From Candidatus Eiseniibacteriota bacterium (GTDB lineage: Bacteria > Eisenbacteria > RBG-16-71-46 > CAZAMP01): a stretch of 38,411 nucleotides of DNA. The position numbers were made by a program, and so were the translations under genes. The stretch spans positions 1 to 38,411 of the forward strand of contig CBDCYW010000016.1 of NCBI GenBank assembly GCA_965224245.1, read 5' to 3'. The notes under the pieces are model-generated. The model ran no database searches and was not told where the DNA came from. It saw only the letters and a program-made list of their open reading frames with translations. Below, piece by piece: positions 1 to 38,411 of this stretch (positions within the stretch are counted from its first letter, which is position 1; each line of letters starts with the position of its first letter).

Positions 1-550
1 GGCGAGTCGTTCGCCGTCGAGATGTTCGGCGCGCCCAACCGCATCGGCTACCAGCAGGCGCACGACGGCTGCGGCGGTAGCGCGTACACCATCCTGACGC
101 AGACCGAGCCCAACGTCGTCAACCCCGAGCTTGGGTCTGGCGATCACGTCGCTCCTAAATGGCATCTACATGCCGTGCGCCCGAGCGACGCCGACGGCCG
201 CGTCGACACGTACCCGACGCCCGTGCATTTCGGTGAGGATTGGGGCGAGGCGCTGGGGCCGTATACGAGTCATCGATACAGCCGTGGAGTCGAGAGTACT
301 ACGAACGAGAGTTTGATCGCAGCGGTCGTCACCGTCGAACATCGTTGACGCAGACGGGCGCTCCGTCGCATCGATCACCTACGGCGTCGTCACGCCACCG
401 CCCGTCGACTACGCCCGTCGGTTCATCGAGGAGTGGAACGCGATGTGTCCCGACATCCGCGCGGTGCCGAACCCGGCGCGCGTGAAGCTGGAGCAGGTCG
501 CAGCGATGGTGCCGACCAAGGCGTGGGAAACGTACTACGGGGGCAAGTAG
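1..550 (+). CDS. 3' part of the junction-spanning putative glycoside hydrolase (continues from 37794-38411); apparent indels at ~290-340
   Basis: Frame 1 is open from base 1 (GESFAVEMFGAP...) to TGA 348. Removing small insertions near 290-340 gives GVEYYEREFDRAVVTVNIVDADGRSVASITYG...YYGGK, ending at TAG 548-550, directly abutting the convergent stop at 551-553. Confidence 0.6.
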
Positions 551-826
551 CTACTCGTCGGCGGTGATGTACCAGAAGCACCAATCTGTCCCATCGGCTC
601 GGAACATGCCCTCGGCGTCCGAGTACCCCTCGGGCGCGGTCTCCGTCATCGGCACCATCACGTAGTCGTAGGCGTCCGTCCCCGACTGCGGGACGGCGGG
701 CAACCGCCACTCCAGACCGAGACTCCCCGACAACGACAGCACCCGGAACCCCGTAGCCCCAGCGGGCACCTCGATCGACGCGCCCGTCTCGGTCCACGCT
801 ACAGACGTCGCATGGTAGTAACTCAC
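551..826 (-). CDS. hypothetical protein (91 aa), last gene of the leftward arm
   Basis: Start overlaps the upstream stop; protein-like composition. Confidence 0.7.
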   Translation of the reverse strand: MSYYHATSVAWTETGASIEVPAGATGFRVLSLSGSLGLEWRLPAVPQSGTDAYDYVMVPMTETAPEGYSDAEGMFRADGTDWCFWYITADE

Positions 827-1188
827 GTCAACACCCCCACGAGTACAGACGCCGCAATCCCGATGAGCGTCACGAGGATGGTCACCAGCAAGCGACGGTT
901 CGCGCGGTTCGCCTCGCGCTGCTCGGTGGCGAGTTCGTGCCGCTCGGCCTTCTCCTGCATCAACTCTTTGACCGCGATCACGAGGCCCTCCCCGGCTTCG
1001 GCTCCGGAGCCGACACCGACCACGCGCTCGAGGCGTTCGATCCGTCTGCCGTGGCGGTCGAGCCGGTCATCGAGCCGCCGCGCGACCAGTGGTGTCGCTT
1101 CGCCTTCGTAAGCCTCTTGTGCCCGGATCTGTTCCGGCGTGGGCACGTCTCGGCGAGGATCGTCTGCCACCGTTCCCCCTCGTCGCAA
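823..1188 (-). CDS. coiled-coil protein with C-terminal transmembrane helix (lysis-cassette/holin-like)
   Basis: LDDRLDRHGRRIERLE coiled coil; C-terminal LLVTILVTLIGIAASVLVGVL hydrophobic segment; next to the amidase gene. Confidence 0.6.
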   Translation of the reverse strand: MRRGGTVADDPRRDVPTPEQIRAQEAYEGEATPLVARRLDDRLDRHGRRIERLERVVGVGSGAEAGEGLVIAVKELMQEKAERHELATEQREANRANRRLLVTILVTLIGIAASVLVGVLT

Positions 1189-1207
1189 TCGCTATCCGTC
1201 GCCCATT

Positions 1208-1903
1208 TCAAACGCGGCCCACTTCGACCACGTAATAGTCATCATGCACGCCATAGAGCGCTGGAGTCACGTCCTCGGTGTGGACATATCGCCCACCGCC
1301 TAGACCAAACGCGCGGGGCCACGGCTCGTTGCTCGTGGCGCCCTGGTCTGCGTGTCGCCCGAGCGTGCCCGCCATCGCGCGTCTCGCGTACTCCTCGATG
1401 TACGCCGCGCCCGTCGAACACACGTACAGCCGATCCGAGAACCCAAACCGCCGACGGCTCGCGTTGTGCCCGTACAGACCATCCAAGAGAAAGTCGATGA
1501 GGTCGCCGACGTCGTAGACGCTCCCGTCGAGTCGCGCCGCCGCCAGTCGCATGTACCCGATCGCCTCATCAGGATAGTCGATCGCGGGGCGCTTGTCGCC
1601 CCACTGACGCCGCAGCACGCGCCACCGCTCGGGACCGCGAACGAAGGCGTTCAGCCGCGACCAGTGCGCCATCGGCGCCGTGACCTCGAACACGCGGTCA
1701 TCCCCGAGGTAGATGCCCACGTGCGTGATGCGCCACGCGTCGTCCTTCGGGTAGCCGCGTCGACCCGTCACGGGGTTCGTGAGCACGTACCGCTGGGAGA
1801 GCCGGATGCCGTTGCACGGGATCGACGCCCACGGCGGCCACCACCGGACCCGGCATTCGGTCGCGATGATGTCGCCGGGGCGCATCGTGGTCGAGATGTT
1901 CAC
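1208..1903 (-). CDS. permuted papain-like NlpC/P60 (YiiX/YaeF, C92-like) amidase; candidate endolysin
   Basis: PGDII...HVGIYLG...YD...YVCS...VTP, with His before Cys as in the permuted family. GTG 1903 overlaps the upstream stop. Confidence 0.75.
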   Translation of the reverse strand: MNISTTMRPGDIIATECRVRWWPPWASIPCNGIRLSQRYVLTNPVTGRRGYPKDDAWRITHVGIYLGDDRVFEVTAPMAHWSRLNAFVRGPERWRVLRRQWGDKRPAIDYPDEAIGYMRLAAARLDGSVYDVGDLIDFLLDGLYGHNASRRRFGFSDRLYVCSTGAAYIEEYARRAMAGTLGRHADQGATSNEPWPRAFGLGGGRYVHTEDVTPALYGVHDDYYVVEVGRV

Positions 1904-2088
1904 GGCTTCGGCTTCGCCCCGATCGGGGTCCCGGCACCCAGCCGAAGGAACGCCACAGCCATAGCCAGGAGCGGCGCGTTCAGCGCGTCGACCGTCGCGT
2001 CCGGCACGATATCGTACTTGTCCAACACCGCGAGAGCCACGATTGCCAACGCCACCCCGATCGTTCTTGACTGGTACCACGGTTTCAT
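1900..2088 (-). CDS. putative holin (62 aa, two hydrophobic segments)
   Basis: MKPWYQSRTIGVALAIVALAVL start typical of small phage holins; ATGA overlap with the upstream gene. Confidence 0.6.
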   Translation of the reverse strand: MKPWYQSRTIGVALAIVALAVLDKYDIVPDATVDALNAPLLAMAVAFLRLGAGTPIGAKPKP

Positions 2089-2354
2089 TTCGCACCCCTT
2101 TCGCGATCGCGCTCGCATCGCTCAGCGATTGTTTTCAGCGCGATCATTGCATCTTCCACCTTGTCGACGCGGCCGTCCGTTTTGTCGATGCGCTTGGTGA
2201 CGACCTTCAGCCCGTCTACCACGAATTCGCGGTCGTCGCGAAACTTCTGCCACAGACGCCCCGCCGTGATGCCGATCGTTACTAGCACGACGGCGACGCC
2301 GACGGTGATCGTGATCTGTGTGTCCTGGGTCAGTGGCAATCCACCGAACGCCAC
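2085..2354 (-). CDS. small membrane protein (N-terminal TM plus coiled coil), lysis cassette
   Basis: ITITVGVAVVLVTIGITAG hydrophobic stretch followed by KRIDKTDGRVDKVE. Confidence 0.6.
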   Translation of the reverse strand: MAFGGLPLTQDTQITITVGVAVVLVTIGITAGRLWQKFRDDREFVVDGLKVVTKRIDKTDGRVDKVEDAMIALKTIAERCERDRERGAK

Positions 2355-2369
2355 ATTGGCCCCCCATCA

Positions 2370-5300
2370 TCATGGTAGGTTCAGGTGTAGATAACACTGC
2401 GTCGAGTCCGGCACCGCGAACGCTTCGATATCGCTGTAGATTTCGCGACCGTTGAGCGTGAATGTGATCTCATAGGTCGTGACGCTGTTCGGCTCCGTGA
2501 TCGCCGACGAGTAAATCAACGGCAGTACCGCACGACCGGGTACCGCCTCGCCGCCGAACGACCGGCCCGTTACGGCGCAGACCTTGTTATCCGACACCGT
2601 ACCGCCGGACCACGTGGCGCTCGATCCCTCGAAGTCGGCGCACACCCGGACCGAGTCGGACGCCGTCCCGGTTAACTCCACGATGTCGACGATGACGTTG
2701 CAGACGTCTGGCGTCTCCGGTGGGTCGTAGGCGATGCGAGTCAACTCGATGTCCTTGGTATATCCCGACGTCACGAGCGGGCGAAAGTTTCCTGTCTCGA
2801 CGAGGTAGTATCCCTGTTTCCACGCCCAGTAGTAGGTGCTCTCGCCGAGGTTGTAGGCGAACGAGTCGGTACCGCCGACGGCCACGACCTTACGCTGCGT
2901 GATCGGCGCCGCCTGCGTCGGCCCGCTCCTGAACTCGTAGACGACCCCGTCGATGGCGTTACCGGTGATATCGTCCTTGAACGTGACATACCCGACGTAA
3001 TCGCCAGTGGCGATGGTCGCGGTCGAGATGGCGGCGAAGTCGTCGGCCACCGCCGCGTCGACACTGTCGGCGATGGTCGCCGCCGACGGCGGCTTGACGA
3101 AACTCGTGTCGCCGATCGCCGGCCGTGCCGCAAGCGCAGCCGTCAACTCCGAGTTCGTCGGGATGTCGGAGACGTCCGGGACGCTCGACCACGTGCCCGG
3201 CTGGAACGCCTGAATGTACTGATACAGCTCGCTCTCGGTATACTGAGCTGCCGCGATGGCGTCGATATCCAACTGCATCGCCTCGACGAGAGCCTGCGTT
3301 AGCTGGGCGGCGAATGTCGCGTTCGAGATCGACGACCCAAGGTTGTACTGGCCGAGGATGATCGTGAGCTGGTTAGCCAGAACGGCGTCTAGCTCAGCCG
3401 CCGTCCAGTCACCAGGGCCATGAGATGCGATCAAGGTTGAGTCGATCTCCTCAGGCGTGTAGCTCTCTTGCGTGAACGCGCCACCGAGCGCTATCACGGA
3501 GTCGCCGCCCGGATAGTACCAGCTGAACAGCCCGCGCCAGTGACCGACCGTGTCGAGCGTAGCCGACCGATACCTGATGTTGCCGAACGCCGACAGAGAG
3601 TCATTCGGCCAGTAGTCGCGCAGCTCAGTCCCGAGGTAGACACGGAGCGCCACGCTATCAGGCGCCTCACCCATGTACCCCGACTGGAAGACGAAAGCGC
3701 CGGGGTTCGACGGGACAGACGGCGGGGGCGCGTCGGCAACCGTCGTGACTGGCCGCGACTCGGACGCGGTCGTGACGTTCCCAGACGCGTCCTTGCTCTG
3801 AGTGTAGTAGACGTATTGCGTTCCCGCCGAGAGCCCCGTGTCGTTGTAGCTCGCACCAGCCTGCCAGCCGCTCGACGTCCCACCTGGGTTTCCTGACGTC
3901 TCAACGAACCGGTACATGATGCCGCCGCCGGGGTCAGTAGCCGTGGAGGCGGTCATCGAGACCTCGGACGTCGACACCGCGTAGGGGTAGACCGACCACG
4001 TCGATGGCGTCGGAGTCGGTGGCGTGCCGTCCCCAGCCGCTCCAGTGGTGGATGCATACGACCCGGTCGCGCCCGCCTCCGAGACGCCTCGCATACGGAC
4101 GTCGTAGGTATCGCCCTCGACGAGCCCCGTGATGGTGTAGTCCGTCTCGGTTGACTGCCGCGTCCCGCTAGACGTGTACCCACCGCCGTCGAGCTGCCAC
4201 TCGATTTGATGATCGAAGTCGTAGGGCAGGTCCCACGTGACATCGATCTCGCCGTCGTCTCCGGCGGTCGCGGTGAGCCCGGTCGGCGGGTCGGGTGCGC
4301 CAGCGTCCTCGGTGATGCCCGTTGTTGACGCCCACAGTGTCTGGCGGTTAAACGCGGCGTCTCGTGCCTGGACCCTAAGATCGTACTCGGTCCCCTGCGC
4401 GAGCCCAGATAGAACGCGGGACGTTGCGGTGCCCCATCCGCCCGATATCCACGTCGGGTCACCTAGAACCCTGTATTCGACGATATACTCGATCGGCGTA
4501 GACGTGTCCGAAGCGGCATCCCATGACAGAGCCAACGACGAAAGCGTTGTACTATCGACCGCGAAATTCGTCAGCGGCTCCGGCGTGGGTGCTTCATCGT
4601 CGACAGTAACAGCACCTGCCGAGAATGTCCCGCCAACCGAGTGTGTGAAATGGAGGAACCCGCGTGTGTCGGTCGTGTCGAGTTTCGTACCGGACACCGG
4701 AAGGTTGATTGTGACGGCCGCGTTCGGCGTCATCCCTTCGATCTTGACGTTTACCGGAAGGCCTGTCGTGGTCGTCGAGAATGACCAGTCGTCGTTTGCC
4801 GTCATCGTGCGGTTGAATAACGCGACGTAGACCGTGTCGGTCATCGCCACGGCGCCGCCGAAGTGGTTTGCGTCTATCCCGCTGAGTGGGTCGCGCGAAC
4901 CGATCGCTGTTGACCCCTGGTCGAGAACCTGGTGGGCGACGGTCCACGTATGGAGCAACGTGTCAGCGGCTGCGATACGAGCCTCAAGGCGGTAGTAACA
5001 TCCTTGCCCGTGAAACCCCCACGAGTCCGTACTGGTTGGCTGCCAGTGGTCGGCAACGCCCGTACCGTTGTCGGATGGTCCGGCGTGAACGCCTTGATAA
5101 TAGAACTCAAACGACGGGTCCGGCGGGTAAATGCCACCGGTCTCGCGATTTCGGTAGGTCCCGTTGATCGGCTGCGACTCCTCGTAACTAGCCTGGTTCC
5201 GTTTCCCCTCCGATGCGCCGTCGTCCCACCATGATACGCTCTTGAGGTATTCGCCCTGTGAGTTCGGTCCGCCGATGACCCACAGATCGGGCTCGACATC

Positions 5301-7538
5301 GCCGCCGAGGATCTCGAACACAAAGCGAGACGTTTCGCCTGCGCCGTCCGTCACGTCGTAATAGTAGCCATACCCGCCGGGGCCGATCTTCGCGCCCGGC
5401 GTCCCTGAGAACGAATTAAGAGGCGTCCCGCCACCCGTCCAGTCCGATGCCCCGATGGTCTGCCCAGCCGTGCGAACGTCAGGCATCGGCATCCACATTT
5501 GATCCACGAACGTGATGCCGGCCCGTGCGGGGTTGTACGCTTCGCCACGGATCAAGAGGAGTTCACCGTCTCCGTTGAGTTGCCATCCCGCGATCTTGCG
5601 CTGCGCCGAGTCGATCGACACGTCATCATCCCATAACGTCGAAAGATCGGTGTTTGGGAAGTCCCACGTATTCTGGACGACAACATCGAAGCCGTCATCG
5701 TCTGAACTGAACTTGTCGAAATACCCCGATTTATATCGGTCGTAGCTGTACGGCGCCCATGCGCCATATTGTCGGTAAGGGTCCCATCCGTTCGTTCGTA
5801 GCGCCACGCTGAACCATCTTTGTGAACCCGTCGTTGTAAGCCATGAGTCGTTTACGTCGTAGTGACTACCGCCGTCCCATTCGGTCGCGTCGAACTGCGC
5901 GGCGGCTCGGTAGTCGGCGTGCGACGGGTCGATAACGCGCACCATGTTCCAACCGACTCCGCCCTTCCATATGAACGACGGAAAGAGGCTTGACAGGTCG
6001 TCATAATATCCAGGGCGCCCGGTTCCCCATGCATCGCCACGATGCAACCAGTAGTGGCCCCGGCCACTGTTCCCAATGTCGTGCGTCGATCCCGTCTGTG
6101 GCCCCGCAGTGATCGCGAACACCGCGACATCGGATCTCGGCGTTGGGTCGTCCTGCTGAGAGTCATAACCCCACTTTGTCCGGAAATACGCATACGCGCC
6201 GCGTCCGGTGTCGTCTCCTCCACCGCTTCCGCCCTTTTCCGTGCCCCACGCGATGTTATCAACGCCGAACAAACGCCCCTTTGGATATTCAGTCGCCGAC
6301 GCGCGCGTGACCTGACGATCGTCGAACATGAACCGAAGGACGCGATCCCAAACGGACGGCATCCCTATAGCGTCCACGATGTCATCGAGAAGCCCGATCG
6401 TTAGCGTGTCTTGTTCGAATGACGCGGCCATGTAAGCGGCCGTGATGTTGTGCGATAGAAGCCGCTGGTGGTTGTCATCACCCCGGAGCCCGACGTTCTC
6501 GACGTTCGACATGACTCGGTTCACTGTCCAATCGTCATATTTCAGATAGTGTTGGGCGAACGTGGTCCTAAAGTCGGTCGAGTCAGGCATGGCCTTGCTG
6601 CCGATGTATACGGGTATGAAGTCCTCTAGCGCGCGAGAGCTACCAGAACCATCGTCTGCATACGAATAATATGCGCCCTGCCCGACCTGGATGCGCGCTG
6701 ACCCCTGCGAGTACCACTGAGGATAGAACGTAGACAGACGAGTTGCGAATGTTCCAGAGTCATATTCTGGGTAACTCGCAACCTCGGACGATCCGGCCAT
6801 TGTGAGAAGCACCGACATCACGCCGCCGCGTCTCATGGCGATATTGTACCACGGCTGACGCGAAGGATCGCCAGAGCCTAGGTAGCCAATTGTTACGACC
6901 TCTTCTTGATTGAAGAGGATGCGTCCAAACTCCGAGTGTCTAGTCTGGTCGGCAGCTGTCCCGCCAACCATAAGGTCATGCGTCACGTCCCACAGGAAAA
7001 GAGGACCAAAATATATCGCGTCCTCAACCCACGCTTCGCCGCCATTCGTCTCTGTATTCCCGGTCCACGTAGCAAGTGAGTCGCGACCGAAACAGTCGTT
7101 GGCGAACTTGACTTGTGTGATAAAGCTATCCATCTGCGCGCGGAGTTTCGTCAGCATGTTCGCGTGTAGCGTTTCCTGCCCAGGGACGCTATCGGTTACG
7201 ACGTACACAAGCGCAACGGGCATCATGGCATCGAACATCTCGCCCGCTTGGCCCTCGCTTGCGTAGGGGTTGCTGCAACTAGCGCCAGCAACGCCGGTAT
7301 CATCCAAGATCGATCCGATGTCGGACTCGGCGGCGTTCGCGTCGTCGACAAGGTCGGACCATATATCGGTCTTGTCCTGATACCACGCCTCGCCGTCGTC
7401 CTCGATGCCGGCCTCGGAGCGCCAGCGGTAGAGTTGTTCATACGTGATGCCGCGCGGGTAGTCGGTGCGCGTCACCGGCTGCGACATCGCGACCGACGCC
7501 ACACAGAGCGCCACGAGTGCTAGTAGTAGGGTCCTCAT
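2370..7538 (-). CDS. 1722-aa multidomain protein: signal peptide, heparinase II/III-like polysaccharide-lyase region, three FN3-type domains, C-terminal beta-rich domain
   Basis: N-terminal MRTLLLALVALCVASVAMS. YFRTKWG...FAITAGP...HD...GHYWLHRG resembles the heparinase II/III beta-domain. FN3-like segments: LALSWDA..YIVEYR..YDLRVQA; PDPPTGLTATAG..IDVTWD; SGWQAGASYNDTGL..YVYYTQSKD. Confidence 0.65.
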   Translation of the reverse strand: MRTLLLALVALCVASVAMSQPVTRTDYPRGITYEQLYRWRSEAGIEDDGEAWYQDKTDIWSDLVDDANAAESDIGSILDDTGVAGASCSNPYASEGQAGEMFDAMMPVALVYVVTDSVPGQETLHANMLTKLRAQMDSFITQVKFANDCFGRDSLATWTGNTETNGGEAWVEDAIYFGPLFLWDVTHDLMVGGTAADQTRHSEFGRILFNQEEVVTIGYLGSGDPSRQPWYNIAMRRGGVMSVLLTMAGSSEVASYPEYDSGTFATRLSTFYPQWYSQGSARIQVGQGAYYSYADDGSGSSRALEDFIPVYIGSKAMPDSTDFRTTFAQHYLKYDDWTVNRVMSNVENVGLRGDDNHQRLLSHNITAAYMAASFEQDTLTIGLLDDIVDAIGMPSVWDRVLRFMFDDRQVTRASATEYPKGRLFGVDNIAWGTEKGGSGGGDDTGRGAYAYFRTKWGYDSQQDDPTPRSDVAVFAITAGPQTGSTHDIGNSGRGHYWLHRGDAWGTGRPGYYDDLSSLFPSFIWKGGVGWNMVRVIDPSHADYRAAAQFDATEWDGGSHYDVNDSWLTTTGSQRWFSVALRTNGWDPYRQYGAWAPYSYDRYKSGYFDKFSSDDDGFDVVVQNTWDFPNTDLSTLWDDDVSIDSAQRKIAGWQLNGDGELLLIRGEAYNPARAGITFVDQMWMPMPDVRTAGQTIGASDWTGGGTPLNSFSGTPGAKIGPGGYGYYYDVTDGAGETSRFVFEILGGDVEPDLWVIGGPNSQGEYLKSVSWWDDGASEGKRNQASYEESQPINGTYRNRETGGIYPPDPSFEFYYQGVHAGPSDNGTGVADHWQPTSTDSWGFHGQGCYYRLEARIAAADTLLHTWTVAHQVLDQGSTAIGSRDPLSGIDANHFGGAVAMTDTVYVALFNRTMTANDDWSFSTTTTGLPVNVKIEGMTPNAAVTINLPVSGTKLDTTDTRGFLHFTHSVGGTFSAGAVTVDDEAPTPEPLTNFAVDSTTLSSLALSWDAASDTSTPIEYIVEYRVLGDPTWISGGWGTATSRVLSGLAQGTEYDLRVQARDAAFNRQTLWASTTGITEDAGAPDPPTGLTATAGDDGEIDVTWDLPYDFDHQIEWQLDGGGYTSSGTRQSTETDYTITGLVEGDTYDVRMRGVSEAGATGSYASTTGAAGDGTPPTPTPSTWSVYPYAVSTSEVSMTASTATDPGGGIMYRFVETSGNPGGTSSGWQAGASYNDTGLSAGTQYVYYTQSKDASGNVTTASESRPVTTVADAPPPSVPSNPGAFVFQSGYMGEAPDSVALRVYLGTELRDYWPNDSLSAFGNIRYRSATLDTVGHWRGLFSWYYPGGDSVIALGGAFTQESYTPEEIDSTLIASHGPGDWTAAELDAVLANQLTIILGQYNLGSSISNATFAAQLTQALVEAMQLDIDAIAAAQYTESELYQYIQAFQPGTWSSVPDVSDIPTNSELTAALAARPAIGDTSFVKPPSAATIADSVDAAVADDFAAISTATIATGDYVGYVTFKDDITGNAIDGVVYEFRSGPTQAAPITQRKVVAVGGTDSFAYNLGESTYYWAWKQGYYLVETGNFRPLVTSGYTKDIELTRIAYDPPETPDVCNVIVDIVELTGTASDSVRVCADFEGSSATWSGGTVSDNKVCAVTGRSFGGEAVPGRAVLPLIYSSAITEPNSVTTYEITFTLNGREIYSDIEAFAVPDSTQCYLHLNLP

Positions 7539-7539
7539 G

Positions 7540-9204
7540 CTACGGCGCTCCTATCACCATGCGTATCTCACGCGGGACCGTCAGCGCGTCCCGGTACTTC
7601 GTGTCCGTCCCGCCGTCCCACACCCGCCACTCGACAGACCAGACGCCCGACGCCACCGCCAGGAAGTCGATCGTGGCCGTATCACCGTCGTGGTCCCACC
7701 ACATGGCCCCGTTCATGTACCGCGTCGTCCGTCCGGCCGGGTCTTTGACCGTTGCCCACACGCTATCGGCGTCCGCCAGACCAGAGAGGTCGAACGCCTG
7801 CGCGTACTGACCGCCAAGCGGGAGTGCCCCTATCGTCCTGCCGCTGATCCCACGACGATCGACCGTAGGCGCGAGCCCGACGTTTGATGTGTCGTCCTCG
7901 GCGAAGTAAGGACGGGCAAAGTCGTCCGTGTCCGCGCCGTAGTCCCACGCCTGGAACTCCGAAAATACGGTGGTGGTGTCGACGCCAATTTCCATGAACG
8001 TCAACGTTCCCCCGTTTGGCTGATACCATCGGTTTCCGCCGAACGTTACGGACGATCCTGCGCCCGAGATCAGTATACCGCTACCGGTGTTCGAGTCGGC
8101 GATGATGTTGTCTTGTATGACGCAGGACGTGCACGGGTCCGCCGCGACGAGCCACCCGACGTCTGGACTGTTGGTATTGTAGAAGGTATTGCCGATGACC
8201 CGGTGCCCCGATCCTTGCACCTCGATCATATCGTCGCCGTTGTTCCACCATCTGGAGTCCTGGACCGTGACGTTCTGGCATATGTTCCCCGACGCGTCGA
8301 GATACGCGCCGTCGTCGGTATTATCGTGGACGTCGCAATCGTCCACGAGATGCCCCACGCCATTGAATATCACGCCATGGTCGAAGCCGGACACGTCGGT
8401 GTTCCGGATGATGGCGTTTTCTGCCGAGTTGTTCGTGATGACGATGCCGTTCGGCTTATCGCCGCCGAGTTCGCCAGACACCTGCCGGTCAACGACGCAG
8501 TCCTCGACTACCAGCGGGCGAACGTCGCCGACGTTGATACCGCTGGCATTAATGCCAGTCATGGAGCACCGGTACACATAAAGACCGCCGATTGGCCCGA
8601 CGGCAGCGCCAGCGTAAATCGCCGTCGTTCCGTTGTCCTCGGTGTTAAGGCGCCATACGCAATCGACAAACCAGTATGGCTCTGACGTCACGCCAGGGGC
8701 TCCCGAGATCAGTACGGCCCCGGTGGTAGCGTCCGCTGTCGGCGGGGCGTCTCCGGCCGTAACGTTCTCCCAATCCTCGAATATGATCCTCTCGAACCGG
8801 TACCCGTCTCGCATCACCGACGGGCTGGAGTTCTGGAAATGGAAGGCATACTGCCCCGTTCCTGTCCTCGCCGCGCCCGATATGATGATCTCCGCACCAG
8901 GGTACGCCATGATGTAGGTCGGAGCGGACGCCGTACCCGAGCACGACGTGTGCGGGATGAGCTGGTAGATGTCGGTGATTGTCCACGTCCCCACGGGCTC
9001 AGCCTCGGACGCCGCCACATAAAGCGTGTCACCACCGACGACCTTGCCGGACGACAAGGCGTTCGACATGGTTGCGTAGGACAGTGCGAGGGTGCTTCCG
9101 TCGTCTGAGTCGCTCCCGTCTGATGTCAGGTACTTCGTCGACCCGTGTGCCGCCGTCGCCGAGAGCGTCGCGATGGCCAGTGCCCAAACGTACGCCGCCC
9201 GCAT
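7540..9204 (-). CDS. right-handed parallel beta-helix (pectate-lyase-like) protein with signal peptide; tailspike/depolymerase-like
   Basis: MRAAYVWALAIATLSATAAHG then YLTSDGSDSDDG...GGDTLYV; repeated beta-helix rungs (IIRNTDVSG, VDDCDVHDN, VIGNTFYN, IQDNIIAD). Confidence 0.8.
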   Translation of the reverse strand: MRAAYVWALAIATLSATAAHGSTKYLTSDGSDSDDGSTLALSYATMSNALSSGKVVGGDTLYVAASEAEPVGTWTITDIYQLIPHTSCSGTASAPTYIMAYPGAEIIISGAARTGTGQYAFHFQNSSPSVMRDGYRFERIIFEDWENVTAGDAPPTADATTGAVLISGAPGVTSEPYWFVDCVWRLNTEDNGTTAIYAGAAVGPIGGLYVYRCSMTGINASGINVGDVRPLVVEDCVVDRQVSGELGGDKPNGIVITNNSAENAIIRNTDVSGFDHGVIFNGVGHLVDDCDVHDNTDDGAYLDASGNICQNVTVQDSRWWNNGDDMIEVQGSGHRVIGNTFYNTNSPDVGWLVAADPCTSCVIQDNIIADSNTGSGILISGAGSSVTFGGNRWYQPNGGTLTFMEIGVDTTTVFSEFQAWDYGADTDDFARPYFAEDDTSNVGLAPTVDRRGISGRTIGALPLGGQYAQAFDLSGLADADSVWATVKDPAGRTTRYMNGAMWWDHDGDTATIDFLAVASGVWSVEWRVWDGGTDTKYRDALTVPREIRMVIGAP

Positions 9205-9929
9205 TAGTACGCCTCCAGCTTAATAGATGTCGCGATGTACGTGGTACCCGTCCCGGTGTCCCCGGGCTTCTCCGCGATCTTGAGCCACAGGATTTCGTCA
9301 GTCGCGGCGGGGGTGTAGCTGAACGTGTGCGTGACCTTTTTGAATGCGTAGCTCGACGTCTCCGGCGTGAATGACACCGTCTCGTCCGTGTAGCTCCGGC
9401 CTGTCCCTGTAGCACTCCCGTCTACCGAACACGTCATGTCGTGCTGGCCGTCAGTCGCCGCAGACGACGCCGCAAAGAACGTGATGCGTAGCGTCGTTCT
9501 ACCCTCGAAGGTCCCCGGTATCTGCGTCGACCAGTAGCGATATGCACCACTCTCGTCCGTGAACGTCAGAACAGGGCCGTAGAACGTCCCGAGTCCAGTC
9601 AATCCAGCGTTGCCATTCGACAGTGACGCGAACAGCTGAACGAGAAGCGTGTCCGCCTGCGCCGAGTACCCGACCGTCCCGGCCGGCGTCGACTCCGTCC
9701 ACGCAGAGCCGGAATACGCAAGCACATCCCCCGACGACGGACTCGTGATCGTGACGTCTCCGAGATCGTCGAGGTCCGAGACGCCACCGCCGCCGGCCTG
9801 TATGCTGTCCTGAACGGCCGTGGACAGCTTCCCCCACGTCACCGCCCCGTCCTCGATCGTCGGGACCACGATGGACCCCGACAGCAGCACCACCGCAGCA
9901 AGCGCCGCGAGCGCGCGTCTAGTCCACAT
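9204..9929 (-). CDS. tail-fibre-like protein with N-terminal signal-peptide-like sequence
   Basis: IEDGAVTWGKL and LDDLGDVTITSPSSGDVLAYSGSAW motifs common in phage fibres; MWTRRALAALAAVVLLSG N-terminus. Confidence 0.6.
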   Translation of the reverse strand: MWTRRALAALAAVVLLSGSIVVPTIEDGAVTWGKLSTAVQDSIQAGGGGVSDLDDLGDVTITSPSSGDVLAYSGSAWTESTPAGTVGYSAQADTLLVQLFASLSNGNAGLTGLGTFYGPVLTFTDESGAYRYWSTQIPGTFEGRTTLRITFFAASSAATDGQHDMTCSVDGSATGTGRSYTDETVSFTPETSSYAFKKVTHTFSYTPAATDEILWLKIAEKPGDTGTGTTYIATSIKLEAY

Positions 9930-12321
9930 TGATCGCCTCCACCACGAACGGTTGATAGGGCCGCTCGGTTATGCGCGTGACGCGCCACTTCCGGCCGGAC
10001 CATGACGGCTCGGACTCAGAGCCCGCCGAGACGAACCCTGGATAGCGCATGATGTTGTCGAGGCTTGCGTCGGTCGTGAACACGTAACCGCTCTCGATCG
10101 CATCGCCGAACCCCATCGACGCCGACACCTGTATCGTGAGCCGCTGGGTGTGTAGCATGTCGAACCGCCGGACGCAGACATCCCACGCGCATCCGTTGTT
10201 ATTCACGTAGGGCAGTCGGTATATTGACTTACGACGGCCGTAGAGTTCCTGCGACGTATCGGCCAGCGCCTCGCGCGTCGTGTCCCTGGCGCCTGTATGG
10301 TTGAACGACTGAACGGTCCCGTTGTCGACCCACACCGACCGAAGGTATCTACCGCTGGCGGGGTCTAAGTCGTATTCGACATAAACCGCGTTGACCATGT
10401 CGTCCAGCGGCGTCATCCCCCATGTGATCCCGTTGTCCGGTATCTGGTAATCGTACAGGACGACGCCAGAAACATCGGCCCCCGTCTCGATCGGAATGGC
10501 GCGCCAAAGCGACGCGGAAGCCGAGTACCAGATGTGCGAGTACGTAGACTCGCAGAACCTGGCGACCATGTCCTCGAGCTTGGCGTCGGGATCTTTTTCG
10601 GCGATTGCCATCTTCCAGACAACGACCCCAGTGCTCGTGCTGGACGAGACGGACGTATCGAGGTCCGTTTGCCACGCCGTGAGACCACCATAACCCGACG
10701 TCTGATCGATGTCCCCTGATGCGATCGGCGTATCGTCGTCCGCCGTACCATCGACAAGCATGCGCTTCAACACCTCATCGGCGTCAGCACTCTCGTTTGC
10801 CGGCGTACCGATCTCGCGCGTCCCGTATCCCGTGAAGTACATCGACATGGCACGCTTGTCGTCGGCCGACTGGTCGACCGGACCAAGGAACAACTGACGC
10901 CGTGACGCGATGAAATAACGCACGCCGAACAGTGCCATATCAATCGTTCCAGCCGCGTCCCGCTTCTCGACGTAGATGTAATCCGCGCCAGATGCGCCGA
11001 AGTCATCATGCATGAAATAGTTCGCGCCCGATCCAGCATCCTGAACCTTGATGACCTGCCAATCCTCGTCGCCTGCGGTGATCGTCGTATCCGCATACGC
11101 CACGTTGCTTCCGTCTGCCACGTAACCAATCCGGACATCAACGTCATCCGCATCGTGGTCTGTGACGCGGACGATCGCGGCGATGCCGTGCGACGTGTAG
11201 CCATCGACTGGAACGTACTCTAGATCTGGGTCTACCATGCGACCGTAGTAGTGCTGTCCGGCTGTTGCGAACTTCGCTGTGCTCGTGGTTGTGGCGTATG
11301 TCGTCAGGTCGGAACGGTCTAGGGCGTTGCGCCAGTTGGTCCACGACGACTTGGTGGTGGAGTCCATAAGAAGCGGGTCCTCCACCGGGACAGCGAACCG
11401 GGCGGACGCTATGTATTCCTCGTCGGTGGCCGGAGACCCCGTCGTGTAGAAGTTCGCCGGGACGTAGTCAACCGAAACGGTACCCGCCGTCTCGTCAACA
11501 GTCCCGTACCCGCCACCGTTCGGGTCATATACGCGGTAGGGGTTATCCGGGTCTGTCGGGTGGGTCGCGTACAGGATAGCGGCAGCGTGTAGCGTGTCTG
11601 ATACAGACCCCGACGACACCCGGACCCTGATGCCGTCGTCGTCGTAGCCTTGGATATATGCCGGGGACGCGCCGCCGGAGATGTTGAACCAGTCGAAGTA
11701 CTCGTCGGTCGCGATCGCGTGAGTCCGGTTGAACCAGTGTTCCGCCTTGGTGCCAACGAACCCGCCGACGAACGGTACGACGGCTACACCTGGCATCTTC
11801 GACAGTGCCGGGTATCGGCGTGGGGAAAGCGTTACGACGGGCTCGTTGTCGGCCCAGAACTCGGGCATCGCTAAGATGGTGAACCCTTCCCTGGTGGCAC
11901 CTGGCGGTATGTCGTATATGCGTCCCGTGAACCGGGTCGCGTACATGGTCGAGCCAAGGGGAGCGCCGACCGACAGGGTATGCTCGTCCGCCTCGAATAT
12001 CGTGACGGACCCGCCTACCAAGTAGTACGCGTTCAGCATGTCGAGCACCGTATGGTCTAAGTCCTGGTCGAGTAGATGGACGTTCCGGATCTGGATACGT
12101 ACCGACGTCCGGTGGTATCCAGGAGCCAACAGCGACGCGACGGGGTGGAACATCGTATCCCACGACTCGACGCCATCGATATATTGGCCTGTCCCGATGC
12201 GTAGTGCCTCGTCGGATAGCCTTACCGTGACGGTCGCCGCGCCAGAGTTGAGCGTGAGCTGGGCAAACCACACCGGGCGACGAAACGCCCTCGCGGCTAC
12301 GTCTGAAAACGTCGCGCTCAT
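9919..12321 (-). CDS. baseplate hub / tail-tip (Tal-like) protein
   Basis: Position after the Dit-like gene; VNAVYVEYD...SQELYGRRK...LPYV C-terminal motif typical of tail-tip proteins; ATG 12321 overlaps the upstream stop. Confidence 0.6.
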   Translation of the reverse strand: MSATFSDVAARAFRRPVWFAQLTLNSGAATVTVRLSDEALRIGTGQYIDGVESWDTMFHPVASLLAPGYHRTSVRIQIRNVHLLDQDLDHTVLDMLNAYYLVGGSVTIFEADEHTLSVGAPLGSTMYATRFTGRIYDIPPGATREGFTILAMPEFWADNEPVVTLSPRRYPALSKMPGVAVVPFVGGFVGTKAEHWFNRTHAIATDEYFDWFNISGGASPAYIQGYDDDGIRVRVSSGSVSDTLHAAAILYATHPTDPDNPYRVYDPNGGGYGTVDETAGTVSVDYVPANFYTTGSPATDEEYIASARFAVPVEDPLLMDSTTKSSWTNWRNALDRSDLTTYATTTSTAKFATAGQHYYGRMVDPDLEYVPVDGYTSHGIAAIVRVTDHDADDVDVRIGYVADGSNVAYADTTITAGDEDWQVIKVQDAGSGANYFMHDDFGASGADYIYVEKRDAAGTIDMALFGVRYFIASRRQLFLGPVDQSADDKRAMSMYFTGYGTREIGTPANESADADEVLKRMLVDGTADDDTPIASGDIDQTSGYGGLTAWQTDLDTSVSSSTSTGVVVWKMAIAEKDPDAKLEDMVARFCESTYSHIWYSASASLWRAIPIETGADVSGVVLYDYQIPDNGITWGMTPLDDMVNAVYVEYDLDPASGRYLRSVWVDNGTVQSFNHTGARDTTREALADTSQELYGRRKSIYRLPYVNNNGCAWDVCVRRFDMLHTQRLTIQVSASMGFGDAIESGYVFTTDASLDNIMRYPGFVSAGSESEPSWSGRKWRVTRITERPYQPFVVEAINVD

Positions 12322-13226
12322 GTCAGCCCCGACGTCGGCAGGAACGTCCGAACAGCAAGCGACGCCTCCCATGTACCGGAACCGACCTGCTGTTCCTGGT
12401 AGGCCGTAACGCCGTCGAGCATCGCGAACCGACACCCCGCCGTGTAGTTGTCACCGGTCCCGCTCGTCGATGCGCCGTCGATGTACGTGTCGTCCGTCGT
12501 CGTCATACAGAACGGTTGTGTGCCGTTCGTCTGGTCGACGAAGTCCCGCATGTCCGCGAGCGCCGTGGAGTCCAGCAGAAAGCTCATCGTCGTCGCGCGG
12601 TATCGATGTCGCTGTCTAGACGAGTATATCCCACCCGTCTCGCCGGGGATCATAATGGACGGCAGCTCGGGCGTGCTGATAATGGGGTACGCCGGGTTCC
12701 CGATCTGGTCGAACGACAGGACGTTCCCGACGTAGCACTGTCCGATCTCGACATCGACGGCTGGGTCAGACCCCGTATACGAGAAACGGACCTCGATGTA
12801 CCGCTCAGACAACTTCGTGTCGAACTCGATCAGCACGTCGTCGTCGCTGTCCGGCACCCATGCGCCGATCTGAGTTTTTGACCCGTACGCGCTATCGTCG
12901 TCGGTGTACAGCGTCACAAGAATGCACTGAGACGAGTAGACCGTATGGTTGATGAGCGCTAGCCCGGTGTTGTCCTCGAGCCATCCCGACGGTGCGCCCG
13001 TGACTCCACGGTCGAACCTGAGCGCAAACGAGTCTTGGGTATACGTCGAAAGCACGGTACAGACCGACGCCCTGTTACCGTCGAATGCTTGCGCGGCTCC
13101 GAAGCCGGCCGGCGTATACGTCGACGTTACTGCGGTGTCTGAATGGTCTACGATGGACGGGGCGCCCGCACCGGGGACCCATGCGAGGTTCCGGTAAAGA
13201 ACGCGGTACAGAGACGAGGTCGCCAT
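12318..13226 (-). CDS. distal tail (Dit-like) protein
   Basis: Immediately after the tape measure gene; beta-rich, 302 aa. Confidence 0.5.
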   Translation of the reverse strand: MATSSLYRVLYRNLAWVPGAGAPSIVDHSDTAVTSTYTPAGFGAAQAFDGNRASVCTVLSTYTQDSFALRFDRGVTGAPSGWLEDNTGLALINHTVYSSQCILVTLYTDDDSAYGSKTQIGAWVPDSDDDVLIEFDTKLSERYIEVRFSYTGSDPAVDVEIGQCYVGNVLSFDQIGNPAYPIISTPELPSIMIPGETGGIYSSRQRHRYRATTMSFLLDSTALADMRDFVDQTNGTQPFCMTTTDDTYIDGASTSGTGDNYTAGCRFAMLDGVTAYQEQQVGSGTWEASLAVRTFLPTSGLT

Positions 13227-14851
13227 CAGGAAACCCCCACGATCCTGGCTTCGCGCTGGATGCGCTCCAGTTCACCCGACATGAATGCCGTGCGAGACGT
13301 CGGCGTCCCGATGAACGTCCCCGGCAGTTGGAACCCGCCGCCGCCTCCGCCGAAACCGAGCGACCTACCGACGGCCCCGAGGAACCCAGCCCCCTGACCG
13401 AGTCCAGGCACGAGCGACAGAAGCGCGTTCATCACGAGAGCGCGTGCAATGATCCGGTTGATGTCGCCGATCACCTGCTTCGCCACGTCCCGGAACACGT
13501 CGCCGAACTTGATCTTCGCGATGTTCCCGCCGTCGATCAACGTGTTCGTGACGGCCGTCAGACCGGACCCGATCAGGTTCACAGTCCCCACGACCGACGT
13601 CAGTTTCAAGTCGAGTTCCGTGGCGTCGGTCACGCTTTGTTTCCAGAGATCACGTTGGGTTTGCAGCATCTCGTTCATGTCGCCTAGACCCTGTAGCGAC
13701 CCTGCACCAGACACCCTGTCGATGCCGGGTGTTTGTCTGGCTCCGAACGACGGGACCATCGGACCGGAGAACGCGCCAAGCCCACCGAGTCCGGGCAGTG
13801 TGTCTAGGCCACGCAAGGCGGCCTCCTGCCGTGCCTCGATCGACGGACCCCGTGGTCCGCCGAATATCATAGACAACGCCGCGTGAGGGGACAGACGGCC
13901 AGCTTCGAACATCTCTCTGATCCTAGCGAGCGATTGTGGACCGGTCGTAATCGCGCCGAGGTTTAGCCTGCTACCGAGCGGCGCTGCAATCCCCGGCTGT
14001 GAGTACGGAAATGTGGTCGGAGTCCCAGCGAACTGACCACGGGCGCCGAAGATCATCGATAAAACCAACTGCACGACGTTGGCATCGCCTGCCGCGAAGT
14101 TCGCGGCCTGCTTGAAAAACTCCGTGAGGTCCGCCAACACTTGCGGCGCAACCACGTTCCGAAGTCCCTCAACTGACGCCTTGATGTCCGTCATGGCGTC
14201 GTTAAAGTCTGCGGCGCCCCTGGTCGCATCCTTATCGAGCGATACGCCGAGCTTCCGCGCGCGTTCGCGTAGCGCGTCCAGCGCCTCGCCACCTTGGCCG
14301 AGGATCTGAACCATTGCCACACCCTCGGAGTCGAACAGCTTCTGAGCCTCGTAGGTCCCGCGCCCCTCCTTCGCCAGATCGGCGAACCGATCGGCGAGCA
14401 CGGGTAGTAGGTCCTCGATACTGCGGTACCGACCGGCCAGGATGTCGGCCGATAGCCCCATCTGCTCGAAAACCGGTTGCGCTTCGCCCTTGCCCGTCTG
14501 TATGAACGTCTCTAGCCGCCGCTGCCCGCGCTGTAGCGCCATCTCCATCGCAGAGATAGACACGCCACTACGCTCGGCGGCATAGCCCATCTCCGAGACG
14601 AACTCGGTCGAGACCTTGAGGCGGTCGGCGAACTTGCCGACGTGGTCGGCTTCGGTGGCAAAGCGCCGTAACTGGTCAGCAGCGATACCAACGGCGGCTG
14701 CGACGCCGGCGGCACCAACAAACCGACCGGCGAGTTCTTTCGCTGATAGCCCAAGCCGCTTCGTCGACGACTCTGTATTCGAAAGTTCTCGCTTTGCCCG
14801 GTCCGCCCCGACGGTCTTTATGATAAGCTCAACGACGTTCTTTAGCGCCAC
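13226..14851 (-). CDS. tail tape measure protein (541 aa)
   Basis: VELIIKTVG start; KFADRLKVSTEFVSEMGYAAERSGVS and LRERARKLGVSL...AADFNDAM motifs; Ala/Gly-rich helical sequence. Confidence 0.85.
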   Translation of the reverse strand: MALKNVVELIIKTVGADRAKRELSNTESSTKRLGLSAKELAGRFVGAAGVAAAVGIAADQLRRFATEADHVGKFADRLKVSTEFVSEMGYAAERSGVSISAMEMALQRGQRRLETFIQTGKGEAQPVFEQMGLSADILAGRYRSIEDLLPVLADRFADLAKEGRGTYEAQKLFDSEGVAMVQILGQGGEALDALRERARKLGVSLDKDATRGAADFNDAMTDIKASVEGLRNVVAPQVLADLTEFFKQAANFAAGDANVVQLVLSMIFGARGQFAGTPTTFPYSQPGIAAPLGSRLNLGAITTGPQSLARIREMFEAGRLSPHAALSMIFGGPRGPSIEARQEAALRGLDTLPGLGGLGAFSGPMVPSFGARQTPGIDRVSGAGSLQGLGDMNEMLQTQRDLWKQSVTDATELDLKLTSVVGTVNLIGSGLTAVTNTLIDGGNIAKIKFGDVFRDVAKQVIGDINRIIARALVMNALLSLVPGLGQGAGFLGAVGRSLGFGGGGGGFQLPGTFIGTPTSRTAFMSGELERIQREARIVGVS

Positions 14852-14852
14852 G

Positions 14853-15053
14853 TCACACCTCGACCGACTTTGTGGGGAACAACATCCCGATGTCCTTCGC
14901 GTCGTCGGCTGTCGACATCATCGCCACCGCTTCGAGGAACATATCCCACAGGAACGGGAGCCATCCGATCTCGGGCACCTCAAGCAACTCCGACGCTCGT
15001 CGGCCCGTCCGCCGCGACAGCGCCATCACCATCCGGAAGGTCGCCGTTTCCAT
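14853..15053 (-). CDS. tail assembly chaperone frameshift extension (gpT-like)
   Basis: Overlaps the 3' end of the chaperone gene in the +1 frame and ends just before the tape measure gene. Confidence 0.55.
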   Translation of the reverse strand: METATFRMVMALSRRTGRRASELLEVPEIGWLPFLWDMFLEAVAMMSTADDAKDIGMLFPTKSVEV

Positions 15054-15522
15054 CGCGAAACCCGGCCATCGACGCAGCTGTCTCCGCCTCCGACGCCGCC
15101 TCGAGCATCTTGTCGAGCCCGGTTGATGCGTTGATGATCGCGACGCATAGCCGTTCCTGGTGTAGCTGCTCGATCGCGTACAACGGCACCGCGTCGTCGG
15201 GCACGTTGTCCTTGCGGTGGTCGACTACCTTCGGGTCGATGCACGCCGCCTCGATGATCCGCACTTGGATCTCGTTGGCGTCGTCACGCTCGGCCATCCG
15301 TTCGAGATCACCCTGAGCCTTCTCTAGTACCTTGGTCTCCTCTGCGTTCAGCCCGCCGTCGGTGCCGGACTTCCACGAGAGATATGCAGCCAATGCGGCG
15401 TTGAAGATCGGCCATGCTGCCTGGGGTAGATCGGCCTTCGAGAGCACCCGGTACTTGATCGTGCGCCCGTCGTCGAGGTCATAGACGCGCTCGGCGGCGG
15501 CTTTCCATGCTGCTACGTCCAT
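14980..15522 (-). CDS. tail assembly chaperone (gpG-like)
   Basis: Between tail tube and tape measure genes; ATG 15522 in a TGATG overlap. Confidence 0.65.
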   Translation of the reverse strand: MDVAAWKAAAERVYDLDDGRTIKYRVLSKADLPQAAWPIFNAALAAYLSWKSGTDGGLNAEETKVLEKAQGDLERMAERDDANEIQVRIIEAACIDPKVVDHRKDNVPDDAVPLYAIEQLHQERLCVAIINASTGLDKMLEAASEAETAASMAGFRDGNGDLPDGDGAVAADGPTSVGVA

Positions 15523-16574
15523 CAGTAGGTGTTGTCCTCCGCGTTCGAGAGTCGCCACGTAACGGGCGCCTGCGTCGCACCGGCACCCCACGCGCCATCG
15601 TCGATCGTGCCGAGGTCGGCCGCCTCGGAGACGCCATCGTGCCCCGAGAAGCTGACCGTGACCTCGATGTCACCGCGCTGGCTCTGCGTCGGCCATTCGC
15701 CCGTGATCTTGATGTCCGGGAAGTGCCACCGCCACTGACGCTGATTGACGTCGGCGGTTGCGCTGTTCTCGAACTCGATCGTCGCTTCGAGGCTGCCCGT
15801 GTGTGCCTGGAGATTGGCCAGAAACCCCGTGCCCGCCGACCAGTCGTAGAACTCATCGGACCAGTACATGCCGATCGACACGGATGCCGTCATCGGGTCG
15901 CCGACGATACGCGGAAGCCCGCGCGCCGAGGAGTCCGCCGCCGTGCCGCTGGGGTACCAGTGCGCCACGTGCGGGCGCGAGATCTCGGCGTTGAACGAGA
16001 ACACCTGGCCCGGGATGGCGACCCCGCCGATCGTCAGCGTCTTGAGCTGAGAGAGCAGGACCGGGTTGTTATCCGACAGGCTCGGCGTGACCGTCGCGTT
16101 GGTCAGCGTGATGAACGACCCCATGGTCTCGGCCGACACGATCAGCTCGCCGTTATCCTCGGCGCTGAACGACAGCCCGGTGAACATCAGCCCGTCGATG
16201 GTCTCGTTGCCGTCGTGCTTGTAGAGCTTGCACTGGTACGTCGGCAACGTGTCGGTCGGCCACAGGAAATGGTCGTAGAGCGTGACCGTGGTCAGATCGT
16301 CCTCTTTGCCGCCCATGATGCCGTAGAGAACGCGCACCATGTTGTCCCAATCGCAGACGATCGGGAGCGAGCCGTCGGCCGCAAGCGCGTACTGGATCGA
16401 ACGCCCCATACCTCGGGACGCCACACCGGAGCGGTCCCGGACGATACGCGTCTCGGTGATACTGCTACCACCTTCGCCGATCTCGATCTGTCCCGAGATC
16501 GCACCGCCGCCCGTCGTATCGCAATACGTCGAGCCTTCCCGCTGGAGCGTGAACACTCCGCCGTTTCCAGCCAT
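15522..16574 (-). CDS. major tail tube protein
   Basis: MAGNGGVFTLQREGSTY start; beta-rich, ~350 aa; canonical position. Confidence 0.75.
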   Translation of the reverse strand: MAGNGGVFTLQREGSTYCDTTGGGAISGQIEIGEGGSSITETRIVRDRSGVASRGMGRSIQYALAADGSLPIVCDWDNMVRVLYGIMGGKEDDLTTVTLYDHFLWPTDTLPTYQCKLYKHDGNETIDGLMFTGLSFSAEDNGELIVSAETMGSFITLTNATVTPSLSDNNPVLLSQLKTLTIGGVAIPGQVFSFNAEISRPHVAHWYPSGTAADSSARGLPRIVGDPMTASVSIGMYWSDEFYDWSAGTGFLANLQAHTGSLEATIEFENSATADVNQRQWRWHFPDIKITGEWPTQSQRGDIEVTVSFSGHDGVSEAADLGTIDDGAWGAGATQAPVTWRLSNAEDNTY

Positions 16575-16575
16575 G

Positions 16576-17070
16576 TTAGAAGTCCTCCGTGACCGAGACG
16601 GCCAGAGTGATGGCGACGTCTGCGACGCGCCGTTCCTCGTCGTGGTCGATGTCACCGAACCCGAACGCTACACTGGTGAGTTCGGTCTGCGTCACAAACG
16701 CGGCAAGCGTGGCCGTGGCCGCCGGCATGCCGTAACAAGAGTCGTAAGCAATCGCCGTCATCACGTCCCGGAACAGCCGCCCGATGTCGCGCCGCCGGTT
16801 GGCCGAGTCGACGAACCCGTGGATCACGACCGGGAGCTTGTAGCGCCAACGGGACGCCATGACGTTCTGATTATCGAAGTCCACGTCGTTCACCGACACC
16901 CACACCGACGCGGGGGCGCTCTTGGCCATCACCTCGTCGTCGGTCGGGATGCCCTCGTATGTCGACCCGGACAGGTCAAACCACGACGCCGCCGTGCCTG
17001 TGAGCTGGGTTGTGATCTGCGACATGATGGCCGAGATAACGGCCGTCGCACCCGACTCCTTAAGCGCCAT
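16576..17070 (-). CDS. tail terminator / tail completion protein
   Basis: 164 aa, directly upstream of the tail tube gene. Confidence 0.55.
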   Translation of the reverse strand: MALKESGATAVISAIMSQITTQLTGTAASWFDLSGSTYEGIPTDDEVMAKSAPASVWVSVNDVDFDNQNVMASRWRYKLPVVIHGFVDSANRRRDIGRLFRDVMTAIAYDSCYGMPAATATLAAFVTQTELTSVAFGFGDIDHDEERRVADVAITLAVSVTEDF

Positions 17071-17794
17071 GCCTCTTCGCTTTCTCTATCTTTTGCTTGA
17101 ATACCTTCGAGAACTCGTTGCCGAATGCCCGATTGATGACCTTCGACACGCGCGACCAGACGGGCCGCTTGGGTATCCGTACTGACCGCCTGAGCGCAAA
17201 GAACGGCGTAGGCTTCTCTCCAATCGGAGACGCACCGCTCGCAAATACGCGCGTCGTGCCCCGCTTTGCGAACAGTATCCCGTCCTTCACGAACGTGGTG
17301 AACGGGCGCCCCTTCGACCATGCCAGTATCACTTGGTCGCCGCGTGACCCACGGGAAACACCGGCCCTCGTAGATGCCGCCTTCCCCTTGTCTGCGTCCT
17401 TCGCGGCCTTTAGTGGAATAGCCAGGAAACGACCCTTGGACTGCTTCGTCGTGATGCGCCCACTTTGCAGACGCCCCGTGATAACGGTTCGTGTCCTCCC
17501 ACGTGGCGTTACTACGGCACCGTCCTCGTGGGCCGCTGCGTATTTGACGTCGGTACCGACTACCCACGAGACACCATCAGCTTTCTTTTCGCGTCTACTT
17601 GTCACAGACGAACGGAGAAACCCCGAGCGAGAATGCAACACGCGACCCCTGTAGTACCTGCGTTTCACTCGACCTTCGGCCGTGAGCGCCATCCTGGCGG
17701 TTACTTTTTCCTGCGCTGCCCGGAGTTCCGCGCGGGTGTCGTGTAGGAACGCCTCGGCGTTCTTGGTCACGACCTTCGTCACGACGCCGATCAT
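17060..17794 (-). CDS. neck / virion morphogenesis protein (HK97 gp10- or Mu gpG-like)
   Basis: RSGFLRSSV...VGTDVKYAAAHEDG...IPKRP motif; basic. Confidence 0.8.
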   Translation of the reverse strand: MIGVVTKVVTKNAEAFLHDTRAELRAAQEKVTARMALTAEGRVKRRYYRGRVLHSRSGFLRSSVTSRREKKADGVSWVVGTDVKYAAAHEDGAVVTPRGRTRTVITGRLQSGRITTKQSKGRFLAIPLKAAKDADKGKAASTRAGVSRGSRGDQVILAWSKGRPFTTFVKDGILFAKRGTTRVFASGASPIGEKPTPFFALRRSVRIPKRPVWSRVSKVINRAFGNEFSKVFKQKIEKAKRHGA

Positions 17795-18405
17795 TGGTAG
17801 TCACGCCTCCGGTACTTCTGATCCAGCACGGCCTTCACCGTCAGCGGCATCTCGCCGATCTTGAACGTCTGCGTCTGCCCGTCGCCTACCGTCGAGATGC
17901 TGTCATACAGGTGGCCTCGGCCCTCGAACCGAACCGCCCACAGGTGTTGCACGAACTCGATCGCCGCCTGTACCAGATCAGGCGGGAGCGTGGCTGTGGT
18001 TGTCGCTAGCCCCGTCGGCGTCGTGACGCGAATGTTCGCCGTACCCTGCGCGAAGATCCCGTCGCGTAGAAAGATGATGCCGTCCGCCGTGCCGTCGCCC
18101 GACGTCGCCGGGTTCAGCGTCGAGTCGGCCGTCCACGTCGTGCCGTCGCCCTCGAGGTACTCGATCGTGATGGACTCCGATGGGTAGCACGGCCAGTTGG
18201 GGAGCTTGATACGGCTCTCGCCGTTGCCGTTCAGCACGTAGGCGCGGGACGTCTTGAGGAACAACCGATTGCAGTAGTCCTCGATGCGCGAGGATGCGAC
18301 GTCGATCAGACGATTGAGGCGGTCGGTATCGTCGCCGACGGTGTCGTCTCGCTTGATCCAGTCCTGGACGTCATCGAGCGCGCACAGGTCCATCGACGCG
18401 GCCAT
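17791..18405 (-). CDS. head-tail connector (gp6/gp15-like adaptor)
   Basis: LCALDDVQDWI...LIDVASSRIEDYCNRLF...LPPDLVQAAIEFV...VKAVLDQKYRR. Confidence 0.8.
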   Translation of the reverse strand: MAASMDLCALDDVQDWIKRDDTVGDDTDRLNRLIDVASSRIEDYCNRLFLKTSRAYVLNGNGESRIKLPNWPCYPSESITIEYLEGDGTTWTADSTLNPATSGDGTADGIIFLRDGIFAQGTANIRVTTPTGLATTTATLPPDLVQAAIEFVQHLWAVRFEGRGHLYDSISTVGDGQTQTFKIGEMPLTVKAVLDQKYRRRDYQ

Positions 18406-18408
18406 GAT

Positions 18409-18687
18409 CTACTTCTTTCCCCATCGTCGAGCCGGCTTCGTTCGTGGCGCCTTGGTGGCCTTCTCGGCCTTCGGCTTCGGCTCGGCTGCCTCCGGCTCTG
18501 ACGCTTTCGCTTTCGGCTGCGCTTCCCCTTCGAACTCCAACCGTTCGGCGTCGACGCTGGCCTTCAGATACACCGCCAGCTCGTCGCTGACGTCGGTGTA
18601 GTGGTCGAACACGATCCGGACGAACCGGCCGAGCGTATGATCCTCGATCGTCAGCCGTCCCGGCTCTGTGAGCTTGCAACGTGGCAT
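18409..18687 (-). CDS. small hypothetical protein after the capsid gene
   Basis: RBS-like AAAGGACGGAG upstream of ATG 18687; Lys/Ala/Pro-rich tail. Confidence 0.6.
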   Translation of the reverse strand: MPRCKLTEPGRLTIEDHTLGRFVRIVFDHYTDVSDELAVYLKASVDAERLEFEGEAQPKAKASEPEAAEPKPKAEKATKAPRTKPARRWGKK

Positions 18688-18758
18688 CAGTTCTCCGTCC
18701 TTTCGATCAGGCGCCGAGCCGACGACCGACCCGGCGCCCATGCGCTACGCTACTCGTC

Positions 18759-20237
18759 CTAGCCGGTCAGCACGTTGTAGATGAAATGGCACGCCTCGTT
18801 GGCCGTAATGTCCACGAGCGGCTGGAAGTCCCCGCGCCACGTCGCGACCGTCACGATCTGGTCCGTCTCGATGTGCCGGGAGTCGCTCGACTTGATGGTA
18901 ACGCTGCGACCCGTGCCGAGTGCGAACGCACTCAGGTTGAACAGAATGCAGCCCGTCATGGTCGCCGTGATACCATCGTCCACACCCGACGCATTCAACC
19001 CCGTTCGCATGAACTCGGACGGGATGACCGTCTTGCCGTACACCTTCGCGACCTCGCCGGTCAAAATGCCCGCCGCGTCGCCGTACTTCTCGCGCGTCAC
19101 GACGTTCGTGGAACCGACAAGATCGAAGTAGGCTGGCCAGGACGGAGACACCACGACACCGCCTCCGGTGCTTGCGCGCCCACCTGCCCACTGGCCCATC
19201 GACTTGATGGCCGCGAGCACATCGGCGTCCGTGATCGCGTTCCCGCCGCCGCTCGTGGTGTACGAGTTGGCAAGCGAGTATTTGCGGATGCCCTTGAAGC
19301 GCGTGCGCCTGTCGGTCGGCCCGAGCGCCTCATAGTCCGTGTCCATATGCGTCGCGGTCGTGTCACCGTTGTAGAAGTTCTCGTCGATGGCGTCCCCGAT
19401 CTTGCGAGCGAGGTTTCCGGCGATCACGTTGGCGATCTGAACGGTCATGTTCTCCACCGACTCGGTCGAGAAGAGAACGCGCCCGGCCAGCTTGCCCAAC
19501 GTGAACGTCGCAACGCCTGACGTCAGGTTCGAGGCCGGGATGACCGTCGAAACGTCGATCGTCGACTCTGACACCGCGTACACCGTCGCGTCGGCATCGA
19601 GGCGTGGGAACTTGTACGTCTCCGTGGACATCGTGAAGTTGGCCGGAAACATCGTATAGACGAACGACGCGTCCCGAACCTTGTCCACGAACATCGACGA
19701 CATCGTCGCCGGGCTCACCCACTCGATGCCCGTGTCCGTCGTCTGCGTGTCCATCGCCTTGAGCATCTCTGCCGTCCGCGCACCGTATTCAGCAGCGATC
19801 GGCGACGTTTTCAGGAACGACTCGTATACGCCCTGCCGCTTTGCCGCGCTTGACGCGATGCAGAACGCATCGGAGACCTCCATGTATTCGCGGTGAGAGT
19901 CGGACTTCACCGGCTCCGAGACGACGAACTCCTGGACGGCCTGACGCCCACGTTCCTTGACGGACTTCGGAACGAACACGCCGCCGAGCGCGCCCTTGCC
20001 GTCACGACCTCCAGACCCGAACAGCCCCGCCGTGCCGAACGCCTTCAGCTTGTTGTCGTGCTCGGCGAGCGTCTTCTGTGCCGCGTCTAGCGTCCCTTCC
20101 AGCTTCTCGATCTTCTCGGTGGCTTCGGACGCGTCGCCTCGCGCCTTCAGTTTCGTCACCTCGTCGGTGACATCCTTCAACGCCTTGAGCGCGTCGGTCG
20201 GGCTCTTGAAGCCGTACTCTGCTCCGTCGTAGTGCAT
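18759..20237 (-). CDS. HK97-fold major capsid protein with N-terminal scaffold (delta) domain
   Basis: Coiled-coil N-terminus; TYKFPRL...TFTLGKLAGRVLFSTE...FYNGD; GEVAKVYGKTVIPSEFM. Confidence 0.9.
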   Translation of the reverse strand: MHYDGAEYGFKSPTDALKALKDVTDEVTKLKARGDASEATEKIEKLEGTLDAAQKTLAEHDNKLKAFGTAGLFGSGGRDGKGALGGVFVPKSVKERGRQAVQEFVVSEPVKSDSHREYMEVSDAFCIASSAAKRQGVYESFLKTSPIAAEYGARTAEMLKAMDTQTTDTGIEWVSPATMSSMFVDKVRDASFVYTMFPANFTMSTETYKFPRLDADATVYAVSESTIDVSTVIPASNLTSGVATFTLGKLAGRVLFSTESVENMTVQIANVIAGNLARKIGDAIDENFYNGDTTATHMDTDYEALGPTDRRTRFKGIRKYSLANSYTTSGGGNAITDADVLAAIKSMGQWAGGRASTGGGVVVSPSWPAYFDLVGSTNVVTREKYGDAAGILTGEVAKVYGKTVIPSEFMRTGLNASGVDDGITATMTGCILFNLSAFALGTGRSVTIKSSDSRHIETDQIVTVATWRGDFQPLVDITANEACHFIYNVLTG

Positions 20238-20316
20238 AACCGCACCCCTCCGCTTTCCTGTTCCTTTCCTGTCTCTGCGAAGCGCCCGGTGATGAGGGGA
20301 GCGCGGTTAACTCGAA

Positions 20317-20606
20317 CTAGGCGTCCTCGTCGATCCAGACCACGAGCAGCTCGTCGTCTGATGTGTCGGTAGTCGAAAGCACGATCTTGCCGGCCGCCGG
20401 GATGGTCGTTTCTGCCGTCCTGTCTGCGGGCGCTGCTGCGTCCGTGTGGTGATACACGAACAAGATGTGATCGTCCGTCGCGATCCCGGTCAACGTGATC
20501 TGCGTGGTCGCTGTCGCGCCCGTGACCACGTTGAACTTGAGCTTTGCCGTCGAGAAGTTGTCGAAAACGGCGTCGGTTCGTGCCAAACGACGTCAGTTCG
20601 TGCCAT
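20317..20606 (-). CDS. small virion protein (possible head decoration); start region carries a 20-bp tandem duplication
   Basis: Between protease and capsid genes. The RBS AAGGAG precedes ATG 20606, but the long frame starts at TTG 20586. Confidence 0.55.
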
Positions 20607-20629
20607 GTCCCTGTCTCCTTCGTGTTCCC

Positions 20630-21328
20630 TTAGCCGAAGGCGCCTAGCGCCGTTTCGATTTGCCGTATCTCCTCGCCGAACGCCCCAAGCGCGCCGACGT
20701 CATCGCTCCGCTTGTGACCCGCCTGGATCATGCCCGCGAGTTCGTCCAGCCTGTCCTCGAGAGCCTTGAAGTGCGCGTCGATGTCGAACTCATCGCCGCT
20801 TCCCATCGCCTTGATGATGAGTTCCTTCGCGCTCGCGCTCGCGTTTGATGGGAGCGGCAGGATTGAGAACTCGTAGAGGCGCTGGTTGGTGTACCGCCTA
20901 CCCGGTGCCGGCCTCGGTGCGCGAGATCCTGGAACCCGCTTGGTGACCGACCCGTCGGCGTTCTTCCACTCCTTCGGGTCGAAGCCCACCGAGCCGTCGA
21001 CGAGCGTCCCGTCGGCGACCATCGCCTCGACCTCGCGCGCGGTCTTGTGGGCCCGCGTGAACTTCACGAGCCCAACGAGCGAGTCACCATCCTTCGAGTA
21101 GTCCGACACGCGCCCGACCACGTCCGTGTGGTTCACGCCGACGCCCATGTTCCCGCGATGCGCCCACAGAACCGGGGCCGACGACGCCTCGAACTCCCAC
21201 CCCTTGACGTCGATGTATTCGCCGTCTCGGTCTTGCCCGTCGGTCGACAGTACCCACTCGACCGTTCCGTTGTTCTCGTCGTAGGTGGCCGCCTTACTGA
21301 GCGCGGCCGGGTGCGCCTTGTGTGGCAC
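20630..21328 (-). CDS. HK97-type prohead maturation protease
   Basis: STDGQDRDGEYI...PVLWAH...SVGF...LYEFSILPLPSNASA. Confidence 0.9.
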   Translation of the reverse strand: MPHKAHPAALSKAATYDENNGTVEWVLSTDGQDRDGEYIDVKGWEFEASSAPVLWAHRGNMGVGVNHTDVVGRVSDYSKDGDSLVGLVKFTRAHKTAREVEAMVADGTLVDGSVGFDPKEWKNADGSVTKRVPGSRAPRPAPGRRYTNQRLYEFSILPLPSNASASAKELIIKAMGSGDEFDIDAHFKALEDRLDELAGMIQAGHKRSDDVGALGAFGEEIRQIETALGAFG

Positions 21329-23510
21329 CTGACACCTCCTCCACCAGTAGCGGTGCGACAGTGCACCGGCAGCTGATGATCTCGTCCGGTGGCCCTTCGG
21401 GATCGCCGGGGTATCTCAAAAGCGAGCCGCCCACGTTGAACCGCTCACCCAACACCACAGGCTCGACGTTCCGGTGCGACTCGCGAACCTCGCTATCGCC
21501 AGCGTCCAGCCATTCCATCTTCTCGACAACGCCCGACGCCTCATAGCCGGCCAGACTGCCGAAATTGAAAGCCGGGATTGCCTCGGTGCGCGCGATGGTC
21601 AGCGCCCGCGCTAGCTCGACGTCCATCACCTGACGCACCGTGTCCTGGAGCGCGGCGATCGTCAGGTCCTCGGCGGTCGCCTTCTCGATGAGCGCGTCTC
21701 GCAATCGCTGCAGTACCGTCTCCGGCCAGTTGCCCGAGATCGCCTGCACCTTCGAGGCGAGGTAGGCGCGCACGGCGTCCGAGGTCACGTCGACCGAGGC
21801 GTCGATGCCGAGTTCGGCGAGCACCTCGGCGGCGCGTTGGAGCACGGAACGCGTCTGGAACGTCCGGGCGCGACGGGCCACGAGGCGTTGCGCGTCGTGA
21901 CCGTTGGGCACGATCTCGTAGGTCTCGAGGTCGGCGACGGTGAATACCTTCGAGCGCGGCGACGTGGTAGCCTTGTCCAGCTTCGAGAGCGCCTTGACCG
22001 CATGGGACTCCCAGCCTTTGAGGATGTCGTCCAGGTCGCGCTTGATCGATCGCGCCATCTTCTCGACCTTCACGGCGTGGTCGAGCTTGTCGATCTCGCG
22101 GTCGTCTACCGCCTTGATCATGAACGCGTCGGTAGGGGCCGAGCGCGAAGGCTCATCACCGGCTTCGCCGTCGCTTCCGCTGTCGGCAGTCCCCGGACCT
22201 CCACCCTCGGCCCCAAACAGCGCCGCCGCGTGGATGCGCGATCGGTACTCCGTCAAGAGGACGTCGCCGCCTGGGATTGGCCCCTCGGCCTGCTTCACGC
22301 CCTTCTCGGCAAGGAACTCACGCACCCCGTTTAGCGAGATGAACGCCGATAGCTTCGTGGCGATGTCGGCCGCTTCGTTCAAATCCTCCTGGAGCGCCGA
22401 GACGCTCGACAGATCGGACTCGACCACGAGCGAGTCGTCGTACTCGGGCATCAAGAACTCGGTCAGGAACGAGTCGACGAGGCAAAGCTTGGGCCGCGCC
22501 ACGTCGACCCAGAAGCCGCGCTCCTGAGCGTCCATGTTCGAGTAGTTGGCGAACTCCAGGAACCCCAGCTTTCCAGGCGGTACGCCCGTCGCCGCCGACA
22601 CCTCCTGGATGATGGCTTTCCAGAGCTGGGTGAACTCCATGTCCTTGTGGGACGTGCCGAGCATCTTGAAATCGGAGTCATTGTCTGCGATGAGCGGCTC
22701 GTGTCCGCCCTTGCCGACCTTGCGGCGTAGCTCGTACATGACGCGGCGCCGTAGCGAGTCGTCCTTGAGGACCTGACCCTTGAACACCTGGATCAGGCGT
22801 TGATGTGAGCCGCCGTATCTGAAGCCGTTCGTGTTGAACGCCGTCATCCACTTGCTCAACGCGAGCGTGTTCCCGAGCACCTCGCCGGCACCGGTACCGG
22901 TGCGGTAGCCCTCGATCGAGAACTCGGCGATGTGCAACATCCGCGTCGGGTGGATGATGATGGGCGCCTTCGCGGGGTCGGTGTGGTACTCGTAGTGGCT
23001 GACCCGCGTCACGTCCGACGCCACGGGGTTCACGAGCTTGGGGTGTAGGAGCATCAACCGTTCGGGCGGGTGGTTCGGCTTCTCGGTCTTGAAGATGGCC
23101 GTGTCGCCCGACTCGTCGCCGTACAGCTTGAATAGGTAGGCGTTCCCGTTGAGGACTAGCCACGAGACGATGGCGCGCCGGAAGGCGTCGCCCGTCTGCC
23201 ACTCGTTCGGGCGGTCGAGTAGATCCTGAGCCTCGCCGGGGAACTCCTCGAGCGACCCATCGCCCATCGTGCGGTAGACCTTGCGCGGGATCTGGGCCAC
23301 GGCGTCGCCGATGGTACGCACGGCGGCGTAGAGCCATGGGTTCCAACCGTAGGCCTCGATGGCGTCCTCGGGCGGGGTCAGCTTGACCACGTCGCCCGAC
23401 AACTGACCCGGGAACAACGAGGCGATGGCGGTCGCCGCCTTGGCGGTCGCCGCCGCTCGGCGCTCGACGATCTCGGGGTCGGTGCCCATGATGCGGGTGA
23501 GCCAGCTCAT
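21294..23510 (-). CDS. portal protein fused to a C-terminal Mu gpF-like (minor head) domain
   Basis: Portal motifs (WLYAAVRTIGDAVAQIP, WLVLNGNAY, GVPPGKLG..ANYSN), then ARALTIARTE...KMEWLDAGDSEVRESH...LRYPGDP..EIISCRCTV. Confidence 0.9.
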   Translation of the reverse strand: MSWLTRIMGTDPEIVERRAAATAKAATAIASLFPGQLSGDVVKLTPPEDAIEAYGWNPWLYAAVRTIGDAVAQIPRKVYRTMGDGSLEEFPGEAQDLLDRPNEWQTGDAFRRAIVSWLVLNGNAYLFKLYGDESGDTAIFKTEKPNHPPERLMLLHPKLVNPVASDVTRVSHYEYHTDPAKAPIIIHPTRMLHIAEFSIEGYRTGTGAGEVLGNTLALSKWMTAFNTNGFRYGGSHQRLIQVFKGQVLKDDSLRRRVMYELRRKVGKGGHEPLIADNDSDFKMLGTSHKDMEFTQLWKAIIQEVSAATGVPPGKLGFLEFANYSNMDAQERGFWVDVARPKLCLVDSFLTEFLMPEYDDSLVVESDLSSVSALQEDLNEAADIATKLSAFISLNGVREFLAEKGVKQAEGPIPGGDVLLTEYRSRIHAAALFGAEGGGPGTADSGSDGEAGDEPSRSAPTDAFMIKAVDDREIDKLDHAVKVEKMARSIKRDLDDILKGWESHAVKALSKLDKATTSPRSKVFTVADLETYEIVPNGHDAQRLVARRARTFQTRSVLQRAAEVLAELGIDASVDVTSDAVRAYLASKVQAISGNWPETVLQRLRDALIEKATAEDLTIAALQDTVRQVMDVELARALTIARTEAIPAFNFGSLAGYEASGVVEKMEWLDAGDSEVRESHRNVEPVVLGERFNVGGSLLRYPGDPEGPPDEIISCRCTVAPLLVEEVSGATQGAPGRAQ

Positions 23511-23511
23511 G

Positions 23512-24900
23512 TCACGCCACCGGTACATAGTCGATGATCTTGGCCCGCGCCTGAGTGATCGCGTGAACGCACATCGCCTCCCCCATCACCGTATCGTCAT
23601 GCTTGCCGCTCGGGTGACCGTAGCGGAACTTGAGTTCGGCGCCGATGACGCGCCCTCGCGGGATGATCGGCTCTTGCTGGAAGTCGTCATGCTCCTGCCA
23701 ACCGACCGGGTCGGCCTCGCGCGATAGCCGTAGGTATTGCCCCGTCTGTAGCTTCGCGAGGTAGTTCTCCACGAGCATCGGCTTGCTCGACTCGGTGAAC
23801 ACGAACGGGATAACGTCGACGCCCTCCGACACGAGCCCGTCATAGACGGCGTCCCCGACTCCAGTAGCGTCGATGCATACCGTTGCGTCGTTCCAGATCC
23901 GAGCCCTCGACTTAATGCGAGCGATCTGAAGGTCCCATCGCGTGTGCTGGTCGCGCCACTCGTCGACGGCAACGCCGATGAGAGGCGATGCGACATCGAC
24001 TCGCGCGACGCGGCCGGCGGTGTAGTCTTGGTGTTTCGCCACGTCCACGCCGATGACGTAGCGGGCTCCGGCGACGGGGGCGGCACGCTCAGCGACAGAC
24101 CACCGGGCAAGGTCGTTGAAGAACCGAGCGGCGCTGTCGAGTGGCTCGGCGAGGATCTCTTGACGGAACAGGGCATCGGACATGGTCGCGCGAGCACGTT
24201 CGACGCGGTCGGGTGTCCACCACGGTGCGATCTGTTCGACAGACGGGAGCCTGATAGACAGGAAACTTGGGTCGACGGGTGGCTTGTTCTTGACGAGGCG
24301 GCGGGTTCCGTCCTTGCCCTTCTCGTACTTAGCGACGAGGGGACTGTCACCATCCTCGTCGAGCCCTCGGCGGTAGTCCTCATAGAACCGATTGCGCCCT
24401 CGGAACGTGCCGAGCCCGATGGATACGGCGTCGTGTACGGCGAACGCGGGATAGATGTAGTCCCAAGCGTCATCGGGGAACATGCCGGCCTCATCGAGGA
24501 TGGCCCCGCTTCGCATGGTCTCGCCGACCACGTCGCCAGGGTTGGCCCCGACCGATCGGAACTGGAGTTGAGAGCCCCAGAGCCAATCGATGTGACGCTC
24601 TGCCTTGTTGATGAGCCCGAGGCGGCTGCTACCACAGCGCACATTGCGAGCGAGATGAGACAGGAGGCGGAACGGCTTCTTCCCCAGCGGATACGTCGGC
24701 GTGACGTAGTAGTCGACCTCGGTAGGGCCGCTGTTCCGGCTGAGGAGCTCAACTGCCGCCCGCCTCGCTAGTACCGTTCCGCCGATCTGACGGCCCTTTG
24801 CTATTCGCAAGTGCCTCGCCTTGGGCCACTCCCTCAGCGATCGCAAGACGGTCCGCTGCCACGGAAGAGGCGGCTCCCATTCCACTTCGAGACGTTCCAT
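23512..24900 (-). CDS. terL: terminase large subunit
   Basis: Walker A-like AKGRQIGGT, Walker B ILDEAG, nuclease motifs IGVDVAKHQDYT and HDDTVM. Confidence 0.92.
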   Translation of the reverse strand: MERLEVEWEPPLPWQRTVLRSLREWPKARHLRIAKGRQIGGTVLARRAAVELLSRNSGPTEVDYYVTPTYPLGKKPFRLLSHLARNVRCGSSRLGLINKAERHIDWLWGSQLQFRSVGANPGDVVGETMRSGAILDEAGMFPDDAWDYIYPAFAVHDAVSIGLGTFRGRNRFYEDYRRGLDEDGDSPLVAKYEKGKDGTRRLVKNKPPVDPSFLSIRLPSVEQIAPWWTPDRVERARATMSDALFRQEILAEPLDSAARFFNDLARWSVAERAAPVAGARYVIGVDVAKHQDYTAGRVARVDVASPLIGVAVDEWRDQHTRWDLQIARIKSRARIWNDATVCIDATGVGDAVYDGLVSEGVDVIPFVFTESSKPMLVENYLAKLQTGQYLRLSREADPVGWQEHDDFQQEPIIPRGRVIGAELKFRYGHPSGKHDDTVMGEAMCVHAITQARAKIIDYVPVA

Positions 24901-25150
24901 CGGAGAACCTCACCTCGATGGTGCCGGACTGCTGGATCTGCTGGGCCGGCCGGCCGTAGGCGGTGTCGCGCAGTAGCGCCACGACCCCGAGTGCCTGGGT
25001 GGAGTCCTCGGCGAACAGCTTCCGGCACATGCCCACGACGTCGCGCGCTATCGCCTCGGCGTTGTACGCGCCCGGGTCTATGCGCTCCATCTCGGCCCGG
25101 ATGGCCTCGGGGAGCGGCAGGCAGCGTTTTGGGGTCTTTGCGTCCGCCAC
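24749..25150 (-). CDS. putative terminase small subunit
   Basis: Directly upstream of terL; LLRDTAYGRPAQQI motif typical of small terminases. Confidence 0.6.
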   Translation of the reverse strand: MADAKTPKRCLPLPEAIRAEMERIDPGAYNAEAIARDVVGMCRKLFAEDSTQALGVVALLRDTAYGRPAQQIQQSGTIEVRFSDGTSRSGMGAASSVAADRLAIAEGVAQGEALANSKGPSDRRNGTSEAGGS

Positions 25151-25160
25151 GGTGGGCCCC

Positions 25161-25279
25161 CGTCCACGGTACGTCCACGGAACATCCATGGAACGTCCAC
25201 GGCCAGGAGAATAGGCGGAACGCTATTCAGATATCCAGAAACTATTCGGCTATATCGGCGATTTCGGCGATTTCGGCGA
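25161..25279. repeat. short tandem repeats upstream of the terminase genes (four ~11-bp CGTCCACGG-type copies; 9-bp TTCGGCGAT-type copies)
   Basis: cgtccacggta cgtccacggaa catccatggaa cgtccacgg at 25161-25202; ttcggctat atcggcgat ttcggcgat ttcggcga at ~25245-25279. Confidence 0.7.
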
Positions 25280-25466
25280 CGCTTCGACCAGATAGTCGAA
25301 GTGCGGCTGCTACGTAAGCCTTGGGGATGCGCCAGCTAGCAGCGGGGTCGAGGCGGTAGGCGCCTGGGATGCGGCCTCGATCGCAGAGCCATCGGACATG
25401 GCGCTCGCCATAGTCGAGGACGTAGGCGACCTCCTTGGGCGTGAGCCATGAGCGCTTGGCGGTCAT
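25242..25466 (-). CDS. HTH_17 / excisionase-like DNA-binding protein
   Basis: WLTPKEVAYVLDYGERHVRWLCDRGRIPGAYRL...WRIP. Confidence 0.85.
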   Translation of the reverse strand: MTAKRSWLTPKEVAYVLDYGERHVRWLCDRGRIPGAYRLDPAASWRIPKAYVAAALRLSGRSVAEIAEIADIAE

Positions 25467-25747
25467 TCGTCCGGCTCCTTCGGTATGTTGTCCATGGCGT
25501 CGAGGAGCCAATCTTGAGCGGTCTCGAATGACGACCTCGCCACTTCCCACTTGTAAACTATCTCATTGAGACGGTTTAGCGCGTAGAGCGCGTCGAACAT
25601 CCAGAGTGGAACGTTTGGGTCATCGATACACGCCTGCCGGATTTTCTCCCACGTCTCCGACGCTTCGTGGTAGCTGGCTTTCCGGTCGGGGTTGAACTTG
25701 GCCGAGATGGCCTTATCCCGGAGCCCGTGGAAACGTTTCTCAGCCAT
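25463..25747 (-). CDS. hypothetical protein
   Basis: Translationally coupled ORF starting MAEKRFHG. Confidence 0.6.
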   Translation of the reverse strand: MAEKRFHGLRDKAISAKFNPDRKASYHEASETWEKIRQACIDDPNVPLWMFDALYALNRLNEIVYKWEVARSSFETAQDWLLDAMDNIPKEPDE

Positions 25748-26105
25748 CACGCCGCATCCGTTCGACGAGCCTATCCGACAGGATCGTGGGTGCGGGGCAC
25801 ACATGGTCTACATCCTCGCCCATCAGGTTGGCCCACCATACCCGGTTCGCCCACTCGTTGAACTCGTAGTTGGTTGGTCCGATGGGCGCATCGATAGGGA
25901 CCACAGTGCCAATCCACAGCTCGCACATCATGCCCTCCCATTCGATGACCTCGTCTGTATTCTTGAAGTCGACGAACCCGACGCCGAACATCGGTTGAGT
26001 GTACACACGGGGGAAGTCGGCTGGTAATGCGATCACCTGAACGCGGTGATCTGGCTGCATCCGCCTATCGAGGCACCGCAACAGAACGCGTCTGGTTCTA
26101 GTCAT
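25740..26105 (-). CDS. hypothetical protein
   Basis: GGAGG RBS upstream; 121 aa. Confidence 0.65.
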   Translation of the reverse strand: MTRTRRVLLRCLDRRMQPDHRVQVIALPADFPRVYTQPMFGVGFVDFKNTDEVIEWEGMMCELWIGTVVPIDAPIGPTNYEFNEWANRVWWANLMGEDVDHVCPAPTILSDRLVERMRRDG

Positions 26106-26152
26106 ACTTATAGCGCCTCCACTATACTGCTAACCCATTGCCTCGTGCGGTC

Positions 26153-26368
26153 TCAAAACGAAGCCTTGACAGGTCGATGGCACGGTCCTTGTAATAGCAC
26201 CTCCTCTTGTTCGACATCACGTTCTCGCTGGCCCCCAGACCCGGACCGGACCCGGAACCGCTCGCCCAGCTCGCTCTCGCGCCCGACAAGCGGGCGCTCA
26301 CCGACGACGACACCCGAACAATAGATCACGAACACGGAACGGACCCCTCCTCCTGTCTCTAGTCGCAA
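26153..26368 (-). CDS. hypothetical protein
   Basis: Short ORF; AGGAGGAGG near its 5' end suggests the start is a little downstream. Confidence 0.4.
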   Translation of the reverse strand: MRLETGGGVRSVFVIYCSGVVVGERPLVGRESELGERFRVRSGSGGQRERDVEQEEVLLQGPCHRPVKASF

Positions 26369-26372
26369 CTAC

Positions 26373-26395
26373 TCCCCCGAGCAACGTTTGGGGGA
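26373..26395 (-). terminator. GC hairpin closing the pentamer array
   Basis: TCCCCC-N11-GGGGGA on the minus strand immediately after the final GGCA GGCA; no U-tract. Confidence 0.45.
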
Positions 26396-26610
26396 TGCCT
26401 GCCAGACCCGACCTTGACGCACCCTGCCTCACAACGCCCAACCGCACCTGCCGCACCGTGCCCGGCCGTGCCATGTCGCGCCGCAACTCGCCCAGCCGCA
26501 CCCGCCTTGCCTGACCACGCCCGTCCTCGCCACACCATGACTGGCCGTGCCAGACCCGCCGCATCCGACCTAGCCGCGCGTGGTCGCTCCAGCCCGCGAC
26601 TTGCCGCGCC
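26396..26610 (-). ncRNA. GGY-NN pentamer array, about four units of 9-10 pentamers separated by 4-nt GGCR; candidate guide-RNA array
   Basis: Minus strand: GGTCT GGCAC GGCCA GTCAT GGTGT GGCGA GGACG GGCGT GGTCA GGCAA | GGCG | GGTGC GGCTG GGCGA GTTGC GGCGC GACAT GGCAC GGCCG GGCAC GGTGC | GGCA | GGTGC GGTTG GGCGT TGTGA GGCAG GGTGC GTCAA GGTCG GGTCT | GGCA GGCA. A more degenerate unit lies at 26610-26561. Confidence 0.75.
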
Positions 26611-27079
26611 CGCTAGTTTTCCGCTTGGCCTTCTTGCGCTTCCCTTTCGCGGTGACCTTATCCATCGCCTCGAACACGGCGGCAAGCTCAGTCAGGGTTC
26701 CGTACTTCTCGCGGATCACTTCAAGCTCTGCCAGGGCGTCCTCGAGGAGGACACCACGCGTCTCTGGTGATCTCAATGCATCGACCGTCGAGACGTAGCC
26801 TCCTTTGGGGTGTCGGTCGATCGTGAGTGATGTGTACTCCCGCACTTTGCGTTTATCCGGTCCCACGAACACGACGCACACCGCGATCAGGTTTCGTGCC
26901 TGATGGAGTCGCCATCGCTCGGCTGCCTCGCCGTCGTCCCATTCGAACTCGTTGTGGATTGGTGATGTCTTGGGCCGTGCCGCCTTGACAACGTCCGCCG
27001 GCAGGAGCCTCCCATTCCGCTTTCGGATCTTGGCGAGTTCGGCGCTGACCCTAGCTATCTTTGATTTTGAAGCGGCCAC
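26570..27079 (-). CDS. helical partner protein of the Cas7-like gene (169 aa)
   Basis: ELAKIRKRNGRLLPADVVKAAR..SPIHNEFEWDDGEAAERWRLHQARNLI; GTG 27079 overlaps the end of the RAMP-like gene; basic C-terminal tail. Confidence 0.75.
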   Translation of the reverse strand: MAASKSKIARVSAELAKIRKRNGRLLPADVVKAARPKTSPIHNEFEWDDGEAAERWRLHQARNLIAVCVVFVGPDKRKVREYTSLTIDRHPKGGYVSTVDALRSPETRGVLLEDALAELEVIREKYGTLTELAAVFEAMDKVTAKGKRKKAKRKTSGRGKSRAGATTRG

Positions 27080-27733
27080 AGCCGATCCCCCCACTCTTTG
27101 ATCCCGGCCGACCTTCGCCGACGCCGACCTGAAACCCGGCACGCGTCATCAGGTTCGTGATAGACTCTTGCGAAAGCATATCAGCATCGTACTCGACGTC
27201 GACAACGGCGCTCCATTTCCGCCATGCTGGGCGCGCCCGGATGTCGGGTTTGTCTTTGTTGATCTTGACGAAGTCGGTCCGCATCCTGACACGTCCGTGT
27301 ATCTTGACGAGCCCGACGCCGCTGGTCTTGTCGTATCCCTGCGGCACGATACCGGTGATCGCCTGCTGGGCTGTGGACATGAACACGCCCGGGACGCACC
27401 TGCACGCGCTCACCATTGCCTTTCGGAACGCTTCGGCCGTGATGCCGTCCCATCCATCTTCCGAGATGTGCCGCGCGTCCATGAACAGCTCACGGAAGTT
27501 TTTTGGTTTCAGCGGCTTCTTGTCACGCTTGGCCTTCACTTGCCCCATCTCTTGCGTCGCCATCATCTGGCGCTTTGCCTTTTCGGAGAACTGCTGGAGT
27601 ATCAGATCCCCATTGATGCCCTCGATGTTGAACCGTGCAATGACAAAGTTCGGACGCGAAATCGCGACCTGAACGACCTCGGGATTGCCGGTTCGTCCAC
27701 AGCTTCCACATCTTGTTTCCCTTTCGGCACCAT
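27051..27733 (-). CDS. Cas7/RAMP-like RNA-binding protein; one-base frameshift near the N-terminus
   Basis: ISRPNFVIARFNIEG..DLIL (beta1), GITAEAFRKAMVSAC (alpha1), DIRARPAWRKWSAVVDVEYD, and a C-terminal Gly-rich loop AGFQVGVGEGRPGSKSGGIGCGRF. GGAGGT plus ATG 27733 is out of frame with the body by one base. Confidence 0.7.
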
Positions 27734-27785
27734 CACGACCTCCATTGACGGTTAAGAACTTTGTGGCAGGATCATCAAACCTCAG

Positions 27786-28004
27786 TCACGTCCCATCTGG
27801 CCACCTCCCTGCCGTCAGCGCCTCGGCGCGCCACTTCTCGCGGCTCATCTTGATGCCGGCGGCGGTGCACTTGGCGGCGAAGTCGAGACAGTCGGCGGCG
27901 ATGACCATGGCGAGCTTGGTCTCGGCGTCTGTCGGTCGCCCGACGCCCGTGCCGGCGATGGCGTGCATGGCGATCTCGAGGGTCAGGCGCTCACGTTCGG
28001 TCAT
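27786..28004 (-). CDS. hypothetical protein
   Basis: ATGA-coupled to the methyltransferase stop; starts MTERERLTLEIA. Confidence 0.6.
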   Translation of the reverse strand: MTERERLTLEIAMHAIAGTGVGRPTDAETKLAMVIAADCLDFAAKCTAAGIKMSREKWRAEALTAGRWPDGT

Positions 28005-29104
28005 ACGAGCGTCTCCTGCGCCAGCCGTGCGGCGGCGATGTCGAGATGGTCGGCTCCGATGTCGATGCCAACGCAACGCCATCCGTGGCCGCCGTACTTG
28101 GCGGCGACCGCGGTGGTACCTGACCCGACGAATGGGTCGAGCACGGTGCCGCCGGGGCGTGTCACGAGGCGGATCAGGTAGCGCATCAGGTCAACCGGTT
28201 TCACGCATGGATGCCCGTTGGAGCCCTCGCCGCCGCTATGGCGTTCGGTGGAGTCGGCCTTAGGGACGTAGAAGAACCGGGCGGCGCTGCTCACCGGAAA
28301 CCCCGCCACCACCTCGTCGCTGCCGTCGTGGATCAGGTTGGCGGGCCAGCGGCCGGCAGGGAGTGGGATGTCGCCTCGCGCATATGCTTCCCGCTGGGCG
28401 TCGTTGTTCTGGCCGATACGCGCCGACCCCCTACCCCCGGCGCCCTTCGCGGCCCACGTCTCGGGTGTGTCATCCATGCCGCCGGGGATACGCGAGGCGT
28501 CCACATTGATCGCCCCCGTGCCCCACTTGAGCACGTTCGCCGCGACGGTGCCGTCGAGAGGCTTACGCGCGACGACGATCGGCTCCACCGCTGGCTTTAG
28601 CGCCGTGCCCCAGCCGCCCCACTCGCGCGCGGCGTCGGTGGCGGGGGCGGTGATGTTGAACTCGGGTTTGTAGCCTGCCTGGCCAGCATCGGCCCACCCG
28701 ACGCCGACTTGGTTGGTTGAGCGCCCAACCACCTCCCGCTCAGCCCCAGCCGCCTTGTCTATCGCCTTCGATACGTCGAGCGACTTGGGGAACCCCGAGC
28801 CGTACACCCACATGATGCAATCGCGGATCTCCCAGCCCGCATCCTCGATCGCGCACGCGAGACGGTGATAGGTGCGGGTGCCCCCGAACGCGAGGAGATG
28901 CGCGCCGGGCTTGGCGACTCGCGCAGCCGCTTGCCAGAACTCGACGCCAGGCACGCCGTGGTCCCATCCCTTGCCCATGAAGCTGAGCCCGTAGGGCGGG
29001 TCCGTCACGATCGCGTCCACGCTCTCGGCGTCCATCGACGCCATGACCTCTCGGCAGTCGCCGAGGTACAGCGTCACGCGCCCGTCGTCGTGATACGGCG
29101 TCAT
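28001..29104 (-). CDS. DNA N4-cytosine/N6-adenine methyltransferase (beta class)
   Basis: LYLGDC...IVTDPPY...HPCVKPVDLM...VLDPFVGSGTT. Confidence 0.93.
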   Translation of the reverse strand: MTPYHDDGRVTLYLGDCREVMASMDAESVDAIVTDPPYGLSFMGKGWDHGVPGVEFWQAAARVAKPGAHLLAFGGTRTYHRLACAIEDAGWEIRDCIMWVYGSGFPKSLDVSKAIDKAAGAEREVVGRSTNQVGVGWADAGQAGYKPEFNITAPATDAAREWGGWGTALKPAVEPIVVARKPLDGTVAANVLKWGTGAINVDASRIPGGMDDTPETWAAKGAGGRGSARIGQNNDAQREAYARGDIPLPAGRWPANLIHDGSDEVVAGFPVSSAARFFYVPKADSTERHSGGEGSNGHPCVKPVDLMRYLIRLVTRPGGTVLDPFVGSGTTAVAAKYGGHGWRCVGIDIGADHLDIAAARLAQETLV

Positions 29105-29355
29105 GGCACCAGCCTCAGTTGTTCCTCGGTCACGAGCCGGTAGGCGGCCCACGTCGTGCCGTGCTTCTCGACGATCTTACGCTCGATGGTGTGACCGCGC
29201 TTCTTGAGGTCGTAGATCCGTGCCGGGACACGGGTAATCCATGTGCCGTCTGCGAGGTCGCAGGTCGGGTGCCACTCGCCGTCCTGGAGTATGGCCAGGA
29301 TGCGCTCGCACTGCGTCGGCTTTTCGATGCGGCCGGTCAGGTCGTGGGCGCTCAC
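29101..29355 (-). CDS. winged-HTH DNA-binding protein
   Basis: TQCERILAILQDG...RVPARIYDLKKRGHTI. Confidence 0.75.
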   Translation of the reverse strand: MSAHDLTGRIEKPTQCERILAILQDGEWHPTCDLADGTWITRVPARIYDLKKRGHTIERKIVEKHGTTWAAYRLVTEEQLRLVP

Positions 29356-29555
29356 TTCGAGCTCCACTCGCCGCACCAGTCGTGTGCGTACACTCGTGGC
29401 CACTGTTCACCGTCGCGTATCGGATTGTGGCTCGTGTATCCATTGATTATCGGGTTCGTTGGCGGGAACCTATGACACTCGCCCGCGTCTCTGTCGCCAT
29501 GCGTACGCCTGTACCACTTGCACGACTTGCAGTGGTATCGGTCGGACACGCTCAT
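29352..29555 (-). CDS. small Cys-rich phage protein
   Basis: CKSCKW...GECHRFPP...WPRV...DWCGEW. Confidence 0.7.
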   Translation of the reverse strand: MSVSDRYHCKSCKWYRRTHGDRDAGECHRFPPTNPIINGYTSHNPIRDGEQWPRVYAHDWCGEWSSK

Positions 29556-29809
29556 CTCGTCGCCGCCTCCCTCCGGGTCATGGTCTGGCGCTCGGGGTCC
29601 CAATCGTAGGCGCGCTCACCCTCGCCGTTGCCCTCGGCGCGCACGGTCAGCCGCACCGGGATGTCGTAGGTCGTCGCAAAGGCCTCGGCGGCGGCGGCGT
29701 GGTGGGGCGCTCCGATGGTGGCGCCGGCGTAGTCTCGGGTGCCTGACGTCACGAGGACGGTGTAGCGCTTGAGTCTCGCAATGCGTTTCCGGCATGCCTC
29801 ACAGGTCAT
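29552..29809 (-). CDS. hypothetical protein
   Basis: Coupled ORF, 85 aa. Confidence 0.5.
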   Translation of the reverse strand: MTCEACRKRIARLKRYTVLVTSGTRDYAGATIGAPHHAAAAEAFATTYDIPVRLTVRAEGNGEGERAYDWDPERQTMTRREAATR

Positions 29810-30218
29810 CGACGGCGCTCACTTTCACGACGACGCCGGGCGTGTCGCCGTATTGCTTGAGGATTGACAATGCCACGACCTGGGCGTCGTCGGCCCACAG
29901 GATGCCGTTCCCCGCGTCCAACACGGCCTTAGTGATGTTGTCGGCGTCCGGCCGACTCGGGCGCGGGTCGCCGTCTCGACGCCCACCCTTGGCGGGGATC
30001 GGCCACGAGGCTACGATGTCGACCCAGATCGGGACGCCGGGACCGTACACCGGCCGGACGTGCGCTTGACGCCGCATGTGGGTTGCTGCCTTGAGTTTCC
30101 AGACCCGCGAGCGTTCGGGATCGTAGACTCTGGCGCGCCCGGCGGGCGTTCTTGTGGCGCGCCCTCGGCCTTGCGCGACGGGCGTGCCGGGGATGGATAC
30201 GGAGATCACGTCGGCCAC
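29799..30218 (-). CDS. rusA: RusA-family Holliday junction resolvase
   Basis: IPGTPVAQGR...SRPDADNITKAVLDAGNGILWADDAQVV. Confidence 0.9.
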   Translation of the reverse strand: MADVISVSIPGTPVAQGRGRATRTPAGRARVYDPERSRVWKLKAATHMRRQAHVRPVYGPGVPIWVDIVASWPIPAKGGRRDGDPRPSRPDADNITKAVLDAGNGILWADDAQVVALSILKQYGDTPGVVVKVSAVDDL

Positions 30219-30436
30219 CTCAACACGATCTCACCCCCGCCTCGGGACACCACCTCGGCGTCACCCCGCCGGAGCACCGCCACGATCGACCCATGTCCCC
30301 ACTCGCGTCTCCCGTGCTTCCACTTGCCGTCGCCACCCATTCGCCGCCGGAGGGTCAGCGTGCCCTCTGCCTCGAGGAGCGCCGAGAGCGTCTGCCATGT
30401 CTCGTTTTTGAGATACTTCCGGATGTCGTGAGACAC
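30206..30436 (-). CDS. hypothetical protein
   Basis: 76 aa, in operon order. Confidence 0.5.
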   Translation of the reverse strand: MSHDIRKYLKNETWQTLSALLEAEGTLTLRRRMGGDGKWKHGRREWGHGSIVAVLRRGDAEVVSRGGGEIVLRWPT

Positions 30437-30440
30437 GTTT

Positions 30441-30803
30441 TCAGCCCCTCTCGGCGCGTTTCGCCTCGACTGGCCCCGGGGTACCGGTTTCGTCGTTCGC
30501 GTCGCCCTGTGGCACGTATGGCCCCTTCTCGGCGCCCTCAGCGTCGAGCCATGCCCGGACGGTGGCGTACCGTCGCCTCAACGCCCACGCCTGCCGGATC
30601 GACCGCTTGCGCCAGCCCGGCGAGAACGGGCGTTCGCATCGCCCATCCTCGTTGAACCGCTCCCCGCACGACAGGCAGGTGAGGTCCGGCCCGTACCACT
30701 CGTACGAGGCGACGACGAACAGCGTCGTTGCCTCGCACGTCGGGCAGTCGAGATGGCGCTCGGCGACATCGACGGGCGGGGGCGCGCAGATGTGGGCGGT
30801 CAT
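30441..30803 (-). CDS. zinc-finger hypothetical protein
   Basis: CPTC...CLSC; ATGA coupling. Confidence 0.6.
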   Translation of the reverse strand: MTAHICAPPPVDVAERHLDCPTCEATTLFVVASYEWYGPDLTCLSCGERFNEDGRCERPFSPGWRKRSIRQAWALRRRYATVRAWLDAEGAEKGPYVPQGDANDETGTPGPVEAKRAERG

Positions 30804-31027
30804 GGGTTCACCGCCAGGCTCCTGTCCCACACCGCCAGACGCATGTCGGCGATGTCGCGGACGTCGACGTACTCGCGCGCACCAAACGCTGTGATGAACA
30901 CACAGAACGGGATGGCCCCATCAATCCCGTCACGTTCGTAGACTGCCTCCAGGCGCGCGTACCCGATCGCCCCATTGACGTTCCTGAACTCGACGCCGAG
31001 GCCAACGAGGTTCTTGAAGTCCTTCAC
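30800..31027 (-). CDS. hypothetical protein
   Basis: Coupled at both ends. Confidence 0.55.
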   Translation of the reverse strand: MKDFKNLVGLGVEFRNVNGAIGYARLEAVYERDGIDGAIPFCVFITAFGAREYVDVRDIADMRLAVWDRSLAVNP

Positions 31028-31383
31028 GACATCCCCCTCAGCTTGAGCCCTAGCGCCCGCCGGGTCGCCTCGATCGTCTCGGGCGACGCCTGGGCCTCGT
31101 CGGCGCGTTCGAGCATCCGGCGCTCGTTGCTCTCGATCCGGGCCACGACGGCGTTCGCCTCGCGGTTTGCGGCGATCGCGGCCTTGATGTCCGGTGGCCC
31201 CGGAAACCAGCGCTGGCGCTCAGGGTCCTCGGTGTGACGGCGGGCGGCATCCATCAGCTCTTGCGCGTCGATGTGCGCGAAGTCCTCGCAGTACGCCTCG
31301 CCTGTCTCGTCGGAGAGCGGGAACGAGGGGTAGCGCGCCACGAGCCAGTTCACGACGGCCAGGATCTCGTTACGTGTCGCCAT
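31024..31383 (-). CDS. replicative helicase loader/inhibitor-like protein (G39P-like)
   Basis: LVARYPSF...YCEDFAHIDAQELMDAARRH...WFPGPPDI; directly downstream of the initiator. Confidence 0.65.
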   Translation of the reverse strand: MATRNEILAVVNWLVARYPSFPLSDETGEAYCEDFAHIDAQELMDAARRHTEDPERQRWFPGPPDIKAAIAANREANAVVARIESNERRMLERADEAQASPETIEATRRALGLKLRGMS

Positions 31384-32239
31384 GGGGTATCTCCAGGTTC
31401 TTTGCGGCAAGCGCCGCGACGGTGGCATAGCCCTTGGGTTTCGGTCGCTCTGACGGCGGCGAGACGCGGCCGTTGGTCGGGGCGCGGTCGATGTAGTTCC
31501 CGTCCAGGATCTTCGTGATGTTCGTGGGCTTGAGCACCCAATCGAACGCCATCGCGGGGTTGTCGAGCGCGAACGGCTTGGACTTGGCGAACGTCGCGAA
31601 CAGCTCGCGCCACCATTCGAGGTCTGGATGCTGTCGCCACCGCGTCCGAACGGTGTTCTGGCGCTCGTCTTTGATCCCTCGTGGCTGTGGCTTTGCCGGG
31701 AGGTAGCGTTTCCAGAGGGCCAGGATCTCGTCGTATGGCGGCGACCCCTCTGGGGGTTTCTCTTCCGAAGATGAAGATGAAGATGAAGATGAAGATGAAG
31801 ATGAAGAGCTATCGTTAGCCATTGGCTGTTCATTGGCTGAGCCATCACCGTCGGATGGCTGAGCCATAGCTGAGCCATGCTTCCAACGCTTTGCAGCGCC
31901 GCGCTTTCCTGCGTCTTTGCGTTCTCGACGACGTTTCGACTGTGCTTTCAACTCGGATCGAATGCGTTTGTGGTAGATGAATTCGTCGTCGGGGTCGTCC
32001 CAAGCGAATAGCTCTTGTGCCACGCGTCGGACGACATCGATAGGCGCACCCTTTGTGAGAAGGCTGAGCCGTTCGAGATCGCTCGGGAGTTGCCCCTGCT
32101 TGCATCCGGGCGCTGAGCCGCGCCAGCAATGGCAGAGGAGTCGGATGTAGACGCCCTCCTCCTCGGAGGTCATCCACTCGGTATCGGTGAGGTAGTCGGC
32201 TGGGTAGAACTGGAAAGCAGGGGAGTCCGAATTTCCCAC
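31370..32239 (-). CDS. phage replication initiator (DUF1376/YdaU-type N-terminus)
   Basis: PAFQFYPADYLTDTEWMTSEEEGVYIRLLCHCW; low-complexity linker; C-terminal FDWVLKPTNITKILDGNY. Confidence 0.85.
   Translation of the reverse strand: MGNSDSPAFQFYPADYLTDTEWMTSEEEGVYIRLLCHCWRGSAPGCKQGQLPSDLERLSLLTKGAPIDVVRRVAQELFAWDDPDDEFIYHKRIRSELKAQSKRRRERKDAGKRGAAKRWKHGSAMAQPSDGDGSANEQPMANDSSSSSSSSSSSSSSSEEKPPEGSPPYDEILALWKRYLPAKPQPRGIKDERQNTVRTRWRQHPDLEWWRELFATFAKSKPFALDNPAMAFDWVLKPTNITKILDGNYIDRAPTNGRVSPPSERPKPKGYATVAALAAKNLEIPHGDT
31767..31878. repeat. (GAAGAT)6+ tract and GCTGAGCCAT iteron-like repeats inside the initiator; candidate origin
   Basis: GAAGAT x6 at 31767-31802; GCTGAGCCAT at 31836, 31858 and 31869. 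Confidence 0.55.
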
Positions 32240-32244
32240 GTAAG

Positions 32245-32312
32245 CACCCTCCTCCATAGGGTGAAAGATCCCCACCGGCAGGTCGTGATGGAGGCACGAC
32301 CCACCGGCGGGG
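32245..32312 (-). promoter_or_regulatory. two hairpins with complementary 7-nt loops (kissing loop) over the initiator RBS
   Basis: 18-bp stem with loop CCUCCAU (32270-32312) and 6-bp stem with loop AUGGAGG (32245-32263), just 5' of GTG 32239. Confidence 0.7.
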
Positions 32313-32352
32313 GGCAGAGCGCCGATAGTGCCTGGCGGCCGGGGCGCGGGGC

Positions 32353-32952
32353 TCATTCTACCACACTCGTTTTTGCAATCGCAACGAGCTCATCACGAAA
32401 CGCTTCGGGCGTCGCCGACGCTGCCGCCTTGCCAACGCGCGGGCGCACCTCGCCAGACTTGACACGGTTCTCGCACCACGACACCAGGGCCGTTGACGAC
32501 TGATCCAGTGTCCGCCCCCAGCGCAAGTCGGGGAGCTCGACGCCGTGCGCGTACAGCCACGTGGCTTTCTTCGCCGGGTGCCCGTACCGCCATTGCTCGA
32601 TGTAGCACGTCCATCCACCCTCGTAGTCCGCGTTCACCCACCCGCCACCGGTCGGGGGTCGGTTGAGCCCGAACGCCGCCCATGCGTCAGAGTACGCGGG
32701 GTGTTCGAGTACGCCCCCGTACCGCCGCACCGACTCGAGCGCCGACGCGAACATGCCACCGTCCTCGCCACGCGTGTGCCCCCAGCGCGCCTCTACGAGT
32801 CCGGCGAGTCGGCACCATCTTGAGCACGGCGGGTGCGCCACGACGGGGTACGGGCCAGCGTAGTTCCTGGCGTCGCGAGCCTCATCCCAGATGTCGACGT
32901 CTGGGAGTTCGGCGTAGACGCCTTTGGGGTCAACGAACAGCGCCGCAACCAT
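32353..32952 (-). CDS. divergent C5-cytosine methyltransferase-like protein
   Basis: VVAHPPC (motif IV-like), VLEHP (motif VI-like), QWRYGHPAKKATWL (motif VIII-like); lacks a clear FxGxG. Confidence 0.5.
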   Translation of the reverse strand: MVAALFVDPKGVYAELPDVDIWDEARDARNYAGPYPVVAHPPCSRWCRLAGLVEARWGHTRGEDGGMFASALESVRRYGGVLEHPAYSDAWAAFGLNRPPTGGGWVNADYEGGWTCYIEQWRYGHPAKKATWLYAHGVELPDLRWGRTLDQSSTALVSWCENRVKSGEVRPRVGKAAASATPEAFRDELVAIAKTSVVE

Positions 32953-33351
32953 CTACTCCTCGGCGTCTGTGGGGGCAAGGGCGTCCCAGCCCTCATGGCG
33001 TGCCTCGCTAGGAAGATGCGGGTCGATCGACGATACGTATGCGGCAATGTTCTGTGGGTCATGCTCCTCTGTCGAGTAGCCGTGGCCCCAAGCTGAACGA
33101 CGCACCCCAGCCAACATCTTCTCGCCCTGCGAATACTCACCACCGAGCAAAAGCGTCGACGCCCAGGGGGTGCCGTTTGGAGACAGGTAGAAGTAGCCCG
33201 GCCACCATCGACCAAAGACGAACGTGGGGAGTTTCACACAGGCATAGCCCCACCGACGCGTTGAGATATTCCACGCGCCATGCATGGCGCTTCGTAGCGG
33301 GTACACCGTCACGGGACCGATTGACCTAGCCATCTCACGCACTCCCCTCAT
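32953..33351 (-). CDS. hypothetical protein
   Basis: Coupled ORF; Trp/Tyr-rich (YFYLSPNGTPWAST). Confidence 0.6.
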   Translation of the reverse strand: MRGVREMARSIGPVTVYPLRSAMHGAWNISTRRWGYACVKLPTFVFGRWWPGYFYLSPNGTPWASTLLLGGEYSQGEKMLAGVRRSAWGHGYSTEEHDPQNIAAYVSSIDPHLPSEARHEGWDALAPTDAEE

Positions 33352-33500
33352 CGTCGGTTGGTGTAAGGGCACGCCGACGTCGCCATCACCGACGCCATCA
33401 CCAGCGCCAGACCGATCACCCGCCACAGGATCGCGCCCGTCCCGATCGCGAACGCCACCGCGCCCGCGAGATACGCCACCGCCCGTTTCAGTCCTCGCAT
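33348..33500 (-). CDS. small membrane protein, paralog 1
   Basis: GAGGAGGAG RBS; MRGLKRAVAYLAGAVAFAIGTGAILWRVIGLALVMASV. Confidence 0.6.
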   Translation of the reverse strand: MRGLKRAVAYLAGAVAFAIGTGAILWRVIGLALVMASVMATSACPYTNRR

Positions 33501-33516
33501 GACTCCTCCTCGGTTA
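33371..33516. repeat. 146-bp direct repeat, copy 1
   Basis: Near-identical to 34697-34842 (offset 1326). Confidence 0.95.
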
Positions 33517-33760
33517 TCAGCTCGGATCGCCGGTCGCGCGTGTAGTGCATAACGCGAGACGCGCCCGGGTACGACTCCGCCCACTCTTCGAACTGGCGAA
33601 CCTCATCCACCCGCGCCGCCTTCTCGCGGGTGAGGCAGAGATCCCTCACGGCGTCGAGGCTGATTACGAACATGAGATCACCGGGGCCGTAGGATTTGCG
33701 TTCCTCGACATCGATCATGGCCTCAATATCCCGCTCCCGCTGAGCGTCGAAGTCAGTCAT
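33488..33760 (-). CDS. hypothetical protein
   Basis: Starts MTDFDAQRERD; ends TEEESCED like the HTH gene because of the repeat. Confidence 0.6.
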   Translation of the reverse strand: MTDFDAQRERDIEAMIDVEERKSYGPGDLMFVISLDAVRDLCLTREKAARVDEVRQFEEWAESYPGASRVMHYTRDRRSELITEEESCED

Positions 33761-33901
33761 GTCAGACCCCTGCGCGTGGTCTGATGCCAGTCTGTGTTCC
33801 ACGGCGCATCCTTTCGGACGGCATCAACCGCCGCGTCGAAACGCTTCTGCGCCTCATTCAGTCGAGTAGCCGCTTCGCTTCGACGATGTCCGGGGCCTTG
33901 C

Positions 33902-34321
33902 TCACGTCGTCGCCTCCTTATCGTGAACGAGTCTCCACACAGTGTGGTCACTCAACGTCCCGCAGGGCGCGTGGAAGATCACGACAGGCAGCCGCATCGC
34001 CTCGGCTGTTTTGATGGCGTTTAGTGTCCCGCGACTTTTGCCGTCCCAGACAGCGAGCAGCGCGTTGGCGCCTTGCAACATCTCTCGGTTACGGATTGGG
34101 CCAGCGGGTTTCCCGTGTCGGTCCCAATCCGCGCGGAACACCCGGTGCTCGATACCGTTGCCCTTGGCGTATGCGACGACGCGAGGGTCGACGCCACGGG
34201 GGCAATCGCCCACGTGCACCACGGTAGCGCCAACGTCGGACATCGCCCACCGGACGGCAGCCTGCACTAGGGATGCGTCGGTGATCCCGCGCGAGCCCGA
34301 GACAGCCAACACGAGGCTCAC
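33902..34321 (-). CDS. SLOG-family (DUF2493/YspA-like) nucleotide-binding protein
   Basis: VSGSRG...VHVGDCPRGVD...ADWDRHGKPAGPIRNREML...WDGKSRGT. Confidence 0.85.
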   Translation of the reverse strand: MSLVLAVSGSRGITDASLVQAAVRWAMSDVGATVVHVGDCPRGVDPRVVAYAKGNGIEHRVFRADWDRHGKPAGPIRNREMLQGANALLAVWDGKSRGTLNAIKTAEAMRLPVVIFHAPCGTLSDHTVWRLVHDKEATT

Positions 34322-34662
34322 GTCGCCCTCGCTTTCACCTTGCGAACGAGCACCGCCGACCACTCGGGGTCGAACTCGACGTGGACGTGAGAGTCTTCGA
34401 GCACCACGTCGTAATCGAGCGGCAGCGACTCGCGCAGCGCGTCGCGAAACTGCGCGCGCTTGAGCGTCCAGTCGGTGACGTAGCAGTCGAACGCCAGCCC
34501 CGACCAGTGCTTCGACTTGCGGCTGTGCGCGCCCTCGCGACCGCCCGACATGACGAGCGAGTCGGCCCCGACGTGACGCGCGGCCTCGATGGCGACCGTC
34601 CAGGCGTAGAGCGCCTCGGGTGGGTTGGGGACCACGACGTCGTCGCGGATGGCAACTCTCAT
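34318..34662 (-). CDS. peptidase M15-like (DD-peptidase/Hedgehog fold) zinc peptidase
   Basis: HSRKSKHWSGLAFD...SHVHVEFDP (H-x6-D...HxH). Confidence 0.75.
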   Translation of the reverse strand: MRVAIRDDVVVPNPPEALYAWTVAIEAARHVGADSLVMSGGREGAHSRKSKHWSGLAFDCYVTDWTLKRAQFRDALRESLPLDYDVVLEDSHVHVEFDPEWSAVLVRKVKARAT

Positions 34663-34826
34663 CGCCTGAGCCACCATAGGAGATCGATGCAGGCTGACGC
34701 CGAGGTCGCCAGCACCGACGCCATCACCAGCGCCAGACCGATCACCCGCCACAGGATCGCGCCCGTCCCGAAGGCGAACGCCACCGCGCCCGCGAGTGCC
34801 AGAAGCGCTCGTTTCAGTCCTCGCAT
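34659..34826 (-). CDS. small membrane protein, paralog 2 (55 aa; not in the ORF track)
   Basis: MRGLKRALLALAGAVAFAFGTGAILWRVIGLALVMASVLATSASACIDLLWWLRR; stop overlaps the peptidase ATG. Confidence 0.6.
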   Translation of the reverse strand: MRGLKRALLALAGAVAFAFGTGAILWRVIGLALVMASVLATSASACIDLLWWLRR

Positions 34827-34842
34827 GACTCCTCCTCGGTTA
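34697..34842. repeat. 146-bp direct repeat, copy 2
   Basis: Near-identical to 33371-33516. Confidence 0.95.
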
Positions 34843-35074
34843 CCAGTCTCGGGCGCCCGTCCCGGTCGAACAGGTCGCCAACCTCAACCTCGAGCGCCGC
34901 CGCGAGCGCCTGACGCGTCAGGACGTGCGGCACACCCTTCGTGCCCGGCCGAGGCACGCCGCCGCGCTTCAGCCAGCTCACCGTCCAGATCGACACATTG
35001 CTCATGGCTGCCAAGTCGACGTTAGCCAAGCCCTTTTCTCGCATGACGTTAGCGAGTACCGTGTGCTTTTCCAT
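34814..35074 (-). CDS. Cro/XRE-like HTH regulator
   Basis: LANVMREKGLANVDLAAMSNVSIWTVSWLKRG...LAAALEVEVGDLF; first gene of the leftward arm. Confidence 0.85.
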   Translation of the reverse strand: MEKHTVLANVMREKGLANVDLAAMSNVSIWTVSWLKRGGVPRPGTKGVPHVLTRQALAAALEVEVGDLFDRDGRPRLVTEEESCED

Positions 35075-35080
35075 GCCCAG

Positions 35081-35110
35081 ACACTACACCAAGGGCGAAT
35101 GCGAGGTCAA
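35081..35110 (-). promoter_or_regulatory. leftward sigma70-type promoter, probably giving a leaderless mRNA
   Basis: TTGACC-18 nt-TAGTGT on the minus strand; ATG 35074 follows 6 nt after the -10. Confidence 0.6.
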
Positions 35111-35140
35111 GGACAACGCAAAGAAAGTTCAATGAGAGTC

Positions 35141-35169
35141 TTGACACCACCGATAGGTAGGTGTAGAGT
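35141..35169 (+). promoter_or_regulatory. rightward sigma70-type promoter
   Basis: TTGACA (35141-35146), 17-nt spacer, TAGAGT (35164-35169). Confidence 0.75.
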
Positions 35170-35338
35170 CCCCACTGTGACGCCGCCGACCCTGCCGTCG
35201 CTGGGTGATCGACGAGGCGGGGATGCGCGGCACGTGTTGGCCCCGTCGGTAGGCGGTACATAGCACGGGAAACCCGGAAACTCCGGGGCGCTGAGAGATG
35301 CCGGCGGGGCCAAATCCTTTCCACGGGAGGAACGAAAG

Positions 35339-35773
35339 ATGAACACGACGACGACCACAGCCACATGCAAGACTTGCGGCGCCGCCACGCTTGACGATGG
35401 CCGATGCTGTATCCCAGCGCACAACCGAACCGATCGCATCGCTGACGACATGAAGAAGCGAGCCAGCATCATGAGCCAGTGCGAGAAGGACTGCGCGCAG
35501 GCGTTCGAGCGCTCGATGCATAGCACGCGCTACGCCTCCGAGGCGTGGGATCGCGTCGTCGCTGATTACCGCGAGATGATCGTGAACCACGTCCGCTCGT
35601 GGTCGCGCCTCGTGCCTGAACCGCGCACCGTGAGCAACACCGAGACGACGAACACCATCGCGACGCTGTCGAGCCTCGCTGACCGCCTCGTGTACGCCGA
35701 GGAGTCCGCCCGCATCGCCGCCGAGCGAGAGGCGGACGAGGGCGCGCGACTGGACGACGAGGTACCGGTATGA
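35339..35773 (+). CDS. hypothetical early protein
   Basis: GGGAGGA RBS; 144 aa; CxxC near the N-terminus. Confidence 0.7.
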   Translation: MNTTTTTATCKTCGAATLDDGRCCIPAHNRTDRIADDMKKRASIMSQCEKDCAQAFERSMHSTRYASEAWDRVVADYREMIVNHVRSWSRLVPEPRTVSNTETTNTIATLSSLADRLVYAEESARIAAEREADEGARLDDEVPV

Positions 35774-35997
35774 AGTACGGACATTTCTGCGGAAAGTGCG
35801 GGACGTGCCCAACGGTTGGTGTTCTGCGGCACGTCGGTAGAGACCCCGTCCCACTATGCGATAAGTGCGGACGCCAGCAAGAGAAGCACGACGACTCTAA
35901 GCCGTATACCAAGACACCGATGGGAGTGTCCATCAACGCGCATGAGTGGTTCGACCGCTACGCCGGCACCGGGTATTCGCACCGGGTATGGGCATGA
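35770..35997 (+). CDS. Cys-rich hypothetical protein
   Basis: CGKC...CDKC; ATGA coupling. Confidence 0.6.
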   Translation: MKYGHFCGKCGTCPTVGVLRHVGRDPVPLCDKCGRQQEKHDDSKPYTKTPMGVSINAHEWFDRYAGTGYSHRVWA

Positions 35998-36212
35998 ACC
36001 TCGCCCCCGTCGCCTGCCGCTGTGGCGCGGCGCTGGAGATCGACGCCGACCGCGTCGGGGACGTGATGGTCGAGACTGAGGGGTGGGCGTGCCGCTCGTG
36101 TCAGGAGCAGCACGCCCCGAGCAACGTCGATGGAGGTCGACATGGCAACGCTACCGCTTGGATCGGAGCCGGGTCAAGCGCTTTGGACGGACCACGGGAT
36201 CGTCGAGGGTGA
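35994..36212 (+). CDS. Cys-rich hypothetical protein
   Basis: CRC...CRSC; ATGA coupling. Confidence 0.5.
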   Translation: MNLAPVACRCGAALEIDADRVGDVMVETEGWACRSCQEQHAPSNVDGGRHGNATAWIGAGSSALDGPRDRRG

Positions 36213-36354
36213 TTTGGGTATGTTCCATGAGGGGTTGGCGTTACAGTCGATCGACTCCGCGCTGGACGCGCTCGGGATCGGTGACGCCATCCGCCGCCAT
36301 GTGTTCGCCCTCGTGGAGGGTGCCCTGTCAGACAAGCGAGACGCCAATGATTGA
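36142..36354 (+). CDS. hypothetical protein
   Basis: GGAGGT RBS before ATG 36142. Confidence 0.6.
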   Translation: MATLPLGSEPGQALWTDHGIVEGDLGMFHEGLALQSIDSALDALGIGDAIRRHVFALVEGALSDKRDAND

Positions 36355-36565
36355 GCCAGACCCCATCGTATGGGACCTGTGTCGCTGCGGCGAAATGGTC
36401 ACCATCGGCTATAACGCGTGCGAAGACTGCGGCATGTGTGAGCGATGCCACGACGAAGCCGAATGCCTCGCGGCGCAAGGTCTCACCGAGAGCGCCCGCG
36501 CCGCCCAGCACAAGGCCGACATGCTCGACTACTACGACGGCGGACCAAAGCCGAGGGGGGCGTGA
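36347..36565 (+). CDS. Cys-rich hypothetical protein
   Basis: CRC...CEDCGMCERCH. Confidence 0.55.
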   Translation: MIEPDPIVWDLCRCGEMVTIGYNACEDCGMCERCHDEAECLAAQGLTESARAAQHKADMLDYYDGGPKPRGA

Positions 36566-36567
36566 CG

Positions 36568-37452
36568 ATGACTGACGACAAGGCGCTCGACGCCCACCGG
36601 AACCCGCTCGTCGCGCCACAGCTTTCGAGCCTCGCGCGCATGATGATGGCCTCGGGTGTGTTCAACGACGTGCGCGACCTCGCGACCGCCTGCGTCCGTA
36701 TCCAGGCGGGCTACGAGCTTGGCATCCCGCCCGTTCAGGCGATGACGTCCGTCTACGTGATGAAGGGCGGCAAGGTCAGCGTGGCGGCTGAGCTACAGGC
36801 GGCGCGCATCAAGGCTCACCCGAGATACGACATGATCACGCGCGAGATCACCGACGAGCGGTGTGCCATCGAATGCTGGATCGACGGTGAAGTCGTCGGC
36901 GAGTCGGTGTTCACATTGGACGACGCGCAGGCGGCTGGCCTCACGAGCGGCCCGAACGCCGGGAACTGGAAGAAGTACCCTCGCAATATGCTGTTCTCGC
37001 GCGCTGTGACGAACGCAAAGCGGTGGTGGTTCTCCGACGTGTTCCACGGCAGCCAGGTCTACGCCCCCGAGGAGTTGGGGCGCATCGACGATGACGAGAA
37101 GCCGCTCGACGCCGACGCGACGCCAGTGGTTGAGGACCAGACCGAGGCGGTCGAACTCGCCGCACTGGCGACCGACCTCGAGCGCGCGCAGGACATCGGG
37201 GCGCTGCCGCCGTGGAAGGCCGAGGCCATCGTGCCACCTGACGGGCGCATGACGACGTTCCACGGGCGTGCGTGGTCGGACATGGTGATCGAGGAGAACA
37301 AGACGCTACGATCGCGCGCCCACGCGTACCTCGGGGCGACGAAAGCCGAGGAGCTGGACCACGACGCGCGGGTGTTCTCGGAGCGGTGCCGCGTGATGCT
37401 CGCGGTACGGGAGTACGAGAAGGCAGAAAACCCCACCATCGACGTGCGGTGA
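36568..37452 (+). CDS. RecT/Bet-like single-strand annealing protein
   Basis: IQAGYELGIPPVQAMTSVYVMKG...WKKYPRNMLFSRAV...DVFHG..VYAPEEL. Confidence 0.8.
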   Translation: MTDDKALDAHRNPLVAPQLSSLARMMMASGVFNDVRDLATACVRIQAGYELGIPPVQAMTSVYVMKGGKVSVAAELQAARIKAHPRYDMITREITDERCAIECWIDGEVVGESVFTLDDAQAAGLTSGPNAGNWKKYPRNMLFSRAVTNAKRWWFSDVFHGSQVYAPEELGRIDDDEKPLDADATPVVEDQTEAVELAALATDLERAQDIGALPPWKAEAIVPPDGRMTTFHGRAWSDMVIEENKTLRSRAHAYLGATKAEELDHDARVFSERCRVMLAVREYEKAENPTIDVR

Positions 37453-37487
37453 CGCTAGCACCGAGGCTACTCGTCGGTGATGGGTTT

Positions 37488-37533
37488 CCCCGCCGCTGCG
37501 GCTACCGTGGATGGCCCGTGGCGGCGGGGTTTT
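37488..37533 (+). terminator. intrinsic terminator-like hairpin after the RecT-like gene
   Basis: CCCCGCCGC/GCGGCGGGG stem followed by TTTT. Confidence 0.6.
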
Positions 37534-37545
37534 GGATTGGTTTTG

Positions 37546-37676
37546 GAGACCCAGCGGCGGGGTGTTGCGCGGACACCGAGCGGGTCCGGGAACCCGGGGG
37601 TTAGGTTACCTCCTTTCGCTCCCCCCGGCCCGGGCTACCTAGCCACACGGCCGGCTGATCCGGCCCGTTGGGTCTC
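37546..37676 (+). ncRNA. multibranch structured RNA candidate with an anti-SD-like loop
   Basis: 12-bp closing stem 37546-37557/37665-37676, three to four internal hairpins, loop containing ACCTCCTTT. Confidence 0.55.
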
Positions 37677-37722
37677 TTTAGACGTCGGGGTTGTGGTTAC
37701 TTGTGCGCCACGACGGCGCGTG

Positions 37723-37779
37723 CCCCGTCGTCTCGCTCTGCACCGGGGACAGTGGGGAGCCGGGACGACGGGGTCTTTT
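37723..37779 (+). terminator. terminator/attenuator-like hairpin just before the RBS of the junction-spanning gene
   Basis: CCCCGTCGTCTCG/CGGGACGACGGGG stem followed by TCTTTT. Confidence 0.55.
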
Positions 37780-37793
37780 CATAGGGAGGACAG

Positions 37794-38411
37794 GTGAGAT
37801 ACCCACGGTTCGGGGCGTACCTCAATCGCCTCGACAGCGCGGCCGCCGAGATCACGGCCGTCAGCGGCGGGGGCTACCAATTCGCGGCGTCGAAGCGGCC
37901 AGACTACCACGCGCGTGTGCTACGCGAGTACGTCGATACCGTCGCCTACGTCTGGATGCCTCAGATCGTGAGAGATCCCGGCCAGTGGTTTGACGACACG
38001 CTGCTAGAGCATGTCGTCTACCGCGAAGCGACGCGCGGAAACTGGTGGCTGCGAAAGCCCGACGGGACCATCGCGACCATCTGGGGCCGGCGGTGGCTCG
38101 ACTGGCAGCGGTGGGATGTCGTTGATGATGTCGCCGCGCTTCATCTCCAGTGTGTCGATAGGTGGGGCGCGGCGGGCGCGTACAACGCCTGCGTGTGGGA
38201 GTTCTTCGGATACCCGTGGGCGGGGGCGTTTGGTGGTGACATGTCGTGGATCGACGTTACGGCGTGGCGCGAGAACGCTGACCACTTTGCCTTGCTCTTG
38301 TCTACCGACGAGGAGTGCCCGATCATCGTCGGCGGCGACCACCTCACGCCACCGTCGGATCACTTCTGCGGACGCCACCAGGAGGATCTACTGTATCGAC
38401 GAGGCGAGTCG
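37794..38411 (+). CDS. 5' part of a putative glycoside hydrolase (TIM-barrel, GHL15-like); not in the ORF track because it runs off the end
   Basis: AGGGAGGA RBS and GTG 37794; open for 206 codons (MRYPRFGAYLNRL...NWWLRKPDG..IWGRRWLDW...LYRRGES) and continues in frame at base 1. Confidence 0.65.
   Translation, partial: MRYPRFGAYLNRLDSAAAEITAVSGGGYQFAASKRPDYHARVLREYVDTVAYVWMPQIVRDPGQWFDDTLLEHVVYREATRGNWWLRKPDGTIATIWGRRWLDWQRWDVVDDVAALHLQCVDRWGAAGAYNACVWEFFGYPWAGAFGGDMSWIDVTAWRENADHFALLLSTDEECPIIVGGDHLTPPSDHFCGRHQEDLLYRRGES
38403..38411. repeat. 9-bp terminal overlap identical to bases 1-9
   Basis: GGCGAGTCG at both ends. Confidence 0.85.

Follow-up and report, generated by a model that had tools for sequence, protein, structure and literature searches.

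A late tail operon of an uncultured tailed phage ends in three genes with predicted export leaders

The window analysed here is an entire contig of 38.4 kb (38,411 nucleotides), which belongs to a siphovirus-like tailed phage without a close relative and has a GC content of 63.5%, compared with 69.1% for the chromosome of the binned host. The host is assigned by binning alone, and neither a CRISPR nor a DNA match links the phage to the host chromosome. This host encodes signal peptidase I, TatC and Omp85. The tail region runs from the tape-measure gene through two genes in tip positions to three genes for proteins of 241, 554 and 1722 amino acids (P0001, P0002 and P0003), followed by two small membrane-protein genes. 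A first-pass annotation had placed the three genes at the tail end and given each a Sec-type signal peptide; the position agrees with their location behind the tape-measure gene (phrog_8125) and the two tip-position genes.

13226..14851, minus strand: tape-measure gene, 541 aa, matching phrog_8125 'tail length tape measure protein' (E 4.4e-31)
12318..13226, minus strand: putative distal-tail (Dit) gene, 302 aa, assigned solely from its location
9919..12435, minus strand: putative tail-tip (Tal or hub) gene, 838 aa, assigned solely from its location
9936..9940, minus strand: ribosome-binding site of the 241-aa gene, GGAGG, 6 nt ahead of the start codon
9204-9929, minus strand: P0001 gene, 241 aa; leader, fibre motifs, C-terminal domain of about 140 aa
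9212..9216, minus strand: ribosome-binding site of the 554-aa gene, GGAGG, 7 nt ahead of the start codon
7540-9204, minus strand: P0002 gene, 554 aa; leader, right-handed beta-helix, C-terminal part of about 150 aa
7548..7552, minus strand: ribosome-binding site of the 1722-aa gene, AGGAG, 9 nt ahead of the start codon
2370-7538, minus strand: P0003 gene, 1722 aa; a leader followed by an orphan domain (about 940 aa), FN3 repeats and a C-terminus of about 430 aa
2085..2354, minus strand: 89-aa ORF with one hydrophobic segment, holin-like by topology only, GC3 0.74
1900..2118, minus strand: 72-aa ORF, two hydrophobic segments, resembling a holin in topology only

The tape-measure gene matches 18 additional PHROG families, mostly tape-measure families. 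It marks the start of the tail-tip region. The 302-aa gene has no Pfam match and a single weak PHROG family of unknown function. For the 838-aa gene, whose true start probably lies downstream of the listed GTG, we found no Pfam or PHROG family and no match in 50,697 phage records, 41 related genomes or viral contigs. With this tip gene lacking a family, the phage is left without any other recognisable receptor-binding protein. Neither of the two N-terminal ends resembles a signal peptide by the rule described below.

All three reading frames lie where the first-pass annotation had put them, on the minus strand, and have ATG starts and exactly the N-termini it had quoted. A Shine-Dalgarno sequence precedes every ATG by 6-9 nt (GGAGG, GGAGG and AGGAG), and no full one was found at downstream in-frame starts within 70 codons in any of the three genes. 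The sole weak alternative, a GTG at codon 30 of the 241-aa gene (GAGG), would cut the fibre motif, and in the 554- and 1722-aa genes a start past the hydrophobic segment would delete residues that take part in family or homologue matches. The genes are tightly packed: the 241-aa gene overlaps the 838-aa gene by 11 nt, the 554-aa gene overlaps the 241-aa gene by 1 nt, and a single nucleotide separates the stop of the 554-aa gene from the start of the 1722-aa gene.

The leaders were examined with a crude, home-made rule (net-positive n-region, uncharged hydrophobic core, small residues at -1 and -3), which picks 3 of the 56 greedy ORFs in the window, or 3 of 35 after a GC3 filter, and these are precisely the 241-, 554- and 1722-aa ORFs. 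On the large chromosome of the same assembly, the one genome used for calibration, the rule was positive for 27 of 50 ORFs with a type IX secretion C-terminal domain and for 3 of 295 internal pseudo-N-termini, so that roughly 1% of ORFs would be flagged falsely. Given so few flagged decoys, three adjacent flagged genes are far beyond chance.

9873..9929, minus strand: P0001 leader, codons 1-19; MWTRR ahead of 20 uncharged residues, with possible cleavage after residues 17-19
9142..9204, minus strand: P0002 leader, codons 1-21; MR and a 17-aa uncharged stretch, A-H-G before Ser22
7482..7538, minus strand: P0003 leader, codons 1-19; MR and a 17-aa uncharged stretch, A-M-S before Gln20, aligned to the leader of the homologue P0005

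No acidic residue precedes the core in any of the three, and the lengths given for the uncharged stretches include the c-region. A Sec h-region has about 7-15 residues and is too short to span a membrane; P0002 and P0003 fit this, while the stretch of P0001 is long enough to serve as a membrane anchor. A Sec cut requires small uncharged residues at -3 and -1, at a site 3-8 residues past the core, and the residues found there (S-G-S before Ile20 in P0001, A-H-G in P0002, A-M-S in P0003) agree with this. The leaders of P0002 and P0003 are predicted Sec-type cleavable signals. P0001 carries T-R-R-A-L-A, compared with one arginine each in P0002 and P0003; a Tat signal is recognised by S/T-R-R-x-F/L-L/A ahead of a moderately hydrophobic core, and with this motif the 241-aa protein may use a pathway other than Sec. 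The RR motif alone does not discriminate, since RR is also present in type IX cargo leaders of the binned host, and the P0001 leader may be a Sec signal, a Tat signal or an uncleaved signal anchor. The n-h-c layout of a signal peptide is present in all three proteins, as had been claimed, while for P0001 the signal may be of another type than Sec.

Lipoprotein leaders end in a lipobox, [LVI][ASTVI][GAS]C. By eye, this motif is absent from the three leaders; their sole cysteine, Cys12 of P0003, lies in L-V-A-L-C with Leu at -1. A type IX sorting domain (TIGR04183 Por_Secre_tail, PF18962) was likewise absent from P0001-P0003 in searches of NCBIfam at E up to 0.1 and of Pfam, and in a type IX scan of the genome, with 150 of 415 candidates scored, all of the matches listed (150) lay on C1, C3 and C11 and none on C17.

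Evidence that a leader is conserved comes from the largest protein, which divides into three parts behind it:

4659..7481, minus strand: orphan N-terminal domain of P0003, about residues 20-960, with full-length homology to the stand-alone P0005
3699..4586, minus strand: FN3 repeats of P0003, about residues 985-1280 (PF00041, E 5.7e-17)
2373..3671, minus strand: C-terminal region of P0003, residues 1290-1722, with four Cys within the last 110 residues

An exhaustive HMMER search of 1,835,955,588 representatives with residues 1-1000 returned P0005 as the sole homologue (E 8.6e-20). This stand-alone protein of 1011 aa, which may not be phage-borne, has a leader of its own and aligns to P0003 from residue 1 at 28% identity; both leaders have the same candidate cut before Gln20 and share 7 identities in the first 20 columns. 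Further downstream, residues 985-1109 match phrog_31 'central tail fiber J' (E 3.4e-14) through the FN3 fold held in common with lambda J-type fibres, and the FN3 repeats also match titin FN3 chains (E 3.2e-15). Residues 1290-1722 have no Pfam match and no phage match. By the language-model features of the Atlas alone, the orphan domain is nearest to heparinase II/III and ulvan-lyase-like clusters (0.92, 161 of 256 shared). A heparinase II/III identity found no support in sequence or profile searches: residues 1-953 have no Pfam match at E up to 10 (PF07940, PF16889, PF16332), neither the protein nor profile A1 has a sequence match in the PDB, and hhalign of A1 against eight PF07940-bearing ORFs of the phylum gave a probability of 0.1%.

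Are these N-termini signal peptides at all? The three could be ordinary cytoplasmic tail proteins whose hydrophobic N-termini are buried assembly helices or membrane-active infection segments, or are ignored by the export machinery late in infection. Their genomic position and the fibre-family matches are consistent with such a tail role, and the rule, calibrated on one genome, does produce occasional false positives. Against this stand the low probability of three adjacent false positives at 3 in 295, the complete n-h-c arrangement of each protein, small residues at -1 and -3 included, and the leader of P0005, which is kept despite divergence, in the manner of signal-peptide evolution. Moreover, such termini occur in none of nine PHROG-confirmed tail or structural genes 3' of the tape measure in two tail modules from other genomes of the same phylum, and a leader is absent from five IMG/VR fibre ORFs, about 1000 aa long, with the P0001 repeat. 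We consider ordinary cytoplasmic assembly, with N-termini that are no export signals, unlikely. The premise that the leaders are real and translated gains from the good start sites, the specificity of the rule and the aligned leader of P0005.

What kinds of protein follow the leaders? P0001 matches phrog_9729 'tail fiber protein' (E 1.2e-7) with residues 51-193 against profile positions 548-688 of 750, in line with the fibre motifs first noted in it. The match is confined to the distal part of the family, the proximal 547 profile positions remaining without a match, and a repeat motif is common to P0001 and P0004. A word-index search of 5.8 billion clusters gave one motif-level match. When residues 20-241 were modelled in three copies, ipSAE reached 0.73 (runs 0.71-0.74) compared with 0.00 for the best control, with a partner pLDDT of at least 72 and a contact agreement between runs of at least 63%. 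Of 30 solved pairs of one chain, 21 attained the mark used for such models, compared with 0 of 23 single chains; this calibration was made with two copies, not three. The model thus supports a P0001 homotrimer, whose predicted interface begins at residues 22-23, immediately after the leader.

The body of P0002 is, as judged from its sequence, a right-handed parallel beta-helix: residues 252-397 match PF13229 Beta_helix above the family cut-off (E 4.4e-12), pectate-lyase-like beta-helix clusters are its closest Atlas neighbours (score 0.91), and the ten best Atlas matches with a family label all belong to beta-helix families. The word-index search of the 5.8 billion clusters returned no match. 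Residues 11-71 align to positions 232-292 of the 976 positions of phrog_13163; because this alignment starts at 232, about 230 N-terminal positions of the family are missing from P0002.

The partial profile alignments of P0001 and P0002, together with the stand-alone type of domain at the start of P0003, indicate that none of the three has a detectable N-terminal virion-attachment domain, as judged from profile coordinates and missing similarity rather than from structures. Two AlphaFold2 models had mean pLDDT values of 26 and 33, too low for use. No common N-terminal module is shared among the three and the two tip-position proteins (best E 0.02), and no catalytic family was assigned to P0001-P0003, with Pfam yielding only Beta_helix and fn3. 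These alignments suggest that the leaders occupy the place of the usual virion-anchor domains.

The same observations bear on the idea, raised in the first-pass annotation, that exported proteins join the virion. Here, the three would be true fibres or spikes that leave the cytoplasm through Sec or Tat, fold and form trimers in the periplasm or at the membrane, and dock on finished tails only when holin action and lysis mix the compartments; in its full form, the entire adsorption apparatus (fibre tip, beta-helix spike and giant enzyme-fibre) would take the Sec or Tat route and reach the completed tail only beyond the cytoplasm, at lysis or later. The genes occupy the place where receptor-binding proteins are expected and are coupled to the tip genes, in a phage with no other recognisable receptor-binding protein, and P0001 is fibre-like, with a modelled trimer interface directly behind the leader. 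However, no tail-docking domain and no similarity to the tip-position proteins were found, and the order of parts in P0003, enzyme first and binding-like parts after it, is that of a secreted enzyme. Full-text literature searching returned no precedent for extracytoplasmic fibre docking in tailed phages, nor do we know of one. The twin-arginine motif of P0001 speaks for this route inasmuch as Tat exports folded proteins, as described for WceF in the available excerpts of PMC7949094. Overall, we judge the attachment of the three proteins to virions outside the cytoplasm to be very unlikely, both in general and in its full form.

The genes could instead be a moron-type cassette of bacterial cargo, expressed from the prophage outside the lytic programme and remodelling the glycans of the lysogen for seroconversion, exclusion, or nutrient and biofilm use. 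The proteins have the architecture of bacterial secreted enzymes, the GC content of the region is slightly lower (0.59-0.61) than that of the whole window (0.635), the window carries a divergent early region and RecT and RusA genes, as in temperate phages, and prophage CAZymes with signal peptides are documented in the sections available from PMC13507307. This contrasts with the absence of an own promoter or terminator. No promoter-like or terminator-like site lies at the gene boundaries of the three, whose starts overlap or abut tail genes, and a scan of positions 1-16000 on both strands found 3 promoter-like and 12 terminator-like sites compared with 4.1 and 8.2 in shuffles. In addition, their GC3 of 0.74-0.79 is phage-like and similar to that of the other phage genes, homologues are absent from the binned host and 206 genomes of its phylum, and no integrase was found among the window ORFs scanned. 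Taken together, a cargo cassette appears distinctly unlikely.

Finally, the three genes lie directly upstream of the two holin-like membrane-protein genes, which raises the question of a role in lysis. As accessory lysis proteins, their products would be exported early in the manner of Sec-type or SAR endolysins, held inactive at the membrane, and released by the holin to break a non-peptidoglycan layer resistant to ordinary endolysins. In the whole window, no gene was recognised as belonging to an endolysin family; the leaders of P0001 and P0002 are rich in Ala, Ser and Gly and only weakly hydrophobic (mean hydropathy 2.29 and 1.55), a composition compatible with SAR domains as described in the accessible part of PMC6116005. 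A SAR segment is an N-terminal span of this weakly hydrophobic kind that exits the membrane upon depolarisation. Yet none of the three has a lysis-family match, proteins of 554 and 1722 aa with FN3 repeats are unlike known lysis proteins, and the unassigned gene at 1208-2095, of 225-295 aa, could be the endolysin. Among the two small ORFs, the 72-aa ORF weakly matches phrog_4712 'holin' (E 0.27) and the 89-aa ORF has no family match. We regard a dedicated lysis function as the least probable of the explanations considered here.

The most likely interpretation is that the three genes encode enzymes that are exported and degrade sugars, together with a small fibre-like trimer, rather than ordinary tail fibres built in the cytoplasm. 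Of the two roles proposed in the first-pass annotation, that of secreted or surface glycan-acting enzymes fits better than joining the virion, given the beta-helix, the missing anchors and the stand-alone P0005. With modest confidence, we favour late exported glycan-acting proteins that work within the envelope or outside it and that lysis sets free. As the final genes of the late tail operon, they would not encode conventional fibres assembled in the cytoplasm; while virions are being built, their products would cross the cytoplasmic membrane, P0002 and P0003 by a Sec-type cleavable leader and P0001 by Sec, by Tat or with an uncleaved anchor. The beta-helix of P0002 and the succession in P0003 of a catalytic-looking domain, FN3 linkers and C-terminal sandwich-like parts would correspond to the architecture of secreted glycan-degrading enzymes, and P0001 would be a short trimeric copy of a fibre tip. 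In the envelope, these proteins may bind and cut the polysaccharide of the host surface or matrix, likely the receptor layer of the phage itself, which would prevent new receptor from appearing on the infected cell and progeny from being caught there. Once the cell lyses, the proteins could escape as free depolymerases and clear a way through the matrix for the burst. Directly observed are the position in the operon, the starts with their leaders, the FN3 and beta-helix domains, the leader kept by P0005 and the absence of recognisable anchor domains, and the trimer has the support of a model; export itself, the substrates and the biological role are inferred.

The genes at the tail end of uncultured phages are routinely called fibres and used for host-range prediction. 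If some of them are exported enzymes, host-range predictions and virion models would be wrong for such phages. A late operon that exports a glycan-acting set would, if true, be a distinct phage answer to capsule and matrix, in which receptor display is cut off from inside and ready-made depolymerases are released at lysis. Should the proteins dock on tails after all, this would constitute a second, extracytoplasmic assembly stage, unknown in Caudoviricetes. As the three proteins are near-orphans, any activity would define new enzyme families.

How does this arrangement compare with known systems? Free forms of phage depolymerases are known to arise from excess production or internal starts, not from export. 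Envelope-targeted exclusion proteins encoded beside tail genes include Llp of T5, Cor of phi80, N15 and T1, and Lom and Bor of lambda. These share with the present genes an export signal and a place adjoining receptor-binding genes, and their target within the envelope is the receptor of the phage that encodes them. They are lipoproteins or outer-membrane proteins of small size and are often produced by the prophage, whereas the leaders found here have no lipobox and two of the proteins are large and enzyme-like.

The closest parallel to P0002 outside phages is WceF of Pantoea stewartii, a Tat-exported, tailspike-like exopolysaccharide glycanase (PMC7949094). Both combine a tailspike-type right-handed beta-helix with an N-terminal export signal, and WceF acts on the exopolysaccharide of its own producer. 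According to the excerpts of that source, WceF is chromosomal, belongs to a polysaccharide biosynthesis cluster and has a Tat signal and a P22-tailspike-like head domain; P0002, in contrast, is encoded in a late tail operon of a phage, has a single, Sec-like arginine and shows no head domain, and no sequence similarity to WceF was found. Among phage tailspike depolymerases, as far as the available part of PMC6116005 describes them, P0002 has its counterpart in being a beta-helix protein encoded where a tailed phage has its tail-fibre genes, and depolymerase freed at lysis is a known route to clear capsule or matrix. Known tailspikes have an N-terminal particle-binding domain, lack a signal peptide and fold in the cytoplasm, unlike P0002 with its leader and no detectable anchor domain. 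The same part of that source presents Lys44 of phage fOg44 as a Sec-exported endolysin and SAR endolysins as users of a signal-anchor-release segment. These, too, are late phage proteins with an export segment that leave the cytoplasm before lysis and act on an envelope polymer; they are peptidoglycan hydrolases of the lysis cassette, whereas the proteins described here are large, have no lysis-family match and are encoded at the end of a tail operon.

Phage-borne enzymes that act on carbohydrates or the envelope and are predicted to be exported have also been described. In the available sections of PMC13507307, signal peptides are reported on 3261 of 64,678 prophage CAZymes (5%), which are treated as metabolic cargo in a design that excludes tail-related genes. 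Similarly, gp40 of Xanthomonas phage PBR31 is, in the excerpts of PMC10975493, a signal-peptide SGNH esterase that resembles tail-associated hydrolases and adjoins lysis genes. What sets the present locus apart from the prophage CAZymes is that three consecutive signal-bearing genes occupy the fibre slot itself.

Three consecutive genes at the tail end of this siphovirus-like phage, encoding the proteins P0001, P0002 and P0003, each open with a signal-peptide-like N-terminus (leader), and our judgement tips towards their products being late, exported proteins. The contig on which they lie (38,411 bp, 63.5% GC; the main contig of the same assembly has 6.45 Mb and 69.1% GC) carries on its minus strand a complete siphovirus-type late module, identified by Pfam and PHROG matches, and early genes in the remainder.

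Genes of the phage contig
23512-24900, minus: large terminase
21294-23528, minus: 744-aa ORF combining a portal with a MuF-like head-morphogenesis domain (PF04860, residues 66-405; PF04233, residues 618-724)
late module, minus: prohead protease
18759-20237, minus: HK97-type major capsid protein
late module, minus: adaptor and neck proteins
late module, minus: minor tail protein (phrog_290)
13226-14851, minus: tape measure (phrog_8125, E 4e-31)
next, before the three leader genes: 302-aa and 838-aa genes in the positions of distal-tail and tail-tip proteins, without any family
9204-9929, minus: P0001, 241 aa, ATG start
7540-9204, minus: P0002, 554 aa, ATG start
2370-7538, minus: P0003, 1722 aa, ATG start
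rest of the contig: early genes (DNA methylase, RusA, replication initiator, RecT, HTH protein)

The first-pass annotation had placed the three genes in the slot of fibres and spikes, had read signal peptides in all of them and fibre motifs in the first. All three observations hold: the genes come after the tape measure and the two tip-position genes, P0001 matches the tail-fibre family phrog_9729 (E 1.2e-7), and exactly these three were flagged among the 56 greedy ORFs of the window by a simple custom n-h-c rule calibrated on the assembly's chromosome. There, the rule flagged 27 of 50 ORFs with a type IX secretion C-terminal domain, which serve as a positive set because they must cross the inner membrane, 3 of 295 decoys (internal pseudo-N-termini of the same ORFs) and 610 of 3711 ORFs at the chosen start (16%). 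The leader of P0002 consists of MR and a 17-residue uncharged stretch ending in A-H-G before Ser22, that of P0003 of MR and 17 residues ending in A-M-S before Gln20, and that of P0001 of MWTRR and 20 residues, with S-G-S before Ile20. The last is the ambiguous one of the three: its 20 uncharged residues could remain in the membrane, and its T-R-R-A-L-A resembles a twin-arginine motif. RR is also present in leaders of type IX cargo of the binned host, whose chromosome is diderm-like, rich in such cargo and encodes TatC, signal peptidase I and Omp85. None of the three proteins has a type IX sorting domain or, by eye, a lipobox.

Translation of the hydrophobic N-termini within the late tail operon is very probable, because each gene has GGAGG or AGGAG 6-9 nt ahead of its ATG and abuts or overlaps the preceding gene, a full Shine-Dalgarno sequence precedes no other in-frame start over 70 codons, no promoter-like or terminator-like sites lie at the gene boundaries (counts not above shuffles), and GC3 equals that of the other phage genes. 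The possibility, raised at first pass, that the true starts lie downstream of the hydrophobic segments thus finds no rival start of full strength. A weak alternative for P0001, GTG codon 30, would interrupt the fibre motif. In P0003, an in-frame ATG at codon 18 (7485-7487), two codons ahead of the predicted cut site, would yield a leaderless product almost identical to the mature form; it is without a Shine-Dalgarno sequence and is not conserved in the homologue P0005. The operon context also bears on the reading of the three genes as a cargo cassette expressed by a lysogen, which we regard as unlikely: placement within the late operon speaks against it, and signal peptides on prophage-encoded carbohydrate-active enzymes speak for it (3261 of 64,678, or 5%; PMC13507307).

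By their sequences, the three proteins are near-orphans. In a word-index homologue search, P0002 and P0003 residues 1-960 each recovered nothing but the query, and P0001 had a sole match, P0004. Searches with tblastn in 50,697 phage records gave no match for P0001, P0002, P0003 residues 1-1000 and 1290-1722, or the 838-aa protein. The sole match of P0002 in the phylum, a TolC-like Ala-rich ORF, was rejected as false. Searched exhaustively with HMMER against 1.84 billion representatives, P0003 residues 1-1000 returned one match besides itself, the 1011-aa P0005 (E 8.6e-20); the alignment of the two, with 28% identity, starts at residue 1 and extends to about residue 990. As the check proposed at first pass asked of homologues, this only match of P0003 begins with its own aligned leader, MRLLYLLLLTVLLSGEATA before Gln20; under the rule, both proteins have a candidate cut after residue 19. 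The leaders share 7 identities in the first 20 columns and retain the n-h-c shape, and divergence with a kept shape is the manner in which functional signal peptides evolve. P0005 and P0006 are encoded on contigs of 8,043 and 17,982 bp; no related locus was found in metagenome contigs for P0005 and A1, the profile of the P0003 N-terminal domain, nor in genome contigs for A1. P0004 has only a fibre repeat of roughly 30 residues in common with P0001 and has a hydrophobic N-terminal segment (residues 16-30), and five IMG/VR ORFs of 1003-1018 aa with this repeat have no leader.

In P0002, residues 11-71 match positions 232-292 of a phage family of 976 positions; in P0001, residues 51-193 match positions 548-688 of a fibre family of 750 positions; and P0003 opens directly with a domain known as a stand-alone leader-bearing protein; by these profile coordinates, the leaders appear to stand where anchors should be. 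The three proteins showed no N-terminal module in common, whether compared among themselves or with the proteins in the two tip positions (best E 0.02). That they are ordinary tail proteins with hydrophobic, non-exported N-termini seems rather improbable to us: the fibre slot and the fibre family of P0001 would suit this reading, and the low decoy rate of the rule, the leader kept in P0005 and the apparently missing anchors argue for export.

The family PF13229 (E 4.4e-12) identifies P0002 as a right-handed beta-helix, and its Atlas neighbours are pectate-lyase-like beta-helix clusters (0.91). The N-terminal domain of P0003 is an orphan some 940 residues long; FN3 repeats (about residues 985-1280; PF00041, E 5.7e-17; titin FN3, E 3e-15) come next, and then 430 C-terminal residues without a family. 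We take this order of P0003 (enzyme-like domain, FN3, distal parts) to be that of secreted multi-domain glycan enzymes and not of fibres. By language-model features, its N-terminal domain lies nearest heparinase II/III and ulvan-lyase-like clusters (0.92). A heparinase-like assignment was rejected: there was no Pfam match at E up to 10, no PDB sequence match even with a profile, and an hhalign probability of 0.1% against eight PF07940-bearing ORFs of the phylum. PF07940 is found in 86 of the phylum's 206 genomes (a count including one genome, G083, marked unpublished) and is absent from the assembly of the window at E 1e-10. No catalytic family was found for any of the three proteins, and AlphaFold2 models of P0003 residues 1-1000 from a two-row alignment (mean pLDDT 26) and of P0002 as a single sequence (mean pLDDT 33) were unusable.

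For P0001, modelling supports a predicted homotrimer. Three copies of residues 20-241 gave an ipSAE of 0.73 against 0.00 for the best control, with partner pLDDT of at least 72 and contact agreement between runs of at least 63%; of 30 solved pairs of one chain, 21 passed the mark applied, against 0 of 23 single chains, in a calibration with two copies, not three. The modelled interface begins at residues 22-23, directly after the leader.

No close relative of the phage emerges from these comparisons. Its portal is 22-28% identical to its best matches among the 50,697 phage records, the only related loci recovered with it are two in Dehalococcoidia metagenome-assembled genomes (27-29% identity), and IMG/VR viral contigs hold no related locus for the 838-aa gene, tape measure, P0003, P0005 or portal. 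The link to the host is by binning only: the phage contig has no DNA match and no spacer-like match to the chromosome, whose single short repeat region lies at none of the sites matched in that comparison, and the GC gap between the two is 5.6 points. Four rows of sequencing runs, from one study, contain the stretch, with no RNA run among them. The 26 small contigs of the assembly (C2-C27) have GC contents of 57-66%, where the 6.45-Mb contig has 69.1%; all but C20 (69.0%) fall short of the chromosome by three points or more. They may represent islands that vary between strains, or derive from a second, related organism. Two of them, C3 and C11, carry near-identical 555-aa ORFs with a leader and a type IX sorting domain; no further phage with leader-bearing tail genes is evident on the other small contigs.

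Some features of the phage genome deserve separate mention. Both contig ends carry the identical 9 bases GGCGAGTCG (1-9 and 38403-38411), and the frame open at the 3' end (ORF 37794-38411, plus strand) is in phase with the 5'-open frame (1-348, plus strand), with or without the 9-base overlap; judging by these ends, the contig may represent a complete genome, either circular or circularly permuted. A 169-bp direct repeat in the early region (33371-33538 and 34697-34864, 89% identity) covers, for each of two ORFs on the minus strand, the start and the region upstream of it. The 838-aa ORF (9919-12435), listed with a GTG start, overlaps the upstream gene (12318-13226) by 118 nt; its true start is probably an internal Met near 12321, because the first 38 residues from the listed start are Arg- and Gly-rich.

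Are such leaders common among phages of this host group? The tape-measure family is present in 6 of 205 other genomes of the phylum, and in the two recognisable tail modules, L019 (G060:C72) and L021 (G016:C8), a signal-peptide-like N-terminus is seen in 0 of the 9 tail or structural genes that PHROG matches confirm downstream of the tape measure. L019 has a 98-aa leader-bearing ORF between the last tail gene and the endolysin; at a further locus, L018, which is not clearly a tail module, 0 of 6 large plus-strand ORFs downstream were flagged. On the basis of these loci, leader-bearing tail-end genes are not habitual in this group, as far as so small a sample shows. The L019 and L021 modules carry phrog_1082, phrog_778 and phrog_1101 genes and then an endolysin, a set presumably reminiscent of gene-transfer-agent-type tails.

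Downstream of the P0003 gene lies a region that looks like a lysis cassette.

ORFs of the putative lysis region
within 551-2354, minus: 89-aa ORF with one hydrophobic segment
within 551-2354, minus: 72-aa ORF with two hydrophobic segments
within 551-2354, minus: 225-295-aa ORF with good GC3
within 551-2354, minus: 121-aa ORF with a C-terminal hydrophobic segment

None of these ORFs matches a family of holins, endolysins or spanins, and a search of the whole window recognised no endolysin family; an NlpC/P60-like Cys...His pattern at 1208-1885 was a by-eye reading without tool support. Proximity to this region would suit a role of the three proteins as accessory lysis proteins; none of them matches a lysis family, the sizes of P0002 and P0003 and the FN3 repeats are unlike those of known lysis proteins, and we consider this role very improbable.

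If the three proteins are exported, Sec would carry P0002 and P0003 across the membrane and signal peptidase I would cleave them; P0001 would leave through Sec or Tat, or remain anchored, with its trimer forming in the envelope. Acting from the periplasmic side or once released, the proteins may attach to glycan of the host's own surface or matrix and cleave it. This could lower receptor display on the doomed cell and, at lysis, supply free depolymerase for the burst. Attachment to the virion outside the cytoplasm is quite improbable in our estimate: no other receptor-binding protein is recognisable in the phage, which would leave room for it, and the apparent lack of any docking domain and the domain order of P0003 speak against it.

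Phage-encoded exported proteins that act on the envelope are already known. The endolysin Lys44 is exported by Sec, with SAR endolysins likewise a precedent (PMC6116005); a signal-peptide esterase is encoded next to the lysis genes of phage PBR31 (PMC10975493); and signal peptides occur on the prophage-encoded carbohydrate-active enzymes mentioned above. A further precedent, from a bacterial chromosome, is WceF, a Tat-exported tailspike-like glycanase (PMC7949094). A full-text literature search found no published tail fibre or tailspike of a tailed phage with a signal peptide. What is new here is that three consecutive genes of this predicted kind, co-translated with those of the tail tip, fill the fibre slot and include a copy of a fibre tip, trimeric in the model, and a 1722-aa enzyme-like protein.

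Follow-up and report, generated by a model that had tools for sequence, protein, structure and literature searches.

The window, the whole 38,411-nucleotide stretch of phage DNA analysed here, carries on its minus strand an operon in the order vipr, a vap-like accessory gene and a tract of short repeats. VIPR (Viral Interference Programmable Repeat), which silences genes in a CRISPR-like manner, was introduced in a 2026 preprint (bioRxiv 10.64898/2026.04.26.720920). Listed from upstream to downstream on that strand, with the repeat tract as a whole placed ahead of its parts, the features of the locus are as follows.

27684..27745, minus strand: likely genuine start of vipr (GGAGG and ATG), out of frame with the rest of the gene in the assembly
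27051..27683, minus strand: vipr, encoding a Cas7-like RAMP effector by homology and fold; these 210 codons and stop are in the homologous frame
26570..27079, minus strand: vap-like accessory gene, 169 aa from the ATG at 27079, or 190 aa if it starts at a GTG at 27142
26610-26396, minus strand: array of GGYNN pentamers (10+10+10+9) from a letter-by-letter parse, read here as a VIPR guide array
26561..26610, minus strand: guide unit U0, 10 pentamers, within the last codons of the vap open reading frame
26557..26560, minus strand: delimiter GGCG between U0 and U1, where a 4-nt step changes the pentamer register
26507..26556, minus strand: guide unit U1, 10 pentamers, NN = CT AC CA AT GT GA CG GT CA AA
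26503..26506, minus strand: delimiter GGCG between U1 and U2, from the parse
26453..26502, minus strand: guide unit U2, 10 pentamers, NN = GC TG GA GC GC AT AC CG AC GC
26449..26452, minus strand: delimiter GGCA between U2 and U3; GGCA is the family-wide delimiter
26404..26448, minus strand: guide unit U3, 9 pentamers, NN = GC TG GT GA AG GC AA CG CT
26396..26403, minus strand: terminal GGCA GGCA, from the parse
26373..26395, minus strand: 6-bp hairpin directly 3′ of the array, lacking a U-run, part of the minimum-free-energy fold

The product of 27051–27683 is a Vipr/Cas7-like RAMP protein. It matches phrog_4652 among the PHROGs (E 1.6e-12), and we found 50 homologues, mostly of 201–266 aa. 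Compared with the PDB, a profile of 46 sequences had as its top match chain 36pp_D, 'SUSP1 Vipr protein' (E 1.9e-5), and it aligned with the Escherichia phage SUSP1 protein (YP_009199429.1; PDB 36pp) with an hhalign probability of 94.4% and an E value of 9.2e-8 over 55 columns that include the G-loop. The homology lies in the C-terminal core and G-loop; overall, the two proteins are only remotely alike (phmmer E 0.041). The AlphaFold model of the protein (pLDDT 92.1) has the same kind of fold as Csm3, Cmr4 and Cas7, with an RRM core, a G-loop and a thumb. Its best folds in the PDB were Csm3/Cmr/Cas7 subunits, nine of them at E ≤ 0.001 and headed by 8do6_E (probability 1.00); across these first nine, among them 6xn3_F and 9g9b_F, the probability was 0.98–1.00, with TM-scores of only about 0.4–0.5. 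As far as the accessible preprint text goes, the GGY-contacting residues of SUSP1 Vipr are H17, R138, D177, W178 and R179 (bioRxiv 10.64898/2026.04.26.720927). Here, R138 and R179 are aligned to R151 and R192, both invariant in the 46 sequences, and D177 to the nearly invariant E190. W178, which stacks on G2, is aligned to an invariant glycine, G191, and this key contact is not kept; H17 falls outside the aligned stretch of the hhalign comparison. A second Vipr of the same family was not found in the genome.

Homology to Vipr reaches to about 27680, though upstream of 27566 its frame holds no ATG, GTG or TTG. A GGAGG (27743–27739), followed after 5 nt by an ATG (27733), lies one frame off. As assembled, vipr may be broken. 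A 151-nt DNA contig of run X2 (depth 2) has one extra base behind 27680 that would align both frames, a low-depth hint that vipr is whole.

The neighbouring gene, a 'partner gene' in the preliminary description of this DNA, is a conserved accessory gene. Its product matches phrog_15946 (E 2e-20), has no match in Pfam, and has 84 homologues, mostly of 140–170 aa. Alongside vipr homologues and GGY arrays, the gene recurs in IMG/VR contigs, in a cyanophage and in phages of Gordonia and Mycobacterium. Its model is confident (pLDDT 92.5), with weak matches of the forkhead, MarR and winged-helix type that are not significant (E 0.3–3, target-normalised TM about 0.5). No likeness was found to the gene downstream of SUSP1 vipr.

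The preliminary description had divided the tract into units separated by GGCG, GGCG and GGCA and closed by GGCA GGCA; our parse reproduced these coordinates letter for letter, and the three NN strings given for U1–U3 proved exact. What had been called a degenerate fourth unit overlapping the end of the partner gene is U0, a run of ten pentamers with a 20/20 target of its own. The proposed unit length of about 54 nt stands as the size of a 10-pentamer unit but not as a constant period, since units in related arrays run from about 39 to 74 nt. Fit to GGY was 8 of 10 pentamers in U1, 8 of 10 in U2 and 7 of 9 in U3, with 4 of 10 in U0. The 165-nt array holds 17 GGY...GGY pairs at a distance of 5, compared with a mean of 2.0 (sd 1.4, maximum 9) in 5000 dinucleotide-preserving shuffles, and the best 12 windows of 165 nt on either strand of the whole stretch all lie at the array. 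Tandem Repeats Finder did not call the array, as expected because two of its five positions are free. At a GGY threshold of at least 9, the 6.9-Mb assembly has three places besides the array (C1:4929655-4929929, C1:4931496-4931921 and C1:839580-839818); we rejected these as VIPR arrays, as they are exact 18- or 39-nt tandem repeats with an invariant 'NN'. No promoter-like sites were found, and terminator-like sites occurred on the opposite strand only, with none called on the minus strand.

At the DNA level, the array has no relatives among 50,697 phage records, and 40 related genomes gave only two 29-nt matches of chance size, in two genomes; protein-level relatives were therefore used for comparison. 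These were 16 arrays lying beside homologues of vipr and the accessory gene, read with a tolerant parser; rows in which the parser had tiled GC-rich coding DNA, with a low density of score, were ignored. A simple GGY score placed an array on the gene's strand at 8 of the 12 loci first fetched. It missed the arrays at L006, L007, L009 and L010, where the tolerant parser found GGCA-delimited arrays, as it did in all 16 regions given to it. The second level of structure recurs in relatives: of 116 non-pentamer delimiters, 84 are GGCA and 4 are GGCG, and 70 of 100 internal units have 7–11 pentamers (median 9). Pentamer positions 1–2 are GG in 601 cases, GT in 184, TG in 59, GC in 54, GA in 34 and CG in 29; a pyrimidine (C or T) occupies position 3 in 840 of the 1011 pentamers; and all 16 dinucleotides are used at NN.

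The preliminary description had also taken every unit for a guide of its own, with specificity set by the NN bases, and had proposed a search with gapped patterns. We scanned the assembly holding the phage contig at gaps of 0–3 on both strands, with U1–U3 covered across all gaps and U0 at gap 1 only, and with 40 NN-order shuffles per unit at gap 1 as the control. Gap 1 alone gave target matches. The best were 20/20 for U0, U1 and U2 and 17/18 for U3, each in a different gene, and all four units exceeded all 40 of their shuffles (maxima 18, 17, 18 and 16 for U0–U3). Sites outside the array with at most one NN mismatch numbered 1, 2, 7 and 6, respectively. At gaps 0 and 2, U1–U3 reached maxima of 15–17, and no site had one mismatch or fewer; at gap 3, the array on the phage's own contig (C17) matched itself and nothing else, and this contig is absent among the gap-1 matches. 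Four units with four targets of their own bear out the reading of each unit as a guide and of the tetramers as boundaries of specificity, and the expectation that NN should vary across related phages holds in the Gordonia phages Pipp and UmaThurman, which belong to the same genus and carry different guide sets.

The target of U0, matched at 20/20 (G000:C1:1411814-1411842) and at 18/20 on C19, is codons 66–75 of a tyrosine integrase (PF00589, E 7.8e-20). U1 matches at 20/20 at C5:5502-5530, with 19/20 on C9 and 18/20 on C6, in codons 105–114 of a 183-aa gene that matches phrog_23746 and phrog_4151, 'DNA binding protein'; the end of this gene overlaps the start of the large terminase, a position that suggests a small-terminase-like gene. 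U2 reaches 20/20 on C9, C23, C22, C18 and C11 and 19/20 on C20 and at C1:6107272, in the zinc-ribbon region of large serine recombinases (PF00239, PF07508, PF13408; phrog_95, E 1.8e-114), and its pattern has 0 exact matches in IMG/VR. U3 has as its target a large terminase of the GpA type (PF05876; phrog_675, E 3.4e-109). The assembly holds no perfect U3 site; six copies match at 17/18 (C9, C6, C5, C2, C11 and C1:6118906). The mismatch always falls at the guide dinucleotide AG, where five target copies have CG and the one on C1 has AA. In IMG/VR, U3 matches three contigs at 18/18, all in frame, and one of the two fragments scanned carries phrog_2, a large terminase, with the match aligned at the equivalent terminase motif; on a rough estimate, an 18-base pattern may meet about one chance match in a collection of that size. 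These three contigs are one homologous family.

The gene content of contig C9 (ParB, a methyltransferase, a DnaB-like helicase, an O-like initiator, a sigma factor, a serine integrase, an HNH endonuclease and terminase genes) indicates that the targets are phage genes. The assembly could be a binned one and not that of an isolate; that the phage and its targets reside together is best supported at three sites only, those on contig C1 (6.45 Mb).

In all 18 target sites examined, NN falls on positions 1 and 2 of sense-strand codons and the skipped base is the wobble base; in the accessible text on SUSP1 VIPR, the skipped base likewise lies on the codon wobble position (bioRxiv 10.64898/2026.04.26.720920). 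Target copies vary at 20 of 35 skipped columns compared with 8 of 78 NN columns, a difference partly built in, as the copies were chosen by NN match. The serine-integrase copies on C11 and C9 differ at four wobble bases and U2 is still 20/20 on both; by skipping the wobble base, one guide holds a perfect match across copies with four synonymous differences. Where flanks were inspected, target and GGCR(G) junction share the base at 3 of 8 positions, about the level of chance, and the delimiter bases appear from this comparison not to pair with the targets. Each stretch of complementarity runs no further than the last pentamer ahead of a delimiter, and the delimiters therefore separate guides.

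We are highly confident in reading the tract as a VIPR array of the staggered vrRNA type, carried on a 38.4-kb phage contig, with four guides directed against genes of rival prophages. The guide interpretation of the preliminary description was thus essentially right, and the VIPR mechanism itself has already been published (bioRxiv 10.64898/2026.04.26.720920). As far as the accessible text of that preprint describes them, staggered arrays share with our locus the Vipr RAMP gene, the small accessory gene and the GGY/NN tracts, and they have the same overlap, in which a GGCRG shares one G with the next GGYNN, equivalent to the 4-nt slip seen here. VIPR as described there also has the same specification of NN by a 1-nt-skip rule, the same skipping of the wobble base and rival mobile elements as targets. 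The available legend to its fig. S18 states that successive vrRNAs overlap by 1 nt (bioRxiv 10.64898/2026.04.26.720920; PMC13142463). Our array differs in that two of its four delimiters are GGCG, where GGCA is usual in related arrays, and in that its first guide lies inside the open reading frame of the accessory gene, unlike the staggered arrays in the accessible description.

The type II VIPR of Escherichia phage SUSP1 has the same order of vipr, small downstream gene and array. Its guides of 9–16 repeats are a further likeness, so far as the available text goes (bioRxiv 10.64898/2026.04.26.720927). SUSP1 vrRNAs are about 100 nt long and transcribed one by one, each bearing a conserved 3′ tail and pseudoknot (bioRxiv 10.64898/2026.04.26.720920), whereas the units here abut with no tail between them. 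Class 1 CRISPR backbones likewise place one protomer per fixed guide step; there the step is 6 nt with 5 pairing, and here it is 5 nt with 2 pairing bases. CRISPR-Cas systems have a repeat-spacer array, other cas genes and an adaptation module; in the 38.4-kb stretch, nothing of CRISPR size stands in the tandem-repeat list, Pfam and PHROGs gave no Cas family for the neighbour genes tested, and none of these components was seen in either.

In the published model, as presented in the accessible text, one Vipr protomer binds each pentamer, sequestering GGY and leaving the NN pair exposed; these dinucleotides then pair with double-stranded DNA and pass over each third base of the target (bioRxiv 10.64898/2026.04.26.720920). 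By analogy, Vipr would form a filament on the array RNA, and the guide-bound protein would bind target DNA and repress its transcription. A repeat one base short (GGCG or GGCA) breaks the register, and there the specificity of one guide ends and that of the next begins; the transcript would, on the model of the preprints, be cut at the delimiters. The four guides are aimed at the tyrosine integrase, the small-terminase-like gene, the serine integrase and the large terminase of other temperate elements within the assembly; judged from these matches, the phage most likely silences the integration/excision and packaging genes of rival prophages. For U0, activity is uncertain despite its 20/20 target, because only 4 of its 10 pentamers have GGY and, according to the accessible text, GGY mutations abolished silencing in SUSP1 (bioRxiv 10.64898/2026.04.26.720920).

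Within the same VIPR system, the array might instead stay uncut: a single transcript would carry four tandem filaments, and the 4-nt steps would be register breaks rather than processing sites. We think this unlikely, while giving it some weight. Sequence parsing and Rfam revealed no nuclease, ribozyme or conserved tail between the units, and a search of 25500-27500 against Rfam, ribozymes included, returned no family at E ≤ 1. The array RNA folds no better than shuffles (z −0.88), which fits a protein-bound single strand, and the 91-nt 3′ flank with the hairpin does no better either (z +0.85). In its accessible parts, the preprint names ribozyme-interspersed and single-vrRNA layouts as confirmed by sRNA-seq and makes no such mention of the staggered layout, which is described from sequence. 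The targets, for their part, show independent specificity of the units and not their physical separation. Against an uncut array, the legend to fig. S18 of the preprint speaks of 'boundaries of individual processed vrRNAs', and the near-invariant A of GGCA (84 of the 116 delimiters in relatives) resembles a recognised site more than a spacing defect. A bolder version, which we regard as quite doubtful, is that the staggered array is self-punctuating: GGCR alone would end and start Vipr filaments on an uncut transcript, requiring no nuclease, ribozyme or 3′ pseudoknot, four rival-prophage loci would be held at once, and the first guide would also encode the basic tail of the accessory protein.

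Outside VIPR, a periodic protein-binding or G-quadruplex-forming RNA or DNA with no guide role deserves brief consideration. TRAP is a ring protein wrapped by RNA with triplets spaced 5 nt apart, and the GG that recurs every 5 nt on one strand only, at 11 sites per 54 nt, would suit either wrapping of a TRAP-like ring or two-layer (GGN3)n quadruplexes. We hold this to be very improbable, as it accounts neither for free positions that match four phage genes, at up to 20/20 and at no gap but 1, nor for a neighbouring gene that encodes a RAMP protein; on these two grounds we dropped a TRAP-like RNA, a (GGN3)n G-quadruplex and an antisense C-rich Rho-loading site. As for a decaying microsatellite, which the preliminary description had already rejected, or a coding repeat of the long GC-rich open reading frames 26359-26685 or 26298-26564 on the minus strand, open frames do cross the tract and the vap frame enters it by about 40 codons, but this reading is refuted by the target matches, the shuffles and the grammar of related arrays and retains next to no credence: the repeat period, 5, is not divisible by 3, positions 1–3 are conserved and 4–5 free both here and in the 16 related arrays, decay would not keep NN strings perfectly matched to other genes, and the genome's true coding tandem repeats differ in having exact 18- or 39-nt units.

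With the rivals weighed, the staggered VIPR array remains our reading, and it makes this locus a clean natural test of the staggered layout, with four abutting units that each have a perfect or near-perfect target of their own. Natural targets are given here unit by unit for a staggered array; in the accessible preprint text we found no such targets. In cultured phages, the array has been annotated as a protein gene (gene 43 of Pipp and gene 40 of UmaThurman), and these annotations can be corrected; the presence of the Vipr and accessory families in cultured Gordonia and Mycobacterium phages provides laboratory-tractable members. Were the self-punctuating reading true, one RNA bearing four filaments would hold two integrases and two terminase genes.

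Re-read on the minus strand, the tract parses into runs of GGYNN pentamers separated by tetramers, in exact agreement with the preliminary description, whose dinucleotide (NN) strings for the units U1–U3 also proved correct. The window is the entirety of C17, a phage contig, on whose minus strand lie a DNA methylase gene, vipr, a vap-like partner gene, the array, and genes for an HTH protein and a large terminase.

Minus-strand features of the array and its neighbouring genes
27051–27566, minus strand: upstream gene (vipr) as listed, phrog_4652
26570–27079 or 26570–27142, minus strand: partner (vap-like) gene, phrog_15946
26610–26561, minus strand: U0, ten pentamers, then GGCG
26556–26507, minus strand: U1, ten pentamers, then GGCG
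26502–26453, minus strand: U2, ten pentamers, then GGCA
26448–26404, minus strand: U3, nine pentamers, then GGCA GGCA

The GGY periodicity of the array is far above chance: its 165 nt hold 17 GGY-to-GGY pairs at distance 5, against a mean of 2.0 and a maximum of 9 in 5000 dinucleotide-preserving shuffles. The twelve top-scoring windows of the 38.4-kb sequence, on both strands, all fall within the array, and at least nine such pairs occur at only three places elsewhere in the 6.9-Mb assembly. C1:4929655–4929929, C1:4931496–4931921 and C1:839580–839818 were rejected as arrays, being G-rich tandem repeats of identical 18- or 39-nt units whose 'NN' is invariant. The array escapes Tandem Repeats Finder, as expected of a pentamer with two free positions; a perfect GAAGAT hexamer (6.8 copies) lies at window positions 31767–31807. 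U0, located inside the vap ORF, fits the GGY scaffold in just four of its ten pentamers. No Rfam family was found around the array.

Our initial reading of the tract as a periodic protein-binding RNA was given up when the literature indicated VIPR, a phage RNA-guided silencer. According to these reports (10.64898/2026.04.26.720920, 10.64898/2026.04.26.720927, 10.64898/2026.10.15.759431, 10.64898/2026.10.21.760802), VIPR comprises a minimal Cas7-like RAMP protein, Vipr, and guide RNAs (vrRNAs) of GGY/NN pentamers; each protomer takes one GGY, and the NN pairs read DNA with one target base skipped between pairs. 'Staggered arrays', whose vrRNAs have a 1-nt overlap, appear in the legend to fig. 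S18 of bioRxiv 10.64898/2026.04.26.720920, the available text of which does not state sRNA-seq confirmation of the layout. That overlap is equivalent to the 4-nt slip seen here if the final G of GGCRG also serves as the first base of the following GGYNN. The tract is a staggered VIPR guide array, of a kind already published in 2026.

In a phmmer search of PDB sequences, the upstream gene matched best to 36pp_D, 'SUSP1 Vipr protein', from an Escherichia phage (E 0.041), a match that improved to E 1.9e-5 with a 46-homologue profile. By hhalign, SUSP1 YP_009199429.1 aligned across the C-terminal core and G-loop with 94.4% probability. The AlphaFold model (pLDDT 92.1) matched Csm3, Cmr and Cas7 subunits, nine of them at E<=0.001, in a fold library older than the PDB Vipr entry. 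Opposite the SUSP1 GGY-contact residues R138 and R179, this Vipr family has invariant arginines, and D177 is aligned with a glutamate in this Vipr, whereas the position of W178, also a GGY contact, is occupied by an invariant glycine. At the 5′ end, no ATG, GTG or TTG occurs in the vipr frame upstream of 27566 on the minus strand, yet homology extends to about 27680; GGAGG, 5 nt and then ATG at 27733 (minus strand) lie one frame off. The break is either a genuine frameshift or a mistake of assembly or homopolymer length. In one depth-2 contig of run X2, an additional base behind 27680 would bring both frames into one, a weak hint that vipr is probably intact.

The partner gene has no Pfam family that we could find, and its confident model (pLDDT 92.5) gave weak structural matches of winged-helix type. 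It bears no likeness to the gene downstream of vipr in SUSP1 and is therefore an accessory gene of another class. Its ORF extends some 20–40 codons beyond the end of most homologues. The very basic tail that ends it, KGKRKKAKRKTSGRGKSRAGATTRG (window 26570–26650, minus strand), is absent from most homologues and overlaps U0; instead of being functional, this tail may simply reflect an ORF that runs on into the array.

The NN strings of U1–U3, joined by 0, 1, 2 or 3 wildcards, were searched against the whole assembly on both strands, and all four units were scanned at gap 1.

Targets and best matches at gap 1
U0: tyrosine integrase (PF00589); 20/20 at C1:1411814–1411842, 18/20 on C19
U1: 183-aa gene overlapping the large terminase start, 'small terminase' by position only; 20/20 on C5, 19/20 on C9, 18/20 on C6
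U2: large serine recombinases (PF00239, PF07508, PF13408); 20/20 on C9, C23, C22, C18 and C11, 19/20 on C20 and C1
U3: GpA-type large terminase (PF05876); 17/18 on C9, C6, C5, C2, C11 and C1

The enrichment of gapped matches over shuffled controls that the preliminary description had called for appeared at gap 1, where U0–U3 reached 20/20, 20/20, 20/20 and 17/18 against maxima of 18, 17, 18 and 16 in 40 NN-order shuffles per unit (C17 excluded). For U1–U3 in the assembly, gaps 0 and 2 scored no higher than 17 and gap 3 returned the array itself only; the phage's own contig is absent from the gap-1 matches, its sole hit being that gap-3 self-match. At every site, NN falls on the first two codon positions of the sense strand, and the base that is skipped is the wobble base.

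Three of the targets lie on C9, a temperate-phage fragment. One temperate-phage family, with a serine integrase and GpA-type terminase, is represented in the assembly by six or seven diverged copies (C2, C5, C6, C9, C11, C18, C20, C22, C23 and C1:6.10–6.12 Mb), many on small contigs; the terminase copy on C1 is a 221-aa ORF only. These may be separate prophages, strain variants or binning products, and the assembly itself may be a bin. The best basis for linking phage and host is the three target sites carried by the 6.45-Mb contig C1. In the region C1:1404000–1420000, the integrase targeted by U0 has genes for tRNA-Arg, an AAA_25 ATPase and an HTH_17 protein nearby, in what looks like a small integrated element.

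Target copies vary at 20 of 35 skipped columns versus 8 of 78 NN columns, the latter figure being partly circular because copies were selected by NN match. Variation at the wobble positions is nonetheless genuine: four wobble bases separate the serine-integrase copies of C11 and C9, yet the C11 copy keeps its 20/20 match to U2. Most of the NN mismatches are exchanges between the arginine codons CGN and AGR, the only kind of synonymous change that the VIPR code cannot skip; opposite the AG of U3, five target copies have CG and the one on C1 has AA. In IMG/VR, U3 matched 18/18, in frame, in three contigs of one homologous family; one of the two fragments scanned has a phrog_2 (large terminase) match and aligns at the equivalent terminase motif. 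With about one chance match of an 18-base pattern expected in such a collection, by rough estimate, these matches are suggestive only. U2 had no exact IMG/VR match, which underlines the specificity of its five perfect matches in the assembly.

The partner gene has homologues in ten IMG/VR contigs and in twenty phage records, from Gordonia and Mycobacterium phages and a single cyanophage; vipr has them in 33 records, many from the same phages. Of the first 12 loci, 8 have a strong GGY array next to the gene and on its strand, usually between both genes, and a tolerant parser found arrays in the remainder. Two arrays are annotated as 'hypothetical protein', Pipp gene 43 (L011 2254–2523) and UmaThurman gene 40 (L020 2162–2485); both sit between vipr-like and vap-like genes and are probably not protein genes. 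The gene pair with GGCA-delimited arrays is found in many cultured Mycobacterium smegmatis phages (e.g. Quico, L022 37686–38755) and in Cyanophage Cy-LDV1, near cro/antirepressor or excisionase genes.

Across 16 arrays, GGCA accounts for 84 of 116 delimiters and GGCG for 4, two of these in the window; 70 of 100 internal units have 7–11 pentamers (median 9). The delimiter grammar of the preliminary description is thus conserved, while its ~54-nt unit is simply what ten pentamers and a tetramer add up to. Nor is NN invariant across related phages: the congeneric Pipp and UmaThurman carry different guide sets, and those of Ecliptus and ODay are partly common. The proposal that each unit is a separate guide is supported, with four units facing four different targets and complementarity spanning exactly the pentamers between delimiters; junction bases agree with targets at three of eight positions. 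We infer that the transcript would be cut at GGCR. The earlier observation is confirmed and its interpretation supported. The locus offers a worked natural example in which every unit between delimiters is matched to a separate target, and cultured actinobacteriophages carry members of this family as well.

Follow-up and report, generated by a model that had tools for sequence, protein, structure and literature searches.

A DUF1376-type replication gene and its leader on a phage contig

The window (the whole stretch of DNA analyzed here, 38,411 bases) is an entire contig from a parent genome of 6.9 Mb in 27 contigs, and it reads as the genome of a siphovirus-like phage. On the minus strand, from about 25,000 to 2,400, lie genes for terminase, portal, protease, major head, adaptor, tape-measure, and tail-fiber proteins, and an early/replication block at about 36,000..28,000 counts a RusA gene, a DNA methylase gene, a gene for a SLOG-domain protein, and a RecT-like gene among its members; a circularity check found no terminal overlap on the contig. 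Around the start of a replication gene, we identified the following features:

32353..32952, minus strand: upstream gene of unknown function, 199 aa, assigned to phrog_12600 (E = 2e-61), with its stop codon TGA at 32355..32353
32355..32384, minus strand: promoter-like site within the 3'-terminal part of the upstream gene (TTGCGA, 18 nt, TGgTAGAAT, the latter an extended −10)
32270..32312, minus strand: hairpin 1 (stem S1), with 5' arm 32312..32295, loop CCUCCAU 32294..32288, and 3' arm 32287..32270
32258..32269, minus strand: linker AUCUUUCACCCU, 12 nt, which is L3 of the proposed pseudoknot and whose last 6 nt are the 5' arm of hairpin 2
32251..32257, minus strand: target AUGGAGG (S2, 7 bp), overlapping the Shine-Dalgarno (SD) sequence
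32245..32263, minus strand: hairpin 2, CACCCU [AUGGAGG] AGGGUG, 6 bp, −7.5 kcal/mol, competing with S2 and other local pairings
32248..32253, minus strand: SD sequence AGGAGG, 8 nt 5' of the start codon
31370..32239, minus strand: replication gene of 289 aa starting at GTG 32239, its product carrying a DUF1376 domain at the N terminus and an O-like/DnaD-like part at the C terminus

An earlier note on this DNA had taken the downstream gene for a replication initiator, and the profile searches agree with that assignment. The protein belongs to the Pfam family DUF1376 (YdaU-like; PF07120), with a score of 34 bits against a gathering cutoff of 30.1 bits, and the match spans residues 48 to 136 of the long open reading frame (ORF) and profile positions 3 to 85 of 86. 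Its C-terminal half matches the PHROG families “replication initiation O-like,” “primosomal protein,” and “DnaD-like helicase loader.” The 3' end of the host 16S rRNA (...GGAUCACCUCCUUUCU) includes CCUCC; the host anti-SD sequence is therefore canonical, and canonical SD/anti-SD pairing applies at AGGAGG.

The start codon decides whether the hairpins lie in a leader or in coding sequence. GTG 32239 is in frame with the ORF 32356..31370, whose ATG at 32356 overlaps the upstream stop codon as ATGA. A start at that ATG, coupled to the upstream gene via ATGA, would yield a protein of 328 aa and place hairpin 1 in coding sequence, where it would slow ribosomes or have no role. The frame is indeed open from 32356, and the codon-position GC content of 32356..32240 is coding-like, but this stretch has just 39 codons and the value does not discriminate coding from noncoding sequence. 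Against such a start, the 39-residue extension aligns with nothing, the Pfam domain begins only at residue 48 of the long ORF, and ATG 32356 has no SD sequence comparable to the AGGAGG of GTG 32239. In an alignment of 30 homologues, the first residue lies 1 to 7 positions before the SPAFQFYP motif in most proteins; the N terminus read from GTG 32239 is MGNSDSPAFQFY. The alignment supports GTG 32239 over ATG 32356 as the probable start, and we regard the longer form as very improbable.

The upstream gene matched no Pfam family. Its homologues are found on 39 viral contigs at 53 to 78% identity, with varying genes downstream, and the upstream gene consequently failed as an anchor for finding related leaders. 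Within its 3' end, the promoter-like site (32384..32355) matches 9 of 12 consensus positions and carries a TG before the −10 element; it is one of three sites detected in 13.4 kb, compared with an expectation of 1.8 from shuffled sequences. If this candidate promoter is real, the 5' untranslated region (UTR) of the replication gene would be about 105 to 110 nt long, and hairpin 1 would lie within that UTR instead of being simply intercistronic.

Predicted hairpins and loop/target pairing in the leader

Hairpin 1 (CCCCGCCGGUGGGUCGUG [CCUCCAU] CACGACCUGCCGGUGGGG) has a 7-nt loop on 18 uninterrupted base pairs, and its predicted energy is −36.2 kcal/mol. Three of the pairs are G-U, and the complementary strand folds more weakly (−28.2 kcal/mol), so that the strand preference described in the earlier note holds. 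For the surrounding 136-nt region, the fold has a z-score of −2.80 for the minus strand, compared with −0.87 for the plus strand, and 1 of 200 shuffled sequences equals the minus-strand fold; hairpin 1 is present in both the minimum free energy (MFE) and the centroid folds of this region. Among the 29 perfect-stem hairpins in the window (at least 9 bp and −12 kcal/mol or lower, both strands), it is the most stable, and no other has a loop complementary to at least 6 nt of downstream sequence. As uninterrupted stems of 17 to 18 bp (G-U allowed) occurred in 3 of 30 shuffled sequences, which were compared by stem length, stem length alone is not exceptional; what sets hairpin 1 apart is its energy together with its loop match.

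The loop CCUCCAU (32294..32288) is the exact complement of AUGGAGG (32257..32251), as the earlier note had claimed for the two 7-nt loops, with a predicted duplex energy of −9.7 kcal/mol. The complementarity ends at exactly 7 nt, that is, at the loop borders. The assertion that the loop is complementary to the SD region is equally borne out, since AUGGAGG overlaps the AGGAGG located 8 nt before GTG 32239.

Hairpin 2 fared less evenly. It is present as originally read, with 6 bp, and is the local optimum in a context of 34 to 50 nt. It is missing from the MFE fold of the 136-nt region, where a UCUUUCA/UGGAGGA pairing and a long-range helix appear instead, and it is not conserved in the related leaders described below.

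Hairpin 1 is followed by the tail AUCUUUCAC, with four U residues in the nine bases past the stem, and the terminator scan does not flag it; the combination of G+C stem and U-tract that marks an intrinsic terminator is not found here. Strong hairpins without a U-tract also occur 3' of other phage genes in the window, e.g., at 18740..18708, directly after the major head gene.

Other identities for the element were considered. A repeated or mobile element was rejected, as the leader is single copy in its genome. A DNA-level operator or iteron palindrome is unlikely, as the G-U pairs favor the sense strand in five of the six leaders compared below. Further copies of the 7-mers in the phage (plus-strand positions 4650, 19877, 27739, and 36130) are unconvincing as trans partners.

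Recurrence of the loop/target match among distant leaders

No orthologous leader was found. A DNA search of the phage database with 31900..32700 gave no match, the species-representative genomes held no close relative of the replication protein, and among 60 related genomes there was one weak match (E = 1.6e-4). The closest protein relatives, from a search of 5.8 billion protein clusters and of viral, metagenome, and genome contigs, are 36 to 44% identical. Classical covariation analysis on orthologues was therefore impossible. A MAFFT alignment of five leaders was structurally meaningless.

Instead, we compared the leaders of distant DUF1376 genes. From 351 loci, the start codon and at least 160 nt upstream could be set in 272, and the other 79 were dropped because the N-terminal motif was missing, because no start codon lay within 15 codons of it, or because the upstream region was too short; collapsing identical leaders gave 212 unique ones, with the window included. 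In each leader, positions −100 to −8 were folded and, among hairpins of at most −12 kcal/mol with a 4- to 12-nt loop and a 3' end at −45 to −8, the most stable was taken; a match was scored when at least 6 contiguous Watson-Crick (WC) pairs could form between the loop and the stretch between hairpin and start codon. Start-proximal hairpins were present in 21 of the 212 leaders, and the loops of 5 of these 21 matched (4 of 20 without the window). A sixth leader, L206, escaped the filter, since its MFE fold lengthens the stem and leaves a 3-nt loop; it was spotted by eye and scored afterwards. The loops and targets are as follows:

Window: CCUCCAU / AUGGAGG
L101: CCUCACA / UGUGAGG
L051: CUUGAAG / CUUCAAG
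L319: CUCGCA / UGCGAG
L189: AUUCCAAAGCC / GGCUUUGGAAU, 11 nt
L206: UUCUCGG / CUGAGAG, 5 WC and 2 G-U pairs

As a background, 7144 pseudo-starts on both strands of these loci were put through identical steps and yielded 491 hairpins, of which 3 had matches of at least 6 pairs, all involving G-U, and none had a pure WC match of at least 6. The frequency without the window (4/20) differs from both background values (Fisher's exact test: P = 5.6e-5 against 3/491 and P = 1.7e-6 against 0/491). When loops were paired with the SD regions of other leaders, the probability of at least 7 WC pairs was 0.0007 and that of at least 6 was 0.0056. A follow-up set of 22 loci related to L189 added 14 new leaders with 5 proximal hairpins and no match, bringing the overall count to 5 of 26 hairpins in 226 leaders, or 4 of 25 in 225 when the window is excluded. 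This MFE-based procedure replaced an earlier scan with a perfect-stem descriptor, which had missed the bulged hairpins of L101 and L319 and had a background of 7/239. The loop complementarity to which the earlier note had drawn attention thus recurs, with different sequences, in distant leaders (4/20 compared with 0/491 for pure WC pairing).

The distribution of this architecture is patchy. The proteins of L101, L051, L319, and L206 are 62 to 67% identical to that of L101, and these four therefore belong to one lineage in which the leaders diverged and do not count as separate origins. The architecture is lacking in ten other members of this subfamily (L317, L209, L211, L217, L218, L322, L325, L326, L329, and L333), one of which, L317, encodes a protein 75% identical to that of L101.

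A blastn comparison found no primary-sequence similarity among the six leaders, and the genes upstream of them differ (genes of unknown function, a pentapeptide repeat gene, and a methyltransferase gene). Hence, the pairing is retained despite sequence change, and the leader stays with the replication gene. In five of the six leaders, all but L319, hairpin 1 is more stable on the sense strand. The target overlaps or abuts the SD sequence in five of six, with its 3' end 4 to 11 nt from the start codon; that of L189 stops 23 nt short of the chosen ATG and covers no SD sequence, and a 43-codon ORF in this leader ends 4 nt past the main ATG. The SD bases themselves are paired in four of the six leaders; the L051 target sits immediately 5' of the SD sequence instead of on it. 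The counterpart of hairpin 2 is clear in the window, weak (4 bp) in L051, and absent in L101, L319, L189, and L206. None of the six hairpins was terminator-like in the terminator scan. Some homologue leaders (L063 and L130) have classical terminators directly upstream of the gene.

A −10-like motif, TG-n-TA-(G/T)-n-n-T, occurs in all six leaders at 110 to 131 nt before the start codon (in L319 as GGATAGACT), with a pattern that was widened post hoc; by its own criteria, the scan tool flags the site in the window and in L189 only (2/6). Leader L272 also carries a −10-like motif (GTGGTAGAAT), and yet its loop match is just 4 nt and it has a local anti-SD hairpin instead.

In the window, all seven loop bases are complementary to a stretch outside the hairpin, as is likewise the case for the loops of the five other leaders, and this is the pairing that characterizes an H-type pseudoknot. 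We assessed its geometry with a coarse cylinder model based on A-RNA helix parameters (phosphate coordinates). In this coarse A-form model, the deep-groove gap to be bridged by L1 is smallest (10 to 12 Å) when S2 has 5 to 7 bp, and S2 has 6 to 7 bp in five of the six leaders, with an L1 of 0 to 2 nt. The same model gives the 12-nt L3 of the window a reach of about 78 Å against a path of about 60 Å along the 18-bp stem. L3 is also long enough in L206, L051, and L189, and in L101 and L319 it is so only with the AU-rich basal 4 to 6 bp open. The L1 of the window, at 0 nt against a modeled gap of about 12 Å, is about 1 nt short for a 7-bp S2, and therefore one pair probably frays. The 11-nt match of L189 is unable to pair fully inside the closed loop. 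ViennaRNA does not score pseudoknots, and by a rough estimate, S2 minus a pseudoknot penalty and hairpin 2 (−7.5 kcal/mol) have similar energies, which makes the occupancy of S2 uncertain. The coarse geometry favors the H-type pseudoknot, with hairpin 2 as a competitor.

A proposed ribosome-site pseudoknot and its alternatives

We hypothesize that the leader forms a pseudoknot in cis that occludes the ribosome-binding site (RBS) and limits initiator synthesis, and we put the probability of this reading at about 0.5; both the direction of the effect and any trigger are what we infer. The stretch would be the 5' leader of the DUF1376-type replication gene, probably with a promoter of its own where the upstream gene ends. 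Hairpin 1 would fold first during transcription, before the target exists. The emerging AUGGAGG would then be captured by the seven loop bases CCUCCAU, presumably also in vivo, to give an H-type pseudoknot (S1, 18 bp; S2, 7 bp; L3, 12 nt) in which S2 would stack on hairpin 1 and cover the 5' part of the SD sequence. Initiation at GTG 32239 would thereby be held down, and an otherwise strong SD sequence would be damped or gated, perhaps until some signal relieved the block. Hairpin 2, which carries the same seven bases in its loop, would act as a local competitor and not as a partner. Since the target is not yet transcribed when hairpin 1 folds, a rival hairpin in which loop and target pair directly is no competitor in the window (−36 compared with a few kcal/mol), and pairing of the preformed loop with the emerging RBS is the sole route by which the complementarity can act in cis. 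The pairing of SD bases in four of the six leaders points to repression of initiation.

The earlier note had proposed a true kissing-loop switch in cis, in which both hairpins form, their 7-nt loops pair, and the SD sequence is locked. Both hairpins of the window are indeed predicted locally (−36.2 and −7.5 kcal/mol) with loops that match exactly, and the weak 4-bp second hairpin of L051 shows the target in its loop. This form of the idea is not supported, as hairpin 2 is absent in four of the five related leaders (L101, L319, L189, and L206) and from the 136-nt MFE fold of the window. Moreover, a coaxial complex of hairpin 1, loop-loop helix, and hairpin 2 would span about 87 Å in the coarse model, compared with a reach of about 42 Å for the 6-nt linker (2 nt in L051), although a strongly bent or side-by-side geometry may fit. 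We therefore consider a kissing loop improbable. That hairpin 1 is a plain structural hairpin with a functionless SD match, serving as a terminator or attenuator lacking a U-tract between the upstream and replication genes, a 5' stabilizer, or an RNase III site, is unlikely but would agree with the occurrence of other strong U-tract-less hairpins after phage genes (e.g., 18740..18708) and of classical terminators upstream of the gene in some homologue leaders (L063 and L130). Substrates of RNase III fall in a size range that takes in about 18 to 25 stacked pairs, and S1 and S2 together would offer about that number. A plain hairpin leaves the excess of loop/target matches over background unexpected, however; in addition, the scan classed none of the 6 hairpins as terminator-like, and the promoter-like site upstream would put the hairpin in a 5' UTR.

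The pairing might also work in the opposite direction, as in IncI1/IncB plasmids, with the loop-RBS pseudoknot activating translation and an antisense RNA or protein acting in trans to prevent it by binding the loop of hairpin 1. Two of the leaders lend themselves to such activation, namely, L051, whose target lies just 5' of the SD sequence and not on it, and L189, whose 43-codon ORF ending 4 nt past the ATG resembles a coupled leader peptide. The window itself looks different: the scan found no promoter-like site on the plus strand near 32200..32330, the upstream in-frame ORF is continuous with the gene so that there is no separate leader ORF, no second hairpin displaying AUGGAGG in the window suggests a trans partner, and no Rfam match to the plasmid pseudoknot or antisense families was obtained. 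As the SD bases are, further, paired in four of the six leaders, we judge an activating role quite unlikely, and repression by the pseudoknot in cis is the reading that we carry forward. A more elaborate version of that repression, which we rate as rather unlikely, is that the DUF1376 gene, together with its promoter and leader, makes up a portable replication cassette in which the pseudoknot is a gated switch, either opened by RNase III, which would cut the stacked helix of about 25 bp, or held shut in trans by an RNA or protein of a resident phage.

Relation to known systems and significance

Searches against Rfam 15 gave no match at the gathering score in the window or in the five related loci, and the region 32180..32420 produced just three chance-level matches (E = 3 to 7; two miRNA families and one snoRNA family). 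The comparison is therefore with individual systems. In IncI1/IncB plasmids, the rep pseudoknot is required for translation and blocked by antisense RNA, and a translationally coupled leader peptide is needed (PMC8053102). In IncI1 (ColIb-P9) repZ and IncB repA, with Inc RNA/RNAI, a leader hairpin loop pairs at the initiator RBS in cis on the rep mRNA, as it would here; this is the part of the IncI/IncB analogy in the earlier note that stands. The analogy stops there: the plasmids have a coupled leader peptide ORF (repY/repB), whereas the ORF 32356..31370 is continuous. For a countertranscript over the stem-loop, as in the plasmids, a sequence scan showed no plus-strand promoter-like or terminator-like site near 32200..32330. 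Further details of IncI1/IncB pseudoknot control are reportedly to be found in the work of Asano and Mizobuchi from 1998 and of Praszkier and Pittard from 2002. The plasmid pseudoknot activates, whereas here the SD bases are covered, which argues for repression; the pairing partner lies only 12 nt past the hairpin.

The c4 RNA of phages P1 and P7 is described as an antisense RNA that acts on icd-ant within the same operon transcript (PMC8198154). Like the element proposed here, it is an upstream structured phage RNA whose loops are complementary to a downstream ribosome-binding region, where it blocks translation. However, c4 is released by processing as an RNA of its own, about 77 nt long and with two recognition loops, and works in trans as an immunity factor, whereas the leader here has a single loop with a single target and shows no sign of processing. 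The details of the two c4 recognition loops are said to be given by Citron and Schuster in a paper from 1990. The topology proposed here is the same as that of SD-sequestering H-type pseudoknot riboswitches (SAM/SAH, SAM-II/V, and preQ1 classes); in the SAM/SAH riboswitch, a hairpin loop pairs with the SD-bearing 3' tail and the helices stack coaxially (PMC7367207). Riboswitches keep conserved nucleotides in a ligand pocket, whereas the present leaders share no sequence, the loop is fully used in pairing, and a ligand site is not apparent. Pseudoknots at or near the RBS are also found in the leaders of T4 gene 32, which likewise encodes a phage replication protein, and of Escherichia coli rpsO and rplT. 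These leader pseudoknots set the translation rate and are bound by the encoded protein; for the DUF1376 protein, nothing in our analysis supports RNA binding of this autoregulatory kind. The element thus falls outside each of these named systems where membership can be tested, and it fits the general class of RBS-occluding pseudoknots. We give about even odds that it is a new, sequence-diverse variant of such a leader pseudoknot on a phage replication gene.

The control of initiator supply is well worked out in plasmids and much less so for temperate phages with replication genes of the DUF1376/YdaU type, the function of which is itself poorly characterized; among the papers listed for DUF1376 in phage replication, none concerns a leader RNA. 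If the pseudoknot reading is true, pairing between a loop and the ribosome site would give phage replication a simple, testable point of posttranscriptional control. With no match in Rfam 15, it would also qualify as a candidate new RNA motif for curated libraries and as an example of a motif that sequence searches miss since it is conserved in pairing only. Should the gated switch prove true as well, it would bring plasmid-style control of initiator supply, or immunity at the level of replication, to a phage and would represent a class of phage cis-regulatory RNA that is new and unnamed and whose defining feature is the covarying loop/RBS pair, not the sequence. Matching but unrelated loop/target sequences recur in several phage lineages, and finding this layout in a few distant phages points to a small RNA device that governs the amount of the replication protein.

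Leaders of distant homologues

The leader of L189, a distant DUF1376 homologue in which a hairpin loop is complementary to an 11-nt target, also contains a short reading frame:

L189 1091..1230, ORF of 43 codons, starting at the ATG within TAGAATG and ending at TAA

The TAA of this ORF sits 4 nt past the ATG of the DUF1376 gene, and an in-frame TTG within the 11-nt target offers an alternative start. In layout, the arrangement resembles that of a translationally coupled leader peptide. Classical terminators, each consisting of a stem plus U-tract, were found directly before the replication gene, approximately 60 nt 5' of the DUF1376 start, in four other distant homologues (L063, L130, L342, and L346), and these four are without the architecture in which a leader hairpin loop is complementary to the ribosome-binding site.

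Promoter-like word and hairpins elsewhere in the window

Three elements lie toward the right of the window:

36085..36117, minus strand, hairpin of 13 bp (-26.6 kcal/mol) in the divergent early region
36125..36148, plus strand, small hairpin GUCGA-UGGAGG-UCGAC, followed by AUG, near the preceding hairpin
37901..37910, minus strand, -10-like word GTGGTAGTCT, identical to the word in the L206 leader (a distant DUF1376 leader with loop-to-target complementarity)

The plus-strand hairpin presents an SD in its loop. The word GTGGTAGTCT is located close to the right end of the contig, 5' of the early minus-strand genes, and may mark another promoter of this type.

Two further features adjoin one another in the capsid region:

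18759..20237, minus strand, major head protein gene
18708..18740, minus strand, hairpin of 15 bp (-26.4 kcal/mol) without a U-tract

The hairpin starts 19 nt beyond the major head gene's stop and probably serves as a terminator, or else as an mRNA stabilizer, 3' of the capsid gene.

Genes flanking the replication gene

31024..31878, minus strand, listed ORF of 284 aa
32353..32952, minus strand, upstream gene encoding a 199-aa protein of phrog_12600, without a Pfam family

Approximately 500 nt of the listed ORF coincide, in a different frame, with the 3' portion of the replication gene (31370..32239); the true start of the gene after the replication gene is probably much further downstream than that listed. 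Homologues of the upstream protein, 53 to 78% identical to it, occur in 39 viral contigs (loci L006 to L044), where their neighbors vary. The upstream gene, to which no function is assigned, is a mobile early-gene module.
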